DNA of 64,000 nt from Vulcanimicrobiota bacterium (GTDB lineage Bacteria > Vulcanimicrobiota > Vulcanimicrobiia > Eremiobacterales > Eremiobacteraceae), in the NCBI GenBank assembly GCA_963812135.1, contig CAWETU010000001.1, forward strand, positions 2,142,018-2,206,017, written 5' to 3'. Shown piece after piece: positions 1-64,000 of the stretch. The notes below the pieces were generated by a model. The model did not search any database, was not told the origin of the DNA, and saw only the letters and a program-made list of their open reading frames with translations. Every line of letters starts with the position of its first letter. Position 1 is the first letter of the stretch. The translations under genes were made by a program, and so were the position numbers.

Positions 1-1615
1 TGTCGTCGCTTGGACGGAATACCGCTTGCGCTGGAGCTGGCCGCGGCGAAAATCGCGGTGCTCAGCCCGAAACAACTCTCGGAACAACTCGACGAGCGTT
101 TCCGGTTGCTGTCGCAGACGGGCGGCAATCGTCTGCCGCGCCAGCAGACGCTGCGCGCGCTGATCGACTGGAGCTTCGATCTTTTGGACGACCCCGAGCG
201 AGCTGTGTTCCGGCGGTTGTCGGTTTTCGCCGGCGGATGGACGCTCCAAGCCGCGGCCGCCGTGTGCGCGGACGAGGGCATGGATGAGTGGCAGGTCCTC
301 GAACTGCTCTCCGCGCTTGTGTCGAAATCACTTGTGGCGGTTGAGCCGCACGACGACGATCAGCGCTATAGCATGCTGAACTCGATCCGGGAGTACAGCC
401 GGGAACGGCTGGCCGAGGCGAATGAAGCCGGCAACACCGCCGCTCGACATGCGCGCTATTACGCCGGCTTCTTGGGCGATCTCGCAGCGTTGATCGACGC
501 GCAGGAAGATGAGCAGTGGCAGCACGCGCTTGCGCCCGAGATCGACAACATCAGAGCGACGCTGGACTGGGCGATCGTGCAAGGCAATGACAGCGCGGCG
601 GGCTTGCGCCTGCTCGCGCGGCTCGAATGGCCGGAACTCGTGACGACGCCACAGGAAGCGATTCGTTGGTTCGATGCGGCGGTGAAGCTGGTCGACACGA
701 CCGACGCGCTCACGAAATCGCGAGTGCTGCGGCACTATTCGCGCTTGGAGTGGCTCGTCGGGCGGCCGATCGCCCAGCGCGAAGCGACCGCGATCCTTGC
801 GCTTGACGCGGCTGCGGCGACGTCGGACGCTGACGAGATCGCGCGCGCGCACTCAAGTCTTGGCAGCATCTATCGCGACGCCGGCCGCTTCGACGAAGCA
901 GAGGCGCAATTCGTGGAGGCGTACAAAGCGCCTTCGGCGTTGGGCGCGATCGCTTTGAACCATGTCTTGCGCAATTGGGCAGTCACCGATCTGCAGCGTG
1001 GAGACAACGAAAAGGCGCGCCGGCGTTTCACTGAAGTCGCGAGCCGGGAGCGGCCCGGCAGCGAGGCACACGCGAGCGCGCTGCTCAATCTCGGTGAGCT
1101 CGAGTTCGCCGTCGGCAACGTCGAAGCAGCGCGCGTGGCGGCGCGCAAGGCGCGAGCGACGTTCGAACGCCTCGCCGCCGCACCGCTCGGGCTCGTGCTG
1201 TGCAATCTCGCGGCGTACGCGATGGCGGCCGACGACTTCGACGAAGCGCGCGAACTCTTGCGCGAAGCACTCGTGCTCTTGCAGCGATCCGGGGCACGCT
1301 GGATGATCGTCGCATTAGAGCATCACGCCGTGCTTGCCGGACATGTCGGGCGATCACGAGCGCGCCGCCGTGCTGATCGGTTTCGCCGACGCGCACTACG
1401 CGAAGGGCGACACGCGCCAGCGCACCGAGCTGCACGGATACGAACGCCTGATGCGGCTTCTCTCGCAGGCTTATGCCAAGGAAGAGCTTGCAGAACGCCT
1501 AAGCGCAGGCGCGCGGCTGCGGGCCGAGCAGGCACTTGAGCACGCCGCGGCAATTAGCAACTATTCCCCACCAACGCTGGCGGCTGACGCCGCCGTACAG
1601 GGAGTGAGATCATAA
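1..1615 (+). CDS. STAND-class (NB-ARC-like ATPase + TPR) regulator, C-terminal part. The 5' end lies outside the window. The frame is broken by an apparent +1 shift near 1342 (ORF pieces 1..1539 and 1334..1615)
   Basis: Frame 1 is open from base 1. 'GIPLALELAAAKIAVLSPKQL..RLPRQQTLRALIDWSFDLL..ERAVFRRLSVFAGGWTLQAA' is the signature region of AfsR/MalT-like STAND regulators, followed by TPR-like helices. The expected terminal helices (SGDHERAAVLIGFADAHYAKGD...) continue in frame 2. Confidence 0.7.
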
Positions 1616-1800
1616 TGGCCAGTGCCGCTCGGGACCAAGCAGATAGTCACCTTCATGCCTTCGAGCATACGATCGACGAGCTTCATCAGAAGTTGGCCGC
1701 CGCGGCTGGAGTCGACAAGGAGCGCCTGCAAAAAGCGGTCGACAAGTATAAAGCCGCGCACAAGCAGTTCCACGACGACGCGCTCGCGTGCATGAACTAG
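1615..1800 (+). CDS. small hypothetical helical protein (61 aa)
   Basis: ATG with AGGGAG about 11 nt upstream and GC-rich third codon positions. No family recognised. Confidence 0.45.
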   Translation: MASAARDQADSHLHAFEHTIDELHQKLAAAAGVDKERLQKAVDKYKAAHKQFHDDALACMN

Positions 1801-3326
1801 CGCCTGCCGGTCGACGGCTCCCGTAACGCGCTCTCGATAGCAACGCCGATCGGTACCCCCAGGCCCGTGCACGGATCCCATCCGGCACCGGCGTGGAATG
1901 TGCCGTTGCTTCCGTCAACGACGTCGACGAAAAGCGCCTTGTCCGATTTTCGGTAGAGAATCGGCGCGAAGAAGCCTGCGCGGGTGCCGAGGCGCTGGTT
2001 GATCCGGGCAGTCAACGCCGACCACACCGGCGCGACCGCACTCGTGCCGGCCGCCGCCAGTTCGGTCCCGTCCATGATCACGTAATAACCGGGGGATTGT
2101 TGCGCGGCGACGTCCGGCACGCCTCGGCCTGGGCTCACCTTATGTCGCGCTGCCGCTGATGCCGCCGTGTTTTGCCATTGCGGCACTTCGAAACGCTCGC
2201 TAAAGCCACCGCCGCTCTTCTCCCACGCCTGCTCTTGGGCGCTGCCGGAGGCGATGACCGTCGCTCCGCATGCGATCGCGAACGGGCTGGAAGCGGGTGC
2301 CAACACGTGCGGCTTGCCGTCGTAATCGAGTTCGGCGCCGTTGTCGCCGGACGAGCAGAACACGCTCATCCCCGCGAGGGCGGCGGCGGTGAGCAGGTCG
2401 TCAAGGATGTTGAGCGCGACCGGCGTCCACAGATGTTCGGGCCAGCCGTAACTCAAGGACAGCACCGACGGGGCATACTCTTCATCGAAGATCGCCTCGC
2501 GGATAGCGTCGAGAAAACCGCGCTCGTCATCGGGCGCCTCGTACACGACGATGCGTGCGGCCGGTGCGAGCGACGCGATGATCTGCACGTCGAGCGACGC
2601 CTCGAGGTCTTTGGTCGTCGCGATCTCGTGTTCGACAGCCGCGTTGTCTACTCGCTTCACGACCGGATGCGCCGGTGCAAGGCCTTGCGCGCGCATGCAT
2701 TGGTCGAAGTCATCCGGTTTGAAGATGCCGCGCAGCTGCACGACGGCGATGGTCTGACCGCTGCCGTCGGCCTCGGGAAACTGGTAACGCTTTGCGACGT
2801 CGCGCGCCATCAACGGCGTCGCGTGGCGTTGCAGCGCCCCGATCTTGCGCGAGCGCGGCCACTGATGCATGCCGAAGATGCCGTGGACGACGGTCGCGAT
2901 CTCGCTCGGCACGTGTAACGCTTCCGATCGATGGCGAAACCGGCGCTGGCTGTCGTCTTCGAAGATCGCGACCGTTGCGCCGAACGCCTCGATCAGTTTG
3001 TCGACCGGCCCGCTGATCGTGACCGATCGCCAGTGCGAGAGGACGATCGAGAGGCCGAAACGCTCGCAGTAGCGCCGGAACAGCTCGACGTCAGCCGGGT
3101 CAGCACCGGTCTGCAGTGCAAGCGGCTTCCGGTCGACATACGTCCGCTCTAGCGGAGGCGTCGCGCCAAGCGTTCGCGCGCGGTCCCGATCGAGATCGGC
3201 GCCTTTGTTCGGACGCAGCCACGCGGTCAGCAGGACGTCGGTGTCTGAGACCAGCGCTTCCGCGTGATGGCTGCCGGGCCATACGTTGCGATGCGTTCCC
3301 GGAATCGGCACGCGCGTTTCTGCCAT
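1797..3326 (-). CDS. S53 sedolisin/kumamolisin-type serine-carboxyl peptidase with pro-kumamolisin-like activation domain
   Basis: 509-aa ORF with motifs EASLDVQ, CSSGDNGA and AAAGTSAVAPVWSAL (Ser nucleophile context). The N-terminal ~190 aa resemble the pro-domain. Confidence 0.85.
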   Translation of the reverse strand: MAETRVPIPGTHRNVWPGSHHAEALVSDTDVLLTAWLRPNKGADLDRDRARTLGATPPLERTYVDRKPLALQTGADPADVELFRRYCERFGLSIVLSHWRSVTISGPVDKLIEAFGATVAIFEDDSQRRFRHRSEALHVPSEIATVVHGIFGMHQWPRSRKIGALQRHATPLMARDVAKRYQFPEADGSGQTIAVVQLRGIFKPDDFDQCMRAQGLAPAHPVVKRVDNAAVEHEIATTKDLEASLDVQIIASLAPAARIVVYEAPDDERGFLDAIREAIFDEEYAPSVLSLSYGWPEHLWTPVALNILDDLLTAAALAGMSVFCSSGDNGAELDYDGKPHVLAPASSPFAIACGATVIASGSAQEQAWEKSGGGFSERFEVPQWQNTAASAAARHKVSPGRGVPDVAAQQSPGYYVIMDGTELAAAGTSAVAPVWSALTARINQRLGTRAGFFAPILYRKSDKALFVDVVDGSNGTFHAGAGWDPCTGLGVPIGVAIESALREPSTGRR

Positions 3327-3341
3327 TTCGGTGTTCGTTCG

Positions 3342-4091
3342 TCAGCGAATCACGATCGGCACCGACACCGCGTGGCCGTCTTCGTCCGTGACGGTGGCGG
3401 TGCACGTGCCGGCCGCGATCGGCTTGACCGAATAGGTCGCCGACGCATCCGCGGTCGCGGCGACGAAGATGGAGGCGACGCCCGAGCAGTTGTCGGTCTC
3501 CTTGAACGCCGCGACGCGCTCGCCGCTTGAGACCAAGAACAACGCGGCGTTGGAGACGCCGTCGATGCTCAAGCGCGCGGGTTGCGCGGTCAAACCGGAC
3601 GATGACGCCGGTGCGGCGACCGGCCCGGTCGACGCCGTCGGCGCTTGACCCTTTCGCCACACGGTGCCGTCGGCGAATTCGACCGATGCGACGTGGCATT
3701 TGATCTTGGGCGCGATGAACGCGGGCAGGACGAACGATTGGCCCTGGCCGTTGCGATATTGATGTTTGATGGAGACGCCAGGTGAGAACTTGCCGACGTC
3801 GCGGATGACGAACTGGTCGCCGTTCGAATCGACTGCGAAATTCACCAAGGTCGCGGTCTGCTTCGATTCGTTGACGAACTCGATGCCGATACCGGCGCTC
3901 GTCGAGACAGGCACGTTGACGCCGAAGTAGTTCTGCGTCTGATTCTTGTCGATGATCGGTCCGCAGCTATTGATGGTGACCGGGGGTGTACTTGACGCCG
4001 CGGCCGCAGACGCTGCCGCCGCGAACAGCGCCGCCGCCGCGCTTATCGCGCCGACGCCGAAGAGGCCAACCAGGAAACGTTGTGCTCGCAT
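3342..4091 (-). CDS. secreted hypothetical protein, probably co-transcribed with the sedolisin
   Basis: 249-aa ORF with an N-terminal signal-like segment (MRAQRFLVGLFGVGAISAAAALFAAAASAAAA). Same strand as the peptidase gene and 15 nt upstream of it. Confidence 0.7.
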   Translation of the reverse strand: MRAQRFLVGLFGVGAISAAAALFAAAASAAAASSTPPVTINSCGPIIDKNQTQNYFGVNVPVSTSAGIGIEFVNESKQTATLVNFAVDSNGDQFVIRDVGKFSPGVSIKHQYRNGQGQSFVLPAFIAPKIKCHVASVEFADGTVWRKGQAPTASTGPVAAPASSSGLTAQPARLSIDGVSNAALFLVSSGERVAAFKETDNCSGVASIFVAATADASATYSVKPIAAGTCTATVTDEDGHAVSVPIVIR

Positions 4092-4189
4092 AGACGCGCC
4101 TCCGTGTGCGAAGTCGATGGCTCAGGTTCATCGCGGGCCCCCGCATGCCCCTACTGTCGCACATGCATAATCTGTTCTTGAGGCCCCCG

Positions 4190-4205
4190 TGGTACAATCC
4201 CGCCT
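4190..4205 (+). promoter_or_regulatory. candidate extended -10 promoter (TGGTACAAT) giving a leaderless or near-leaderless mgsA mRNA
   Basis: TACAAT at 4193-4198 is preceded by TGG. Only 7 nt separate it from the ATG at 4206, and there is no Shine-Dalgarno motif. Confidence 0.3.
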
Positions 4206-4646
4206 ATGGCACTGGCACTTCCCCGATACGAACCCGAGCGGCTCACCGTTGCCCTCATCGCCCACGACGCGCGCAAGGAAGAGATGGCGCAGTGGGCGGC
4301 GTTCAACCGAGACACGCTCGCCAATTGCGAGATTTATGCGACCGCGACGACCGGCAGCTCGGTCGCCGAAAAGCTCGACCTGCCCATCACCATGCTTCTG
4401 TCCGGCCCGTTCGGCGGCGACGCCCAGGTGGGTGCCCTCATCTCCGAGGGACGGATCCACGTGGTCTTCTTCTTCTGGGATCCGCTCACGCCGCAGCCGC
4501 ACGATGTCGACGTCAAGATGCTGCTGCGGCTTGCGGTGCTGCACGACGTCCCGATCGCATGCAACCGCAGCTCGGCCGATCTGCTGATCTCGTCACCGCT
4601 GTTCACGGACATCGGCTACCACTTCCGCACGCCGGCGGTCGAATAG
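4206..4646 (+). CDS. mgsA: methylglyoxal synthase
   Basis: 146 aa with LIAHDARKEEM, ATATTG, SGPFGGDAQVGALISEGRI, FFFWDPLTPQPHDVDVKMLLRLA and CNRSSADLLI, matching the MgsA pattern. Confidence 0.9.
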   Translation: MALALPRYEPERLTVALIAHDARKEEMAQWAAFNRDTLANCEIYATATTGSSVAEKLDLPITMLLSGPFGGDAQVGALISEGRIHVVFFFWDPLTPQPHDVDVKMLLRLAVLHDVPIACNRSSADLLISSPLFTDIGYHFRTPAVE

Positions 4647-4660
4647 ATTCGGCCGCTACA
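4637..4660 (+). repeat. REP-like palindromic element, variant copy (GGTCGAATAGATTCGGCCGCTACA)
   Basis: Matches the 24-nt family consensus with 2 substitutions. It contains the mgsA stop codon (TAG 4644-4646). Confidence 0.75.
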
Positions 4661-4667
4661 GATTTAG

Positions 4668-4687
4668 GATAGATTCGAGCGCTACGA
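4668..4687 (+). repeat. degenerate partial REP-like copy (GATAGATTCGAGCGCTACGA)
   Basis: Retains the right arm and GCTAC tail. Its CTA (4682-4684) is the stop codon of the minus-strand gene 4682..5344. Confidence 0.4.
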
Positions 4688-5344
4688 GAGCGTGGCGATC
4701 GCCCGGGACGCGATGAGGAACAACGTCGCCAGCGAGATCGACGCTTGCGTCATCAGCAGCAGCTTCGCGCGCCGGCTCGTGGGGCGCGCGTGGTCGGGCG
4801 GCGTGAACGACGTCGAGGTCGTGAACGCCAGATAGAGGTAGTCTACGAACCACGGCTCCCACGCGCCGGGCTCCTCGGCGTCCTTCGTTTGCGCGAACGT
4901 GAAGTCAGGCGAGCCCGTCACGCCGGCCGCTCGAGCCTCTGCGCCCCCGCGATCGAGCTGCCAGTAGATCAACGCGAAAACGATCACGTTGACGGTCCAG
5001 ATCACGGTCGCCGATTCCAGCAGCGTGATGCTGCTGAAGCCGTGTTTGTGAGTGATCATGTCGCCCACAAGGCGCAGAACCGTAAGCAGCATCAGAAGAC
5101 CGGTAATGGTAGCGAACGTCAGCACGACCACGCGCTCGACGCGATGCCACAAAATGCTGGTCGGCATAAACGTGACCGCCAGCATCGACGCGACGACGAC
5201 GCCGAATAGCGTCCAAGGCACCCAGGGTGGACCGAGCGCATACCGGCTCGGCAGCGACATCGTCAGAGCGATGACGACCGCGAGCGTGAGAATCACTGGC
5301 CAGCGCGGTTCGGTGCGCCCAGGGGCAATCGTTCGCTCGGTCAC
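4682..5344 (-). CDS. DUF1345-like integral membrane protein
   Basis: GTG start at 5344 overlaps the upstream stop (GTGA). Multiple TM segments, and the C-terminal pattern 'DYLYLAFTTSTSFTPPD..RRAKLLLMTQASISLATL' is typical of DUF1345. The upstream part of the long ORF (to 5476) overlaps the neighbouring gene. Confidence 0.65.
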   Translation of the reverse strand: MTERTIAPGRTEPRWPVILTLAVVIALTMSLPSRYALGPPWVPWTLFGVVVASMLAVTFMPTSILWHRVERVVVLTFATITGLLMLLTVLRLVGDMITHKHGFSSITLLESATVIWTVNVIVFALIYWQLDRGGAEARAAGVTGSPDFTFAQTKDAEEPGAWEPWFVDYLYLAFTTSTSFTPPDHARPTSRRAKLLLMTQASISLATLFLIASRAIATLS

Positions 5345-5751
5345 CCAGCGCTCGACCTTCGAACCCGTGAGACAGCGAGCAGAGACGCGATGCACCACAC
5401 CGCGAGCAATGCATGCACGATGATCGCGGGCCACATCAGCGTGCCTGTCATCTTCAGACCCATCGCCGCGTGCCACAACACCCCGGTCGCGATGGTGTTA
5501 TAGAACACCATGGCGACGACAAGCCCGACCGCGGCGCGAGCGCCCGCATCGCTGGCCGCCAAGAAGCATGCGATGCCGAGCGACAGCAACCCCGCGCCGC
5601 AGAGATGCGCGATGATCAGCACGACTTCGCCTTCGAGCGGCACGCCGAGGAGTAGGGTAGCGACCCAAGACGGAACCCCGATCAGTCCCAGACCCGCGCC
5701 CACCTCGACGATACCCATCGCGATCAAGAGATATCTCATCGTAGTCGCCAC
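5341..5751 (-). CDS. small hydrophobic membrane protein (about 4 TM)
   Basis: 136-aa ORF that is almost entirely hydrophobic helices. Translationally coupled to the downstream DUF1345-like gene. Confidence 0.65.
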   Translation of the reverse strand: MATTMRYLLIAMGIVEVGAGLGLIGVPSWVATLLLGVPLEGEVVLIIAHLCGAGLLSLGIACFLAASDAGARAAVGLVVAMVFYNTIATGVLWHAAMGLKMTGTLMWPAIIVHALLAVWCIASLLAVSRVRRSSAG

Positions 5752-5785
5752 CGTTTCTTGAGCGGTACGTGGAATACCGTTAGGC

Positions 5786-5808
5786 GGTCGAATAAATTCG
5801 ACCGCTAC
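5786..5808 (+). repeat. REP-like palindromic element
   Basis: GGTCGAATAAATTCGACCGCTAC. Its CTA (5805-5807) is the stop codon of the minus-strand gene 5805..6387. Confidence 0.85.
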
Positions 5809-6387
5809 TTGAGGGGCCAGGGATTCTTTAGTGGGATGCGGGGCACGCCTTTCGGATAGGTCGTCGGGTGCGCTTCGAGAAATGCACGCGCGCGCACGGT
5901 GAGATATTCGAAGTTATCCCACAAGCCCACGTCGCCGCTTCCATCGCGGATCAGCGCGACAAATGATTCAAGCGTGCTCCACGCTCCGATGACCTGCGTG
6001 ACGTACTCGTCAAGGAACAACGTCTCGTCGACGATGACGTTCTTGACGAGCACTGCCGACTTCTTCGAATAGGTTGCCGTACACATTTGCTGACGTCAGC
6101 ACGGCCAGCTGGTCGCTGGAGATCTCCGGCAGCGGCTCGCGGAGCGAGCGCGCGATGACGTAGCGTCGAAAGGTCGGGTCCTCGAGTGTCCTAGCCAAGT
6201 CGGCGGTGGCCACGCGGCGTGCATCGACGAATCTAGGCTCCAGGAATTTGTCGCCGATCGTCAGGAGCGCAGTGATCTGGTTGCCGGCCCGCAGATGACG
6301 CAGCTGCGCGAGCGCGGCCAGCGCGGTCGCGCCGACGATCAAGACCGTGAGCAATGAGCTCGCAGCGCTGAGCCATTCAACCGACAT
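5805..6387 (-). CDS. membrane-anchored hypothetical protein (DUF4760-like), frame broken by an apparent +1 shift near 6054 (ORF pieces 6010..6387 and 5805..6086)
   Basis: ATG at 6387 with an N-terminal TM (MSVEWLSAASSLLTVLIVGATALAALA). 'ANVYGNLFEEVG' in one frame continues as 'VLVKNVIVDETLFLDEYVTQVIGAW...' in the next. Confidence 0.55.
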
Positions 6388-6438
6388 GCTGGGAGCTTGA
6401 ATGTAGGCCGACGCGTACCCTCGAACCCTATCGGCCTC

Positions 6439-6648
6439 ATGGAACTCGGCAAGCCGGTACGTGTCCTCAAGGGAATCGACCTCGGGTCCGACGGCAAGGT
6501 GGACAAGGGAGCGATCGGCATCCTCGAGAGCATGAGCAACAGCCCGTATATGCCATTTCTCGTCCGCTTTCCGCAGGGACAGTTCGCATTCGAAGATGGC
6601 GAGATCGAGGACGTCGAGCCGGCCGACGGGCGCGGAGAGCAAGCCTGA
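6439..6648 (+). CDS. small hypothetical protein (69 aa), first gene of the two-component operon
   Basis: ATG at 6439 with strongly GC-biased third positions, unlike the antisense ORF 6010..6846. Ends 70 nt before the response regulator. Confidence 0.5.
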   Translation: MELGKPVRVLKGIDLGSDGKVDKGAIGILESMSNSPYMPFLVRFPQGQFAFEDGEIEDVEPADGRGEQA

Positions 6649-6718
6649 AAAGCGGCTGAAAGCGGGTCCGCACGGCGCGCAGGCCCATTTTTTCAGCTTC
6701 GGCGAACATACTGACATC

Positions 6719-7393
6719 ATGCGACTTTTGCTGGTGGAAGACGACCCAAGTCTCTCGGATTCGCTGCGCCGCGCGTTGGAGGCACAGAAGTTCTCCGTGA
6801 CCACTGCACTCGATGGCGACGCCGGTTTGCACGAGCTGTGCGGCAATGACTATCAGCTCGCGATCCTCGACGTGCTGCTGCCCAAACGCGACGGCTTCTC
6901 GATCTGCACCGAAGCGCGCAAACAGGGCGTGACCACGCCGATCCTCATGCTCACCGCGCGCAACGCGGTCGGCGATCGCGTCGCCGGCCTCAATAGCGGC
7001 GCCGACGACTATCTACCCAAACCGTTCGCGTTCCCCGAGCTGTTGGCGCGGGTGCATGCGTTGCTGCGCCGGCCCGTGCAAGAGCTGCGGCCGCGCGTGG
7101 TGACGGTGGGCGATCTTTCGATCGACGTGCTGCGCCACCAGGCGACGATGCGCGGCCATGTCATGCAGCTGACGAAGACCGAGTACCGGCTGCTGCTCTA
7201 CCTGCTGGAGAACGCGGGCATCGTGCTCGCCAAGGACGCGATCCTCGACCGGCTGTGGGGCGCCGAGCACGAAGGCAACAGCAACATCCTCGAAGTGTAC
7301 GTCAAGATGTTGCGTCGCAAACTGGACACTGCGGGGGGCGGAGTGCAGATCCGCACGGTGCGCGGTGTCGGGTACACGATCGACAAGCCGTGA
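6719..7393 (+). CDS. OmpR/PhoB-family response regulator
   Basis: MRLLLVEDDPSL, ILDVLLPKRDG, LMLTAR and DDYLPKPF receiver motifs, plus a winged-helix output (LTKTEYRLLLYLLEN..IRTVRGVGY). Confidence 0.9.
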   Translation: MRLLLVEDDPSLSDSLRRALEAQKFSVTTALDGDAGLHELCGNDYQLAILDVLLPKRDGFSICTEARKQGVTTPILMLTARNAVGDRVAGLNSGADDYLPKPFAFPELLARVHALLRRPVQELRPRVVTVGDLSIDVLRHQATMRGHVMQLTKTEYRLLLYLLENAGIVLAKDAILDRLWGAEHEGNSNILEVYVKMLRRKLDTAGGGVQIRTVRGVGYTIDKP

Positions 7394-8382
7394 AGGGATG
7401 GCGCGGTCTGCGGGCAGGGCTTCGCTCCCCGCGCATGCGCCTCGCGCTGATCATCGCAGGCATCCTGGTGCTGCTGTTCGCGGCGTTCTCGGTCGTGGTC
7501 TACATCTTGGTGAGCCGCGAGGTGCTCTCGGACATCGAGCCATTCCGCGACGATCCGCTGTTCGTCGAAGCGGCCCACCGCCAGCTGGCCGCGTACGCGC
7601 TGCAGCTGCTCTTCGCCAATCTCGGAGGTTTGGTGCTCATCGGCATCGCGTCGTATTTCATCGCCCAAGCCGCAGTGCGCCCGCTCGAGCAGGCGATCGC
7701 GCTGCAACGGCAGTTCACTAACGACGCATCGCACGATCTGCGCACGCCGCTCGCCGTGATCCGCATGGAGACGTCTGCCGCGCTGCATTCGCGCACGCCG
7801 ATGCCGCCCGATGTGGCCGAATGCATCCGCATCATCGACGAACAGGCGCAGCGCATGGATCGGCTCATCGAACAGCTGCTCACGCTGGCGCACGTCGACT
7901 CCGACAGCGCGCTCAACCGCGAGCCGACCGATCTGCGGTACGTCGTCAGCGGCGTCGTCCGCGATCTGCAGCCGCTCGCCGACGCCAAGCACATCGCGCT
8001 TTCGGTGGAGCGCGTCGAGCCGGCGCTCGTATTGGGGGACGAGCTCAAATTGTCGCAACTCGTCGCCAATCTGGTGGACAACGCGATCAAGTACAGCCCG
8101 AACACGGCGCGCGTCATCGTCTCGGTGTGGCAACAGCGCGACGCGGCGTTCGTGACCGTGTCGGACACGGGGCATGGCATTCCCGCGCCGGAGATCGATA
8201 ACGTGTTCCGGCGTTTCCATCGCATTGATTCAGTGCGCAGCACCAATGGGCGCGGCGGCCACGGCCTAGGGTTGCCGTTGTGCCGCTGGATCGCGCGCGC
8301 ACACGGCGGCGACGTCGTCGTCGATAGCCGAGAGGGCGAAGGCAGCACGTTCACCGTGCGCCTGCCGGCGCTTACCGCATGA
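7390..8382 (+). CDS. sensor histidine kinase (HisKA + HATPase_c)
   Basis: GTGA overlap with the regulator stop. One TM, H-box SHDLRTPLAVI, N-box LVDNAIKYSP, and DTGHGIP with GHGLGLPL. Confidence 0.9.
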   Translation: MKGWRGLRAGLRSPRMRLALIIAGILVLLFAAFSVVVYILVSREVLSDIEPFRDDPLFVEAAHRQLAAYALQLLFANLGGLVLIGIASYFIAQAAVRPLEQAIALQRQFTNDASHDLRTPLAVIRMETSAALHSRTPMPPDVAECIRIIDEQAQRMDRLIEQLLTLAHVDSDSALNREPTDLRYVVSGVVRDLQPLADAKHIALSVERVEPALVLGDELKLSQLVANLVDNAIKYSPNTARVIVSVWQQRDAAFVTVSDTGHGIPAPEIDNVFRRFHRIDSVRSTNGRGGHGLGLPLCRWIARAHGGDVVVDSREGEGSTFTVRLPALTA

Positions 8383-8750
8383 AGGTTGATATGAAGAAGC
8401 TGGTTTTCGGGGGCGCACTTTTGGTGATCGCGATCGGCCTGTTCGGCCGGTCGTTAGTGGCGACGCACGGCGGTGCGGCACCGGCCGCAGCTGCGGTTGC
8501 GACACCGTCGACGACGAACGCGCAGTCGTTGATCGACCGGGCGTTTGCCGGCCCGGCTGGGCCGGACGATGAGGGTCAATACAGGCTGATCGATCCTGTC
8601 GGTCCGGGCGGCGCCACCGCTGCGACCGCCCAGAGCGAAGTGTTCGCGCCGACGATGATCGGCGGACAGTACAGCAAGTGGCGCCCGTATCACGATCCGT
8701 TCTTCAGTAGCGACTATCCGGGTAATTACACCCCGGGCGGCCTGCCATGA
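8379..8750 (+). CDS. small secreted or membrane-anchored hypothetical protein
   Basis: ATGA overlap with the HK stop. Has an N-terminal hydrophobic segment (KKLVFGGALLVIAIGLFG). Confidence 0.55.
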   Translation: MKVDMKKLVFGGALLVIAIGLFGRSLVATHGGAAPAAAAVATPSTTNAQSLIDRAFAGPAGPDDEGQYRLIDPVGPGGATAATAQSEVFAPTMIGGQYSKWRPYHDPFFSSDYPGNYTPGGLP

Positions 8751-9499
8751 AGCGAGTCGCTGCGATTCTCTTCGCCTTGTGTGCGGTGGGCGCCGCGGCG
8801 AGCGCGGCCGTCGGCGCTGACAGCTTCTTCCGCCAATGGCGCGTCGACACGCTCGTCGGCGAGGGTATCGACCTCTATCATCACGGCGCGTATTCCGACT
8901 CGATCGAGAAATTCAACGCGGCGCTCGACCTGCAGCCGCAGGATGCCATGGCGCGCTACGATCGGGGACTCGCTTTTTACGCGCTGGGCAATTACAAAGT
9001 CGCGTCAGGCGAGTTCCAGCAGTGCCTGCAAGCGCAGCCCGACTTCGTGCCGGCGCTCTTCAATCTTGGCGTCACCGACCTGGCGCTCGGCGATGTGCCC
9101 GCGGCGCGGGCGATCTTCACGAAGATCCTCACTGACCATCCGGATTCGGTGCGCGCGCACTTCGATCTCGGGTTGTTGCACTTCATCGAAGGCAAGCCCG
9201 ACGAAGCCGCCAAGGATTTCACGGTCGCGTCATTGCTGCATCCGCAATATACGCAAGCGCACTACAATCTTGCGTTGGCGGAATATCGGACCGGCAATCT
9301 CGTGGCCGCGCAGAACGAGGCTCTCGCCGCGCTCAAGCTCAACCCGACCTATGCAAAGGCGTATTTCTTGCGCGGCGCGATCCTCTTGCGGCAAGGCGAT
9401 CCCGCGACCGCCAAGGGACTGTTCGAGACCGCCGCGCGCTACTCGACCGACCCGGTGCTCACGAACCTCTGCCGCCAGATCATCGAGCAGATCGGCTAG
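8747..9499 (+). CDS. secreted TPR-repeat protein
   Basis: ATGA overlap with the upstream gene, a signal peptide (MKRVAAILFALCAVGAAASAAVGA) and about 6 TPR units (e.g. AHYNLALAEYRTGNLVAAQNEALAALKLNP). Confidence 0.85.
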   Translation: MKRVAAILFALCAVGAAASAAVGADSFFRQWRVDTLVGEGIDLYHHGAYSDSIEKFNAALDLQPQDAMARYDRGLAFYALGNYKVASGEFQQCLQAQPDFVPALFNLGVTDLALGDVPAARAIFTKILTDHPDSVRAHFDLGLLHFIEGKPDEAAKDFTVASLLHPQYTQAHYNLALAEYRTGNLVAAQNEALAALKLNPTYAKAYFLRGAILLRQGDPATAKGLFETAARYSTDPVLTNLCRQIIEQIG

Positions 9500-9503
9500 C
9501 TTC

Positions 9504-9527
9504 GGTCGAATAAATTCGACCGCTACA
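9504..9527 (+). repeat. REP-like palindromic element
   Basis: Exact GGTCGAATAAATTCGACCGCTACA, 5 nt after the TPR gene stop. Confidence 0.9.
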
Positions 9528-9547
9528 AAAGCGAAAGGGGCGGGCTC

Positions 9548-10006
9548 ATGGATCCGCTTGAGAACTTCAAGTTCCGCGTGATGTGGGATGGGCGTTATGT
9601 GGCCGGCGTGAGCAAGGTGAGCGCGCTGCGGCGCACCACTGAAGTCGTCCAACATCGCGAGGGCGGCGATTTCGGAATCATTCGAGAGCAGCCTGGCCGC
9701 GCCAAGTACGAACCGATCACGTTGGAGCGCGGCATCACGAACGACACCGCATTCGAGCAATGGGCGAACCTCGTGAACAACCCGACCGGCCCCGGCGCCG
9801 CCAACTTCCGAAAGGACATCCTGATCGATCTGTTCGATGAGGCGGGGCGCAAAGTGCTCTCATATAAGGTCTATCGCTGTTGGGTCTCAGAATATCAGGC
9901 CTTGCCCGATCTCGATGCGGACGCGAACGCGGTCGCGATCGAACATATCAAATTGGAGAATGAGGGCTGGGAGCGCGACACACAAGTCGTCTGGCCGGTG
10001 GAATAA
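9548..10006 (+). CDS. phage/eCIS tail-tube-like protein (T4 gp19 / 'conserved phage tail region protein' family), orphan copy
   Basis: 152 aa with AAAGGGG SD. FKFRVMWDG..VSKVSAL..TEVVQHREGG..PGRAKYEPITLERGIT.D..F..W..RKDILIDLFDEAG..CWVSEYQALPDLDA.AN.VAIEHIKLENEG matches the tube-protein pattern. Confidence 0.8.
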   Translation: MDPLENFKFRVMWDGRYVAGVSKVSALRRTTEVVQHREGGDFGIIREQPGRAKYEPITLERGITNDTAFEQWANLVNNPTGPGAANFRKDILIDLFDEAGRKVLSYKVYRCWVSEYQALPDLDADANAVAIEHIKLENEGWERDTQVVWPVE

Positions 10007-10026
10007 GTTCGACACGGAAAGTGAAA

Positions 10027-10058
10027 GGAACCTCGGGCGAGGTGCCCGAGGCTCCTTT
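10027..10058. terminator. bidirectional intrinsic-terminator-like hairpin between convergent genes
   Basis: GGAACCTCGGGC-GAGGT-GCCCGAGGCTCC forms a 12-bp stem with one mismatch. It is flanked by T-rich runs on both strands. Confidence 0.6.
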
Positions 10059-10086
10059 CATGCGCGCATTTTGAACGCGTTCGCCC

Positions 10087-10794
10087 TTATTGGCGTGCCG
10101 GAGGACCCTGGCGCTGTCCGACGACGCGGCCGATAACCGGCGACGACTCCGTCGCGGGCCCGTAACCCCAGATGCCGTTGAAGCTCTGGCCGTCATCGTT
10201 GAACCAGAACGAGAACCAGCCGGTCTGTGTCTTGCTCGTCCAGGTATAGCGCACTTTGTCGGAGGTCCGGAATTTGCCGTTCAGCGTGAGATTGCTGACT
10301 TGGCAAATCGAGGTCGGACCTGACTGAGTGCAGCTCGTCGGACCTTGGAACAGCGTCGGACCGGTTACGACCGTCATATTCCACGTGCCGGCCGTGGTGA
10401 TCTTGACCGGCGGCAGGATCTTATTGCCAACGAACGAGCCATTTTCTTTTTTGCCGTTGTAGCCCCATGACCCATTAAAACTGTGGCCGTTGGGTGTGAC
10501 GTAGACAGTGGCCCAGCCCGCGCCCGAATTGGGGCCGGTCGCGATCTTCCATGTGGCGTTGAGCTTCGAATCGCTCACAAACGTGCCTGTGAACGATCCG
10601 CCGTTCGCAGCGTTCGTGCCCACGACCCCATTGCCCGATTGGGTCAGTGTTATTGTGGCCGTTGAGCTGCCGTTCTTACCGGTTTGCTCGACAGTCCATT
10701 TACCGGTGAGGTTCGGCGGAGCCGCGAGAGCCGCGGCGGTCGAGATCGCTGCAATAGCAACGACGAGAACGAGGGATAGTGAAAAACGTTTCAC
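10087..10794 (-). CDS. secreted protein with two internally duplicated beta-rich modules
   Basis: Signal peptide MKRFSLSLVLVVAIAAISTAAALA. The pattern G.W......G....T.TQSG..V.G...GW....G.SFNG.WGY occurs twice. Confidence 0.75.
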   Translation of the reverse strand: MKRFSLSLVLVVAIAAISTAAALAAPPNLTGKWTVEQTGKNGSSTATITLTQSGNGVVGTNAANGGSFTGTFVSDSKLNATWKIATGPNSGAGWATVYVTPNGHSFNGSWGYNGKKENGSFVGNKILPPVKITTAGTWNMTVVTGPTLFQGPTSCTQSGPTSICQVSNLTLNGKFRTSDKVRYTWTSKTQTGWFSFWFNDDGQSFNGIWGYGPATESSPVIGRVVGQRQGPPARQ

Positions 10795-11098
10795 TCTTAG
10801 TCTCCTTCAAGTTTTAGAGTTAGGATCGGTCTTTCAGGAAAGCGCCGTGATATACCCGCGCCGGGGAGAGCGCGAACGCTGATGCTACCAGCGATGTACG
10901 CGTAAAGTCGCGCAAACCAACTTGGCTGCTCCTATGTTCTTGCGCAAGGTCCCCAAGCGTACCGATGCAGGGGACGGCCGCATGTATTCGACAAGCCCCG
11001 ACCGAACCGGCGCGACGGTCTTAGGAACGTTCTGATCCTCCGCTTCCGTTTGAATGGGTGGGTGATTGTACCCGTTCTTTTTCGAGGAGAGTATCGCG

Positions 11099-11605
11099 AT
11101 GAAGTCTCTGCCTAGATTGCATTTACTCGTCGCCGCATTGTCCCTTTGCGCGCTTGCGCTGGCTGGTCCGCTTCCCGGAAGCGCGAGCACGACCACGACT
11201 GGAAACGCAGCGGGAAACAACGTGGCGCATCCCCTCGTGGTCCCCCGCCCTTCTAACCTTCGCCAACCGGCCAACAGCGCCGACTGCGTCAGCCACGTCT
11301 ACAACGGCGGCGCAGGGTACTACGAGCACATCGCATATGGCTGCTCGCACCCGACCGCCAATTATATCTACATCGTGTGGGACTACTCCGGCCCCCGGCC
11401 GCACGACGGCTATCACGTCTATCGCACTGACTCCGGACGGCAAGACTACGGCATTCACAACGACGGCACGGTGGCGCAGATCTACTACGCCGGCGGCCGC
11501 GCGTGTTTCGTCGTCACTGCCGTCAACGGCACGACCGAGTCGCCGGACAGCAATCAGTTCTGCATCTACCCTGTGGCCGCGCCGATGCACGTCGTGCCCC
11601 ACTAG
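11099..11605 (+). CDS. secreted hypothetical protein (FN3-like C-terminal module)
   Basis: ATG at 11099 with GGAGAG SD, and signal peptide MKSLPRLHLLVAALSLCALALAG. 'YHVYRTDSG...CFVVTAVNGTTESPDS' is FN3-like. Confidence 0.7.
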   Translation: MKSLPRLHLLVAALSLCALALAGPLPGSASTTTTGNAAGNNVAHPLVVPRPSNLRQPANSADCVSHVYNGGAGYYEHIAYGCSHPTANYIYIVWDYSGPRPHDGYHVYRTDSGRQDYGIHNDGTVAQIYYAGGRACFVVTAVNGTTESPDSNQFCIYPVAAPMHVVPH

Positions 11606-12492
11606 CTGTGGTGCTTGAACTCGTTCTTGTCGAAATACCACGGCGGGATGTCCGCCGGAAAACCAAAATCGTGAAAGGTGTATTCGTAGTGGCCGCTATC
11701 GCCGAACGGGCCGACGTGCACTTCGCCGTCGCCGATCGCGTGCGCGATAAGCCAATACGGCCCGACCTTCTCGAACTCGACGAGCGCGTCGAGCGTCCCA
11801 TTGCCGGGACCCTTCGAACCTGACGCGTGCGCGTGCGCGCGCCAGACGTCGAAAGTCGTCGTGTCCACCCACAGGTCTTTGAACGGATGCGCGCGCTCGT
11901 CGCGCAGCGCGTGCATCGCGAGATGGTAGACGGGCTTGCCGTTGTAATCCTCGATGCCGACCAGCTTGACCGAATAGTAACGGTCGCCGACCACCGGCTG
12001 GACCGTCAGCACGGGCGGCGGCGTTCGGCCTGAGGGCAGCGGTCCGGGCGTGCTCGTCGGCGGCGGGGTCAGCGCTGGATCCGGCGTCGCATATAAGAGG
12101 ATGTCGTTGTCGGGAGCCGAGGGGAACGGGTAGCCGAAATACGTCTCGGCGCGCCCGTAGCGGTCCTTGCTGATGTTCTGCATGAGGCCTTTGCCGTCGC
12201 CGCGATACCAGACCCGGTAGTCGTACTCTTCGCGCTGCCAGTGATGGTCGAAGAGCTCGTGCATCTGGTACGTGATGAAGTACGGGTGTTGGTGGGCACG
12301 CGTCGCCCTCTCGGCGTTGATCATGATCTGATCGGCGCTGAGCTCCTCGACCTCGACGGGCGTCGGCCGAACGGTCGGAGTGGGAGTGGGAGTGGGCGTC
12401 GGCCTTGGCGTTGGAGTCGGCGCGCCGACCGCGACGGCGGCAGCAGCCAAGGTCAGCGCGGCCAAACCCGCGGCAGCGATGAAGTTCCTCAC
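11602..12492 (-). CDS. secreted hypothetical protein with N-terminal Pro/Thr linker
   Basis: 296 aa with a signal peptide followed by [16 protein letters not shown]. Its stop overlaps the convergent gene stop (CTAG). Confidence 0.75.
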   Translation of the reverse strand: MRNFIAAAGLAALTLAAAAVAVGAPTPTPRPTPTPTPTPTVRPTPVEVEELSADQIMINAERATRAHQHPYFITYQMHELFDHHWQREEYDYRVWYRGDGKGLMQNISKDRYGRAETYFGYPFPSAPDNDILLYATPDPALTPPPTSTPGPLPSGRTPPPVLTVQPVVGDRYYSVKLVGIEDYNGKPVYHLAMHALRDERAHPFKDLWVDTTTFDVWRAHAHASGSKGPGNGTLDALVEFEKVGPYWLIAHAIGDGEVHVGPFGDSGHYEYTFHDFGFPADIPPWYFDKNEFKHHS

Positions 12493-12530
12493 GATGATAT
12501 GACGTCTTTCGACGCAAATGATACGAGCGC

Positions 12531-15500
12531 ATGCAGCGATTCGAACCGACCGAGCAACAACGGGCCGTCATCGACCACCGGGGCGGCCACGCACTCGTCT
12601 TCGCCGGCCCAGGCACCGGCAAGACCGAGACGCTTGCTCGGCGGTTCGCTTCGTTGGTGGTGGACGACGGCGTCGACCCGAGCGCGATCCTTGTTTTGAC
12701 CTTTTCTCGGCGCGCCGCGGAGCAGATGCTCGAGCGCGTGGTCCAGCGCTTGCGCGAGCGCACCAGCAAAGAGCTGGCGGTGAGCGAACTCTTCGTGCGC
12801 ACCTTTCATAGCTTTTGCGCCCGGCTGCTCGACGGCGACGGTCCGCGCTTTCGCGAGCGCAATCTGCTCAGCCCGATCAAGGAGCGGCTTCTTTGGAAAC
12901 GCGTGGCGGCGCGCGTGCCGCTGCGCTCGTTCGATCCCGAGGTTCGTACAAGCCCGGCGTTCGCCGCCGACGCGCTGAACCTGATCGCGCAGCTCAAAGG
13001 GCAGGGGCTGAGCCCGTCGGACGTCGAGGACGCGGCCAAGCGCGACGGCCGCTTGCACGACATCGCTGCGCTCTACCGCGAGCTTGACGCCGAGCGCAGG
13101 CGATTGCGCTTGTCAGATTTCCGCGATCTCGTCAAGGACGCGCTCGACGCGCTGACGCTGCCCGACAGCCCCGCGTCACGCTGGCTGCACGCGCGCAGCG
13201 GTTTTGCGCACATCCTGGTCGACGAGTTCCAGGATAGCGACGCGCTGCAACTGCGTTTGCTGGAGATCTTGGCCGGACCTCACCGCAACGCAGCGCATCC
13301 GGTGCCGGAGATCTGTTTCGTCGGTGATTTCAACCAATCGATCTATCGCTTTCGCGGCGCCACGCCGAAGAACATCGAGATCGTGCGCGAGACCTTCGCC
13401 TGCCGCGAGCTCACGCTCGATCTCAACCGGCGTTCGGCGCAAGCGATTTTGGACGTCGCCAATGCGACGCCGCAGCTCAAGCCCGAATCGCTGACGCAGG
13501 CGGAGAATCAGTCATTGGAAGGCAGCGTGCAGCTGCGGCGCGCGACCGATCCCGACAGCGAGATCGCGCTCGTCTGCGACTCGATCGCGGCGCGCGTCCG
13601 GGCGGGCACGCCGCCCGGAGAGATCGCCGTGCTGCTGCGCGTGAGCGAGCCCTATCAGAGTTTGATCGTCGGCCAGCTCGATGCGCGCGGTATTCCCGTC
13701 GCGGCGCGCCCGTCGGCCGGTTTTCTCGAGGATCCGGTGATCGCCGCAGTGCTCGACACGATCCGGCTCACCGCAGACCTCGAGGACTTCGACCGCTGGA
13801 CGCGCGTGCTCACCAATCCGCTGATCGGCTTTGGCCAGCTTTCGGTCAGTCTCGCGTTCGATGCGGCGCGCCGCTTCGGGATGCGCAACGCGTTTGTCGC
13901 GCTACGCGACAATCCGCCGTCCGGGCGGCTTGCATTCGAGGATTTCTTGCGGCACTGGCGCGCGGTCGAGGCAGAAGCGCGTTCGGAAGAAAGCGACATC
14001 GCGTCGCTGATCGCGACGATCGCACGCGAATTCGACCTGTTGCGGCCGGTGCGCTCTGGCGATATCCCGCCCGGCTGGGACCCGCGCTCTTCACCGGCTC
14101 GCCTTGGTTCGCTGGTGGATGCCGCGCGCGACCTGCAGTCGATGGCATACGTGTTGGGCGACGGGCGCATCAGGCCCGCGGAATTTGTCGACAGCATTGA
14201 GGAGGTCGCAGGGCTGCTTGGGGATCCGACGCAGATCCCGCCACTGGATAGCGGCGGCGTCCGCGTGATGTCGATCCATGCCGCCAAAGGGCTTGAGTTC
14301 GATGAGGTGGTCATCCCGCAGGCGATCGACGGCGTGCTTCCCCAGCGCGAACGCGGCCACGCATTGCTGTCGAACGCCTCGGTGCGCGCGCTGCACGCCA
14401 AGGCGGCGACCTTTGTGGCGACGCCCGAAGAGGCATATCAAGAGGAGTGCTCGCTGTGGTACGTCGCGCTCACTCGCGCGCGCCGCCACGTGCTGGTCAC
14501 AGCGGCGGAAGCGGACGCCGACGATATCGAGCTGCCGCTCTCGGTGTTCGCGCATGCGATCAAGGACGCTGCAGCGGCGCCCGCGCTTCGCTCAGGCGCG
14601 GGACTCGAGCTGCGCTCGGGTGCCGGTCGAATCAATTCGACCGCTGCATTTGTGCCCGTGCAGGAGCGACGACCGCTCACCCATGTCATCGATCACCTGT
14701 CGCCCACCGGCGTGGGAACCTTCCTCGCGTGCCCCCGGCGCTTCTTCTATAAGGAAGTATTGCGCTTGACTCGAAGACCGCGATGACGAAGGAACGCTGC
14801 TCGGACGATTGTTGCACCGTGCGCTCGCGGCATTCCATACCGAGGAGCGCGTGTTCGGCCCCCGGCCCGATCTGGACGCTTGTCGCGCGCGTTGGAGCGA
14901 GTCGCTCTCCACGTTGGCCGAGGCCGCCGCCGGCACGGTGGCGACCGAAGCGGGTTTCGCGCCGGATTCGAGCTTCATGCGCTACCAGCTCGCGCTCGCG
15001 CGCCAATATCTGGCGGACTACGCGGCGCACCTCTCACGTGAGTCTATCGCCGCGCCGTTTGAGGTGCTCGCGTGCGAACAGCGATTGGAAGCGGAGATCG
15101 GCGGCGTGCGCTTCACCGGTCAAGCCGACCGCATCGATCGGCTCGCGGACGGCACGCTGGCGATCCGCGACTACAAGAGCGGCAGACGCTATGGAAAGCT
15201 TGCGGTCGCAGTCCGCAAGGCGTTGGAGCGCATCGACAACGGCGAGCAGCTCGCGGGCGATGCGCCCGAGGGGCTCAACCTTCAGCTCTTGCTGTATATG
15301 CCGGGCGCGCAGGCGCTCTATGGGGCGCCCGTTTCGCGCGTCGAGTTCATCTATTTCCGCGGCGAGGGCGAGGGGGACGGATTGCTCGCCGATACGGTCC
15401 AGATCGTCGCGGATGGTTCGGCGCGCGCGTCGGATAACACGCTCACCGCGGCGGAGGCTCACCGCGCGCAGACCGAGATCGCGGCTTCAGTCGCCGCGGC

Positions 15501-15609
15501 GTGCGCGGACGGCAGCCTGGACGCGTTCGTCACCGCCGTCGACATCAAGACGTGCCGCTTCTGCGGTTTCGTGCGGGCGTGCCCCGGCCCGTTGGCGGTC
15601 GCTCAATGA
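12531..15609 (+). CDS. AddB/AdnA-like helicase-nuclease subunit (UvrD-type motor + PD-(D/E)XK nuclease with Cys cluster). Frame broken by an apparent +1 shift near 14769 (ORF pieces 12531..14786 and 14770..15609)
   Basis: Motor motifs GPGTGKT, ILVDEFQDSD and WYVALTRARRH. Nuclease motifs FLACPRRFFYKEVL, ADRIDRL..LAIRDYKSG and CRFCGFVRAC. 'KEVLRL' continues as 'LEDRDDEGTLLGRLLHRAL' in the next frame. Confidence 0.8.
14625..14648 (+). repeat. REP-like element embedded in-frame in the helicase-nuclease linker (GGTCGAATCAATTCGACCGCTGCA)
   Basis: Stem intact, with loop and tail substituted. Translated as GRINSTAA within ORF 12531..14786. Confidence 0.8.
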
Positions 15610-17901
15610 ATCCGATGTTCGATTTCTCATCGAATCCGATTTCGACCGAACAGCAGCTCGTGCTCGAGCACCCTATCGACAAGCCGGCGCTCGTCGACGC
15701 AGGTGCGGGCACCGGCAAAACGCACACGATCGTCAATCGCGTGGCGTATCTCCATGAGAGCGGGCTGTGCCGCGCCAAAGACATCTTGTTGCTCACGTTC
15801 GCGCGCAAGGCCGCCGCCGAATTGCGCAGGCGGACGTTGGCGCGCCTTGGCCCGACGATCGAGCCCCCGCATTGCTCGACCTTCCACGGCTTCGCGTCAA
15901 GCCTGTTGCTGGAGCATGCCTACGATCTCGGCGTGTCGCCGGACAGCACCGTTATCGAAGACGTCGACGCGCGCCTCGAATTCCGTGCTGCGATGGACGA
16001 CGTCATCCATAACCCGCACGCGGATGCCCACGCGTTGCCGCTGCGCTCGGCTCGGCGCGACGATCTGCGCGCCGGTCTGTTCGCGATCGCACAAGAGCTG
16101 AAGGAACAGGACATCGAGATCGACGCATTCGAGCGACAAGCGCTCGCGGCCGCCTCGTCGATCGAATCGATACCGTATCGCGAGATTCACAAGCGCACCG
16201 AGGGCGGCAGCGTCTCGTCCGTCACGCAAGCGCACACGACCGACGAGGGGCTGCGCCGGGAAGTAATGGAGGCGCAAGCACGCGTGCGCGCCGCGGCCGC
16301 GATCTTCCGCCGTTATCACGAGCGCTTAGCGCGCCGTTTTGCGCTCACGTACGCAGACCTCTTGCGGCTCGCGCGCCGGGGCATCGAAGAGGATCCGAAA
16401 CTGGCAGCGGAGCTGCGCGGCCGATTCCGGCATTGCATCGTCGATGAGTTCCAGGACACCAACGACGCGCAGTGGCGGTTCTTGCAGACGCTCTTCGGCG
16501 CCGGACTCGAGCGCGTCACGGTGGTCGGCGATCCGCGCCAAAGCATCTTCGGCTTCATCGGCGCGACGCCGGCGAACATCGAGCGCTTCGGTTCGACCGC
16601 CGGCGCCAAGCGATACGCCCTGTCTGAAAACCGGCGCTCGCGCCAAGAGATCCTCGATCTGGCGCACGCGATCATCCGGCAGCAATCGGACGACGCCAAA
16701 CCGTTGGCGGCGAGCAGAGGAGCGTCGGGCTCCCCCAACGTCCATGTGTCGAGCAGATGGGCGACCCCGCAGCTGCCCCGTCCGCGCGCGGAGCAGAATC
16801 GCCACGCGCAGGCGCGCGCAGTGGCGGCGCGCATCAAGACGCTGCTGTCCGGCGGGATGCCGCCGCAACATATCGCGATCCTCACGCGCAACAAGACGCA
16901 GATCCAAGCGTTCACCGCGGCGCTGGTCGCCCACGACATCCCGTTCCGGCTGCTCGGCGGCGCCGGATTCTACGAGACCGCCGAGGTGGTCGACGCACTG
17001 GCGTGGCTGATGCTGCTCTCAAACCCGCTCGACGGCCAGGCCGTGGCGCGCTTGTGCGCATCCCCAGCATGCGGCTTGTCCGACGCGGCGATGACGACGC
17101 TGGCCGCGGGGCTCGACCGGGATGACTCGGCGTTCGCGCGGCGCGCGCTCGTCGAACCGATACCCGAGACTCTGGATCCCGACAGCCGGCGGCGCCTCGA
17201 GCGTTTGCGAGCAAATCGTCGATGCGATCGAACCGTACGCCTCGGCGTCGCTGCGCATCGCGTTTCCGGAGATGCTCGCGCGCACCGGGCTGTTCGAGAC
17301 CTACGCGCGCAGCGGCGACACGCAGGCGACGGCGAACCTGCTCAAACTTGGGAAGCTGGCGACGGCCTTCGTGGAGCGCAACCGGGAAGCGCAAGCCCGC
17401 GATTTCGTGCACTATATCGAAGAGCTCAAGCGCATCGACTTCGACGACCGCGAAGCGGATCCGCCGGCGAGCGATGCGGTCACCGTCATGACGATCCATG
17501 CAGCCAAAGGATTGGAATGGCCGGTCGTCTTCGTCATCGACGTCTGGCCACGCGTCTTCCAGCCGCCGATGATCTGGCGCGATCCGCTCACCGGCGCGCT
17601 GCTGTGCATGGAAGGCGCGGACGGCAACAAGCCGTTTCATGCCGTGGCGGCCAAACTGCGGCCTGATCACGAAGGCATCGCGCCGCACGAGACCGAGCTT
17701 GAGGAAAGCGAGCGCGACGCGGAAGAGCGCAGGTTGTTCTATGTCGCGTTGACCCGCGCGCGCGACGAGCTCTACATTTTGGGCGGCAGCCAGTACAGCG
17801 CGAAAAATCCCGGCGGCAGGCCGCATGAGTTCATCGCCGAGATCGAGTCATGGATGACTATCCGGGGCTGGCCGATCGACGAGCCGGTACCGGTCGGTTG
17901 A
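15606..17901 (+). CDS. AddA/AdnB-like UvrD-type helicase module. Frame broken by an apparent +1 shift near 17208 (ORF pieces 15606..~17208 and ~17209..17901)
   Basis: ATGA overlap with the upstream gene. Motifs GAGTGKTHTI, CIVDEFQDTN, VMTIHAAKGLEWPVVFV and LFYVALTRARDEL. 'RRRLERL' continues as 'EQIVDAIEPYASA' in the next frame. Confidence 0.8.
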
Positions 17902-17908
17902 AAAAGTC

Positions 17909-18010
17909 GGTCGAATAAATTCGACCGCTACAGACAGCGCGGAGGACGGTCGAATAAATTCGACCGCTACAGACGGCGCGGAGCACGGTCGAATACATTC
18001 GACCGCTACA
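17909..18010 (+). repeat. three tandem REP-like copies with a 39-bp period
   Basis: Copies at 17909-17932, 17948-17971 and 17987-18010, separated by near-identical 15-nt spacers (GACAGCGCGGAGGAC and GACGGCGCGGAGCAC). Confidence 0.9.
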
Positions 18011-18022
18011 TCCAAGCCGGCG

Positions 18023-18790
18023 TTGCCGCCGCTCTCCTTCTCCACCTTGCGCGCGTTCGAGCGCTGTCCGCGCAGCATGACCTACGCCGCGATCCTGCGC
18101 CTGCCGGACTTGCGCCGCCGCAAACCGGAAGCATCCGACGACGCGCTCGCCGAGGCGATCTCGGCCGACGGCGAGGACGCCGATGCGCTGCTGGCATCCG
18201 ATCGCGGCCGGCTCGTGCACCGCGCGCTCGAACGTTGGGCGCTGTCACAGATCGACGGCGCGCCGAGCGATTCGGCTGCTGTCTACATCGCCGCGGCGGC
18301 GACCGAGTTCGCATTGCGTCTGAAGGGGAACGAATTGAAGGAATCGATCGAGGACGTGCGCGCCGCGATCGACGGGCTGCGCGACTGGCGGGTTGTGCGG
18401 GCCGAAGCGCCGTTCGTGATGCAATTTGGCGACGCGGTCGTCACCGGTTTCATCGATCTCATCGCGCTCGATGACGCGGGCCTTCCCGTGATCCTCGACT
18501 ACAAGACAGGAACAACACCCGTTTCCGAATACGCCTTGCAGCTGGGAATCTATCGCGAGGCCGCGATGCGCGCTTATGGCGTGCGCGATCCTCGCTGTGC
18601 GATCGGCAGGTTCGAGGGCGGCCGTTTCACGATCGAGATGATCGATGCGCCGGCCGAGCCAGACGTACGAGCGCGTATCGGCGCGGTCGCGGCGGGCCTG
18701 AGCGCTACCGACATTGAACCGCGGCCCGGACGATGGTGCTACACGTGCACGTATCGAGCGGCACCCTGCGATGCGTACCCGCACTCGTGA
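18023..18790 (+). CDS. PD-(D/E)XK (RecB/Cas4-like) nuclease module with C-terminal Cys cluster. Its reading frame is open upstream to 17858, through all three REP copies
   Basis: FSTLRAFERCPRSM, VVTGFIDLIALDD..PVILDYKTG, QLGIY and RWCYTCTYRAAPC. This is the domain normally fused to the C-terminus of AddA/AdnB helicases. Confidence 0.8.
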   Translation: MPPLSFSTLRAFERCPRSMTYAAILRLPDLRRRKPEASDDALAEAISADGEDADALLASDRGRLVHRALERWALSQIDGAPSDSAAVYIAAAATEFALRLKGNELKESIEDVRAAIDGLRDWRVVRAEAPFVMQFGDAVVTGFIDLIALDDAGLPVILDYKTGTTPVSEYALQLGIYREAAMRAYGVRDPRCAIGRFEGGRFTIEMIDAPAEPDVRARIGAVAAGLSATDIEPRPGRWCYTCTYRAAPCDAYPHS

Positions 18791-18793
18791 TCA

Positions 18794-20239
18794 TCATCGC
18801 CGCTTTCGCGAGCTCGATCCGCGCGGTCCCTCGGTCCCTTTAAGCGAGGCGAGCGGCTCGAGTTCGTACTCGATCTCCGCCAGGCCCGCGTTGACGACGC
18901 AATCGACCACCTCGCGCGCCGGCTTATAGCATGGGCCGGATTCGTCGATCGGCACGCGGTTGTCAGCGTTGACCAAGATTCCGGCCGCGCGATAGCGATC
19001 CTCGATCTCGCGACGATCGAGGCATTGTATCGCGCGCGAGCGTGACAGCCGGCGGCCGGCGCCGTGATTGACGGAGAAGCCGCTGTTCTTGGCTGCCGGC
19101 AACGGCCGTAGGATGAAGCTGGAATCGAAATTGCTGCCCGGGATCAGCACGGGGTGGCCGGTCTGCTCCCACATCGTGCCCTTGAGCGCTGGATGCCCTG
19201 CCGGAAACGCGCGTGTCGCGCCTTTGCGATGCACCCATACCTGGCCGAATTCGGGGTGCTCTTCGAGCTGCACGAGATTGTGGCTGATCTCGTAGATCAA
19301 CTCGAGCGGCTCGCCGAACGTCTCTTCGAACGCCGCGCTGAGCTGTTCGTAGATGATGAGCCGATTGATGATCGCGAAGTTGCCGCCCGCTGAGACGGCG
19401 TTGAGGTATTGCCCGTGGTGGCGCGAGTCGGGCGTGAAGTGACCGAGGTCGAGCTGTGTGTTGCGGTCCGGCCTTTCGGCCTGCGCAAGATCGAAGTAGT
19501 TCGTCGCGAGACCATGGCCGAAGCCGCGGCTGCCGGTGTGCACCTGGACGAACAGCGTATCTGTCTGGATGCAGCGCTGCAGCTCGATGAAGTGATTGCC
19601 GCCGCCGAGGCTGCCCAGCTGTTTCACGCCGCGCTCGGGCCGTCCGCGACCGCCCCATGGGATCTGCCAATCCTCATCGACCGGCAAGCGATCGCGCTCG
19701 GTGCGGCTGCGGTCGACGTTCGAGCGATGATCCGCCATGTAGCATTCCGCGCCGCCGCGCACTAGGCGTTCGAATTCGTTCTCGCTCAGGCCGGCCAGCG
19801 CGCGGCTCTTGCCGCCAGCGCCCATCTCGATGCGCTCGATCACCGCGCGGTTGAACTGCAGGCGCTTGTCCGGCGTCGCCTCGCTCACCGGCACGTTCGA
19901 TCTTGCGGAGATCATGCCGCAGCCGATATCGTAGCCGACCGGACCCATCGCGACGGCGCCGTCTTTGGCATCGGTGAGGATGACGCAACCGACCGGCACG
20001 CCGTAGCCTGAGTGGACGTCGGGGGTGATGACGACGAGCTTCACGCCCGGGAATGCGGTCGCGTTGAGCACTTGCTGGTAGACTGTTTCGTCGATGTCCG
20101 CCAGCAGCGCGTCGCTCAGGAAGAAACGCACCTCCGTGCCGCGTGTCGCGTCGGTGCGCAACGAATAGAACCCGCGCTCGTCGCGGCGCAGGTCGTCCAT
20201 CCACGCCGGCCGTGCGGCGTTGCTCACTTCTTCGGACAT
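18794..20239 (-). CDS. rtcB: RNA-splicing ligase RtcB
   Basis: 481 aa with ITPDVHSGYG, GYDIGCGM, GSLGGGNHFIE, HTGSRGFGH and NHGAGR motifs. Confidence 0.9.
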   Translation of the reverse strand: MSEEVSNAARPAWMDDLRRDERGFYSLRTDATRGTEVRFFLSDALLADIDETVYQQVLNATAFPGVKLVVITPDVHSGYGVPVGCVILTDAKDGAVAMGPVGYDIGCGMISARSNVPVSEATPDKRLQFNRAVIERIEMGAGGKSRALAGLSENEFERLVRGGAECYMADHRSNVDRSRTERDRLPVDEDWQIPWGGRGRPERGVKQLGSLGGGNHFIELQRCIQTDTLFVQVHTGSRGFGHGLATNYFDLAQAERPDRNTQLDLGHFTPDSRHHGQYLNAVSAGGNFAIINRLIIYEQLSAAFEETFGEPLELIYEISHNLVQLEEHPEFGQVWVHRKGATRAFPAGHPALKGTMWEQTGHPVLIPGSNFDSSFILRPLPAAKNSGFSVNHGAGRRLSRSRAIQCLDRREIEDRYRAAGILVNADNRVPIDESGPCYKPAREVVDCVVNAGLAEIEYELEPLASLKGTEGPRGSSSRKRR

Positions 20240-20739
20240 AGGCCAGGCGGGATGGTGAGCGTGAGCGTCAGTTTGTTGTTGTCAAAGGTGTATTCATCGA
20301 ACCATGGTTTCGCGTTCACGGAGACGAGGAATTCGTGTTTCCCGCTGACGCCGGGCCGGCCGGGCAGATCGATGCGCACGGCTTGGGTCTGGCCGACGCC
20401 GATCGTGCCGAGCGTCGCGCCAGCGGTCCACCAGATGTCGGTGGTATCGGTGACGGTGACTGCTTTGTCCTCGGGGATCGGCTGGCTGTTGATGCTGCCG
20501 ATGTTGGTCACCCGCAGCAGAAACGAGATCAGCGGCTCGTCAGGCGTGCAGCGCGAAGCGATGACGTAGCCGGGACCGTCCGGCGGGTTTGGCCCGACGG
20601 TGAGGTCTGGTTGAGCACCAAGCGTCGCGCCCGAAGGGAAGCCGGCGGCGAGCGCGGTCGAGGCGGTTGCGAGGAGAGTCAACGCCAGCGCGATGACGGT
20701 CGAATAAATTCGACCGCTACATTTGCTAAGAGTTGGCAA
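20224..20739 (-). CDS. small secreted CARDB-like beta-sandwich protein. The proposed TTG start is at 20739
   Basis: Signal-like N-terminus MPTLSKCSGRIYSTVIALALTLLATASTALAAG, then 'LLRVTNIGS...VTVTD...TQAVRIDLPG..HEFLVSVN' (CARDB-like). The start is uncertain because the frame stays open upstream, antisense to the neighbouring gene. Confidence 0.5.
   Translation of the reverse strand: MPTLSKCSGRIYSTVIALALTLLATASTALAAGFPSGATLGAQPDLTVGPNPPDGPGYVIASRCTPDEPLISFLLRVTNIGSINSQPIPEDKAVTVTDTTDIWWTAGATLGTIGVGQTQAVRIDLPGRPGVSGKHEFLVSVNAKPWFDEYTFDNNKLTLTLTIPPGLCPKK
20698..20721 (+). repeat. REP-like palindromic element
   Basis: Exact GGTCGAATAAATTCGACCGCTACA. It lies 4 nt from the stop of 20726..21739 and inside the putative signal-peptide coding region of 20224..20739. 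Confidence 0.9.
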
Positions 20740-21739
20740 GGGCCACGCCCGCGCCGAGCGCCTGCAGTTTAGCGTACGCGACATCGCGGCGCATCGGTGC
20801 CATCCCGCAGTTGGTGGACGCGATGATGCGATCGTCCGGCAGATAACCGCGTGCGATGTTGAGCGTGGCAAGGACGTCTTCCGGCGTCTCGACATAATCC
20901 GTCGCGACATCGATGACCCCGACGGCCGCATCCTTACCGACAATAGCGCCGAGGACATGCGGCGGCACGTGCGAACCCGCAAGCTCGATCGAGATCTCAT
21001 CGATGCGCGTCCTCGAAAGCAGCGGCAACACCCGTTCGTACTGGTCCCACGTCGCGCCGAGCGACTGTTTCCACTCGATATTGGCCGCGATACCATAGCC
21101 GTAGCAGACGTGGACGGCGGTGCGGCAAGCCGCGTCGCGCACGCAGGCATCGATCGCCTCCATGCCCCATTGCTCGGCTTCGTCCAGATACGCGTTGAGC
21201 GCCGGCTCGTCGAGTTGCACCGTGTACACCCCGACGGCTTCGAGGCTGGCGATCTCCTCGCGGATCAGATCCGCAAATGCGAGCGCCAGCGAACGCCGGT
21301 CGCCGTAGTGCTCGTCGTACACCGTGTCGACGATCGTCATCGGTCCGGGCAGCGTCACTTTGAGCCGCCGCTTGGTGTGGCTGCGCGCGAACGTCGCTTC
21401 GTCCAGGTGCACGGAACCTTTGCGGCGCACCGGCCCGGTGATCGTGGGCACGTCCGCCTTGTAGCGGTCGGCGCGAATGCCGCGACGCGTCATCTTCGAG
21501 AAATCGACCCCATCGATGTGCTCCAAAAAACCATGCACGAAATGCCGGCGCGACTGCTCGCCGTCGGTGACATAGGTGAGGTTCGCCCGGTCTTGCTCGA
21601 AGAGCGCGATGCGCGTGGCGTCGCGCTTTGCGTCGGCCAGTTCCGCGCCGTCGAGTTGCCACTGCGGCCACAGCTTTTCGGGTTCGGCTAGCCACACCGG
21701 CTTGGGCAAGCTGCCGGCGATGGTCGAGCGGATGTCCAC
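20726..21739 (-). CDS. cobalamin-independent methionine synthase (MetE C-terminal domain)-like methyltransferase
   Basis: 337 aa with GSLPKP, TDGEQSR.HFV, VQLDEPAL, HVCYGY and STNCGMAP patterns of the short MetE-like family. Confidence 0.8.
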   Translation of the reverse strand: MDIRSTIAGSLPKPVWLAEPEKLWPQWQLDGAELADAKRDATRIALFEQDRANLTYVTDGEQSRRHFVHGFLEHIDGVDFSKMTRRGIRADRYKADVPTITGPVRRKGSVHLDEATFARSHTKRRLKVTLPGPMTIVDTVYDEHYGDRRSLALAFADLIREEIASLEAVGVYTVQLDEPALNAYLDEAEQWGMEAIDACVRDAACRTAVHVCYGYGIAANIEWKQSLGATWDQYERVLPLLSRTRIDEISIELAGSHVPPHVLGAIVGKDAAVGVIDVATDYVETPEDVLATLNIARGYLPDDRIIASTNCGMAPMRRDVAYAKLQALGAGVALANS

Positions 21740-21743
21740 GACG

Positions 21744-22199
21744 CTAGACGCGCGTTTTGCCGGCGGTCGCCGCGTTGCGCTCGAGGCGCGCGACGTCGTC
21801 GGGCGTCGCGGGTTGTGCGCGATCGCGCTGCGCGTCGACGATGCAGAGAAAGCCGAACGGCGCGTCGCCGGTGTTGACGAATTGATGCAACGTCATCGGA
21901 CCGACGTAGATATGATCGAGATTCTCGATGGGGTGCACGGCGTCGCCGACGATCGCGTAACCTTCGCCGCGGATCACCGTCACCGAATGGATGTGTTCGT
22001 GGCGTTCCAGGCGGGTGAAGCCGCCGGGCTCCACTTCGAAATAGCGCAGCTGGAACTGGGAGGGCTCGCCGTTCGCGCCCGAGATGATGTGGCGCGTGAC
22101 GCCGCGGAAACCCTCGCCGTCGCTCTCGCCGGTCGCCTTGTAACCCGCGGCCTGGACGCCTTCCCACGAGAATTCACTGGAATGGAATTTGTGTTTCAT
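21744..22199 (-). CDS. cupin-domain protein
   Basis: ATG at 22199 with ATGA overlap to the upstream ADH. Cupin motif FEVEPGGFTRLERHEHIHSVTVIRGEG. Confidence 0.8.
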   Translation of the reverse strand: MKHKFHSSEFSWEGVQAAGYKATGESDGEGFRGVTRHIISGANGEPSQFQLRYFEVEPGGFTRLERHEHIHSVTVIRGEGYAIVGDAVHPIENLDHIYVGPMTLHQFVNTGDAPFGFLCIVDAQRDRAQPATPDDVARLERNAATAGKTRV

Positions 22200-23281
22200 G
22201 CGCGCCCCGGATAGACGATGACTTTGAGCGCGTCCGTGCCGGCGGCCACGAGACGATATGCTTGCGCGATATCGGCGAGACCAAAACGGTGGGTGACCAG
22301 CGAGCGCAGCGGCAGACCGTCGGCGAGGAGCTCGAGCGCTTCGCGCGTGTCGTTCGGCCCCGCGGAGTAGCTCGTGATGACGCTGATGTCTTTGAAATAG
22401 AAATCGTGGACGGGCAGCGGCCAGTATTCGGTCGCTTGCGTGGGCGTGAACAGCACGATCTTGCCGCCCGGTGCGACGCACAACGCGGCTGCGCGCATGG
22501 CTTCGACCGAACCAGGCCCGACGATCACGACGTCTGCGCCCTCGCCGTCGGTGGCCGCCAGCACCTGTTCGTGCAGCGGCGAATGCTCGATGTCGAAGGC
22601 GTGATGGACGCCGTGCTCTCTGGCCGCGTCGAGGCGCGCGCGAACCCGATCCGCGCCCATGATGAGCTCGGCGCCGCGAAAGCGGGCGAGCGCGACGTGC
22701 AACATACCCATGACGCCAAGACCGATCACCAGCACGCGGTCGCCGGCGCGCAGGCCGCTACGGCGGATCGACTTCACGACGGTGGCCAGCGGCTCGACCA
22801 TGGTGGCGAGGTCGTCGTCGAGCGAGTCGGGGATGCGCAAGACATCGGCGCGCACGCTTTCCGCCGGCACGATCGCGTATTGCGCCATGCCGCCAGGGCG
22901 CAGTCTGCTGCTGCGCCAGGTCTCGCATTGGACATAGTCTTTGCGCTTGCAGCGCCGGCAGGTCATGCACGGCGCGTGATGGTGGACGAAGACGCGCTCG
23001 CCCGCGGCAAAGGGGATAACGCCGTTCCCGTGATTGGTCGATCCGTTCGCGGATGGAGCCGCGCCTTCGCCACACGCCTCGATGACCGCCACGGGTTCGT
23101 GGCCGAGCACGAAGGGGGCCTTACGATCGTTGTACCAGCCCATCACTTCGCCGGGGCAGATGCCGCAGGCGGTGACGCGCACCAACAGTTCGCCGTGTTC
23201 GAGGGGGCTGAGATCGACGTCGCGCACGTCTATGTCGCCGCCCTTTTGATAGACGGCCGCTCGGGTGGTTGTGGGCAACAT
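22196..23281 (-). CDS. zinc-dependent medium-chain alcohol/polyol dehydrogenase
   Basis: ATG at 23281 with CGICPGE and GHEPVAVI motifs. Structural-Zn cysteines CMTCRRCKRKDYVQC and Rossmann motif VIGLGVMG. Confidence 0.85.
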   Translation of the reverse strand: MLPTTTRAAVYQKGGDIDVRDVDLSPLEHGELLVRVTACGICPGEVMGWYNDRKAPFVLGHEPVAVIEACGEGAAPSANGSTNHGNGVIPFAAGERVFVHHHAPCMTCRRCKRKDYVQCETWRSSRLRPGGMAQYAIVPAESVRADVLRIPDSLDDDLATMVEPLATVVKSIRRSGLRAGDRVLVIGLGVMGMLHVALARFRGAELIMGADRVRARLDAAREHGVHHAFDIEHSPLHEQVLAATDGEGADVVIVGPGSVEAMRAAALCVAPGGKIVLFTPTQATEYWPLPVHDFYFKDISVITSYSAGPNDTREALELLADGLPLRSLVTHRFGLADIAQAYRLVAAGTDALKVIVYPGRA

Positions 23282-23353
23282 GGAAGCTCTTAGGTTCGCG
23301 CTCGCGCACGCATCCCCCCGCGCTGCAGCAGCACAGGGGGACACGGTTAAGCC

Positions 23354-23989
23354 TTAAGCGATACCCGACTTGAGCGCGTACACCGCGGCCTGCGTCCGCG
23401 CGGTGACGTTGATCTTGCTGAAGATCCGGCTGATGTGGTTCTTCACGGTTTTTTCGCTCAGATACAGCTTGCCGGAGATCTGCCGATTGGACAGGCCCAG
23501 CGCGATCAGCCTGATGACTTCCGTTTCTCGCTCGGACAGCTCGGATGGGTCGTTGCGCAGCCGGCGATTGTTAAGCCGCCGCAACATGTTGCCCGCAAGA
23601 CTCGGATCGACGTACACGTTGCCGTCGAAGATCGAAATCAGCGCACGCGCGAGGTCCTCCATCGCGATGTCCTTGACGACGTAGCCCTCGAGGCCGAACA
23701 GAAGGCTGCGCGTGAGCAGGTCTTGCTGGGGCTGCATCGAGAGAATGCAGATCTTGGTGCCCGGACATGCTTCGCGCATGTACTTGATGGCCTCGACCGG
23801 GTCGCCTTTGTGAAAATCGACGTCGAAAAGTATGACGTCTGGCCGGCTCGCGGCGGCGGTCTCGACATCGCTCATGCCATTGCATCCAGCAACCGTCACA
23901 AAGCGATCGTCGGCCATCAACAACTGACAAATGGCTTTGCGGAACAACACCTGTGGCTCGATGACCGCTATTCGCACTCGCTCACTCAT
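23354..23989 (-). CDS. NarL/FixJ-family response regulator (receiver + LuxR HTH)
   Basis: Receiver motifs DVILFDVDF, ILSM and VVKD. HTH segment LSERETEVIRLIALGLSNRQISGKLYLSEKTVKNHISRIF. Confidence 0.85.
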   Translation of the reverse strand: MSERVRIAVIEPQVLFRKAICQLLMADDRFVTVAGCNGMSDVETAAASRPDVILFDVDFHKGDPVEAIKYMREACPGTKICILSMQPQQDLLTRSLLFGLEGYVVKDIAMEDLARALISIFDGNVYVDPSLAGNMLRRLNNRRLRNDPSELSERETEVIRLIALGLSNRQISGKLYLSEKTVKNHISRIFSKINVTARTQAAVYALKSGIA

Positions 23990-24341
23990 GGTAGAAAGCT
24001 CCGAGTCTAAAGCTCCAAAAGAGGGCTTGGGCAGGCACCCCGGGGGAAACGAAACTCATCCGAATCCATCCAATCTCGGGATTCGGGACGCTTGGCCGCA
24101 CCCAGAACGCGGTTTTTTTCTATTCTACGGCTTTTTTAATGTAGCCGACCCGTGCCGGCGCCCCAACGACGTTGGGATGTCACACTTGTAGAGTAACGTG
24201 TATCACATATACAGGTACTCCGAACACCCCGTAAACACGGCATTTGGGTCTGTTTGTCCAGGTTTTCAGTGCGAAGGGTCACGAAATTGGGACTTTCGGG
24301 TCATACCGGGGGGACGGTCATGACGCTAACGGAGCTTCGCT

Positions 24342-24974
24342 TTGGGTACAGGAAAAGAGTCGTTACCCCCAATTCGATCGGAGTCTAGCGGCCCGGTTGA
24401 TTTTGACGCGCGCCTGGATTCTGACGGGCGCGTCGACTCGGCGCTCGAGGGAGCGATCCGGCGGCGTGAGATCGCAGCCATCGTCGTCGATTCGGACAAC
24501 GGCGTGGCGCTTGCCAACGCTCCAGGGATCGAGCAGCTCAAGCTTTTGGCTCCGCAGGGGATGGTGCGCCAGGGCCTCCCCCTACCGGAAGACGTCGCGC
24601 GACTCGCCGACGGACTGCGCGACGATCTCAAGCGCACCGGATCGACGGAATCGTCGCAGCTGACGCTTGCGAGCGGCTTTTGTCTGCGCGCTTCCCTTTT
24701 GGGAGGACAGACCAAACCGTATCTGCTCATGCTGTTCGAACCGGCCTCGCGGCTGGACGAGCGCAACCTGTCGCGCAGAGAGCTTGAAGTCGCGACGCTC
24801 ATCCTCAACGGGCTGTCGAATCGCGAGATCGCATCGAAACTGTCGCTGGCCCCCAACACCGTCGAGGGACACCTCAAGCGCATCTTCACGAAGATGCAGG
24901 TGCACACGCGCGCCGGTCTGGTGGCGAAGATGCTGGGATGGCCGTCTGAGGGCAGGCCGGACGCGACCGCTTAG
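24342..24974 (+). CDS. LuxR-family HTH transcriptional regulator (unassigned N-terminal domain)
   Basis: C-terminal LSRRELEVATLILNGLSNREIASKLSLAPNTVEGHLKRIF. TTG start is uncertain. First gene of the polysaccharide locus. Confidence 0.7.
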   Translation: MGTGKESLPPIRSESSGPVDFDARLDSDGRVDSALEGAIRRREIAAIVVDSDNGVALANAPGIEQLKLLAPQGMVRQGLPLPEDVARLADGLRDDLKRTGSTESSQLTLASGFCLRASLLGGQTKPYLLMLFEPASRLDERNLSRRELEVATLILNGLSNREIASKLSLAPNTVEGHLKRIFTKMQVHTRAGLVAKMLGWPSEGRPDATA

Positions 24975-24977
24975 CGC

Positions 24978-25418
24978 TTAGCGCCCGCCCCCACGCCCGA
25001 CCGCTCGCGCGCCCGCAAGCGCTCCGCCGATCGCGCCTCCGATAAGACCGCAAACCACATCGAATGATTGCTGGGCCAGCGTCTCGTGCGCGCCCGAATA
25101 CAGCCATTGGCCGAGTTCGATGAAGGCGCTGTAGAGACCGACGCCAAGCGCGATGCCGAGTACGCTTCGGAGCGAGCGTCGCACGTGCAGCGTCCGCGCC
25201 AGCACGAACCCGATCAGCGCGAACGCGACGACGCTGTACGCTTTGCGCAGCAGCACATGGAACGTCAACCACGATGGCGAGGTCGCCTCGTACGCCGCAT
25301 TGGAGATCGCGACGGCGAAGAGGCCGATCATGAGCGTCGCGCACAACACGGGCCACAACCACGATCGAGAGCGCGACGGCGGGTTCACTAAGCCGGAATT
25401 GACTGCAGCGGGGCGCAC
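24978..25418 (-). CDS. VanZ-like membrane protein
   Basis: 146 aa with 4 TM. 'SAFIELGQWLYSG..QSFDVVCGLIGGAIGGAL' resembles the VanZ family. Confidence 0.6.
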   Translation of the reverse strand: MRPAAVNSGLVNPPSRSRSWLWPVLCATLMIGLFAVAISNAAYEATSPSWLTFHVLLRKAYSVVAFALIGFVLARTLHVRRSLRSVLGIALGVGLYSAFIELGQWLYSGAHETLAQQSFDVVCGLIGGAIGGALAGARAVGRGGGR

Positions 25419-25564
25419 GTCCGCTTTTGCGCGCCGTCAAGCACCATAGGCCCTTCGCATGGGACCTCTGGACCGCCGACCGAAAGTCAAGCGGGCCGAC
25501 AGGCCTGCGTCGAGGGGGCGTTACGGTTCTTTGGCGCCGACCAGGCCTGGAGTAAGATGGGCCT

Positions 25565-26497
25565 GTGTTGGGTTTCCTCTTCGCGCTTGCCGTGCTCGGC
25601 ACGTCCGCGGCATCGCCGGTTCCGTCCCTTCCGTCGCTTCCATCCACTCCCGGAGTCCAGGCGCCGCAAGATCCCGGACCGAGCAACGAACCATATCGCA
25701 TCCATGCGGCCGATCAGCTCGCCGTGGAGGTGTTCGGCGACGCGACGCTCTCGCAGACAGTGACGGTTTTGCCAGGCGGAGACATCTTCTATCCGCTGGT
25801 CGGCCGCATCCATCTCGACGGGCTCACCCCGGAGGAAGCGGCCGCGCGGATCGGCGGCGCGCTGCACAAATATGTCCGCCAACCGATCGTCACGGTCTCA
25901 GTGGTCGCGCAAGGACCGATCGGCGTGCTCGTGCTCGGCGACGTAAAAAATCCCGGCAAGTACCTGCTGCCTGCGACATCGCGCGTCTCTGACGCGCTGG
26001 CGGCTGCGGGCGGACTAGCGCCGATCGACGGCGACTTTCCGATCGCCCGAATCGCCAGCGTTTCCGGCGACATCCATCAGGTCTCGCTGCAAAAACTCTT
26101 CCACGACGGGGATACGTCGGTCGACATGCGTTTGGCGAACGGCGCGACGCTCTACGTGCCCGCACCCGCGCTGTTCAGCGTGGAAGTGCTGGGCAGCGTC
26201 GACCGGCCGGGCGAGATCATGCTGCATGAAGGCGACAAATTGGCGATCGCGATCGCCAAAGCCGGCGCGAGCCCGAACACAAACCCCGATCTCAACAACA
26301 TCCAGGTGAAACGCACCATGGCGGACGGCAGCACGGCAAATTACACGGTCAACCTGTATCAAGCGCTGAGCAGCCAAGACGTCGCCAAAGACCTGACCAT
26401 GCAAAAAGGCGACATCGTCTACGTGCCGCAGGCGAAGAAGCCGATGGGCAACGGTTTGTTGGGCATCTTCACGACTTTGCTCTTGCTCGTCAAGTGA
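25565..26497 (+). CDS. polysaccharide export protein (Wza-like: Poly_export + SLBB domains)
   Basis: YRIHAADQLAVEVFGD..LSQTVTVLPGGDIFYPLVGRIHLDGLTPEEAA is followed by two SLBB-like units. Has a signal-like N-terminus. Confidence 0.85.
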   Translation: MLGFLFALAVLGTSAASPVPSLPSLPSTPGVQAPQDPGPSNEPYRIHAADQLAVEVFGDATLSQTVTVLPGGDIFYPLVGRIHLDGLTPEEAAARIGGALHKYVRQPIVTVSVVAQGPIGVLVLGDVKNPGKYLLPATSRVSDALAAAGGLAPIDGDFPIARIASVSGDIHQVSLQKLFHDGDTSVDMRLANGATLYVPAPALFSVEVLGSVDRPGEIMLHEGDKLAIAIAKAGASPNTNPDLNNIQVKRTMADGSTANYTVNLYQALSSQDVAKDLTMQKGDIVYVPQAKKPMGNGLLGIFTTLLLLVK

Positions 26498-26513
26498 AAG
26501 CATTGGGTTTCTA

Positions 26514-28751
26514 GTGCGTAAGCAGCTCCCGCACCCGCCCCAGGACGACGGCGACGACGACGAGATGGCGCTCGCGATCACCGACCATCGCCAAAAGGTC
26601 GTGCTCGGGCGGACGTATCCTCAGATGATGCAGGACGAACGCCACGCGCCGGACTTCGAATTCTTCCGCAACCTGTTCTATCGCCGGCGCAACGTCTTTT
26701 TCACGATCGCCGGCGGGTTTTTGGCGATCGTCATCGTGCTCACGTTGCTCTCTCCGAAGACCTATACCACTACGACGAAACTCATCGTCGGCAATTCCGG
26801 CAGCGGCGCAAGCGCGCAGGCCGGCAACGCCGACACGTCGCTGCCCGTCGTCAACGCGCTGGTCGGCGCTGCCGGCGTGCGCACGCCCGAGACCTACGTC
26901 GAACTCATCCAGGAGATCCCGGTCGCACAGCGCGTCATCGACAATCTCAACCTGCAGACGTCGGCGAAACGGCTGCTTGCAGGTGTGGTCGCAAAACCCG
27001 TGACCGACACGCAGATCATCGAATTGTCGGTCGCCTGGAAGGATCCGCAGACATCCGCGGCTATCGCCAACGAGTTCGGCGCCGTCTTCGTCGACCGCGA
27101 GCGCGAGCTCATCGGCGATCAGGCGACCTCGGCGCTGAAAATGCTGTCCACCAAGATCCCGGATGCGTACGCCGACCTTCAGAAGCAGGAAGTAGTGCTA
27201 GCCGATTACGAGCGCACGCACACCGGCGCGTTCGTCAACGGCCAGACGATGGGCGTGGTCACCAATCTCTCAAGCCTGCAAACCCGTCTCGCGGCAGTCC
27301 AGGTCGACGAGAGCCAAGCCAAGGCGGCGCTCGCGGACGTGCAAAGCCAGCTCGGCTCGACGTCCTCGACGGAGAACGCCGCGACCCAGTCGACCGTGAA
27401 CCCCGTCGTCGCCGGATTGCAGCAACAGCTCGCTCAGGTGAGCGGCCAGCTCGCCGCCGCGCGCCGGCAGTACACGGACGTGCACCCGGTCGTCATCGCG
27501 CTGCGCGAGCAAGAGACGCAGTTGAAGAACCAGATCGCCGCATTGCCGCCGGACATCGTGGCGGCGCGAACGGTCGCGATGAGTCCGACGTTCGAAAAGC
27601 TGCGCGAGCAGGGGGCGACGCTCGAGGCGCAGATCGCCGCCGATCAAGCGCAGGAAAAAGAACTCGCGGCGCAAGGCAAGCAGCTGATGGGCACGGTCAA
27701 GAACTTGCCGACCGAGGCCCTAGCGCTGGCGGAGCTGCAACGTAAGGAAAAGCTCTCCGAGGAAGTCTACACGACGCTCGAGCGGCGCTACAACGAAGCG
27801 CTCATCGCCAAGACCGCGTCATTGAGCGATGTGTCGATCACGCAGCCTGCGCTGCCCGAGCTGGCGATCAAGCACCCGAGCCTGACCACCAACGGATTGA
27901 TCGGCTTGATCATCGGCCTGGTGCTCGGCATCACGGGTGTCTTCCTCGTGGAGTACTTCGACAACACGATCAAGGACGAGGCCGACGTCGCGCGGCAGGT
28001 GCCGCTGCCCGTGCTCGCGACCGTGCCGCGCGTCACCGAAAAAGGCGTCAAAGAGCTGCCGTGGCTGCGGACGATGACCGCGGACGCCTTCTTGCAGCTC
28101 ATCTCGGCGCTGCGCTACTCCTCCGATGAAGAGATCCGCACGTTGGCGGTGACGAGCCCGCTCGAGGGCGACGGCAAGTCGACGATCGCGCTCAACTTCG
28201 CCATTGCGCTCGCCGATGTCTCGCCCGGCGGCGCACTCATCATCGACGCCGACCTGCGGCGACCGACCCTGCACCATCGGTTGACGGTGGACGATCCATC
28301 GCGTGGCCTGTCCGACGTGCTGGTCGGCTCTCTCTCATTCGACGATGCGGTGCAGAAAACCAAATACAAAGGCCTGTCAGCGCTGGTCGCCGGACCCGCC
28401 GTCCCCAACCCGATGCGCCTGTTCCAAACCGACCGCTTCGAGCGACTGTGCGACGAGATGAAGGAGAAATTCCCGATCGTCATCATCGACACGCCCGCGC
28501 TCATGGCGGTGTTCGACGGCACGCTCATCGCCTCGAAGGCCGACGGAACCGTCGTGGTCATCGCGTCCGGCCACACCGACGTGCGCTCGACGAATCGCGC
28601 CATTGAACGGCTGTCGTCGTTCGGCTCGCCGAACCTGCTCGGCATCATCCTCAACCAGGTCCCACCGCATTCGCATCAGTACGGCTACTACGCCAAACCG
28701 CGCGAACCGCTGCAGCTGCAAGACAGCATCACGCCGGCCCCCGTCGCATGA
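26514..28751 (+). CDS. polysaccharide co-polymerase / tyrosine autokinase (Wzc/GumC-like)
   Basis: Wzz-type TM, long coiled-coil periplasmic region and a second TM. P-loop domain SPLEGDGKSTIALNFA, IIDADLRRP and VIIDTPAL, with a Tyr-containing tail QYGYYAKP. Confidence 0.9.
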   Translation: MRKQLPHPPQDDGDDDEMALAITDHRQKVVLGRTYPQMMQDERHAPDFEFFRNLFYRRRNVFFTIAGGFLAIVIVLTLLSPKTYTTTTKLIVGNSGSGASAQAGNADTSLPVVNALVGAAGVRTPETYVELIQEIPVAQRVIDNLNLQTSAKRLLAGVVAKPVTDTQIIELSVAWKDPQTSAAIANEFGAVFVDRERELIGDQATSALKMLSTKIPDAYADLQKQEVVLADYERTHTGAFVNGQTMGVVTNLSSLQTRLAAVQVDESQAKAALADVQSQLGSTSSTENAATQSTVNPVVAGLQQQLAQVSGQLAAARRQYTDVHPVVIALREQETQLKNQIAALPPDIVAARTVAMSPTFEKLREQGATLEAQIAADQAQEKELAAQGKQLMGTVKNLPTEALALAELQRKEKLSEEVYTTLERRYNEALIAKTASLSDVSITQPALPELAIKHPSLTTNGLIGLIIGLVLGITGVFLVEYFDNTIKDEADVARQVPLPVLATVPRVTEKGVKELPWLRTMTADAFLQLISALRYSSDEEIRTLAVTSPLEGDGKSTIALNFAIALADVSPGGALIIDADLRRPTLHHRLTVDDPSRGLSDVLVGSLSFDDAVQKTKYKGLSALVAGPAVPNPMRLFQTDRFERLCDEMKEKFPIVIIDTPALMAVFDGTLIASKADGTVVVIASGHTDVRSTNRAIERLSSFGSPNLLGIILNQVPPHSHQYGYYAKPREPLQLQDSITPAPVA

Positions 28752-30094
28752 GCGTCCTGCCGGCAGCCGCCCCCGCCCTCGACGTCCTCGACGAGTTGCG
28801 CCGCAAGATCGCGACGCACAGCGCCCATGTCGGCGTCGTCGGCGTCGGCTACGTGGGGCTGCCGCTCGCCGTCGAAAAGGCGAAGGTGGGCTTTCCGGTC
28901 ACCGGTTACGATCGCAATGCTTCTCGCGTCGCCTCGGTCAACGACGGGCGCAATTATATCCGCGACGTCGCCGACGCTGACCTCGCCGACGTCGTGGCTC
29001 GGGGGCGTTTGCACGCGTCGGCGGATTTCGACTCGATCGGCGAGTGCGACGTCGTCGTCATCTGCGTCCCGACGCCGCTGACGCCGAACCGCGATCCCGA
29101 CATCTCCTACATCCGCTCGGTCACCGACGCGATCGCACGTCAGCTGCGGCCTGGCCAGCTCATCTGCCTGGAGAGCACGACGTATCCTGGGACCACCGAA
29201 GAAGTGCTGCTGCCAATCCTCGCCGCGACCGGTCTGGTCGTGGGGCGCGACTTCGCGCTTGCGTTTTCGCCGGAGCGCGTCGACCCGGGGAACACCCGGT
29301 ACTCGACTTGCAACACGAGCAAGATCGTCGGCGGAGTGACGCCCGTCTGCTTGAAGGTCGCGACCGCTTTCTACAGCCAGACGATCGGCAGCGTGACCGG
29401 CGTGTCGTCGCCGCGCGTCGCCGAGATCACGAAGGTGTTCGAGAACACGTTCCGCGCGGTCAACATCGCCCTCGTCAACGAGTTGGCGCTGTTGTGCGAC
29501 CGGATGGGCATCAGCATTTGGGAAGTCGTCGACGCCGCCGCGACCAAACCGTTCGGGATGATGCGCTTCGATCCAGGTCCGGGCGTCGGCGGCCACTGCA
29601 TCCCGCTCGACCCGTTCTACCTCGCCTGGAAAGCCAAGCAATACGATTTCCAGACGCGCTTCATCGAGCTCGCCGGCGAGATCAACATCTCGATGCCGTA
29701 CTTCGTGCGCGAGAAAGTGCTGCGCGCGCTCAACGACGTGGGCCGCGCGCTGCGCAACGCGCGCATTCTGCTGGTCGGCGTCGCGTACAAGAAAGACATC
29801 GCGGATTGGCGGGAATCGCCATCGCTGAAGATCCTCGAGCTGCTCGAACGCGATGGCGCGTTCGTCGACTACTATGACCCGTACGTGCCCGAGATCGTGG
29901 ACCCGCGCGGCGTCACGCGCCGTTCGATCGCGCCGACGCCGGAGCAGTTCGCGCAAGCCGACTGCGTGCTCATCGCGACCGACCACAGCTGCATCGACTG
30001 GCACGAGATCGCCCATTGCGCGCGTCTGATCGTCGATACCCGCAACGCGACCCGCGACGTGCCCGAAGCGCGCGGCAAGACGGTGCTGCTATGA
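28748..30094 (+). CDS. wbpA: UDP-N-acetyl-D-glucosamine (or -mannosamine) 6-dehydrogenase, WbpA-like
   Basis: GVVGVGYVGLPLA Rossmann motif and catalytic-Cys context GPGVGGHCIPLDP. The symbol is assigned from context with the downstream WbpB/D/E/I-like genes. Confidence 0.8.
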   Translation: MSVLPAAAPALDVLDELRRKIATHSAHVGVVGVGYVGLPLAVEKAKVGFPVTGYDRNASRVASVNDGRNYIRDVADADLADVVARGRLHASADFDSIGECDVVVICVPTPLTPNRDPDISYIRSVTDAIARQLRPGQLICLESTTYPGTTEEVLLPILAATGLVVGRDFALAFSPERVDPGNTRYSTCNTSKIVGGVTPVCLKVATAFYSQTIGSVTGVSSPRVAEITKVFENTFRAVNIALVNELALLCDRMGISIWEVVDAAATKPFGMMRFDPGPGVGGHCIPLDPFYLAWKAKQYDFQTRFIELAGEINISMPYFVREKVLRALNDVGRALRNARILLVGVAYKKDIADWRESPSLKILELLERDGAFVDYYDPYVPEIVDPRGVTRRSIAPTPEQFAQADCVLIATDHSCIDWHEIAHCARLIVDTRNATRDVPEARGKTVLL

Positions 30095-31086
30095 CGCAGG
30101 CGGACGTACGCGTCGGCATCATCGGCGCCGGCCATTGGGGCCGGAACCTGATCCGCGTGTGCCACGATCTGGGCGCATTGGCCGCGGTGTGCGACTCGTC
30201 GCCGACGATGCTCGCGCACGTGGCGGAGGCATACCCGTCAACGCTGCGCTTCAGCGAAGTCGACGAATTCCTACTGCAGCAGCTCGACGCGGTCTTCATC
30301 GCGGCACCCGCCCAACTGCACGCCCAGCTGGCGCTCCAGGTGCTTGCCGCGGGCAAACACGTCTTCGTCGAGAAACCGTTCGCGCTCACGGTGGCGGACG
30401 CCGAGGCGATCGCCGGCGCCGCGGCGGCCACCGGCCTCCAGGTCTTCGCCGGACATCTGCTCATCTATCATCCGGCCGTCAGAAAGCTGCGCAAGATCAT
30501 CCAAGCGGGCGACATCGGCCGCGTGTGGCATCTGCGGTCGCGACGTCTCAGCCTTGGGAAGCTGCGACACCACGAAAGCGTGTGGTGGAGCTTCGCGCCG
30601 CACGACGTTTCGCTGATGCTCGCGCTCATGAACGAGGAGCCCTCGCATGTGACCGGCGCGCAAGCCGGCTGGCTGACCTCACGCACGCCCGACGCCGCGT
30701 ACGCCGATTACCAATTCGCGCACGGCAGGTCGGCGCACATCGAAGTCAGCTGGCTCGATCCCAACAAGATGTGGCAGTTCGACGTCTTCGGCACCGACGG
30801 CGTCATCACGATCCACGAGACGCCGGGCAAGTCGCGCATGACCCTCGCGAAGTGCGGCGCTCGTTCGGACGAGCACGGACACCTCTCCACCTGGCGCGGG
30901 GCGGAGACGGAAGTGCAGTTCGAACGGGTCGAACCGCTGCGCGAGGAGGTCGTCGCCTTCTTCACCTCGTTGCGCTTCGGCATCGCGGCCGAAACCGACG
31001 CGACGGAGGGTCTGTCAGTCGTGCGTGCTCTGGCACTGGCGGATCGCGCTTCGCATCACCTCGGCAATAACGAGGCCCGTCTATGA
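30091..31086 (+). CDS. wbpB: Gfo/Idh/MocA oxidoreductase, WbpB/WlbA-like (UDP-GlcNAcA 3-dehydrogenase)
   Basis: ATGA overlap, with VGIIGAGHWG and VFVEKPFA motifs. Positioned between WbpA-like and WbpD-like genes. Confidence 0.75.
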   Translation: MTQADVRVGIIGAGHWGRNLIRVCHDLGALAAVCDSSPTMLAHVAEAYPSTLRFSEVDEFLLQQLDAVFIAAPAQLHAQLALQVLAAGKHVFVEKPFALTVADAEAIAGAAAATGLQVFAGHLLIYHPAVRKLRKIIQAGDIGRVWHLRSRRLSLGKLRHHESVWWSFAPHDVSLMLALMNEEPSHVTGAQAGWLTSRTPDAAYADYQFAHGRSAHIEVSWLDPNKMWQFDVFGTDGVITIHETPGKSRMTLAKCGARSDEHGHLSTWRGAETEVQFERVEPLREEVVAFFTSLRFGIAAETDATEGLSVVRALALADRASHHLGNNEARL

Positions 31087-31676
31087 TACGCGCGACGGCG
31101 CTTCCGGCGTTCTTCGCACATCCGACGGCGTGCGTCGACGAGCCGTGCGACATCGGCACGGGGACGAAGATCTGGCATTTCTCGCACGTGAGCGCGCATG
31201 CCGTCATCGGTGAAGGCTGCACGATCGGGCAAAACGTCTTCATCGCATCCCGCGTGCGCATCGGCGACAACGTCAAGATCCAGAACAACGTGTCGGTCTA
31301 CGAAGGGGTCGAGCTGGAGGACGACGTCTTCTGCGGTCCCAGCATGGTGTTCACCAACGTCGCGACGCCGCGTTCGCACGTGCCGCGCAATCGTCCGCAA
31401 GACTACGCCCCGACGCTCGTGCAGCGCGGCGCAACCATCGGCGCCAATGCGACGATCGTATGCGGCCACACGATCGGAGCGTACGCATTCATCGGCGCGG
31501 GCGCGGTGGTCACGGCGGACGTGCCCGCATACGCGCTCGTCTATGGGAACCCCGCTCGCGTTCGCGGCTACGCCTGCCAGTGCGGCACGACCCTCGCCTT
31601 CGCGGACGACGCCGCGACGTGCGCGCAGTGCGCGCGCGAGTTCGTCAGAGCGGCGGGCGTGGTGCGTCCCCGATGA
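31083..31676 (+). CDS. wbpD: left-handed beta-helix N-acetyltransferase, WbpD/WlbB-like
   Basis: ATGA overlap, hexapeptide repeats (IGEGCTIGQNVFI.., IGDNVKIQNNVSV..) and a C-terminal CQCG...CAQCAREF tail. Confidence 0.75.
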   Translation: MIRATALPAFFAHPTACVDEPCDIGTGTKIWHFSHVSAHAVIGEGCTIGQNVFIASRVRIGDNVKIQNNVSVYEGVELEDDVFCGPSMVFTNVATPRSHVPRNRPQDYAPTLVQRGATIGANATIVCGHTIGAYAFIGAGAVVTADVPAYALVYGNPARVRGYACQCGTTLAFADDAATCAQCAREFVRAAGVVRPR

Positions 31677-32796
31677 CGCCGATCCCTGTCTTCTCGCCGA
31701 CCCAACAATACTTATCGCTCAAAACCGAGATCGACGCCGCGATCGCGTCGGTGCTCGCCTCCGGGCAATTCATCTTGGGGCCAAACGCGCAGGCCTTCGA
31801 ACGCGAGCTGGCGCTCTGCGTCGGCACGGGCGAGGCGGTCGCGCTCAACTCGGGCACGGACGCGCTCTTCCTCGCGTTGCACGGCCTTGGCATCGGACCC
31901 GGCGACGAAGTCATCACCACGCCGTTCACGTTCTTCGCGACCAGCGAAGCGATACTGCAGACCGGCGCGACTCCCGTGTTCGTCGACATCGAGCCTGCGA
32001 CGTTCAACATCGATCCGGACCAGATCGAGGCCGAGATCACCGCGCGCACCAAGGCGATTCTGCCAGTGCACCTCTACGGGTTGCCGGCGCGCATGCCGGC
32101 GATCATGGCGATCGCGCAACGCCATGGACTGCTCGTCGTCGAAGACTGCGCGCAGGCGATCGGCGCTGACATCGCGGGGCGCCGCGTCGGCACGTTTGGA
32201 GACGCCGCCGCGTTCAGCTTCTTCCCGACCAAGAACCTGGGCGCATACGGTGACGCGGGCGCGCTCGTCACGAATTCGGCGGCGCTCGCGGCGCGCGTGC
32301 GCGAGCTGCGCGTGCACGGCAGCCGCACGAAATATCTCCATGACGAACGCGGCATCAACAGCAGGCTCGACGAACTGCAGGCGGCGATTCTGCGCGTGAA
32401 GCTGCCGCACTTGGAACGCTTCAACGCCGCACGGCGCGAACTCGCGCAGCGCTACGACGCCGCGCTCGCCGGCCTCGACGGCGTGGCGACACCGGCGGTG
32501 CCCGACGGCCTGCATCACGTCTATCATCAGTACACGTGCCGCGTCGCGCGGCGCGACGAGGTCCGCGATGAGCTGGCCCGCGCCGGCGTCCAGACGATGG
32601 TCTACTATCCGGTGCCTTTGCATCTGCAAACGAGTCCATGCCGCGCTCGGGCTGCGTGAAGGCGCGTTTCCGCATGCGGAGGCAGCCGCTGCGCGAGGTG
32701 CTTTCGCTGCCGATGTATCCCGAGCTGTCCGCGACCGAGCAAGCCTTGGTGACGAACGCCGTGGTGCGCGCGTGCGCGCGAGAGGCCCTCGTCTGA
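31673..32796 (+). CDS. wbpE: DegT/DnrJ/EryC1-type PLP aminotransferase, WbpE/WlbC-like. The 3' end is spread over three frames (apparent +1 shifts near 32630 and 32694)
   Basis: ATGA overlap, with GTDALFLAL and FSFFPTKNLGAYGDAGA (PLP Lys). 'YYPVPLHLQ' (frame 2) continues as 'VHAALGLREGAFPHAEAAAA' (frame 0), then as 'EVLSLPMYPELSATEQ...' (frame 1, stop 32794-32796). Confidence 0.8.
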
Positions 32797-33914
32797 AGAT
32801 CGCGAGCGTCGTCGGCGCGCGACCGCAATTCATCAAGGCCGCGGTCTTGTGCGCGGAGTTGGAGCAGCGCCGCGATTGGGAGCACGTGCTCATCAACACC
32901 GGCCAGCACTACGACTACGCGATGTCGCAGATCTTCTTCGACGAACTGCACATGCGCGCGGCTGACATCAGCCTCGACGTCGGCTCGGCTCCGCACGGCG
33001 AGCAGACAGGCGAGATGCTGCGCCGCCTCGAGCCGGCGCTGGCCCGCGTGAGGCCGGACTACGTCATCGTGTTCGGCGACACGAACTCGACTCTCGCCGG
33101 CGCGCTCGCGGCCGTGAAGCTGGGGCTGCCGGTCGTGCACGTCGAGGCCGGGCTGCGTTCGTTCGATCGAGCGATGCCCGAAGAGATCAATCGCATCGTG
33201 GTCGATCACATCGCCGCGATCCACTTTGCGCCCAACGAGCGAGCGGTCGCGCAGCTGGCGCGCGAAGATATCCGCGCTTGCGTGCGCGAGGTCGGCGATC
33301 TCATGGTGGACCTGGCGCTGGCCACCGCCGCGAGTCTGCCGCGAACGCCAGCGATCTTGGAGCGACTGCGCGCCGCGCCGGGCGAATACGCGCTCGTCAC
33401 CGTTCATCGCGCCGCCAACACCGATGACGCAGGCGCGTTCGCGCGCATCGTCGCCGCGCTGCGGGAGCTCGCGCTGCCGGTGATCTTCCCGATCCATCCC
33501 CGCTCGCGCGCGCTTGCGAGCGCGCACGGCGTCGGCCGAGCCGGCGATTCGATCGTGGCATGCGATCCCGTATCGTATCGCGAGATGATCGCGCTCGAGC
33601 GCGACGCGCGGGTCATCCTGACCGATTCTGGCGGCGTGCAAAAAGAGGCGTTCGCCCTCGGCGTGCCGTGCGTCACGTTGCGCCCGGAGACGGAATGGAC
33701 CGAAACGCTCGTGGGCGGATGGAACGTCTTGGCCGGCGCCGATCGCGATGCGATCGTGCAGGCGGCACATCGTGCGCGCCCGCTCCCGCCGCACGGCTAC
33801 GCAGCCGCCGGCCGATGCGCAGCGTCGATCTGCGATGTCTTGTCGGAACTACAAGGCGCTGTGCGCCGCGAGGCGTTCGAGCAGATCGATGGCGCCGCGT
33901 CCTACGCGGTCTGA
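32772..33914 (+). CDS. wbpI: UDP-N-acetylglucosamine-type 2-epimerase, WbpI/WlbD/WecB-like
   Basis: KIASVVGARPQFIK, HVEAGLRSFD, MPEEINR and LTDSGGVQKEA. The start is ambiguous (GTG 32772 or CTG 32793). Confidence 0.8.
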   Translation: MRARGPRLKIASVVGARPQFIKAAVLCAELEQRRDWEHVLINTGQHYDYAMSQIFFDELHMRAADISLDVGSAPHGEQTGEMLRRLEPALARVRPDYVIVFGDTNSTLAGALAAVKLGLPVVHVEAGLRSFDRAMPEEINRIVVDHIAAIHFAPNERAVAQLAREDIRACVREVGDLMVDLALATAASLPRTPAILERLRAAPGEYALVTVHRAANTDDAGAFARIVAALRELALPVIFPIHPRSRALASAHGVGRAGDSIVACDPVSYREMIALERDARVILTDSGGVQKEAFALGVPCVTLRPETEWTETLVGGWNVLAGADRDAIVQAAHRARPLPPHGYAAAGRCAASICDVLSELQGAVRREAFEQIDGAASYAV

Positions 33915-34901
33915 CTTCGTGACGAAGCGCGGCCCGAGCCCCGCGAGCGTGTTCGTGAGAACGCGCGCTCGACAGGCCGGCGACTTCGCGTACGCTTGCC
34001 ACGCGTCTGCCGTGGCGGCGAAGTAGCCGTCGCCGGTGAGCGCCGCAGTCACGCGCAGCTGCGCGATGTGGAACGCGTGATACTTCAAGACCGCCACGCT
34101 GCGAAAGCCGGAGCGCGTGCCCAAAAGGCTGTAGTACGACCAGTAGCCCGCATCGTACAGCCCGAGCCGCCGGCGCAAGGTCTGCGTGGCCTCGAAGGCC
34201 AGCTCTTCCAGCCACGGCTGCGGCATCGCGCGCTGGAGCTCGAGCAATCCCCACAACGCGAACATGTGCCCGTTCAAGATGTGGCTCGCCGGCAGTGCGG
34301 CGACCTCTTCCAAGAACACGTCGCGGGCGGAGCGATAGACGACGCCGCCGTTCTCGATGCTGTGACGGAACGGCTGCGCGGCGCGCACCGCCGCGTGCAG
34401 ATGCGCGGCCGATCCTTCGACCGCGGCAGCGCGCAACAGCAGCGAGATCGCCTCGCCCTGCGCCATCGCGGACAGCCAGCCGCTGCTGACGCCGTAGCGC
34501 GGGTTTGGAAATTCGTATGCGTAGCAGCCCTCTACCCCATCACGCGTGCGGGCGTGTGCGACAAGCCAATCTGCCTGGGCCAGGAATGCGCGGCGCGCGG
34601 CGGCATCGCCCGTCTCGCAAAAGCGCGCGTGCGAATGCAAGCCGTACTGAGCGATGCGGACCGGATGATAGAGCTGCACGCCCGGCGTCAGGATGACGCC
34701 CGCCGCATCTTTGGGCGCGCGCTCCCAATCTTCGCCGTACGGACCGCCTCCGGGGCGCCACTCGATGTAGTACGGGCCGGCATCAGCCGCGGGCATGCGA
34801 TACGGCCGCTCGACGGTCCAGTCGATTGGAAACGCCAGCGCGAGCGAACGCAGGTAGTCTCTTGGAAGCACGCGCTCGAGCGTGGGAGCGTCCTTGGGCA
34901 T
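33849..34901 (-). CDS. D-glucuronyl C5-epimerase C-terminal-domain-like protein
   Basis: 350 aa. The alpha/alpha-toroid-like pattern (AQYGL..., GWLSAMAQGEAISLLLRA, NGHMFALWGLLEL, YHAFHIAQL) resembles the C5-epimerase C-terminal family. It is convergent with the wbp genes and overlaps them by 66 nt. Confidence 0.6.
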   Translation of the reverse strand: MPKDAPTLERVLPRDYLRSLALAFPIDWTVERPYRMPAADAGPYYIEWRPGGGPYGEDWERAPKDAAGVILTPGVQLYHPVRIAQYGLHSHARFCETGDAAARRAFLAQADWLVAHARTRDGVEGCYAYEFPNPRYGVSSGWLSAMAQGEAISLLLRAAAVEGSAAHLHAAVRAAQPFRHSIENGGVVYRSARDVFLEEVAALPASHILNGHMFALWGLLELQRAMPQPWLEELAFEATQTLRRRLGLYDAGYWSYYSLLGTRSGFRSVAVLKYHAFHIAQLRVTAALTGDGYFAATADAWQAYAKSPACRARVLTNTLAGLGPRFVTKSDRVGRGAIDLLERLAAHSAL

Positions 34902-35002
34902 GGCAACGTCGGGATTACCCGCGCGGCTCGCCAGCCCTTGAGACTAATGGTCCCATTGCACGGACGGACGCTCCTACGCAGCCGCCCGGCCGCCGCGCTA
35001 GG

Positions 35003-36469
35003 ATGGGCATGATGGGCAAGTTCTGGCTCGCCGCGGTGGCGTTGGCGATCCTCGTGGCGTTGTGCGTCCTGCTGCTCTTCAGCGGGTGGAAGTTCGGCCC
35101 GCTCGTGGCTGGGATCGTCGCCGTCTTGCCGGTGCTCGGCTACTACTCGTTGACGCGGCCGCTGGTGGTGCCGTACGCCGTGTATGTCCTTTTGCTGCCG
35201 TTCGACAACGTGCTCGCGATCTCGTCAGGCGCGACGCTGACCAAATTCATCGGGATCTTCGCCACCGGCGCGATCTTGCTGTGGGCGTTCGGCCGACGCA
35301 AGTTCGTGATGCCGTCAGGCACGTTGTGGCTGGGCGCCCTGCTCATGATCTGGCTCGCGATGAGCATGCTGTGGGCGCTCGACCAGAAAGCGTCGTTCAA
35401 CATCGCGCCGACGTACGTCGGCTTGTTCTTGCTCTACATCGTGCTGTCGATCACCCCCGTCAGCCGCGCCGATTTCATCGCGATCCTCGTCGCGATGGTC
35501 GCGGGCTCGCTCATCGCGTCGGCGTACGGCGTCGCGGTCTTCCACGGCCAGTCGGTGGCCGATGCGCGCGCGCTCGCGGACAACTTCGGGCGCCTGAGCG
35601 TACAGATCGGCGACAACACGATCGACCCCAACGCCTATTCCGACGCCATCTTGCTGCCGTTCTGCCTCCTCTTGATGGTCGGCTTGCGCTCCCCGAACGT
35701 CGCGGTCAAGTTCGGCTCGGTCGCCGGGCTCGCCGTCATGCTCGGCGCCATCTACGTCAGCGCTTCGCGCGGCGCCATCTTGGCCATCGGCGCCGCGGTG
35801 GCGTACCTGATCATCCGCTCGCGCTACCGGCTGCAGATCTTGGCCGTGGCGGTCATCCCCGCGGTCTTGGCATTCGCCGGGTCGAGCTTCATGATGGACC
35901 GCTTCGCCGACGCGGAACACACCGGCGCGGCCGGACGCTTCGGCATCTGGAAGGTCGGGATGGAGGCGTTCAAGCAGCACTGGTTGCTGGGCGCGGGGAT
36001 CGGCAACTACCGGGCGGTCTACAATTCTGTCTTCATCCAAGTGTATCAAGCGTACTCGGGCGGTTGGGATCGGGTCGCGCATAATCTGCTCGTCCAAGTG
36101 TCCGCGGAATTGGGCGTGATCGGTCTGGCCATCGTCTTGGCCTTCTGGTTCAGCAACATGTTCCTGTTGCGCCACATCGGACCGAAGAACGAGTGGTTCG
36201 ATTTCCGGCTCGCGCTGGAAGCCGCGGTGATCGGATTGTTCGTCGCTGCGCTGTCGATCGACCTCATCTGGTCGAAGTACACGTGGCTGCTGTTCGGCAC
36301 GATGGCGCAACTGCGCACGCTGACGTTGAGCGCGCGGGCGCCGATCCCGAAGCGCATGGCCGTCATGTCCGACATCGCCTGGGGCACGCGGCCGGCCCGG
36401 CCCGAGCTGCTGACGAAGCCGAGGACGTGGAGGGCGCCCAAACGCGTGCGCAAACCCACATGCGCGTGA
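35003..36469 (+). CDS. O-antigen polymerase/ligase family membrane protein (Wzy_C-type)
   Basis: ATG at 35003 and about 11 TM. Loop motif SASRGAILAIGAAVAYL and AHNLLVQVSAELGVIGL. Confidence 0.8.
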   Translation: MGMMGKFWLAAVALAILVALCVLLLFSGWKFGPLVAGIVAVLPVLGYYSLTRPLVVPYAVYVLLLPFDNVLAISSGATLTKFIGIFATGAILLWAFGRRKFVMPSGTLWLGALLMIWLAMSMLWALDQKASFNIAPTYVGLFLLYIVLSITPVSRADFIAILVAMVAGSLIASAYGVAVFHGQSVADARALADNFGRLSVQIGDNTIDPNAYSDAILLPFCLLLMVGLRSPNVAVKFGSVAGLAVMLGAIYVSASRGAILAIGAAVAYLIIRSRYRLQILAVAVIPAVLAFAGSSFMMDRFADAEHTGAAGRFGIWKVGMEAFKQHWLLGAGIGNYRAVYNSVFIQVYQAYSGGWDRVAHNLLVQVSAELGVIGLAIVLAFWFSNMFLLRHIGPKNEWFDFRLALEAAVIGLFVAALSIDLIWSKYTWLLFGTMAQLRTLTLSARAPIPKRMAVMSDIAWGTRPARPELLTKPRTWRAPKRVRKPTCA

Positions 36470-37564
36470 TGCACGTGATCGCCTCGCTTTCAGGCTACGG
36501 CGCGGAGCATTTCGTCGGCGGCCTGCTCCCGCAGCTCGCGGCCGGCGGCGACGACGTCGCCGCGCTCACCGTCTACCCGTCGAAACCGCCGGACGCGGAA
36601 GTCTGCGCCGGCATCCGCATCTTCGACGCCGCGCGTCGCGGCCGCGCGGATGCGTCGTTCTTCGCGCGCATGGTCAGAGCGATGCGGCGCTTCCGGCCCG
36701 ACATCGTCCACACGCACATGCACAACGGCAAGTATTGGGGCCGGCTCGCCGCGGTCGCCGCGGGCGTGCCGCATATCGTGCACACGGAACACGATCCCAA
36801 CTTCCGCATGCACGGCTTCGAGCGCGCCGCCGCCGCCATCCTCATGCACCGCACCGAGCGCTTTATCGCATTCTCCGCAGGCCATCGCACTCGGCTTGCC
36901 AGCGCCGAAGGGATTCCATTCGGCAAGATCGCGGTGATCCCGAATGGCATCGCGTTCCGCCCGATGCCGCCCGACGCACGCGAGCGCGGCCGCCAGCTGC
37001 TCGGAACGCAGCCCGGCGAGCTCGCGATCGTGATGGTCGGCAGGCTCGAGTCCCAAAAGAACCACGAGCTTGCGTTGCGCGCATTCGCGTGTCTTCCCGA
37101 ATCCCTCCGCAAGCGTCGCGCGCTTGCACATCATCGGCGCAGGTTCGCGCGATGCGACATTGCGCGCGCTCGCGACGCAGCTCGAGATCGATCCCGCCGT
37201 CACCTTCTTGGGATTCCGCCGCGACTCGCTCGACTTGATCGCCGGCGGCGACGCCATGCTCATGACCTCGCACAGCGAAGCGATGCCCATCGCGCTCATC
37301 GAGGGCATGAGCGTGGCGCTGCCGGTGGTATCGGCGCCATGGCTCGGCGCCGCCGAGATGCTCGACAGCGGCGACCTCGGGTACGTCGCGTCGTCATTCG
37401 CGCCCGAGGACGTCGCCTTCAAGCTGGCCCGTGCGCTGTCAGAACCGCAGGAGGCGCATGCCAAGGCCGCGGCAGCGCGCGCGAAAGCACTCGCCGAGTA
37501 CGACCTACGCACGGCGGTCGCGCGGCATCACGAGCTGTACCGCACGCTCGTCGGAGCGTCATGA
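36460..37564 (+). CDS. GT4-family glycosyltransferase. Frame broken by an apparent +1 shift near 37118 (ORF pieces 36460..~37118 and ~37119..37564)
   Basis: MHVIASLSGYGAEHFV N-terminus. 'LPESLRKR' continues in the next frame as 'ARLHIIGAGSRDATLRALATQL..VTFLGFRRD..SHSEAMPIALIEGMSVALPVV' (EX7E region). Confidence 0.8.
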
Positions 37565-38802
37565 CGCGCCTTGGCATCGTGACGTCGGGTTTTCCCTACA
37601 CGTCCAAAGAGACGTTCCTCGCGCCCGAGCTGCACGAGCTGTCGTCAGCGGCCGACGTCTTCGTGTATCCGGTGACGCCGAAAACCGGTCGAATGAATTC
37701 GACCGCTACAAGTACGCCCGTGTTTATGCCGCTGATCGGCGCACGCGTCATCGCTGAGGCCGCGCGCGAGTGCGTCGAACGCCCTGCGCGCGTCGCGCGC
37801 GCGTTCCGAGCCGTCGCGCTCGCGGGTTCGTCGTGGAGCGTGCGCTTCAAGAACGCCGCGGTTTTCGCCAAAGCGCTGGCGGTGGCACGCGACATGCGCC
37901 GGCGGCGAATCCAACACGTGCACGCCTACTGGGCGTCGACGCCCGCCACGGTCGCTTATGCGATCGCGATGCTCAACGACATCCCGTGGAGCTTCACCGC
38001 GCATCGCTGGGATATCTACGAGAACAACCTGCTCGCCGACAAGGTGCGGCACGCCGTCTTCGTCAGAGCGATCTCGGAGCGCGCCCGCGCGACCGTGCTC
38101 GAACGCGTGGATCGCGCGTACGCGCACAAAGTGACCGCGCTGCATCTCGGCGTCGCGCGAGCCTGCGCAACAGACGGCGTCGAATGCGTTCGCCCGTTCA
38201 CCATGCTGTGCGCCGCCAACCTCGAGCCGGTCAAGGGACACACGACGCTCATCGAAGCGCTGCGCTTGCTCGCGATGCGCGGCGTCCAAGTGCGCTGCGT
38301 GCTCGCCGGCGACGGTTCGTTGCGTGGCGATCTCATGGCCGCGGTGCGCGCCGCGGGGCTCTCCGACCGCGTGACGTTCGCCGGCGCAGTGCCGCACGAC
38401 GCGCTGCTGCGCGATATCGCGAGCGGCACCTACGATGCAGCCGTGCTCGCGAGCATCGAAACGCGCGACGGGCTGCACGAAGGCATCCCCGCGTTTCTCA
38501 CGGAGGCGATGGCCGCCGGCGTGCCTTGCATCGCCACGCGAACCGGCAGCATCGGCGAGCTCATCGACGCTCGCTGCGGCGTGCTCGTCGAGCAGCGCGA
38601 TCCGCAAGCGCTGGCCGATGCGATCGAGAAACTCATGAACGACGGCGAGACGCGCCGCGCGCTTGGCCGCGCAGCGCGGGCACGCGTCGCGCGCGATTTC
38701 GCCGCCGAAACGCTCGCGCGGCGGCTACTGGCTCAGATCCAAGTGCAAGACAGCGCGGCGATGCGCCGCGAGATCGCGGAGCTCACCTCGGCACGATCGT
38801 AG
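37561..38802 (+). CDS. GT4-family glycosyltransferase (WcaL-like) carrying an in-frame REP-like insert
   Basis: ATGA overlap, with VKGHTTLIEAL and EGIPAFLTEAMAAGVPCIATRTGSIGELI. The REP at 37687-37710 is read as GRMNSTAT. Confidence 0.85.
   Translation: MTRLGIVTSGFPYTSKETFLAPELHELSSAADVFVYPVTPKTGRMNSTATSTPVFMPLIGARVIAEAARECVERPARVARAFRAVALAGSSWSVRFKNAAVFAKALAVARDMRRRRIQHVHAYWASTPATVAYAIAMLNDIPWSFTAHRWDIYENNLLADKVRHAVFVRAISERARATVLERVDRAYAHKVTALHLGVARACATDGVECVRPFTMLCAANLEPVKGHTTLIEALRLLAMRGVQVRCVLAGDGSLRGDLMAAVRAAGLSDRVTFAGAVPHDALLRDIASGTYDAAVLASIETRDGLHEGIPAFLTEAMAAGVPCIATRTGSIGELIDARCGVLVEQRDPQALADAIEKLMNDGETRRALGRAARARVARDFAAETLARRLLAQIQVQDSAAMRREIAELTSARS
37687..37710 (+). repeat. REP-like element embedded in-frame in a GT4 gene (GGTCGAATGAATTCGACCGCTACA)
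   Basis: Stem and tail are intact and the loop is TGAA instead of TAAA. Confidence 0.85.
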
Positions 38803-39965
38803 TGCTGGGTGACGTAGGCGAGGCCGCTGCGTCCGAATCGGCGGCGCTGCTCGCCGTCGGCGGCAAGCGTGCCGATCGCGCCGGCCAACGCGGAACCATC
38901 TTCAGGCGGCACCGCTAACCCGCCGCCCGACCGCTCGACGAAATCTCGCGCCTCTCCATCGGCGCACACGATCACCGGCGTGCCCAACGAGAGCGAATCG
39001 AACAGCTTGGTCGGCAGGCTGTCGACGATCCCGCGCTTGAGCGGCACGACGCACACATCGGCATCGCGCATGATCGCGGCAGCGATGTCGCGCGGCTGCG
39101 GTCCGAGCAGCTCCACGTTGTCGAGCCGTTCGCCCTCGACGCGGCGCGCAACCGAACCGCCCTCGGCGCCGCCGCCGACCAGCACGAAACGATACTTGTG
39201 TTCGGCGCGCAGCTGATGCGCTGCGTCGAGCAGCACTTCGATGCCGGTGGCGACGCCCATATTGCCGGCGTAGGCGATGATGAACTCGCCGTCTCCCCGC
39301 AAGATCGGCGTCGCCAACGCCGGTTCGAAGCGGTCGAATCCGTTGGGCGCGGTCACGACTTTCTCGGGGGCCACGCCGCGCGCGAGTATTTCACGCCTGC
39401 ACGTGTCCGTCACGGTGAGGATGAGGCTTGCGCGGCGGTAGAGCGCGTCGGCCAGCGCGCCGACCATGCGCGCGACGGCGCTGTTCTTTTTCCAGATCCC
39501 CATCTTGATCGCCACATCGGGATAGACGTCGCGCACGTCGACGACGAGTCGCGCACGCCAGCGAGCGGCGGCGGCGAGCGCCGCGAGCCCGAGCGTGATC
39601 GGCGGTGTCGACACGAACACGACGTCGACCGGGTCGCGCCTGAGCGCGATGTGCGCGATGGCGCCGGCCGCGACCGAAAGCCAGTTCAACAGACGGTCGA
39701 TCGCGCGCAGCCGCGGCGATGCATATGTCCAGACGCGCCGTACGGCGACGGCGTGGTCGCGCTGCTCCGATCGGTCGCGTTCTTGATAACCCGCGCCGAC
39801 GACGCCGTCGGGAAACGATGGCTTGCCGGTCACGACGGTGACGTCGTCGCCTCCCGCAGCAAGCGCGCGCGCAGTGGCGCTCGCGCGGTGGCTCGCGGCG
39901 CCGGCCTCGGGCGGGTAGAACTGGGTGATGAGGACGATGCGACGACGCGCGGTCCGCTCTGCCAT
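38733..39965 (-). CDS. GT4-family glycosyltransferase (WcaI/WbuB-like)
   Basis: RIVLITQFYPPEAGAASHR N-terminus and DSLPTKLFDSLSLGTPVIV. Its 3' end overlaps the convergent GT4 gene by 70 nt. Confidence 0.85.
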   Translation of the reverse strand: MAERTARRRIVLITQFYPPEAGAASHRASATARALAAGGDDVTVVTGKPSFPDGVVGAGYQERDRSEQRDHAVAVRRVWTYASPRLRAIDRLLNWLSVAAGAIAHIALRRDPVDVVFVSTPPITLGLAALAAAARWRARLVVDVRDVYPDVAIKMGIWKKNSAVARMVGALADALYRRASLILTVTDTCRREILARGVAPEKVVTAPNGFDRFEPALATPILRGDGEFIIAYAGNMGVATGIEVLLDAAHQLRAEHKYRFVLVGGGAEGGSVARRVEGERLDNVELLGPQPRDIAAAIMRDADVCVVPLKRGIVDSLPTKLFDSLSLGTPVIVCADGEARDFVERSGGGLAVPPEDGSALAGAIGTLAADGEQRRRFGRSGLAYVTQHYDRAEVSSAISRRIAALSCTWI

Positions 39966-40025
39966 GACCCATGGGACTTGGGCAAGGCGCGTCGCGGGTT
40001 CCTGGAGACGTAGTACCTAGTGGCG

Positions 40026-41084
40026 CTAGTGCCCAGGCACCCGTTGGACGGCGGGCAAGGACAAGACCTCGAAGTCGCTGAGGTGCAGGTTGCCGAACGC
40101 GCTCAGGTCGCCACCGTTCCAGTGGTTCAGACCGTCTTGCGACTCGATGCCGTACAGCGCGTTGGAGCTGCCCGTGTCCGACAAGAACATGCCGTACGTT
40201 TTCAGCGCTGTTGTGATCGCTTTGGCTTGCGGTCCGAACGACGAGTCGTTGAACGACGCTTTGAGCCGGAGGTGCGCGCCATACGGCAGCTGGTAGCTCA
40301 CGTTGCCGCCGCTGAACGAGAGCCCGTCGGTGTCGCTAGCAGGCCGCACGAAGCTCCACTGCGCGAACGCATGAGCCGTGCCGCCCCAGTTGAGCGCGTG
40401 CTTGATGACGCCGCTCTGCAGCTCTTCCGATTTCACCGCGCCGGCGAACAACGACAGACCTGAGGCCATGCTGCTCGGCCAACCGGCGGGCAGCGAGACG
40501 AACGGCTGCGTCAGATCCCACGACCAACCGCTGTATGCCGAGAACACGCCCGTCCAAGTCGCGCCGTAGGCCTCGAATAACCGGCAGTTGGGCGGGCTCA
40601 CGACGAACACGATCGCGTGCTTATCCGAAAGCGGCTCGATCTTGAACGAAGGCATCCACGGAAACGGCGGATTTGCATTCCACTCGTTCTGGTGAAACGC
40701 GACCAACGCGTGAACGGTGTTCGTAGGCGTCGAGGGCGTCGCGAGATTGGCGTACTCGACCCCGGTGCTCAGGTAGAACCCGCCCGAGTCCGCGGCGGCG
40801 GCCGACGCGATGTAGTTCGCCGAGTTCGCATCCACCGCGGCAGTCGCGATCGATTGGTTGTACCAATCGCCGGGCGTGAAGACGTTGCAGCCTTGGTATA
40901 CGGCAGCGCCGCTTGGACCACTCGTGGGGGAACTCGTTGGACCGCTGGTCGGGGAAGAGGAGGACGGTGGCTGGCCCGGGGGCGCCGCTGCGATCGGCAT
41001 CCCAGGGGATGACGACCCGCCGCAGCCGCTGACGCAGACCAGCGCGGTCAGGAGCAAAAACAAAAACACGCCAAAAGCCTTCAC
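40026..41084 (-). CDS. lipoprotein of unknown function, paralog A (short Ser/Pro linker + ~300-aa conserved domain)
   Basis: GTG start with lipobox LVCVSGC. The C-terminal domain has [21 protein letters not shown] and [14 protein letters not shown] motifs. About 88% nucleotide identity to 41236..~42115 by eye. Confidence 0.8.
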   Translation of the reverse strand: MKAFGVFLFLLLTALVCVSGCGGSSSPGMPIAAAPPGQPPSSSSPTSGPTSSPTSGPSGAAVYQGCNVFTPGDWYNQSIATAAVDANSANYIASAAAADSGGFYLSTGVEYANLATPSTPTNTVHALVAFHQNEWNANPPFPWMPSFKIEPLSDKHAIVFVVSPPNCRLFEAYGATWTGVFSAYSGWSWDLTQPFVSLPAGWPSSMASGLSLFAGAVKSEELQSGVIKHALNWGGTAHAFAQWSFVRPASDTDGLSFSGGNVSYQLPYGAHLRLKASFNDSSFGPQAKAITTALKTYGMFLSDTGSSNALYGIESQDGLNHWNGGDLSAFGNLHLSDFEVLSLPAVQRVPGH

Positions 41085-41235
41085 GACCGCTCACCTGTCG
41101 CCTTTGCAAAGCTTAGCTCGTAGGAAACCCGCTAGCGTATACCCAGTTCTCTGGGTCCTAATCCTCAATAAGAAGACTTTTTTCCCAATTCCTGCCGCAG
41201 GATGCGCTTAGGCAGGGCGGCCCTGTCGTTGGGTC

Positions 41236-42600
41236 TTAATGCCCAGGCACGCGCTGCACGGCAGGCAAGGTCAAGACCTCGAAGTCGGTGAGGTGCAGGT
41301 TGGCAAGCGCGCTCAGGTCGCCCCCGTTCCAGTGGTTCAGCCCGTCTTGCGACTCGATGCCGTACAGCGCGTTGGAGCTGCCCGTATCCGCCAAGAACAT
41401 GCCGTAGGTCTTGAGCGCGGTCGTGATCGCTTTGGCTTGCGGTCCGAACGACGAGTCGTTGAACGACGCTTTGAGCCGCAAATGCGCCCCATACGGCAGC
41501 TCGTAACTCGGGTTGCCGCCGCTAAACAAGAGCCCATCGGTGTCGCTGGCAGGCCGCACGAAGCTCCACTGCGCGAACGCGTGGGCCGTGCCGCCCCAGT
41601 TGAGGGCGTGCTTGATGACGCCGCTTTGCAGCTCTTCCGACTTCACCGCGCCGGCGAACAACGACAGACCCGAAGCCATGCTGCTCGGCCACCCGGCTGG
41701 CAGCGAATAAAACGGCTGCGTCAGATCCCACGACCAGCCGCTATACGCCGACAAGATGCCGGTCCAGCTCGTGCCGTATGCCTCGAACACGCGGCACGTC
41801 GGCGGGCTCACCACGAACACCATCGCGTGCTTGTCAGAGAGCTGCTCGATCTTATACGGAGGCATCCACGGATACGGCGGATTGGCGTCCCACTCGTTTT
41901 GATGATACGACACCGTCGCGTGCACCGTGTACGTCGGCGTCAGCGCGGTCGCCAGGTTCGCGTACTCGTAGCCGGTGCTCAGGTAGAATCCGCTCGAGTC
42001 AACTGCGGCCGAGGAAGCGATAAAGTTCGCTGAGTTCGGATCCACCGCGAAGCCGGCGACCGGCTGATTGTAATAATCGCCGGCGGTGAACACCGTGCAG
42101 CCCTGATAGGTGGCCACGTTGCCCGGCGGGGGCGTGGCTGTCGGAGCAGGCGTGGGTGTCGCCGTCGGTTTCGGCGTCGGCGTCGGCGTGGGCGTGGGCG
42201 TCGCCGTCGGTTTGGGAGTGGGCGTCGGCGTGGGTGTAGGCGTCGCCGATGGTTTCGGAGTCGGCGTCGCGGTCGGCGCCGGTGTTGCCGTCGGAGCAGG
42301 CGTGGCGGTCGGCGCGGGCGTCGCGGTCGGCACGGGCGTTGCGGTCGGCGCGGGGGTCGCAGTCGGCTTCGGGGTCGGCGTCGGCGCTGGGGTCGCGGTG
42401 CCTTCCGGCGTGGGTGTCGGGTGGATGTTCTGCGGCGGCGCCTGGGCGGGAGACGGCATGACCGATGAACCCCCGCCGCAGCCCGCGATCAACAGCGCTG
42501 CGGTTAGGACCAATCCCGCGAGAATCCCAAGCTTTTTAATGACCGTCTCCTGTGCCCGTGCGGAAGCGCAGACCCGGTCATATAGCTTTCGGTTGCACAC
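41236..42600 (-). CDS. lipoprotein of unknown function, paralog B (long Pro/Thr-rich linker + same conserved domain)
   Basis: Lipobox LLIAGC and a linker of about 95 aa of [16 protein letters not shown]-type repeats. The same C-terminal domain as 40026..41084. The start is uncertain (GTG 42600 or further downstream). Confidence 0.8.
42125..42425 (-). repeat. coding low-complexity tandem repeats (Pro/Thr/Ala-rich linker)
   Basis: Iterated GGCGTCGGC/GGCGTGGGC units on the + strand, which read (T/A)P(T/A)P.. on the - strand. Confidence 0.7.
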
Positions 42601-42790
42601 GCCTGAATTAGGCCCAACGACCTAGGTATGTGCCGTTAGTCACTCCCGAGGTGCGAGCTGTCTAACCATTTGGCGTGTTTTCTGGTGCGGCGACGAGCCT
42701 ACGAGGCGTGGGCCTTCGGTCTCTTGCCGCGTCCTCGTGCTTAGCTTAGTGTTGAACTCAAGCGCTTACGTCGTTGAAAGCACCCTTCGC

Positions 42791-44236
42791 ATGTCGTTAG
42801 TCCTCGAGCGCGCGCTGGAGCAGCCTGTCGAGCAAGTCAGGCCCATGCGCGTGCCATCACAGTACTCCCCCGCGTGGGCAGCGTTGCTGGTCGCCCTGGA
42901 TCTGCTTGTCTTCGCCGGATCTGCGACGGCGGCCGCGTTCATCGTCTTCCATCGCGTCGACACGCTCTTCGTGCCGCGCGACGGCGTGTTCTGGGCCACC
43001 GCCGCGTTCATCGGCATCTGGGTGCTGATCTTCGTGCGGGTCGGGCTGTACCGCCGCTCGTTCGCGTTGTCCGTCAAAGACGAGTTCTATTTCATCGCCG
43101 CCGCGCTGAGCATGGGCGTCGTGCCGTCGCTCGCCTTCTTCACGCTGTGGCCAGCGGTGTCGACCTCGCGCCTGCACATCCTCATCACGCTCGCGATCTC
43201 GTTGGTGGCTGTCTCGGGCGTTCGCACGGCGGCGCGCGCCGTGCGCAGTGTCGCCATCCGCCACCGGCCTCGCCGCGTCGCGATCGTCGGTCGCGGATCG
43301 CGCATCGACACCGTCACGGAGTCGCTCAATCTCGTCGAAGGCTCGCAAGTGTTGCGCCTCGAGGTGGACGATCTCGACTCGACGCTGTCGCCGGTCGACT
43401 TGAGCGTCGACCCCGATCTCGACGGCATCGCATGGTTCGAACACGCGAAAGCGTGGGGCGCCGAGTCGCTCATCCTGACCGAAGTGCTGCCGCCGGATCT
43501 CGTGCCGCATCTGCTCGAAGCGGCCAACCGCCATCACATCAAAGTGGCGTACGGTCCCCCGCGCGTGCGCTTCCACGCGTTCGACCTCGCGCTCCAGCAA
43601 GACGGCCAGCAAGCGCTGATCGTGCCCTCGCAGCTGCGCGCATGCCAGCCGCGGTCGCGACTGGTCAAGCGCCTCATCGATTTCGGCATCGCGCTCGTCG
43701 GTCTCGCGCTCGTCTGGCCGTTCATGCTCGTGGCCGCGGTAGCGATCTACCTGGAGTCTGGCGGACCGATCCTCTACCGGCAGCGGCGCGTCGGGCGCAA
43801 CGGCGTCGAGTTCGACCTGCTCAAGTTCCGCTCGATGCCCGTCAACGCCGAGGCCGAGTCCGGCCCGGTCTGGGCAACGCCTGCCGACGGCCGGGCGACG
43901 CGAGTCGGCGCGTTCTTGCGGCGCACGAGCATCGACGAGTTCCCGCAGTTCTTCAACGTGCTGCGCGGCGAGATGTCGATCGTCGGCCCGCGGCCAGAAC
44001 GGCCCGCGTTCGTGTCGCTGTTCCGCCAGCATCTGTCGCGCTACGACGAACGCCATCTCGTGCGCCCCGGCATCACCGGTTGGGCGCAAGTGCACATGAC
44101 GCGCGTGCTGGCACCTTCGTCAGCGGGTCAGAAACTTGCGTACGATCTGTTCTACGTCGAACACTGGGGGCTTGTCATGGATGGTTACGTCATCTTCAAA
44201 ACCGCCGCCGAGTTCTTGTTCCACAGGGTCGCGTAG
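42791..44236 (+). CDS. polyprenyl-phosphate sugar-1-phosphate transferase (WbaP/EpsB-like priming enzyme)
   Basis: N-terminal TM block and a central linker. C-terminal KRLIDFGIALVGL..LYRQRRVGRNG..F.LLKFRSM...IDEFPQFFNVLRGEMSIVGPRPERP. The start could be ATG 42791 or 42845. Confidence 0.85.
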   Translation: MSLVLERALEQPVEQVRPMRVPSQYSPAWAALLVALDLLVFAGSATAAAFIVFHRVDTLFVPRDGVFWATAAFIGIWVLIFVRVGLYRRSFALSVKDEFYFIAAALSMGVVPSLAFFTLWPAVSTSRLHILITLAISLVAVSGVRTAARAVRSVAIRHRPRRVAIVGRGSRIDTVTESLNLVEGSQVLRLEVDDLDSTLSPVDLSVDPDLDGIAWFEHAKAWGAESLILTEVLPPDLVPHLLEAANRHHIKVAYGPPRVRFHAFDLALQQDGQQALIVPSQLRACQPRSRLVKRLIDFGIALVGLALVWPFMLVAAVAIYLESGGPILYRQRRVGRNGVEFDLLKFRSMPVNAEAESGPVWATPADGRATRVGAFLRRTSIDEFPQFFNVLRGEMSIVGPRPERPAFVSLFRQHLSRYDERHLVRPGITGWAQVHMTRVLAPSSAGQKLAYDLFYVEHWGLVMDGYVIFKTAAEFLFHRVA

Positions 44237-44239
44237 CCG

Positions 44240-45304
44240 ATGCACGTGCTCGAAAACGCCATCGACCTGCGGCCGTTCGTCTCGGTGCTCGTGCCGGGCT
44301 ACAACGAAGAGGCGATCGTCGAAGAGAATCTGCAGACGCTGTGCGACCACATGGCGACGCTCGAAGATCGCTACCGCTGGGAGATCGTCTTCGTCAATGA
44401 CGGCAGCACCGATCTCACGAGCGCGCTCGCGGACCGCTTTGCCCTCACGCACCCGGAGGTGCGCGTGTTCCATCATCCCGTGAATTTCGGGCTCGGACAG
44501 GCGCTCAAGTTCGGCTTCAGCCACTGCCGCGGCGACTACATCGTCACGCTCGACATCGATCTGAGCTACTCGCCCGATCACATCGAGCGCTTGCTCGCGC
44601 GTATCCGTTCCGGTCCCGCCAAGATCGTGGTCGCGTCGCCGTACATGGAGGGCGGCCGCATCTCGAACATCCCGTGGCTGCGGCGCACGCTGTCGATCTG
44701 GGCCAATCGATTCCTCGCGTTCGCGTCCGAGAGCAAACTCTCGACGCTGACGGGCCTCACGCGGGTCTACGACGCGCGCTTCGTCCGTTCGCTCAACATC
44801 CGCGCGCTCGGCAGCGAGCTCAATTCAAAGATCCTGCATCAAGCCGCGGTGCTCCAGGCCAAGGTCGAGCAGATCCCCGGCCACCTCGACTGGAGCCTGC
44901 AGGCAGGCGCGGGCGCGCCCCGCACGTCGAGCATGAAGATCGCGCGCCAGACGCGCTCGGTGATCTTGTCGGGCTTCCTCTTCCGTCCGGTGATGTTCTT
45001 CATCGCGCCGGGCCTGCTGTTGTTGCTGTTCTCGGCGTATGCCGGCGCATGGGCGGTCATCCACAGCTTCACGCAAGCGCAGCTGCTGGCCGCCGCCGGC
45101 GATCGCGATCTCACCGATGCGGTCGCCGCCGCGTTCCGCCAAGCGCCGCACGTCTTCTTCCTGGGCGGCATCGCGCTCATGCTCGCCATCCAGTTCCTCA
45201 GTCTCGGCATCCTCGCGATGCAGAACAAAAGCTATTTCGACGAGATGTTCTTCTTGACGTCCGCGGTGTATCGCGAGCTTCGCGACCGCGAAAGGGGTAT
45301 GTAG
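44240..45304 (+). CDS. GT2-family glycosyltransferase with C-terminal TM segments (polyprenyl-phosphate sugar synthase-like)
   Basis: VSVLVPGYNEE, FVNDGSTD, and TLDIDLSYSP (DxD). Two C-terminal TM helices. Confidence 0.85.
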   Translation: MHVLENAIDLRPFVSVLVPGYNEEAIVEENLQTLCDHMATLEDRYRWEIVFVNDGSTDLTSALADRFALTHPEVRVFHHPVNFGLGQALKFGFSHCRGDYIVTLDIDLSYSPDHIERLLARIRSGPAKIVVASPYMEGGRISNIPWLRRTLSIWANRFLAFASESKLSTLTGLTRVYDARFVRSLNIRALGSELNSKILHQAAVLQAKVEQIPGHLDWSLQAGAGAPRTSSMKIARQTRSVILSGFLFRPVMFFIAPGLLLLLFSAYAGAWAVIHSFTQAQLLAAAGDRDLTDAVAAAFRQAPHVFFLGGIALMLAIQFLSLGILAMQNKSYFDEMFFLTSAVYRELRDRERGM

Positions 45305-46534
45305 TTGACCAACGCAGCAGTCGCGCCAGCCACCATCACGCTGCCGTCCGATCAGGACGCCTCGGGCAGAAACCTCGGCGGCCAAGAGATCGCGATGGTC
45401 TCGCAGGCGCTCGTCAGCGGCACGCTCACGAGCACCAAGGGGACGTTCGTCTCCGACTTCCAGAAACGGTTCGCGCGCCTGCTGGGAGCGGCGCACGGCT
45501 ATGCCTGCGCGTCCGGCACGGCGGCGGTGCACACCGCGATCGCAGCCCTCGATCCGGAGCCGGGCGACGAGATCGTCACCTCGCCGATCACCGACATGGG
45601 GGCGCTCGCGCCGATCCTGTATCAGGCGGCGATCCCGACGTTCGCGGACGTCGATCCACACACGTACAACATCACGGCCGCGAGCATCGAGCGCGTGCTC
45701 AGCCCGAAGACCAAGGCTATCATCGTCACGCATCTGTTCGGCAACCCGTGCGAGATGGGCCCGATCATGGCGCTCGCGCGCTCGCGCGGCATTCCCGTGA
45801 TCGAGGACTGCGCGCAGGCGTTCCTCGCCACGTACGACGGCGCATACGTCGGCACGCTCGGCGCGATCGGTTGTTTCAGCCTGCAACAAGGCAAGCACAT
45901 CACCTGCGGCGAGGGCGGCATCGTCGTCACCGGCGATCCGGCGCTGGCTCGCCGGATGTATCTGTTCATCAACAAGGCCTGGGGATACGGCGACCCCGAC
46001 CCCGATCATTACTTCCTCGCGCTCAACTACCGCATGTCGGAGCTGCAGGGCGCCGTCGCGCTGGCGCAGCTTGAAAAGCTCGAGACCGTGGTGCAGCGCC
46101 GCGAGGATCTCGCGGATCAGCTCAACCGCATGCTGTCCGATGTGCCAGGCGTCGAAACGCCGGTCGTCACCGACAACGCCGTGCACACGTATTGGAAATA
46201 CTGCGTGCGCGTCGACGGGGATACGATACGCGACGGCGCGGTCGGTCTTGCGCGCGCGCTGCGCGAGAGCGGCATCTTCACGGTGCCGCGCTACATCCAA
46301 AAACCGGCGTTCATGTGCGAGGTGTTCGCCAAGCGGCGCACGTTCGGCAACAGCGGTTTCCCGTTCACGCTCGCGCGGCCCGAGGCGCTGGACTATTCGC
46401 GCGATCGTTTCCCCGGCACGTTCGACGCGCTCGAGCACGTGCTGGTCATCCCGTGGAACGACCGCTTCACCGATGCGCATGTCGCGCACATCGGCGCGTC
46501 GATCCGCGATGCCGTCGAGCGGCTGCGGGTCTGA
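45305..46534 (+). CDS. DegT/DnrJ/EryC1-type PLP aminotransferase (second copy)
   Basis: TTG start. SGTAAVHTAIAAL and CFSLQQGKHITCGEGG (PLP Lys). Confidence 0.8.
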   Translation: MTNAAVAPATITLPSDQDASGRNLGGQEIAMVSQALVSGTLTSTKGTFVSDFQKRFARLLGAAHGYACASGTAAVHTAIAALDPEPGDEIVTSPITDMGALAPILYQAAIPTFADVDPHTYNITAASIERVLSPKTKAIIVTHLFGNPCEMGPIMALARSRGIPVIEDCAQAFLATYDGAYVGTLGAIGCFSLQQGKHITCGEGGIVVTGDPALARRMYLFINKAWGYGDPDPDHYFLALNYRMSELQGAVALAQLEKLETVVQRREDLADQLNRMLSDVPGVETPVVTDNAVHTYWKYCVRVDGDTIRDGAVGLARALRESGIFTVPRYIQKPAFMCEVFAKRRTFGNSGFPFTLARPEALDYSRDRFPGTFDALEHVLVIPWNDRFTDAHVAHIGASIRDAVERLRV

Positions 46535-46542
46535 GGTCGGAT

Positions 46543-47574
46543 ATGGAACGCAAGTTACGATTCGGATTGATCGGCGCCGGGCGCATCGGCAACGCGTACG
46601 CGCAGGCGTTTGAAGCCGCCGAGGCTTGTTCGCTCGCCGCCGTCGCCGATGTCCGGCCGGAGGCCGCGGCGGCGCTCGCCGATCATGCGGGATGCCTCCG
46701 GTTCGGGCGCTATCAGGACATGGCGCGCGAAGCCAAGCTGGACGCGGTGCTCATCTGCACGCCGCCCATCACACATCATGAGATCGCGCTGTATTTCATG
46801 GACCACGGCATCCACGTGCTGTGCGAGAAGCCGTTCGCGATCGACTTGGACCACGCCAAGATGATGCTTGCGGCGTCCAAACGCAATTGCGTCGCGATCA
46901 CGATGGCGTCGAAGTTCCGCTATGTCGACGACGTCGTGCGCGCCAAGAGCATCGTCACGTCGGGCATCCTCGGCGAGCTCGTGCTCTTCGAAAACGCCTT
47001 CACGTCGCGCGTGGACATGACGACGCAATGGAACTCGGATCCGGCCATCAGCGGCGGCGGCGTGCTCATCGACAACGGCACGCACTCGGTCGACATCATG
47101 CGCTATTTCCTCGGATCGCTCGCCGACGTCCAGGTCGTCGAAGGCAAGCGCACGCAGGGGCTGCAGGTGGAAGACACCGTGCGCATCTTCGTGCACAGCC
47201 AAAGCGGCGTGATGGGCAGCATCGATCTGTCGTGGAGCATCAACAAAGAGCAGGAAGCATATATCAGCATCTACGGCTCGCACGGCACGATCCAGGTCGG
47301 CTGGAAAGAATCGAAGTACCGCCAATCGTCGAGCCGGGATTGGGTCGTGTTCGGCAAGGGCTACGACAAGGTCCAGGCGCTGCGCGCGCAGGTCGACAAC
47401 TTCGCGCGCGGGATCGTCGGCGACGAGCATTTCCTCATCACGGCTGAAGACGCGCTCGCGTCGGTCGAAGTCGTGCAGGCGGCGTACGCCTCGCTGCGTC
47501 AAGACCACTGGACCGCCGTGGCCGCCAGTGCGCCGGTCGCGCAGCGCGAATTGGTCGGAGCGGGCCAGCGGTGA
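46543..47574 (+). CDS. Gfo/Idh/MocA-family oxidoreductase (second copy)
   Basis: RFGLIGAGRIG and VLCEKPFA, with a GAGG SD upstream of the ATG at 46543. Confidence 0.8.
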   Translation: MERKLRFGLIGAGRIGNAYAQAFEAAEACSLAAVADVRPEAAAALADHAGCLRFGRYQDMAREAKLDAVLICTPPITHHEIALYFMDHGIHVLCEKPFAIDLDHAKMMLAASKRNCVAITMASKFRYVDDVVRAKSIVTSGILGELVLFENAFTSRVDMTTQWNSDPAISGGGVLIDNGTHSVDIMRYFLGSLADVQVVEGKRTQGLQVEDTVRIFVHSQSGVMGSIDLSWSINKEQEAYISIYGSHGTIQVGWKESKYRQSSSRDWVVFGKGYDKVQALRAQVDNFARGIVGDEHFLITAEDALASVEVVQAAYASLRQDHWTAVAASAPVAQRELVGAGQR

Positions 47575-48209
47575 GCGTTTTCGTCCACCCGACCGCGCTG
47601 ATCGAAGCGGGCGTCTCGCTCGGCGACGGCACCGCGATCTGGGACAACGTGCACATCCGTCATTCGACATCGATCGGGCAGCGCTGCATCATCGGCGAGA
47701 AGACGCATATCGCCTACGCCGTCCAGATCGGCGACTTCGTGAAGATCAATGCGATGGTCTACATCTGTACCGCGGTGACAATCGAAAGTGGTGTGATGAT
47801 CGCCGCGGGCACGATCTTCACGAACGATCGGTTTCCGCGCGCGACGACGCCCGATCTGAGCGAGCCACGCTCGTCTGCCCCCGACGAACACACCTTGCAA
47901 ACGCTGGTGCGCGAGGGCGCGACGATCGGCGCCGGCTGCGTCATCGGCTGCGACCTGACGATCGGCCGCTTCGCGATGGTAGGCATGGGTTCGGTCGTCA
48001 CCCGCTGCGTGCCGGACTTTCATCTGGTCGTCGGCAATCCGGCGCGCTCGATCGGCGCGGTGTGCCGGTGCGGCGCGGTCGTGCGGCGTTTCAACGACGA
48101 ACCGAGCGTCGGCGTGACATTTGCCGCGGCGTGCCCGGCCTGCGCACGCGAGTTTCTTTTCGACGATGCTCGCGTGAGCGAGCGCGAGCCGGCGCTCGCG
48201 CAGGCATGA
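47571..48209 (+). CDS. left-handed beta-helix N-acyltransferase (second WbpD-like copy)
   Basis: GTGA overlap, hexapeptide repeats and a C-terminal CRCG...CPACAREF tail parallel to the gene at 31083. Confidence 0.8.
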   Translation: MSVFVHPTALIEAGVSLGDGTAIWDNVHIRHSTSIGQRCIIGEKTHIAYAVQIGDFVKINAMVYICTAVTIESGVMIAAGTIFTNDRFPRATTPDLSEPRSSAPDEHTLQTLVREGATIGAGCVIGCDLTIGRFAMVGMGSVVTRCVPDFHLVVGNPARSIGAVCRCGAVVRRFNDEPSVGVTFAAACPACAREFLFDDARVSEREPALAQA

Positions 48210-49591
48210 CGATGAGCCATTCGCGGCGCCAGACATGGGCGATCATCGGCGGCGGGTTCTTGGGGATGACCATCGCTTTGCGGCTGGCGCGCGCGGGCCG
48301 TGCGGTGACGCTCTACGAAAGCGCGCCGCAGCTCGGAGGACTTGCCAGCGCATGGAATCTCGGCGGCGTCGTGTGGGACCGCCATTACCATGTCACGCTG
48401 CAGTCGGACAGCAATTTGATGGGGCTGCTGAGCGAATTACATCTCGAAGATGAGCTCGAGTGGACGCAGACGCGCACCGGCTTCTTCGTCGACGGCAAGC
48501 TGCATTCGATGTCCAACGTCGCCGAGTTCTTGGGCTTCCCGCCGATCGGCCTCATCGACAAAGCGCGCCTAGGCGCCACTATCTTGCACGCGTCGCGCAT
48601 CTCGGACTGGCGGCCGCTCGAGTCGATCTCGGCCATCGATTGGCTCACCAAGTGGTCCGGCGAACGTTGCGTCGAGAAGTTGTGGCGGCCGCTGCTGCGC
48701 GCCAAGCTGGGCGATGATTACACGAAGGCTTCGGCGGCGTTCATCTGGGCGATCATCGCGCGCATGTACGCGGCACGTCGAACCGGCATGAAGACCGAGC
48801 GCTTCGGCTACGTGTCGGGCGGGTATGCGCGCGTCCTCGAACGCTTCGCCGAGGTGCTCGCGCGCGCGGGCGTGCAAGTGCGCACCGGCGTCCGGATCAG
48901 CGCGGTCGAGCGCGACCCGCACGGCGGGGTCTCACTTGAGTTCGCCGACGGCATCTCGACCAGCTTTGAGAACGCCGTCGTGACGCTGGCGTCGCCGCTG
49001 GCCGCTCGACTCGTCCGAGGACTGACCGAGCAAGAGTCAGCGGCGATGTCTCAAGTCGCGTATCAAGGCATCGTGTGCGCGTCGTTGCTCATGCGCAAGC
49101 CGCTCGCCGGCTACTACGTCACGAACATCACCGACGAGCGCGTGCCATTCACCGCGGTCATCGAGATGTCGGCGCTGGTCGACCGGCGCCATTTCAACGG
49201 CAACGCGCTTGTGTATCTGCCGAAATATGTCTCTCCGGAGGATCCGCTGTTCGAGCGCAGCGACGATCAGCTGCTCGAGCAGTCCCTGCGCGGGCTGACC
49301 CGCATGTACCCGAACTTCGATCCGCACGACGTGCTGTGCTTCAAGGTGTCGCGCGTGCGTTACGTGCTGCCGATTTCGACACTACACTATTCGGAGCGTC
49401 TGCCGCCTATGCAGACCTCCATACCGGGTTTGTGGACCATCGGGTCCGCACACATCGTCAACGGCACGCTGAACATCAACGAAACGTTGGGGTTGGCCGC
49501 ATCGGCCACAGCGAGGCTGTTACGCGAGGGGAGCGCGGCGCCGGCCGAGGCCAGCGCCGCACCCGAAGTCCCGTTGGCCGCCGTATCGTGA
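48206..49591 (+). CDS. FAD/NAD(P)-dependent oxidoreductase (amine-oxidase / desaturase-like fold)
   Basis: ATGA overlap, with WAIIGGGFLGMTIALRLA..V.L.E....GG dinucleotide-binding motif. Confidence 0.75.
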   Translation: MTMSHSRRQTWAIIGGGFLGMTIALRLARAGRAVTLYESAPQLGGLASAWNLGGVVWDRHYHVTLQSDSNLMGLLSELHLEDELEWTQTRTGFFVDGKLHSMSNVAEFLGFPPIGLIDKARLGATILHASRISDWRPLESISAIDWLTKWSGERCVEKLWRPLLRAKLGDDYTKASAAFIWAIIARMYAARRTGMKTERFGYVSGGYARVLERFAEVLARAGVQVRTGVRISAVERDPHGGVSLEFADGISTSFENAVVTLASPLAARLVRGLTEQESAAMSQVAYQGIVCASLLMRKPLAGYYVTNITDERVPFTAVIEMSALVDRRHFNGNALVYLPKYVSPEDPLFERSDDQLLEQSLRGLTRMYPNFDPHDVLCFKVSRVRYVLPISTLHYSERLPPMQTSIPGLWTIGSAHIVNGTLNINETLGLAASATARLLREGSAAPAEASAAPEVPLAAVS

Positions 49592-50574
49592 CGGCGGCCT
49601 CCAAGCGCCTGGCGAGCGTCTCGCTGGACCTGGACAACCAGTGGTCCTATATGAAGACGCACGGCGATGCCGGGTGGGACCAGTTCCCTTCGTATCTCGA
49701 CGTCGTCGTGCCGCGCGTGCTCGAGTTCTTGGCGCAACGCGCGCTCACGATCACCTTCTTCATCGTCGGCCAGGATGCGGCTTTAGACCGCAACCGCGAG
49801 CCAATGGCCGCGTTATCCGCCGCTGGCCACGAGATCGGCAACCACTCGTTCCATCACGAGCCGTGGCTGCATCGTTACACGCGCGAACAGGTCGACGATG
49901 AGATCGCGCGCGCCGAGGAGTGCATCGAAGCCGCCACCGGCCGGCGCCCGATCGGTTTTCGCGGGCCGGGCTTCTCCGTGTCTCCAGCAGTGCTCGACGT
50001 GCTCGTGCAGCGCGGCTACCGTTACGATGCCTCGACGTTCCCGACGTTCATCGGACCGCTGGCACGCGCGTATTACTTCATGACGAGCAAGCTCTCTGCG
50101 AGCGAACTCGAGAAACGCAAGGCGCTCTTCGGCCACTTCGCGGAGGGCTTTCGTCCGAACCGGCCATACTTGTGGCGCGCAACGGGCGGCGAACTGCTCG
50201 AGATCCCGGTGACGACGATGCCGCTGTTCCGCGTGCCGATGCACGTGAGTTACCTCCTTTACATCGGCGGTGTCTCGCCGGCGCTGGCGCGCGCGTACTT
50301 CCGCTTCGGGCTGCTGATGTGCCGGCTCTCGGGCACGCAGCCCTCGTTGCTGCTGCATCCGCTCGATTTTCTCGGCTGCGACGACACGACGGCGCTCTCG
50401 TTCTTCCCGGGCATGCAGCTGCACAGCTCGGTCAAGCTCGAACTCGTCTCGATGGCATTACAGGAGCTCGCGCTTCATTATGAGCTGACGACGATGGCGC
50501 GGCACGCGGCCGCGACGATCGCCGGACCTTTGCCCGTGACGCCGGCGACGCGCGCCGGGTTGGCTACCGGATGA
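49588..50574 (+). CDS. polysaccharide deacetylase (NodB/CE4-like)
   Basis: GTGA overlap, with TFFIVGQDA, GHEIGNHSFHHE and GFRGPGF motifs. Confidence 0.8.
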   Translation: MTAASKRLASVSLDLDNQWSYMKTHGDAGWDQFPSYLDVVVPRVLEFLAQRALTITFFIVGQDAALDRNREPMAALSAAGHEIGNHSFHHEPWLHRYTREQVDDEIARAEECIEAATGRRPIGFRGPGFSVSPAVLDVLVQRGYRYDASTFPTFIGPLARAYYFMTSKLSASELEKRKALFGHFAEGFRPNRPYLWRATGGELLEIPVTTMPLFRVPMHVSYLLYIGGVSPALARAYFRFGLLMCRLSGTQPSLLLHPLDFLGCDDTTALSFFPGMQLHSSVKLELVSMALQELALHYELTTMARHAAATIAGPLPVTPATRAGLATG

Positions 50575-53500
50575 AGCGGCTGTCCCCGTTGGCAACAGCG
50601 ATCGCCATCGCGCTCGCGGTCGCGCTCGCGATCGGCCTTGGAGCCGGCTTTGCCGCACGCCACGGCGGCGCGTCTGCAATGCTGTCGCGCACGCATTCCG
50701 GCGGCGATTTCGTCGCGTTCTATTGCGCCGGCAAGATCGCGACGTCGGGAGCCGATCCGTATCGCATCGAGCCGCTGCGCACCTGCGAACACGGGTTGGA
50801 TTCGCTCGGCGCCGCCGCGAGTGCGAGCGACGTGACGCCCGCGCCATTGCCCGGCTATTCGCTCGCGCTGTTCGGGCTGTTGGCACGTCTGCCGTACTCG
50901 ATCGCGCTCGGCGTGTGGTACCTCGTGCTGCTCGCGTCGCTCTGCGTGAGCGCCTGGACGCTAACGCGGATCACTCGGCTGCCGTGGTACGTCGTGTTGG
51001 CTGCGCTCGCCGTGCCGTTCGCCTACGTCAATTTCGTGTTCGCGCAGCTCCCGCCGCTTGCGGTCGCCGCGCTGTGCGTGGCCGCCTATTGCGTGCGCGA
51101 ACGTCGCTTCGCGCTTGCCGGCGTCGCCGCGGCCTGTTCGATGGTCGAACCCCATATCGGGCTGCCTGCGTGCGCGGCGATGTTGATCTTCTTGCCCGCC
51201 TGCCGGCTCGCACTCGCGTCGAGCGGCGGCGTGCTTGCGGTCGCCAGCCTCGCCGTCTTGGGTGTGCAAGGCAACGTCGAATACTTCACTCGGGCGCTGC
51301 CGCTTCACGCGCTCGCGGAGGCCGGCGCATCCGATCAGCTCAGCTTCACCTGGCTGCTGCACTGGTTCGGGGTCGGAGACCGCATCGCGGTCATCGCCGG
51401 CTCGGCGTCGTACCTCGTGCTGTCGGTGCTCGGCATCTTCCTCGCGCGCGGCATCGCGCGGGCGTATGGCGCCGACTATTTCATCGTGCTGCTGCCGCCG
51501 GCTGTGGCGATGCTCGGCGGCGCGTTCGTCCACAACCTGCAGTACGCGGCGGTCATACCTGCCGCGCTCGCGCTTGCCGCTGTGGTGGATTCAGCCCCGG
51601 CGTGGACCGCCGTCGCGATCCTCGCCATGCCCTGGCAAGGCACGTGGCATAGCAAGCTCTACTTCTTGGTCGCCTCGTGTGCGCTCGGAATCATCGCCTG
51701 GTACGCGAGCAATCGCCTCTTGCTCTCGCGCCGCGTCGCGGTCGTCGCCGGGGCCGTCGTCGCGTTCGCGGTTGTGACGTTTGGCATCGCGAGTCTGCCG
51801 TCCGCGACGGTCGTGACGGCAAGCCCGCCCCAGGCGTTCTTCGATTCGCTTGGGAGTGCGCAAGATCTGGCGTCGGCGGTCTGGGGCGTGCGCATGCGCA
51901 CTGAGGCCCAATACGCCGAGTCGTCGCTCCAAACGCTTGCGCAAAAACTGCCGCCGTGGACGGGGATCATCCTTTTGATCGGCGTCGCCGCGTCTGCGCT
52001 CGCCGCGCAGCGGCGCGTGGCGCGCGCATCACCTGCCCCCGATCGACCGGCGGCGCGCCTGCCGGCGAGCGTCGGCGTGCTCGTGGCGCTCGTCGTCGCC
52101 AACGTCTGCATCGCTTTGACCTTGAGCGCGCTCTTGAACATGGACACCGACGAGTCGTATACGATGCACACGACGTCGGGCAGTGCCCATTACGCGGTCA
52201 CAGAGTCCTTGCGCTTCGAGTTCCAGCCGCCGTTGTATTTCGCCGGCATGTGGGCGTGGCGCCAGATCAACGACTCGGTCTTCTTCGGACGCCTGTTCTC
52301 CGTGCTGTGCATCGCGGTCACGATCGTGCTCGTCTGGGCGCTTTCCAAACGCATCGCGCCGGCCACCAACCCGGCATGGCTCACCTCGGCGGTCGCGCTC
52401 AACCCGTTCGTCATCTGGTGTGCCGTCGAAATGCGCGTGTACGCGTTGGTGATGCTGCTGTCGACGCTGCTGCTGCTCACGTTTTACGACGGCTTCATCG
52501 CGCCGATGCGCTCGCGCGCCGCACAGGTCGGCTTCGCTGCGACCGCGATCGTGGCGCTGTACACATTTTACTTCATCGGGTTCTTACTCGTCGGTTTTGG
52601 CGCGGCGCTGCTGGCGATGCGCCGCTGGCGCGCGCTGGGGGCGTTCGCAGTAGTTGTGGCGGCCGTTGGGCTGGCGTTCGTGCCGCTCGCGGCGCTGGTC
52701 AGCCGCCAAGCGTCGGCTTCGGTCAGCGATTTCGGCGAGCGTTTTTCGTTCGTCGACGCGCTTGCTATCCTCGCCAAAGTGCTTGCGCTGGCCGCGATGC
52801 CGATCCGTTGGGCCCAGTGGCACGGCCTGTGGTTGATCTTCTTGGTCGCGCTCGCGGTGTTCGCCGTCCACGTCGTCCGCTCGATGGCGGCGGCCTGGCC
52901 GCCGCGCGCGACGCCCCAGCTGGCAGCAACGGCGTGCGCCGTCGCCGTCGCTTCCATCGCGTTCGCGGCGGCGCTCACCTACACGCAGCAGCCGCTCGCC
53001 AATCGCTATGTCGCGTTCTTATTCGTGCCGCTCATGGCCGCGGGCTACGCAGCGTTCTCGGCGTTCGACAACTACGTGCGGCGCGCGCTCGCCGCGGTCG
53101 CGCTCGGCGTCGCGCTGCTCGCAGGCGGCGTTTCGCTGCTGTACGAGTACGGCCCGATCGCGAAGACCGGCGACTGGTACAGAGTCGCATCCTACCTCAT
53201 GCATCAGGAGCAGCCGGATCAGCCGATCTTGGTCTTTGAGGCCGAAGCCGCCGTGCCGCTGACATACTACTATCGAGGGGCGAACCAACTCGTACCCGTT
53301 CCCCGGGCCCTCGACATGCAGACCTACGACCTGCACGCCCTCGCGCTGACGAGCGAGCGCGATGTGGCGGCGGCGCTCGCGCGCGTGCCTGGGCCGCACC
53401 ACTTCATCTGGGTCGTGACCACCGACTACTGCAGCACGGGCGCGCTCGATTTCCATTGCCCGGTGTTCGAATCGTATCTGGCCAAGCATTACGCCGTCGT

Positions 53501-53579
53501 CCGCCAGCTCAGCTTCTACAAATCGACGTTGCGCCAGTTCGAACGGCGCGAAGACACGTCGATGGATGTGCGACCATGA
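50571..53579 (+). CDS. 1002-aa polytopic membrane protein that appears to fuse two GT-C-type modules (DUF2029/GT87-like N-half + PMT_2/ArnT-like C-half)
   Basis: ATGA overlap and more than 20 predicted TM helices. The N-half has 'GGDFVAFYCAG..GADPY'. The C-half has 'DTDESYTMHT...FQPPLYFAGMWAWRQI..FFGRLFSVLCIAVTIVLVW' plus a soluble C-terminal tail. Confidence 0.65.
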   Translation: MKRLSPLATAIAIALAVALAIGLGAGFAARHGGASAMLSRTHSGGDFVAFYCAGKIATSGADPYRIEPLRTCEHGLDSLGAAASASDVTPAPLPGYSLALFGLLARLPYSIALGVWYLVLLASLCVSAWTLTRITRLPWYVVLAALAVPFAYVNFVFAQLPPLAVAALCVAAYCVRERRFALAGVAAACSMVEPHIGLPACAAMLIFLPACRLALASSGGVLAVASLAVLGVQGNVEYFTRALPLHALAEAGASDQLSFTWLLHWFGVGDRIAVIAGSASYLVLSVLGIFLARGIARAYGADYFIVLLPPAVAMLGGAFVHNLQYAAVIPAALALAAVVDSAPAWTAVAILAMPWQGTWHSKLYFLVASCALGIIAWYASNRLLLSRRVAVVAGAVVAFAVVTFGIASLPSATVVTASPPQAFFDSLGSAQDLASAVWGVRMRTEAQYAESSLQTLAQKLPPWTGIILLIGVAASALAAQRRVARASPAPDRPAARLPASVGVLVALVVANVCIALTLSALLNMDTDESYTMHTTSGSAHYAVTESLRFEFQPPLYFAGMWAWRQINDSVFFGRLFSVLCIAVTIVLVWALSKRIAPATNPAWLTSAVALNPFVIWCAVEMRVYALVMLLSTLLLLTFYDGFIAPMRSRAAQVGFAATAIVALYTFYFIGFLLVGFGAALLAMRRWRALGAFAVVVAAVGLAFVPLAALVSRQASASVSDFGERFSFVDALAILAKVLALAAMPIRWAQWHGLWLIFLVALAVFAVHVVRSMAAAWPPRATPQLAATACAVAVASIAFAAALTYTQQPLANRYVAFLFVPLMAAGYAAFSAFDNYVRRALAAVALGVALLAGGVSLLYEYGPIAKTGDWYRVASYLMHQEQPDQPILVFEAEAAVPLTYYYRGANQLVPVPRALDMQTYDLHALALTSERDVAAALARVPGPHHFIWVVTTDYCSTGALDFHCPVFESYLAKHYAVVRQLSFYKSTLRQFERREDTSMDVRP

Positions 53580-54589
53580 CGCGCTTCGATGCGATCGTCG
53601 TCGACCACGTGTGGAAGTCGTTCCCGACCGCGACGGGTGCGGCCGTGTGGCTGCGCCATCTCGGGCGGCCGCCACGGCGGACGGTGCTGTATGACGTTTC
53701 GCTCACCGTCGCTCCAGGCGAGCTGTTCGCGTTGCTCGGGCCGAACGGCGCGGGCAAGACCTCGCTGCTCAAGCTGCTCGCGACCTTGTCCATCCCCGAC
53801 CGCGGCCGCATTACTGTGGGCGGTGTTGACGCCGCTCGCAATCCGCTTGTCGCGAAGCAGCGCATCGGGCTGTGCACCAGTGAAGAGCGCAGTTTCTATT
53901 TCCGGCTAACGGCGCGGGCCAATCTCGAGTTCTTCGGCGCCCTTGCGGGGCTGCGCGGCCAAGTGTTGCAGCGCCGCATCGACGAGGTGGTGGAGCTGGT
54001 GGACCTGGGCGCGTCGCTTGACCGGCGTTTCGAAAGCTACTCCTCAGGTATGCGCCAGCGGCTCACGGTCGCGCGCGCGTTGCTGGCCGATCCCGACGTA
54101 CTGCTGCTGGACGAGCCGACGCGCGCGGTCGATCCGATCCACGCCGAAGCCATCCGCGAGCTCATCCGCGTCGAATTGGTCGGACGCCAACGCAAGACGG
54201 TCGTCCTCGCCACGAACCTGCTTGAGGAAGCGTGGCGGATGTGCGATCGCATCGCCGTGATCAACGAGGGGCGCATCGTCGCGCTCGGGCCGCCGCGCTC
54301 GCTCGATGGACAACTCAACGCGGTGCGCAGGTTCGACGTCACGCTCGACCGCGTCGATGAAGACCTGCTCGCGCGGACGAGATCCATCGCAGGCTTCGCC
54401 GGCCTCGATATCGCCAGCTCGGCCGCCGGGGTCACGATGACCATCCGGCTCGACCCATCGGACTCGGCGCTCGGGGATCTCATGCGCGCGGTCACGTCCA
54501 ACGGAGCGGTGCTGCGCGATTTCCGGCCCGTCGAAGTGCATCCGGTCGAGATCTTCAAGAGCGTCGTGCAGGTGCGTGGCGATGCTTGA
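53576..54589 (+). CDS. ABC transporter ATP-binding protein (ABC-2/DrrA-type with C-terminal accessory domain)
   Basis: Walker A GPNGAGKTS, signature YSSGMRQRL and Walker B LLLDEPT. About 110 aa of C-terminal extension. Confidence 0.9.
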   Translation: MTRFDAIVVDHVWKSFPTATGAAVWLRHLGRPPRRTVLYDVSLTVAPGELFALLGPNGAGKTSLLKLLATLSIPDRGRITVGGVDAARNPLVAKQRIGLCTSEERSFYFRLTARANLEFFGALAGLRGQVLQRRIDEVVELVDLGASLDRRFESYSSGMRQRLTVARALLADPDVLLLDEPTRAVDPIHAEAIRELIRVELVGRQRKTVVLATNLLEEAWRMCDRIAVINEGRIVALGPPRSLDGQLNAVRRFDVTLDRVDEDLLARTRSIAGFAGLDIASSAAGVTMTIRLDPSDSALGDLMRAVTSNGAVLRDFRPVEVHPVEIFKSVVQVRGDA

Positions 54590-55430
54590 CGCTCGACCGG
54601 CAACGGTGCTGACGCAGCCCGACGTCGCAGGCACGATGCATCGCGCGCTCGCGATCTTCGTGCGCGATGCGCGCCTCGCCCTGGCATATCCGGCGAGCTT
54701 CTGGCTGCAGTGGCTCAACATACTCGTCTCGATCGCGATGGCGTTCTTCCTAGCGCGGCTGTTCGGATCGTCTGCCAAGTTCGGGTTCCATGGGCCTGCG
54801 AGCTACTTCTTCTTCCTCACGGTGAACCTCGCGTTCGTGCGCTTCCAGCAGACCGCGCTCATGAGCTTCGCGCAAGCGATCCGCGATGCGCAGACGGCCG
54901 GCACGCTCGAGGTCATCCTGGCGACGCCGACGCGCCTGCCGGTCATCGTGCTTTCGGCCGGGCTGTGGGCGTTCGGCTTCACCGCGTTGCAGACGGCCGT
55001 GTATCTGGGAGTCGCGGTGCTGTTCGGTTTGGATCTCGCGCACGCGAACATCGGCGCCGCGGCGCTCTTCATCATGCTCACGATCACGTGTTTGTCGACC
55101 GTCGGCGTCATGGCGGCGGCGGCGGTCATGACGTTCAAACAAGTCGGGCCGCTCGACTTCATGATGGCAGGCGCCACGAATCTGTTCGGCGGCGTCTACT
55201 TCCCGCTGACCATCCTGCCGCTGCCGCTGCAGGTCATCGGCTGGCTGCTCCCGATCACCCACGCGTTGAGCGGAATCCGCGGCGCGCTGCACGGCGCGTC
55301 GCTCGCGCAATTGGCGCCGGATGCGCTGTGGCTCAGCGTCGCTACTGTTATCCTCTTGCCGGTTTCTCTCGTGATCTTCGGCCACGCCGTGCGGCGCGCC
55401 AAAGTCGACGGCACGCTGGGGCAATACTGA
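54576..55430 (+). CDS. ABC-2-type transporter permease
   Basis: 284 aa with 6 TM. It overlaps the ATPase gene end, which is the typical ABC-2 exporter gene pair. Confidence 0.85.
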   Translation: MAMLDARPATVLTQPDVAGTMHRALAIFVRDARLALAYPASFWLQWLNILVSIAMAFFLARLFGSSAKFGFHGPASYFFFLTVNLAFVRFQQTALMSFAQAIRDAQTAGTLEVILATPTRLPVIVLSAGLWAFGFTALQTAVYLGVAVLFGLDLAHANIGAAALFIMLTITCLSTVGVMAAAAVMTFKQVGPLDFMMAGATNLFGGVYFPLTILPLPLQVIGWLLPITHALSGIRGALHGASLAQLAPDALWLSVATVILLPVSLVIFGHAVRRAKVDGTLGQY

Positions 55431-56143
55431 TGATGGCGGCGCGCGACGCTGCAGCCGTGGTAGCGCCTGTCAGCCGCCACTGCGTGATGGTCGCGCCCGG
55501 ATATGACGCGACGCCGGCGCTTGTCGAGCGTTTGACCGCTGCCTTGAACGAGAGCGGCGCAGCGGTGGCCATCGCCTCGCCGTTCGCACGCGGCGGGCGG
55601 CTGCACGACCGCTCGTGGGTGGCCCGCATGGTGACCGCGTGGAGCAACGGGTTCTTGTCGCTTGCCGCACACGGCGACGTCGCAACGGTCGTCGGCACGA
55701 TCCGCGTGTGCGAGCCCGAAGCACTCGACCGCATCCTGGCGAGTGCGCCGGGGATCGATCTCGATGCCGAAGTCGTGCTTCAGGCGCGCCGGCTTCATCT
55801 GGGCATCGTCGAGGTGCCCGCGGAGCTCGAGCGCACCGGACCTGCCGGTCGTTACTCGACGAGGAGCGTGAGTGCAGCCGCCGCGCGCTGCTGGGCGCGG
55901 GTGCGTTGCGGACTTTTCTATCGCCCTTCACTGTGGCTAGCATTGCCCGGTTTGTTTCCCGGATTGCTGCCCTTGGTCGTCGCGTTTCTTCTATTAGTAC
56001 ACGCCTCGCCCGGCCAGCTCACGCTGTGGACGATCGTCACGCTGATCGTGCAGTACGGCAGTCTTGGGTTGTTCTCGTGGCAGGCGGTTGGGTTTGCGTT
56101 CAAACGCTGGTTCCGGCGGGACACTCGTCCAAGCACCTCATAG
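55430..56143 (+). CDS. short GT2-like protein lacking the central DxD region, with C-terminal TM helices
   Basis: The ATG overlaps the permease stop. 'VMVAPGYDATPALVERL' and 'VAIASPFARGGRL...GTIRVCEPEAL...EVVLQARRLHLGIVEVPAEL' parallel gene 44240. The segment carrying NDGS/DxD is absent. Confidence 0.6.
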   Translation: MMAARDAAAVVAPVSRHCVMVAPGYDATPALVERLTAALNESGAAVAIASPFARGGRLHDRSWVARMVTAWSNGFLSLAAHGDVATVVGTIRVCEPEALDRILASAPGIDLDAEVVLQARRLHLGIVEVPAELERTGPAGRYSTRSVSAAAARCWARVRCGLFYRPSLWLALPGLFPGLLPLVVAFLLLVHASPGQLTLWTIVTLIVQYGSLGLFSWQAVGFAFKRWFRRDTRPSTS

Positions 56144-56165
56144 TAGCGTCACGTTGGAGGTGCGT

Positions 56166-56936
56166 ATGAGATGGGATAGTCGCTTCGTCCTGTGTGCTGT
56201 GTGCCTGATCGTGCTGGCCGCAGGTTGCTCGAAAGGTTCGCAAGGCGGACCCTCGGGTGGCCAGACGCTAAGCACATTTCCCATGTACTCGCCGAGTTCG
56301 GTTGCCACCGTCGGCAAATACGACGATAGCAATGAAGTCACAAAGCTCGGCTCGTCGTTTTTTGAGACAGGCCCTGACGCGAATCACCCATTCATCGGTA
56401 CGCAGGAGCTGCTCAAGACGAGCGCGAGCATCGACGATCTCGATGCGTGGCTCGTGAAACTCGACCAGTCGCCTCCCACTGATTTCTCTCCGAATGAAAC
56501 GCCCGAGCAAACCACGAGCGCCGCTCCCGCCACCGGGCAATCGGGCGCACCGGAGCCGAGTCCTTCGCCGAGCGAGAATCCGATACGAGATTCACTGAAG
56601 ATATTCGGTGTTGTGCCGTCAGAGTATTGGACGAAAGACCACAGCCGCGTCGTGATGTTGATCGTCTTCGATCCGAAGAAGGTGGCCGATCACCTCGGCC
56701 CGACGATGGACGTGCTCGATCAATATGACAAGATCCCCGCGCTGATGCGCGGCGCGATGGACGAGACCATCAAGAAGCAGGTCGGCCTTTCGGTCTCGGA
56801 CCTGACGAGCCCGAACACGCCGATGGGGATGATCGTCTACGCAGCGCGCAATTGGAGGAACGAAGACACCCGTGCGATTATCCTGGTCGATGCGAATCGC
56901 CAGACGTACACGCTGCCGACCCCGCACAACACGTAG
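56166..56936 (+). CDS. lipoprotein of unknown function
   Basis: GGAGG SD, ATG at 56166 and lipobox LAAGC. Confidence 0.75.
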   Translation: MRWDSRFVLCAVCLIVLAAGCSKGSQGGPSGGQTLSTFPMYSPSSVATVGKYDDSNEVTKLGSSFFETGPDANHPFIGTQELLKTSASIDDLDAWLVKLDQSPPTDFSPNETPEQTTSAAPATGQSGAPEPSPSPSENPIRDSLKIFGVVPSEYWTKDHSRVVMLIVFDPKKVADHLGPTMDVLDQYDKIPALMRGAMDETIKKQVGLSVSDLTSPNTPMGMIVYAARNWRNEDTRAIILVDANRQTYTLPTPHNT

Positions 56937-56974
56937 CCTTTGATCCCGCCGTCTAAGGAGTGCAGACCCTTGCG

Positions 56975-57267
56975 CCGTTCACCACGTGAGCGCCGGTGAG
57001 CGGGTGAGAGTGCCCCGGCGGACACGGACCTGCCAGAGTTTTTGCGACATCGGATGGAACCAGATAGTGTTCGAGATCCGATTCGTTCAAGGCGCCGCCA
57101 CCTGAGGTGATGCGCGCCCACCGCCCCTCTCGCTTAGCCGCAAGAATCTGCCCCCGTTCACCACTACGCCGTCAGCAGTCGAGATCGTGCCCGACGGACA
57201 CGGACCGTGCCAGAGTTTTTGCAAGATCGGATGGAACCAGATGGTGTTCGAGATCACGATTCGTTAC
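56975..57267 (+). repeat. imperfect direct tandem duplication with a period of about 176-179 bp (two conserved ~115-bp cores)
   Basis: CCGTTCACCAC...GGACACGGACC(G)TGCCAGAGTTTTTGC.A.ATCGGATGGAACCAGAT.GTGTTCGAGATC..GATTCGTT occurs at 56975-57090 and 57154-57267. Confidence 0.75.
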
Positions 57268-57560
57268 GGCAGCGACTTTGAAGGCGACCATCAACGGTCT
57301 CATGTTCGGCAACACGCCGAAGATGGTCATGAAGAAGGGTGAACGCGTGCGCTGGTATCTGCTCGCGATCGGGTTCAGCTCCAATCTCCAGACCGTGCAC
57401 TAGCCCTCGTAGACCGTCGTGAACGCCGGCAAGATCAACAATGTCTCGGCATCTCGCCCGCGCAGTTGGAAGTCGTCGATATGGCGCCCGTCAACCCGCG
57501 ACAAGCTGTTGATCGTCAGTGACGACAAAGTTGCAGTTGTGGTGGTCAACATAGTGACGG
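57265..57560 (+). pseudogene. decayed remnant of a ceruloplasmin-type multicopper oxidase (C-terminal cupredoxin domain)
   Basis: 'TINGLMFGNTPKMVMKKGERVRWYLLAIG....LQTVH' parallels the ceruloplasmin repeat motif INGxMFGNxxGLxMxxGDxVxWYLxGMGxExDLHTVHFHG. It is followed by in-frame TAG stops (57401, 57410). Recognisable fragments (ISPAQLEVVDMAPVNP, DKLLIVSDDKVAVVVVNIVT) follow in shifted frames. Confidence 0.5.
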
Positions 57561-57578
57561 CCGCGAACAGCGCAATCA

Positions 57579-58619
57579 CTATACCCACTCCGGAGCTGCG
57601 GGTTCGGGGATCAGCGCGTACTTGTAGCCCTGTCTGCGATCGAGGCGTTCGAAAATGTCTTGCAGGTTCGCCAAGGGCGCGATGCCGGAGACGAGCGGAC
57701 GCACCGGGATGCTGCCCGCGATCAATAGATCGCGCGCCTCGCGCACGTCGGCGGGCGTGAAGTGAAATGCGCCGAGCAGCGTGAGCTCTTCGTAGTGGAG
57801 GCGCGTCGCGTCTACCGGCACCTCACTGCCCGACGACAGGCCCGAAAAGAGCAGCGTGCGTCCGCCTGGGCGCGTCAGCGCGACCGCCTGGCGCCATGTC
57901 TCGGGCGTGCCGGCGCATTCGATGACAGCGCCGAATTTCGGCGCCGCGAGTTCGGCCGCTTGCGCGCTCGCGTCGATCGTCTCGTGCGCGCCGAGCGCGC
58001 GGGCAAGTTCGAGACGAGGCGCGCTGCGCGCGATCACCGTTGCGCGGATGCCTGCGTGCTTGGCGTAGAGCAGGTGCAACAGTCCGATCGTGCCCGCACC
58101 GATGATCGCCAGACTTTGCGGGTTGGGGCGTTGCGCGTTCGCGCGACGCAGGGCGTTCCAGCCGTGCACGACGCAGCTCAGCGGCTCCAGGAAGGCCGCC
58201 TCGATGTAGCTCAAACCGACGGGCTTCTTGAAGACATTGCGGCGCACGATCTTGCGCGGCAGCACGATGTAGTCTGCATACGCGCCGAGCGCCATGTCGT
58301 CGAAGATGTGCTCGCACAGGTTCTCCGAGCCGCTGCGGCACGCATCGCATTCGCCGCACGGCGCGGTCTGCACCCACATGATCGCGTCGCCGGGTTTGAA
58401 CTCTTTGACGTCGCGGCCGATGGCAACGACGTCGCCCGCGGCCTCATGGCCGAACGGACCGAACTTGAGCTTCGGATGTCCGCGGCGATAGGTCTTCAGG
58501 TCGGTGCCACAGGTGAGCGCCGCTCGCACTCTTACGAGGAGTTCACCCGCGCCTGGCTGCGGACTGGGCGCCTCGCGCCACTCCAACGTCTTCGGCGCGG
58601 TGAGGGTCGCTTGGCGCAC
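57579..58619 (-). CDS. zinc-dependent medium-chain dehydrogenase (sorbitol/threonine DH-like)
   Basis: GTG at 58619 overlaps the upstream TAG. Motifs CGTDL, GHEAAGDV, CGECDACRSGSENLC and IIGAGTIG. The longer ORF to 59729 is out-of-frame overlap with the neighbouring gene. Confidence 0.85.
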   Translation of the reverse strand: MRQATLTAPKTLEWREAPSPQPGAGELLVRVRAALTCGTDLKTYRRGHPKLKFGPFGHEAAGDVVAIGRDVKEFKPGDAIMWVQTAPCGECDACRSGSENLCEHIFDDMALGAYADYIVLPRKIVRRNVFKKPVGLSYIEAAFLEPLSCVVHGWNALRRANAQRPNPQSLAIIGAGTIGLLHLLYAKHAGIRATVIARSAPRLELARALGAHETIDASAQAAELAAPKFGAVIECAGTPETWRQAVALTRPGGRTLLFSGLSSGSEVPVDATRLHYEELTLLGAFHFTPADVREARDLLIAGSIPVRPLVSGIAPLANLQDIFERLDRRQGYKYALIPEPAAPEWV

Positions 58620-59509
58620 TACTCGATCACGCGCACGCCGGCGGCGCGCTCGTACAATTCGGATACGACGCTGTAGTCGAGCTTGCCGTAGCCTTCGCCC
58701 GAGGCTTGCAGATACAATTGGCCGGCGAGCGCCGAGGCGATCATCGGGATCTGCATCTGCTTGGCGGCGTCGAGCGCGGCATTGAGATCTTTGCGCAGCA
58801 GATCGAGCGCGAAGCCGCCTTCGTGACTGCCCTTGAACCACGTGTTGGGCAGCCATTTGTCGAGGAGGTAGTTCGAACCGGTCGCGGTCGCGATCACTTT
58901 GCGCAACAGCTCGATGTCGGCGCCCGACTTCTTGGCGAACACCATCGCTTCGACGTCGGCGAGCATCACCACCGAGATGATGATCTGGTTGACGAGTTTG
59001 AACGTCTCGCCCATGCCGGCGGGTCCGACAAGGGTGGGATTGCCCATCGCTCGCAAGATCGGCTCGCACGTCTGATAAGTCTGCTCGTCGCCACCCGCCA
59101 TGATCGTGAGCTCGCCGCTCGCCGCGCGGCTCGGGCCGCCCGAGACGGGCGCATCGAGCATGTGGATGCCGCGCTCGCGCAGCTTTTCGTGAAACGAGCG
59201 CGACGCGACAGGCGAGATGGTGGACATGTCGATGACGTACGCGCCGGATTTCATGCCCGCCGCCACGCCGCGGTCGCCGAAGAGCGCTTCTTCGACTTGC
59301 GGGCTGTCGGGCACCATGATGACAACGGCCTCGGAGGCGGCGCCGACCGCCGCCGGATCCTTCTCTTCGATCGCGCCTTGTTTGACCAGGCGTTCGACGC
59401 GTTCGCGCGTTTTGTGCGCGCTGATATGGAGGGTGAAGCCTGCGCGGAGCAGCGACGTGCCCATCGGCTCGCCCATCGCGCCGACGCCGACCAGTCCTAT
59501 GTGCTTCAT
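58619..59509 (-). CDS. NAD(P)-dependent 3-hydroxyisobutyrate / tartronate-semialdehyde reductase family dehydrogenase
   Basis: GLVGVGAMG, DAPVSGG and FKLVNQ motifs; 296 aa. Confidence 0.85.
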   Translation of the reverse strand: MKHIGLVGVGAMGEPMGTSLLRAGFTLHISAHKTRERVERLVKQGAIEEKDPAAVGAASEAVVIMVPDSPQVEEALFGDRGVAAGMKSGAYVIDMSTISPVASRSFHEKLRERGIHMLDAPVSGGPSRAASGELTIMAGGDEQTYQTCEPILRAMGNPTLVGPAGMGETFKLVNQIIISVVMLADVEAMVFAKKSGADIELLRKVIATATGSNYLLDKWLPNTWFKGSHEGGFALDLLRKDLNAALDAAKQMQIPMIASALAGQLYLQASGEGYGKLDYSVVSELYERAAGVRVIE

Positions 59510-59554
59510 GCCCGTAGAATGGGCCGAGTGGAGCGAAAGCTCCTGGCGAGCGTG

Positions 59555-60598
59555 CTAGGTCGAGATCTTGCCGATCTGCGACGCGTTGAATTCCTCGAAC
59601 CAGATGTTGCCGTCCGCGCCGGCCGCGACGCTGCTTGCGCCAGCCTGCGGGGTGGGCAGCCCCCACTCGGTGATGGTGCCTGCGGTCGTGATGCGTCCGA
59701 TCCGATTCGCAAGGAACTCGGCGAACCACAGATTGCCGTCGGGCCCGACCGTGATGCCTTGCGGTTCGTCAGTCGCGATCGATTTGGGAACGGTGAGCGG
59801 GTACTCGGTTATCGTGCCGCCGGTCGTGATCTTGCCGATCTTGCTTGGCCCATCTTCGGTGAACCAAAGATTGCCGTCGGGCCCCGCCACAATGCCCCAG
59901 GGCTGGCTTTGCGGCGTGGGGATCGTGAACTCGGTCACCTGACCGGCCGGCGTGATCTTGCCAATATATCCGACGTTGTCGGCGAACCAAACATTGCCGT
60001 CGGGACCTTTGGTGATGCCCATGACACCCGGTGTATCGCCGTTCTTCGACTTGAACGCGTAGGTCGTGATCGTTCCGCCGGGCGTGATCTTGCCGATGAG
60101 TCCGGACGCGCCGAACCAGATGTTGCCGTCCGGTCCGGCCGAGATGTACTCAATGAGACTACCGCCTGACACCGTATAAAGCGTCGCGGTCCCGCCTGTC
60201 GTCAGGCGTCCGACTTGGTTCGTGTTGATCGACGTGAACCACAAGTTGCCATCGGGACCGGTGGCGATGCCGTTGAGCTGCAAGCCTGGGGTGGGCAACG
60301 TGTATTCGGTGACGCTGCCGGCGGGCGTGATCTTGCCGATCTTGCCGGTGATGAGCTCGTTGAACCACACGTTGCCGTCTGGTCCTTCGGTCAACCCGTA
60401 TGGATCGGCGTTTTTCGTCGTCAGCGAGTACTCTGTGACGGTGCCGGCGCTTCCGGTCGGGCCACCTCCGCCGGGTCCGTGTGGAGCGCCTGGCGTTCCA
60501 CCGCCGCCGGCGCATCCGGCTGCGGCGAGCGCGAGCGAAACGCAAAGCGCGGGAAATCGAACCTTGGTGAGCACGTGCGGTCCCCTTTTGATAGACAT
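59555..60598 (-). CDS. beta-propeller lipoprotein with Vgb (streptogramin lyase)-like repeats
   Basis: ATG at 60598 with lipobox LAAAGC. There are 7 repeats of G(I/L)..GPDGN(L/V/I)WF......IG(K/R)IT..G..TE(Y/F). Confidence 0.75.
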   Translation of the reverse strand: MSIKRGPHVLTKVRFPALCVSLALAAAGCAGGGGTPGAPHGPGGGGPTGSAGTVTEYSLTTKNADPYGLTEGPDGNVWFNELITGKIGKITPAGSVTEYTLPTPGLQLNGIATGPDGNLWFTSINTNQVGRLTTGGTATLYTVSGGSLIEYISAGPDGNIWFGASGLIGKITPGGTITTYAFKSKNGDTPGVMGITKGPDGNVWFADNVGYIGKITPAGQVTEFTIPTPQSQPWGIVAGPDGNLWFTEDGPSKIGKITTGGTITEYPLTVPKSIATDEPQGITVGPDGNLWFAEFLANRIGRITTAGTITEWGLPTPQAGASSVAAGADGNIWFEEFNASQIGKIST

Positions 60599-60712
60599 TC
60601 TAAACGATGAGTGCCCATTAAGGATGTAACCCAGCTCGTTATCGCAGGTCACACCCTGCGCTCAGCCTGGTATCTTTAGTAATAGGCTTCTGGGCAAAGG
60701 TGACCGTTCACG

Positions 60713-61087
60713 CTATTCTTTTGCAGGCTCCCACAGTTCGACGCGATTGCCATCGAGATCGGTGAACCAGCCGAAGCGCCCGTAGTCGAGTTCCTCGATC
60801 TTCTGGTCGACGGTCACGCCCGCAGCGCGCAATGTTTTGAGCATCTCATCCAGATCGTCGACGCGATAGTTGATCATGAAATTCGCGCGACTGTCCGCGA
60901 AATATTTGTCGTCTTTGGCGAACAGCCCCAATACCGTCATGCCTGGCGATCCGTCTTCCTCTTGCCACGTGAAGATGGCCGAGTTGTCGTTGATCTTGAT
61001 CCCAAGATGCTCGCGGTACCACGCGCCGAGCTTGTCGATGTCCGCGCTCTTGAAGAAAACTCCGCCGATTCCGGTCACTCGAGCCAT
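60713..61087 (-). CDS. VOC/glyoxalase-family protein
   Basis: 124 aa. GIGGVFFKS...YRVDDLD...GRFGWFTDLDGNRVELWEP is the typical VOC fold pattern. Confidence 0.85.
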   Translation of the reverse strand: MARVTGIGGVFFKSADIDKLGAWYREHLGIKINDNSAIFTWQEEDGSPGMTVLGLFAKDDKYFADSRANFMINYRVDDLDEMLKTLRAAGVTVDQKIEELDYGRFGWFTDLDGNRVELWEPAKE

Positions 61088-61098
61088 ATCAACCCCCG

Positions 61099-63417
61099 TT
61101 AGAAGCGTTGGGTCACGGTGAGCCGCACCGCGCGGCCCTGCAGCGAGTACGCATCGGTTGGCATCGTCCCGCCGGGTATCGGATACGGCACACCCGCGCC
61201 GACTAGCGTGAACTTCTGGTCGAACTGATCCGTGAGGTTGCTGCCGGCGACGCTCACATCCGTGTGGCCGAACGACATGCCGACGCTTGCGTCGACGAGC
61301 ATATAGGCGCCGCGGTCGAGCTCGTTGTTCGTGCTCTCATAGGATCCGGTCAGTGAATAGCTCAGGCCGCCGGGTTGCGCCGCTCGGTCCACGAGCAGTT
61401 GGGCCTTATGCAACGGAATGCCCTGGAACTGTGCGCCGGGGATCACGTCCGGCGCGGCGGGGTTCAACAGGAACGGATTCACCGTCGGAAACGCGGAGTT
61501 GATGCCGTAGCTGGCTTGCAGCGCGACGCTCGGCGTCACCGGCTGGTCGACGCGGAGCTCGACGCCTTGGTAGTACGACTGCCCGATGTTGCCGAGGAAC
61601 GTCAATTGGCCGGCCGCATTGACGGTCTGAAAGCCCGCGTCGTCGATGAGCGTGCGATACGCGTTGAGCACACCATGCGTCGGGTAGCGGCCGTGGCCGA
61701 AGAGATGCTCGGCGCCGAGCTCGTACTCGACGGAACGCTCGGCTTGCAGCGCCGGGTTGAACGCGAGCTCGCTGAGGAGCGGTGCCCGAAAACCGGTACC
61801 AAAGGAGGCGCGCACGACGCTGTCTGGTGGCGTCCACACGAGCGCGACGCGCGGATCGAGACTCGTGCCGAACGTGCTGAAGGCGCTGTAGTACAACGCG
61901 GTCGTGTAATGCAAGCGGGCGGTAGGGCTCCACGTGTAGCGCCCGACCGCCCAGCGCTCGATGGCGTATTGCGTCGGCGGTCCCGGTGCGAATGCGTCCG
62001 GCGCCGTGAGCCGCTCGCGCCGTATGTCATACACGAGTGCCAGCGTGCCGTCCGACGCCGCGCTCGATGCTCGCTCGTACGAGACGATATCGTCGTCGAT
62101 GCGATCGGCCTCGTTGATCAGATACGGGTTAAGCGTCGGACTGATGTTTTCTGTCGATTGGTTGTAGAGCTGCGTGAGATGCCGGAGCGTCAGCGTCGCC
62201 GGCACGACGCCATTCACATCCTTTGCGCCGAGCGGCAGCTGGAGGTCAGCGCTGTATGAAGGCGCGGCGCTCGACACCGAGGCGCCCGGCGCATTGATCG
62301 CGGTGAACGGGGCATTCGGCGCCGTATCGGCCGGATCGTCAGGCGCGCTCAACGGCGCGGACAGGTCGCGGATCGCCGCCGTGTCGCGAAAGCCGACTTC
62401 AAGAAAGCCTTCGCGGCCCGGGATCGAGTAACGGAGTTTGGCGAGCGCGATCGTGCCGTCGATGCTCGACCCGACGTTTGCGGTTTGCGCCGGCGTGCCC
62501 GGACCCGGCGTCGCGATGGTGATCGGAAAGTCGAAGACTTGGCCTTGCGTGGTGAAGCGACGATACAACGCCGCATAGCCGATGCGTTCATCGGTACCGG
62601 TGGCTTCGACGGTCTCGCCGAACGTGTCGAAACTTCCGTACGACGCGCGCAACAGGCCTTGCGCCTTCGCGGTCGGTTCGATGGTCCGGAAATTGATCGC
62701 GCCGCCTTCGGAGTTCGCGCCGACGAGCGATGAGGGCGCGATGCCGTAGACGATCTGCACGCCCGCGAACTCGGCCGGGTCGAGCAGCTCGAGCTCGACG
62801 TCGCCCGTGTTGTTGTTGTTCAATTGATGTCCGTCGACGTCGACGATCGTCTCAGATGGATCAGGTCCGCGAAGCGCAGCGCTTTGCGGCAGTCCCGGCG
62901 CGCCGCCGCCTTGTCGCACCATCGTCACCGAGATCTGCTGCGCGAGCACGTCGCTCAGCTGGACCACACCGCGTTCCGCGAGCGCCTGCGGATTGATCTC
63001 GGTGGTCGGGGCGGACGCGCGTGAGAGCGCAGCTGAACCATTCACGATGACGCTGCCGAGCGTCGCCACGCCACCCGCCGCAGCTCGCTGCAAGACGATC
63101 TCAACATGCGTTGGGGTATCGGCGCTGACCGCGACCTCGCGGTTCGCGATCGGTGCGAAACCTGGCGCGCGGACCTGCAACCCGTACGCGCCGGCTTGGA
63201 CATTTGGAATGGTGAACTCGCCATCGCCATCCGACACGGACTCATAGCGATGCGCGGGTGCGATCAAGACGACATGCGCGGCCGCGATCGGCGCGCCGCC
63301 CGAATCCTTAATTAGACCTTCGACGAATCCGGATGCCGCTGCGGGCGCCGCGAAGAGCACGAGCAATCCTAATGTCATCATCACACGGCGTGGCCACATG
63401 TTGAAAGGACTTGTCAT
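61099..63417 (-). CDS. TonB-dependent-receptor-like outer-membrane beta-barrel with N-terminal carboxypeptidase-regulatory-like domain
   Basis: Signal peptide, then a CarbopepD_reg-like unit (DGDGEFTIPNVQAGAYGLQVRAPGF). Plug-like segment (..VTMVRQGG....SAALRG..PSETIVDVDG), a long beta-barrel and a C-terminal ...TVTQRF. The start is ATG 63417 or a downstream Met. Confidence 0.8.
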   Translation of the reverse strand: MTSPFNMWPRRVMMTLGLLVLFAAPAAASGFVEGLIKDSGGAPIAAAHVVLIAPAHRYESVSDGDGEFTIPNVQAGAYGLQVRAPGFAPIANREVAVSADTPTHVEIVLQRAAAGGVATLGSVIVNGSAALSRASAPTTEINPQALAERGVVQLSDVLAQQISVTMVRQGGGAPGLPQSAALRGPDPSETIVDVDGHQLNNNNTGDVELELLDPAEFAGVQIVYGIAPSSLVGANSEGGAINFRTIEPTAKAQGLLRASYGSFDTFGETVEATGTDERIGYAALYRRFTTQGQVFDFPITIATPGPGTPAQTANVGSSIDGTIALAKLRYSIPGREGFLEVGFRDTAAIRDLSAPLSAPDDPADTAPNAPFTAINAPGASVSSAAPSYSADLQLPLGAKDVNGVVPATLTLRHLTQLYNQSTENISPTLNPYLINEADRIDDDIVSYERASSAASDGTLALVYDIRRERLTAPDAFAPGPPTQYAIERWAVGRYTWSPTARLHYTTALYYSAFSTFGTSLDPRVALVWTPPDSVVRASFGTGFRAPLLSELAFNPALQAERSVEYELGAEHLFGHGRYPTHGVLNAYRTLIDDAGFQTVNAAGQLTFLGNIGQSYYQGVELRVDQPVTPSVALQASYGINSAFPTVNPFLLNPAAPDVIPGAQFQGIPLHKAQLLVDRAAQPGGLSYSLTGSYESTNNELDRGAYMLVDASVGMSFGHTDVSVAGSNLTDQFDQKFTLVGAGVPYPIPGGTMPTDAYSLQGRAVRLTVTQRF

Positions 63418-63445
63418 CAACCGGAGTAAGCGCCTCCCCGCGTAC

Positions 63446-64000
63446 ATGAAAACTCGGCTCGAAGGCATACTCCTCGGTCTGCTCAGCGTCCTCGCGTTCA
63501 GCGTCACGCTGCCGGCGACGCGCGTCGCCGTCCCCGAGTTGGGCGCCGCCTTCATCGGCGTCGGACGCGGCGCTGTTGCGGGCCTCATCGCGCTGCTGGT
63601 CGTCTTGGTGCTGCGCGAACCGTTGCCGGAGCGGCGCCATTGGAAGGGCCTCGCAATCGTCGCGCTCGGCGTGACCGTGGTCTTTCCGTTGTTCTCGGCG
63701 TTCGCGCTGCGCTCGCTGCCGGCCGCGCACAGCGCCGTGGTCGTCGGCTTGTTGCCGGCTGCCACCGCCGTGATGGCCGTGCTGCTGGTCCACGAACGGC
63801 CGCCGCTCGCGTTCTGGCTTGCAAGCGGGGCGGGCGTTCTCGCCGTGTTGGTGTTCGCGGCGGTCGAGGGCGCCGGGCGGCCGCAGCCCGCGGATCTTCT
63901 TCTGCTGATCGCGACGCTTGGCGGCGCGGTCGGTTATGCGGAGGGAGCCCGGCTCGCGCGCGAGCTTGGCGGCTTCCGCGTGATCCTGTGGGCGCTCGTG
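63446..64000 (+). CDS. EamA/DMT-family transporter (3' end outside window)
   Basis: The ORF from ATG 63446 is open to the window end. It shows successive TM helices in an EamA-like pattern (LLGLLSVLAFSVTLPATRVAV..., FSAFALRSLPAAHSAVVVGLLP). Confidence 0.75.
   Translation, partial: MKTRLEGILLGLLSVLAFSVTLPATRVAVPELGAAFIGVGRGAVAGLIALLVVLVLREPLPERRHWKGLAIVALGVTVVFPLFSAFALRSLPAAHSAVVVGLLPAATAVMAVLLVHERPPLAFWLASGAGVLAVLVFAAVEGAGRPQPADLLLLIATLGGAVGYAEGARLARELGGFRVILWALV

Follow-up and report, generated by a model that had tools for sequence, protein, structure and literature searches.

RPEs, selfish palindromic repeats reportedly described by Ogata and coworkers in 2000, are said to sit in frame within protein-coding genes of Rickettsia. 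They are translated, and are tolerated because the parts of the protein that they occupy are unstructured or at the surface. RPE-1 is longer than the element treated here (about 100-150 bp), the sequence families are others, and the host is an obligate intracellular alphaproteobacterium; to our knowledge, no tandem RPE array making an interdomain tether has been reported.

GTAG-type REPs are repetitive extragenic palindromes tied to RAYT/TnpA_REP transposases (PMC3733652, PMC2817692). Copies that do lie within genes favour replication and repair functions: Di Nocera et al. (2013) name uvrA/B, UvrD/Rep helicases, recBCD and dnaE2, and suggest that such insertions occupy flexible linkers or loops (PMC3733652). 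The REP in recB of Xanthomonas oryzae falls at residues 84-126, outside the tether (PMC3733652).

The locus considered here lies in a 64-kb stretch of Eremiobacterota DNA (the window), and has three tandem REP copies between the motor and the nuclease of a helicase-nuclease gene that is interrupted as deposited. The account we favour, with considerable confidence, makes positions 15606-18790 a single gene, encoding an AdnB/AddA-type helicase-nuclease subunit and partnered with the AdnA-like gene at 12531-15609. The tether between its UvrD-type motor and PD-(D/E)XK nuclease would be mostly a translated tandem triplication of a 39-nt unit, giving about 34 polar, disordered residues; one extra base at 17895/17896, private to the assembly and probably erroneous, would produce the TGA at 17899.

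A predicted AdnAB-type gene pair

12531-15609, + strand: AdnA-like subunit, predicted UvrD-type motor and PD-(D/E)XK nuclease; broken as deposited by extra base 14771
15606-18790, + strand: AdnB-like subunit, read as a single gene; two extra bases, 17211 and 17895/17896, break it as deposited
18023-18025, + strand: TTG, the listed ORF start of the 'nuclease gene'; an internal Leu codon (in ALPPLSFS), not a start

The ATG of the AdnB-like gene overlaps the AdnA-like stop, as ATGA. As deposited, the AdnA-like gene has its UvrD-helicase/UvrD_C and PDDEXK_1 domains (Pfam) spread over two frames, and the helicase frame of the AdnB-like gene ends at TGA 17899-17901. Deleting base 14771 gives a clean AdnA-like ORF of 1025 aa, and deleting two bases (17211, 17895/17896) a clean AdnB-like ORF of 1060 aa; UvrD-helicase, UvrD_C and PDDEXK_1 are found by Pfam in both corrected ORFs. 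The best long PDB sequence match of subunit 2 is AdnB (6ppu_B, residues 12-749, E 8e-49), and Foldseek finds AddA, AdnB and RecB chains at a probability of 1.00; subunit 1 gives a weak match, to AdnB instead of AdnA. A related contig, L005, carries an intact pair of 1047 and 1054 aa. Judged by domains and similarity to AdnB, the adjacent genes form a putative AdnAB-type helicase-nuclease pair, for which ATP-dependent resection of double-strand breaks is predicted.

The original prediction had the helicase ORF stopping at 17899-17901 and the nuclease ORF listed from 18023 in a frame open back to 17858, all of which holds: this third frame is stop-free from 17858 (the preceding stop is 17855-17857) until the stop at 18788-18790. 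TTG 18023 is the sole start-type codon in its frame after 17858, and the ALPPLSFS motif to which it belongs is kept inside fused orthologues. Genes in the window are mostly without SD motifs, so an SD test is uninformative for this codon.

The REP array and its relatives

17908-17932, + strand: REP copy 1, stem CGGTCGAA / TTCGACCG, loop TAAA, tail CTACA; translation GRINSTAT
17947-17971, + strand: REP copy 2; translation GRINSTAT
17986-18010, + strand: REP copy 3, loop TACA; translation GRIHSTAT
Tether peptides predicted from the REP-encoded stretch: INSTATDSAEDGR, INSTATDGAEHGR, IHSTATSKPALPPLSFSTLR

Three direct copies of CGGTCGAATAAATTCGACCGCTACA start at 17908, 17947 and 17986 (spacing 39 + 39 nt), and TRF reports a tandem array at 17908-18010 with period 39 and score 185. 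UvrD_C lies just 5' of the array and PDDEXK_1 just 3', which bears out the predicted position between helicase and nuclease modules; the same domains flank the REP copy of subunit 1. The 39-nt unit consists of a 25-nt GTAG-type REP hairpin (8-bp stem, 4-nt loop in each copy) and a 14-nt spacer, and the array folds into three hairpins, with z = -3.4 as RNA and -3.7 as DNA. Stem positions are paired in 96.9% of cells over 28 REP copies, with two compensatory double changes.

We call the element a REP because its opposite strand reads GTAG and then the hairpin. CTAC stands directly 3' of the stem on the + strand in 19 of 20 copies from the window and contigs L001 and L002; in the L003 genome CTCC replaces it in most copies. 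All copies seen in the window and its relatives share one orientation. A minus-strand terminator-like site at REP copy 1 needs a T5 run that only the window has and relatives lack, and no Rfam family or tRNA was found across the 64 kb.

The 39-nt unit makes 13 codons and its G-R-I-N-S-T-A-T frame is stop-free, and so the array would be translated as a polar, disordered segment; the open third frame reads ...VEKVGRINSTATDSAEDGRINSTATDGAEHGRIHSTATSKPALPPLSFSTL... through it. Relatives have the gene fused and the array in frame. Each of the full-length orthologues (80+, Eremiobacterota) is a single ORF of 1044-1106 aa with helicase and nuclease Pfam domains, and none of the 86 aligned is split at this point; to the question of one fused ORF or two, they answer uniformly with fused single proteins. 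P0001 (90% identical, encoded on L001) is a 1051-aa ORF that stays intact through three REP copies of its own, translated GRIHSTAT..GRLKSTAT..DRAKSTAT in a stretch that reads ...IDEPVPVVEKAGRIHSTATDDGDGRLKSTATDRSEGDRAKSTATAKPALPPLSFSS...; P0002, P0003 and L003 (62-69% identical) have two in-frame copies each. Indels within the array are multiples of 3. Intact ORFs, indels of this kind and selection in relatives together suggest that the array is translated. A scan of the genome collection with the nuclease ORF returned one distant locus only, that of L003.

The element is not confined to the array. Chance alone predicts 0.04 occurrences of its 18-mer core in the window; there are 10, and elements were counted at 29 places over the window and L001-L003. 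Those in the window include the following:

14624-14648, + strand: REP copy in the AdnA-like tether; translation GRINSTAA
37686-37710, + strand: REP copy in a glycosyltransferase gene (about 37588-38802); translation GRMNSTAT
4636-4660, + strand: REP copy overlapping an ORF 3' end (MGS-like); its loop gives the ORF its stop codon
5785-5809, + strand: intergenic REP copy
9503-9527, + strand: intergenic REP copy, between a TPR gene stop (9499) and a gp19-like gene
20697-20721, + strand: intergenic REP copy, flanked by two minus-strand genes, rtcB and a Meth_synt_2 gene

The same element frame had been claimed for the copies at 14625 and 37687, and is indeed the one found (GRINSTAA, GRMNSTAT); the glycosyltransferase copy is kept in frame, as GRRHSTAT, in L007, a short-read MAG contig. 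In a small sample, from a window picked for its intragenic array, five copies fall within ORFs (the array of three, 14624 and 37686), two at ORF ends where they give the stop, and three between genes. No RAYT/Y1_Tnp turned up in a scan of ORFs close to REPs, nor in the gene tables for L002, L005 and L006 (~150 kb).

Origin of the frame breaks

17211-17211, + strand: private 1-nt insertion, first frame break of the AdnB-like gene; a gap in L001 and L002
17895-17896, + strand: private 1-nt insertion, C or G with ambiguous placement; creates TGA 17899-17901

At the 17895/17896 junction the window reads GTCGGTTGA, against GTC-GTTGAG in L001 and GT-GGTTGAG in L002, and relatives translate PVPVVEK(A/V)GRI(H/N)STAT across it. 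A degenerate pattern spanning 17896, which matches L001 and L002, had no match in the scan of the metagenome collection, and no second, independent assembly of this strain came to light. P0001 and P0018 read ERLR(R/Q)IVDAIEPY unbroken across the 17211 site, and base 14771 is missing from both L001 and L002. Relative to L001, the only frame-shifting indels private to the window are these three 1-nt insertions (14771, 17211, 17896), none of which is present in L002; the remaining gaps between the window and L001 cancel each other or are multiples of 3. The original prediction had offered, as one of two possibilities, a single gene, shifted by a +1 error somewhere in 17858-17908, with a linker made of REPs, and it is this that the extra base and the in-frame arrays of relatives bear out.

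A fourth 1-nt insertion, at 37112, breaks an unrelated GT4 gene relative to the short-read MAG. Other candidates fell away: at 9408, in the TPR gene, the window reading is sensible and the deletion is in L002; L002, not the window, has the break in the 235-aa ORF at 10087-10794; and the frame transitions at 31.6, 48.2 and 49.5 kb (+) and 58.6 kb (-) are ordinary gene boundaries.

Both genes are under purifying selection on the window branch, with dN/dS of 0.10 (subunit 1) and 0.07 (subunit 2). In L002 these genes carry at least 12 private indels, and because these coexist with dN/dS of 0.04-0.07, private indels in long-contig assemblies of this kind would not be evolutionary. All five substitutions that are private to the window and lie within 12 nt of one of the three adnAB insertions are G>A, against a background share of 26%; next to 37112 there is likewise a G>A change relative to L007, in a comparison of two sequences. 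The window is part of one 2.37-Mb contig, which counts toward long-read consensus error; the insertions lie outside homopolymers, the commonest long-read error sites, which counts against it. Most probably, then, the extra bases at 14771, 17211, 17895/17896 and 37112 are consensus errors of a long-read metagenome assembly, and we infer artefacts at these sites instead of very recent mutations.

Another way to understand the insertions is to take them as real and very recent, in a lineage that is losing adnAB: the helicase part would then end at 17901 and the nuclease part would not be made. We regard this as unlikely, if worth weighing. Three of the four frameshifts in 64 kb do fall within the 6.3 kb of adnAB, where ~0.4 would be expected if they were uniform (P ~0.004, our own estimate); the 259-aa fragment (P0122) appears in the deposited annotation as well; and dN/dS is 0.07-0.10 on the window branch against the lower range on the L002 branch, a difference that is not significant. 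Values this low are nevertheless strongly purifying, and neither in-frame stops nor larger deletions accompany the insertions. Three independent hits without a rise in dN need an unusually high indel-to-substitution ratio; moreover, the conjunction of insertion and G>A is repeated in an unrelated gene, and in the sister assembly L002 this region contains many indels that cannot be real, given its dN/dS.

The other possibility originally raised, that an ancestral fused gene was divided by REP expansion into two separate functional genes, one for the helicase and one, starting at TTG 18023, for the nuclease, fares worse and is very improbable. There is a stop at 17899, and the TTG-initiated 255-aa ORF spans the entire PDDEXK_1 domain; but the array by itself does not split the gene, as L001 has the same three copies in its intact fused ORF, the stop arises from a single private base 5' of the array, TTG 18023 is a conserved internal Leu, and 0 of 86 aligned orthologues are split. 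Programmed frame changes, in which ribosomal +1 frameshifting or transcriptional slippage would restore full-length proteins, seem the least credible of all. All four shifts have the same sign and an A5 run (17901-17905) follows the TGA; that run, however, is 3' of the stop and reads GAGAAAG in relatives, the four sites have no slippery motif in common, and they are not conserved, the relatives simply being without the extra base. Nor do we know of any +1 site that works by GGU-to-GUU re-pairing (compare the RF2/prfB type), which counts further against a programmed shift. A single AdnB-like gene with a private, probably erroneous base is the reading retained below.

The tether as a site of REP insertion

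14604-14620, + strand: relic hairpin of a second palindromic family in the AdnA-like tether, CTCGAGC-TGC-GCTCGGG; translation LELRSG

AlphaFold models P0001 with a mean pLDDT of 89.6; residues 760-793 are the only long segment below pLDDT 50, and the REP-encoded stretch is residues 760-792; the model thus presents that stretch as a disordered motor-nuclease tether. Among 78 closer orthologues the tether is hypervariable, at 47-72 aa. According to the original prediction, the element occupies matching interdomain sites in the two paralogous subunits. This stands for the window and for L002, where the REP copy of the AdnA-like tether is decayed but present; it does not extend to L001, whose subunit 1 tether is 21 nt shorter there and has two hairpins of another family in place of the REP copy. 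At the place of the relic hairpin L001 has the perfect form, CACCCGAGCTGCGCTCGGGTG, and two perfect copies of this second family lie in the AdnB tether of L004. The tethers contain at least three hairpin families (the GRINSTAT type, the CCCGAGC..GCTCGGG type and the GGACC-TAAA-GGTCC type), and different families fill this tether in other lineages, in both subunits. Perfect hairpins of at least 8 bp number 15 per 2.5 kb in tethers and 8 per 38 kb in the remainder of these genes, about 29-fold denser. Between the window and L001, stems diverge by ~10% and loops plus spacers by ~35%; L001 copy 2 includes a compensatory pair (our own count).

The REP-encoded tether is presumably neutral or tolerated, with no function of its own. 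The several hairpin families, their density in tethers and the lower divergence of stems prompt a more adventurous proposal: the tethers of both subunits may be a favoured and repeatedly reused landing site for the REP family active in each Eremiobacterota lineage, with stems actively maintained by DNA- or RNA-level selection or by RAYT-driven conversion. We think this rather doubtful. If it were true, REP/RAYT elements would be linked, functionally or mechanistically, to the machinery of double-strand-break resection. Translation might pause between the domains, for example, or the elements, thought to move on single-stranded DNA, might interact with an enzyme that acts on such DNA.

Implications

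For annotation, two full-length AdnAB-type subunits would replace the split AdnA-like gene and what look like separate genes for helicase and nuclease. The frameshifts deserve to be flagged as probable assembly errors; otherwise the genome seems to be without an intact end-resection enzyme. The locus, from a phylum that is uncultured and poorly known, is a clear example of a mobile palindrome apparently translated into a protein linker, and it extends the prior observation that intragenic REPs are concentrated in DNA-repair genes. Varied REP families recurring in one tether make a concrete system for the question of tolerance versus targeting.

Comparison with known systems

Intragenic GTAG REPs in repair genes have already been described (Di Nocera 2013; see also the Rickettsia RPEs). 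The present element resembles GTAG-type REPs in its 20-nt hairpin, its minus-strand GTAG at one end and its many dispersed copies (PMC3733652, PMC2817692), and likewise in head-to-tail clusters, copies fully within ORFs, and copies at ORF 3' ends giving the stop. Its single orientation differs from the head-head dimers predominant in most described REP families (PMC3733652). Like the RPEs it lies inside an ORF, with the frame kept (in P0001, P0002, P0003 and L007), in a non-globular part of the protein (by pLDDT in P0001).

The gene pair is like AdnAB, AddAB and RecB, enzymes with a flexible motor-nuclease tether, in that two adjacent, overlapping genes each encode a UvrD-type motor at the N-terminus and a PD-(D/E)XK nuclease at the C-terminus. 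It is unlike mycobacterial AdnB in sequence (only about 25% identity), and unlike all of these enzymes in a tether made of mobile-element sequence; the helicase-nuclease activity of the pair is a prediction. What sets this case apart from the GTAG-type REPs described so far is the phylum, Eremiobacterota, and the AdnAB-type host protein; the tandem array that makes up most of the motor-nuclease tether, with REPs in both paralogous subunits; and the different REP families that occupy the same tether across lineages.

An AdnAB-type subunit pair

The region from 12.5 to 18.8 kb encodes the two subunits of an AdnAB-type helicase-nuclease. The Pfam succession UvrD-helicase and UvrD_C, then PDDEXK_1, is found there twice, its domains scattered across five ORF fragments; GC3 frame plots place frame changes near 14.77, 17.2 and 17.9 kb, each of them +1. 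The ATG of subunit 2 (AdnB-like, from 15606) overlaps the stop of subunit 1 (AdnA-like) as ATGA; in L005, a locus of another Eremiobacterota lineage, the pair is intact (1047 and 1054 aa), also with a 4-nt overlap. With the conceptual full-length subunit 2 as query, more than 80 orthologues were found in Candidatus Eremiobacterota and relatives, and in every one of them both domains sit in a single protein, 1044-1106 aa long. Among long PDB sequence matches to subunit 2, mycobacterial AdnB ranks best (6ppu_B, E 8e-49), and the AlphaFold model of P0001, a 90%-identical relative, matches chains of AddA, AdnB and RecB.

One gene or two

The helicase reading frame ends at a TGA (17899-17901), and the frame that follows is open from 17858 to 18790, with the translation ...VEKVGRINSTATDSAEDGRINSTATDGAEHGRIHSTATSKPALPPLSFSTL...; this and the other sequence statements of the original prediction proved correct on checks of repeat, stop and open frame. 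From them it drew two readings: that REP expansion had split the gene in two, or that this is one gene with a +1 frame error, the REPs encoding a repetitive linker. The orthologues found, all of them single proteins, give the split no support. The second reading gains it from a private extra base at 17895/17896 and from P0001, which reads straight through the junction as ...IDEPVPVVEKAGRIHSTATDDGDGRLKSTATDRSEGDRAKSTATAKPALPPLSFSS...

Codons at the stop junction
Window: GTC GGT TGA
L001, the JGI contig carrying P0001: GTC GTT GAG
L002, a 94%-identical stretch within a 2.77-Mb ENA contig: GTG GTT GAG

Over 4.5 kb aligned with L001, the window has exactly three frame-shifting indels of its own, the 1-base insertions at 14771, 17211 and 17895/17896, and none of these is present in L002 either. 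All other indels there either compensate one another within a short distance or have lengths divisible by three; among them is a 21-nt gap at the subunit-1 REP, which L001 lacks. With the three bases removed, both ORFs are free of stops, at 1025 and 1060 aa. A similar break was seen in a GT4 glycosyltransferase gene (36460-37564), where a +1 frameshift, with its insertion at 37112, leaves Glyco_transf_4 and Glycos_transf_1 in successive frames.

Whether the insertions arose in the cell or in the assembly can be approached through L002. Branch substitutions counted on the three-sequence alignment (window, L002, L001) give dN/dS of 0.10 and 0.07 for subunits 1 and 2 on the window branch, and 0.07 and 0.04 on the L002 branch. 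In L002 the adnAB genes nevertheless contain 12 or more single-base indels of their own, and further ones lie in rtcB and in an ORF of 235 aa whose counterpart in the window is unbroken. Purifying selection is so strong that these indels cannot be evolutionary; long single-contig metagenome assemblies of this sort therefore carry consensus indels, and the window is itself drawn from a 2.37-Mb contig. The four insertions of the window (14771, 17211, 17895-17896 and 37112) are all of one base and lie outside homopolymers; the base at 37112 is not in L007, a short-read MAG contig (GCA_035940335.1). Near the three adnAB insertions, at distances of up to 12 nt, lie five substitutions private to the window, every one of them G>A, a change that makes up only 26% of all private substitutions, and the substitution adjoining 37112 is G>A relative to L007 in a two-sequence comparison. 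Insertions paired in this way with nearby G>A resemble the mark of a systematic consensus error.

Less probably, adnAB was really inactivated, and very recently. The main argument for this is clustering: three of the four insertions fall within 10% of the window. Consensus indels are concentrated in the more divergent stretch that holds adnAB: window and L002 are 91% identical over 9495-18783, as against about 96% in both flanks (one being 18789-26757), and the private indels of L002 cluster in the counterpart of that stretch and in the adjoining rtcB. It is quite probable that the insertions are assembly artefacts.

The element and its array

The array occupies 17908-18010: a 39-nt unit, in three copies head-to-tail, each beginning with CGGTCGAA-TAAA-TTCGACCG (8-bp stem, 4-nt loop) and then CTACA. 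The minus strand accordingly reads GTAG followed by a hairpin, the signature of GTAG-type REPs (PMC3733652, PMC2817692), and the unit is therefore of this type. Its 18-nt core occurs at 10 places in the window, where shuffled sequence predicts 0.04. Among 28 aligned copies, drawn from the window and the related loci L001-L003, 96.9% of stem cells are paired, and two stem pairs show compensatory double changes, one case being copy 2 of the L001 array, CGGTCGAC-TGAA-GTCGACCG. Orientation is identical in all 28, whichever strand the neighbouring genes use, which suggests a bias tied to the replication strand, not to transcription. No RAYT gene was seen among ORFs near the REPs or in the gene tables of L002, L005 and L006. 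On the minus strand a terminator-like site is scored at 17899-17927, formed by REP copy 1 and a TTTTT after it; the T run needs a window-private G>A and is missing from relatives.

Hairpin repeats as interdomain tethers

The P0001 model, built on 86 orthologues, has a mean pLDDT of 89.6, with low confidence over just one long segment, residues 760-793, which the REP-encoded stretch (760-792) all but fills. This is the tether joining the UvrD-type motor to the PD-(D/E)XK nuclease. In 78 closer orthologues the stretch from W-x-x-D-E-P to P-L-S-F-S is 47-72 aa long and unconserved in sequence. At 58 aa the tether of the window is of typical length, so the REP units form most of it and are not an extension. 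A period of 13 codons and a stop-free GRINSTAT frame explain how a gene can carry the array in frame; indels within the array among relatives are multiples of three.

Other Eremiobacterota lineages have different hairpin repeats in the same AdnB-like tether, and the AdnA-like tether has its own.

Hairpin repeats in tethers
L004, AdnB-like: two perfect copies of CCCCGAGC-TGC-GCTCGGGG, read as PELRSGH
L005, AdnB-like: 36-nt tandem duplication around GGACC-TAAA-GGTCC; a related copy is intergenic
L006, AdnB-like: CCCGAGCT-GA-AGCTCGGG
Window and L002, AdnA-like: GRINSTAA REP
L001, AdnA-like: two CCCGAGC-family hairpins, with a relic of the family at 14604-14620 in the window

Tether-coding DNA, 2.5 kb in all, holds 15 perfect hairpins of at least 8 bp, the 38-kb remainder of the genes 8. 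This excess may reflect tolerance by a disordered tether, or real targeting. In L006 the tether palindrome (CCCGAGCTNAAGCTCGGG and TACTAC, with a GTAG tail) recurs directly after the adnB stop (6149-6271) as a tandem array of period 37 nt.

REP copies and other features elsewhere

The copies at 14625 and 37687 share the element frame of the array, as had been claimed. The latter (37686-37710) lies within a second glycosyltransferase gene, some 33 codons from its start, and is translated GRMNSTAT; L007, 89% identical in nucleotides, has an in-frame GRRHSTAT there (~990-1015), stems kept and loop changed. Two further copies supply an ORF with its stop codon through a TAA/TAG loop.

REP copies supplying stop codons
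4636-4660: MGS-like ORF 4206..4646
9996-10015: phage-T4-gp19-like tail-tube ORF 9548..10006

The gp19-type gene (L002 3940-4398; Pfam E 1.8e-42) stands alone: its neighbours are a TPR gene and an ORF of 235 aa that looks secreted, and no further tail gene turned up nearby. Between the TPR and gp19-like genes, beside REP copies, L002 has about 1.5 kb extra (2392-3887, a Fic/DUF4172 gene) that the window lacks at 9499. GC-rich tandem repeats at 42149-42428 (periods 12-54 nt, minus-strand ORF 41236..42600) and 12374-12422 (PT-rich, ORF 11602..12492) probably encode low-complexity protein segments. From about 25.5 to 56 kb, genes of polysaccharide-biosynthesis type form a long cluster on one strand, which includes several GT4 glycosyltransferases, hexapeptide transferases, a DegT aminotransferase, a polysaccharide deacetylase and, assigned by synteny with L002, Poly_export/SLBB.

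Relation to described systems

The RPEs of Rickettsia are the classic palindromic elements inserted in frame. The phenomenon is already described, and the present case is a neat, well-supported example, with a useful correction to annotation. GTAG and CGTC REPs inside ORFs were described by Di Nocera et al.: many are found in genes of replication and repair (uvrA/B, UvrD/Rep helicases, recBCD, dnaE2), stop codons often come from REP termini, and insertions may be neutral through location in flexible linkers (PMC3733652). Their recB case, in X. oryzae, affects residues 84-126, outside the tether (PMC3733652); here it is the tether itself. New here are the phylum, the host protein, and the use of a tandem array as interdomain tether in both paralogous subunits.
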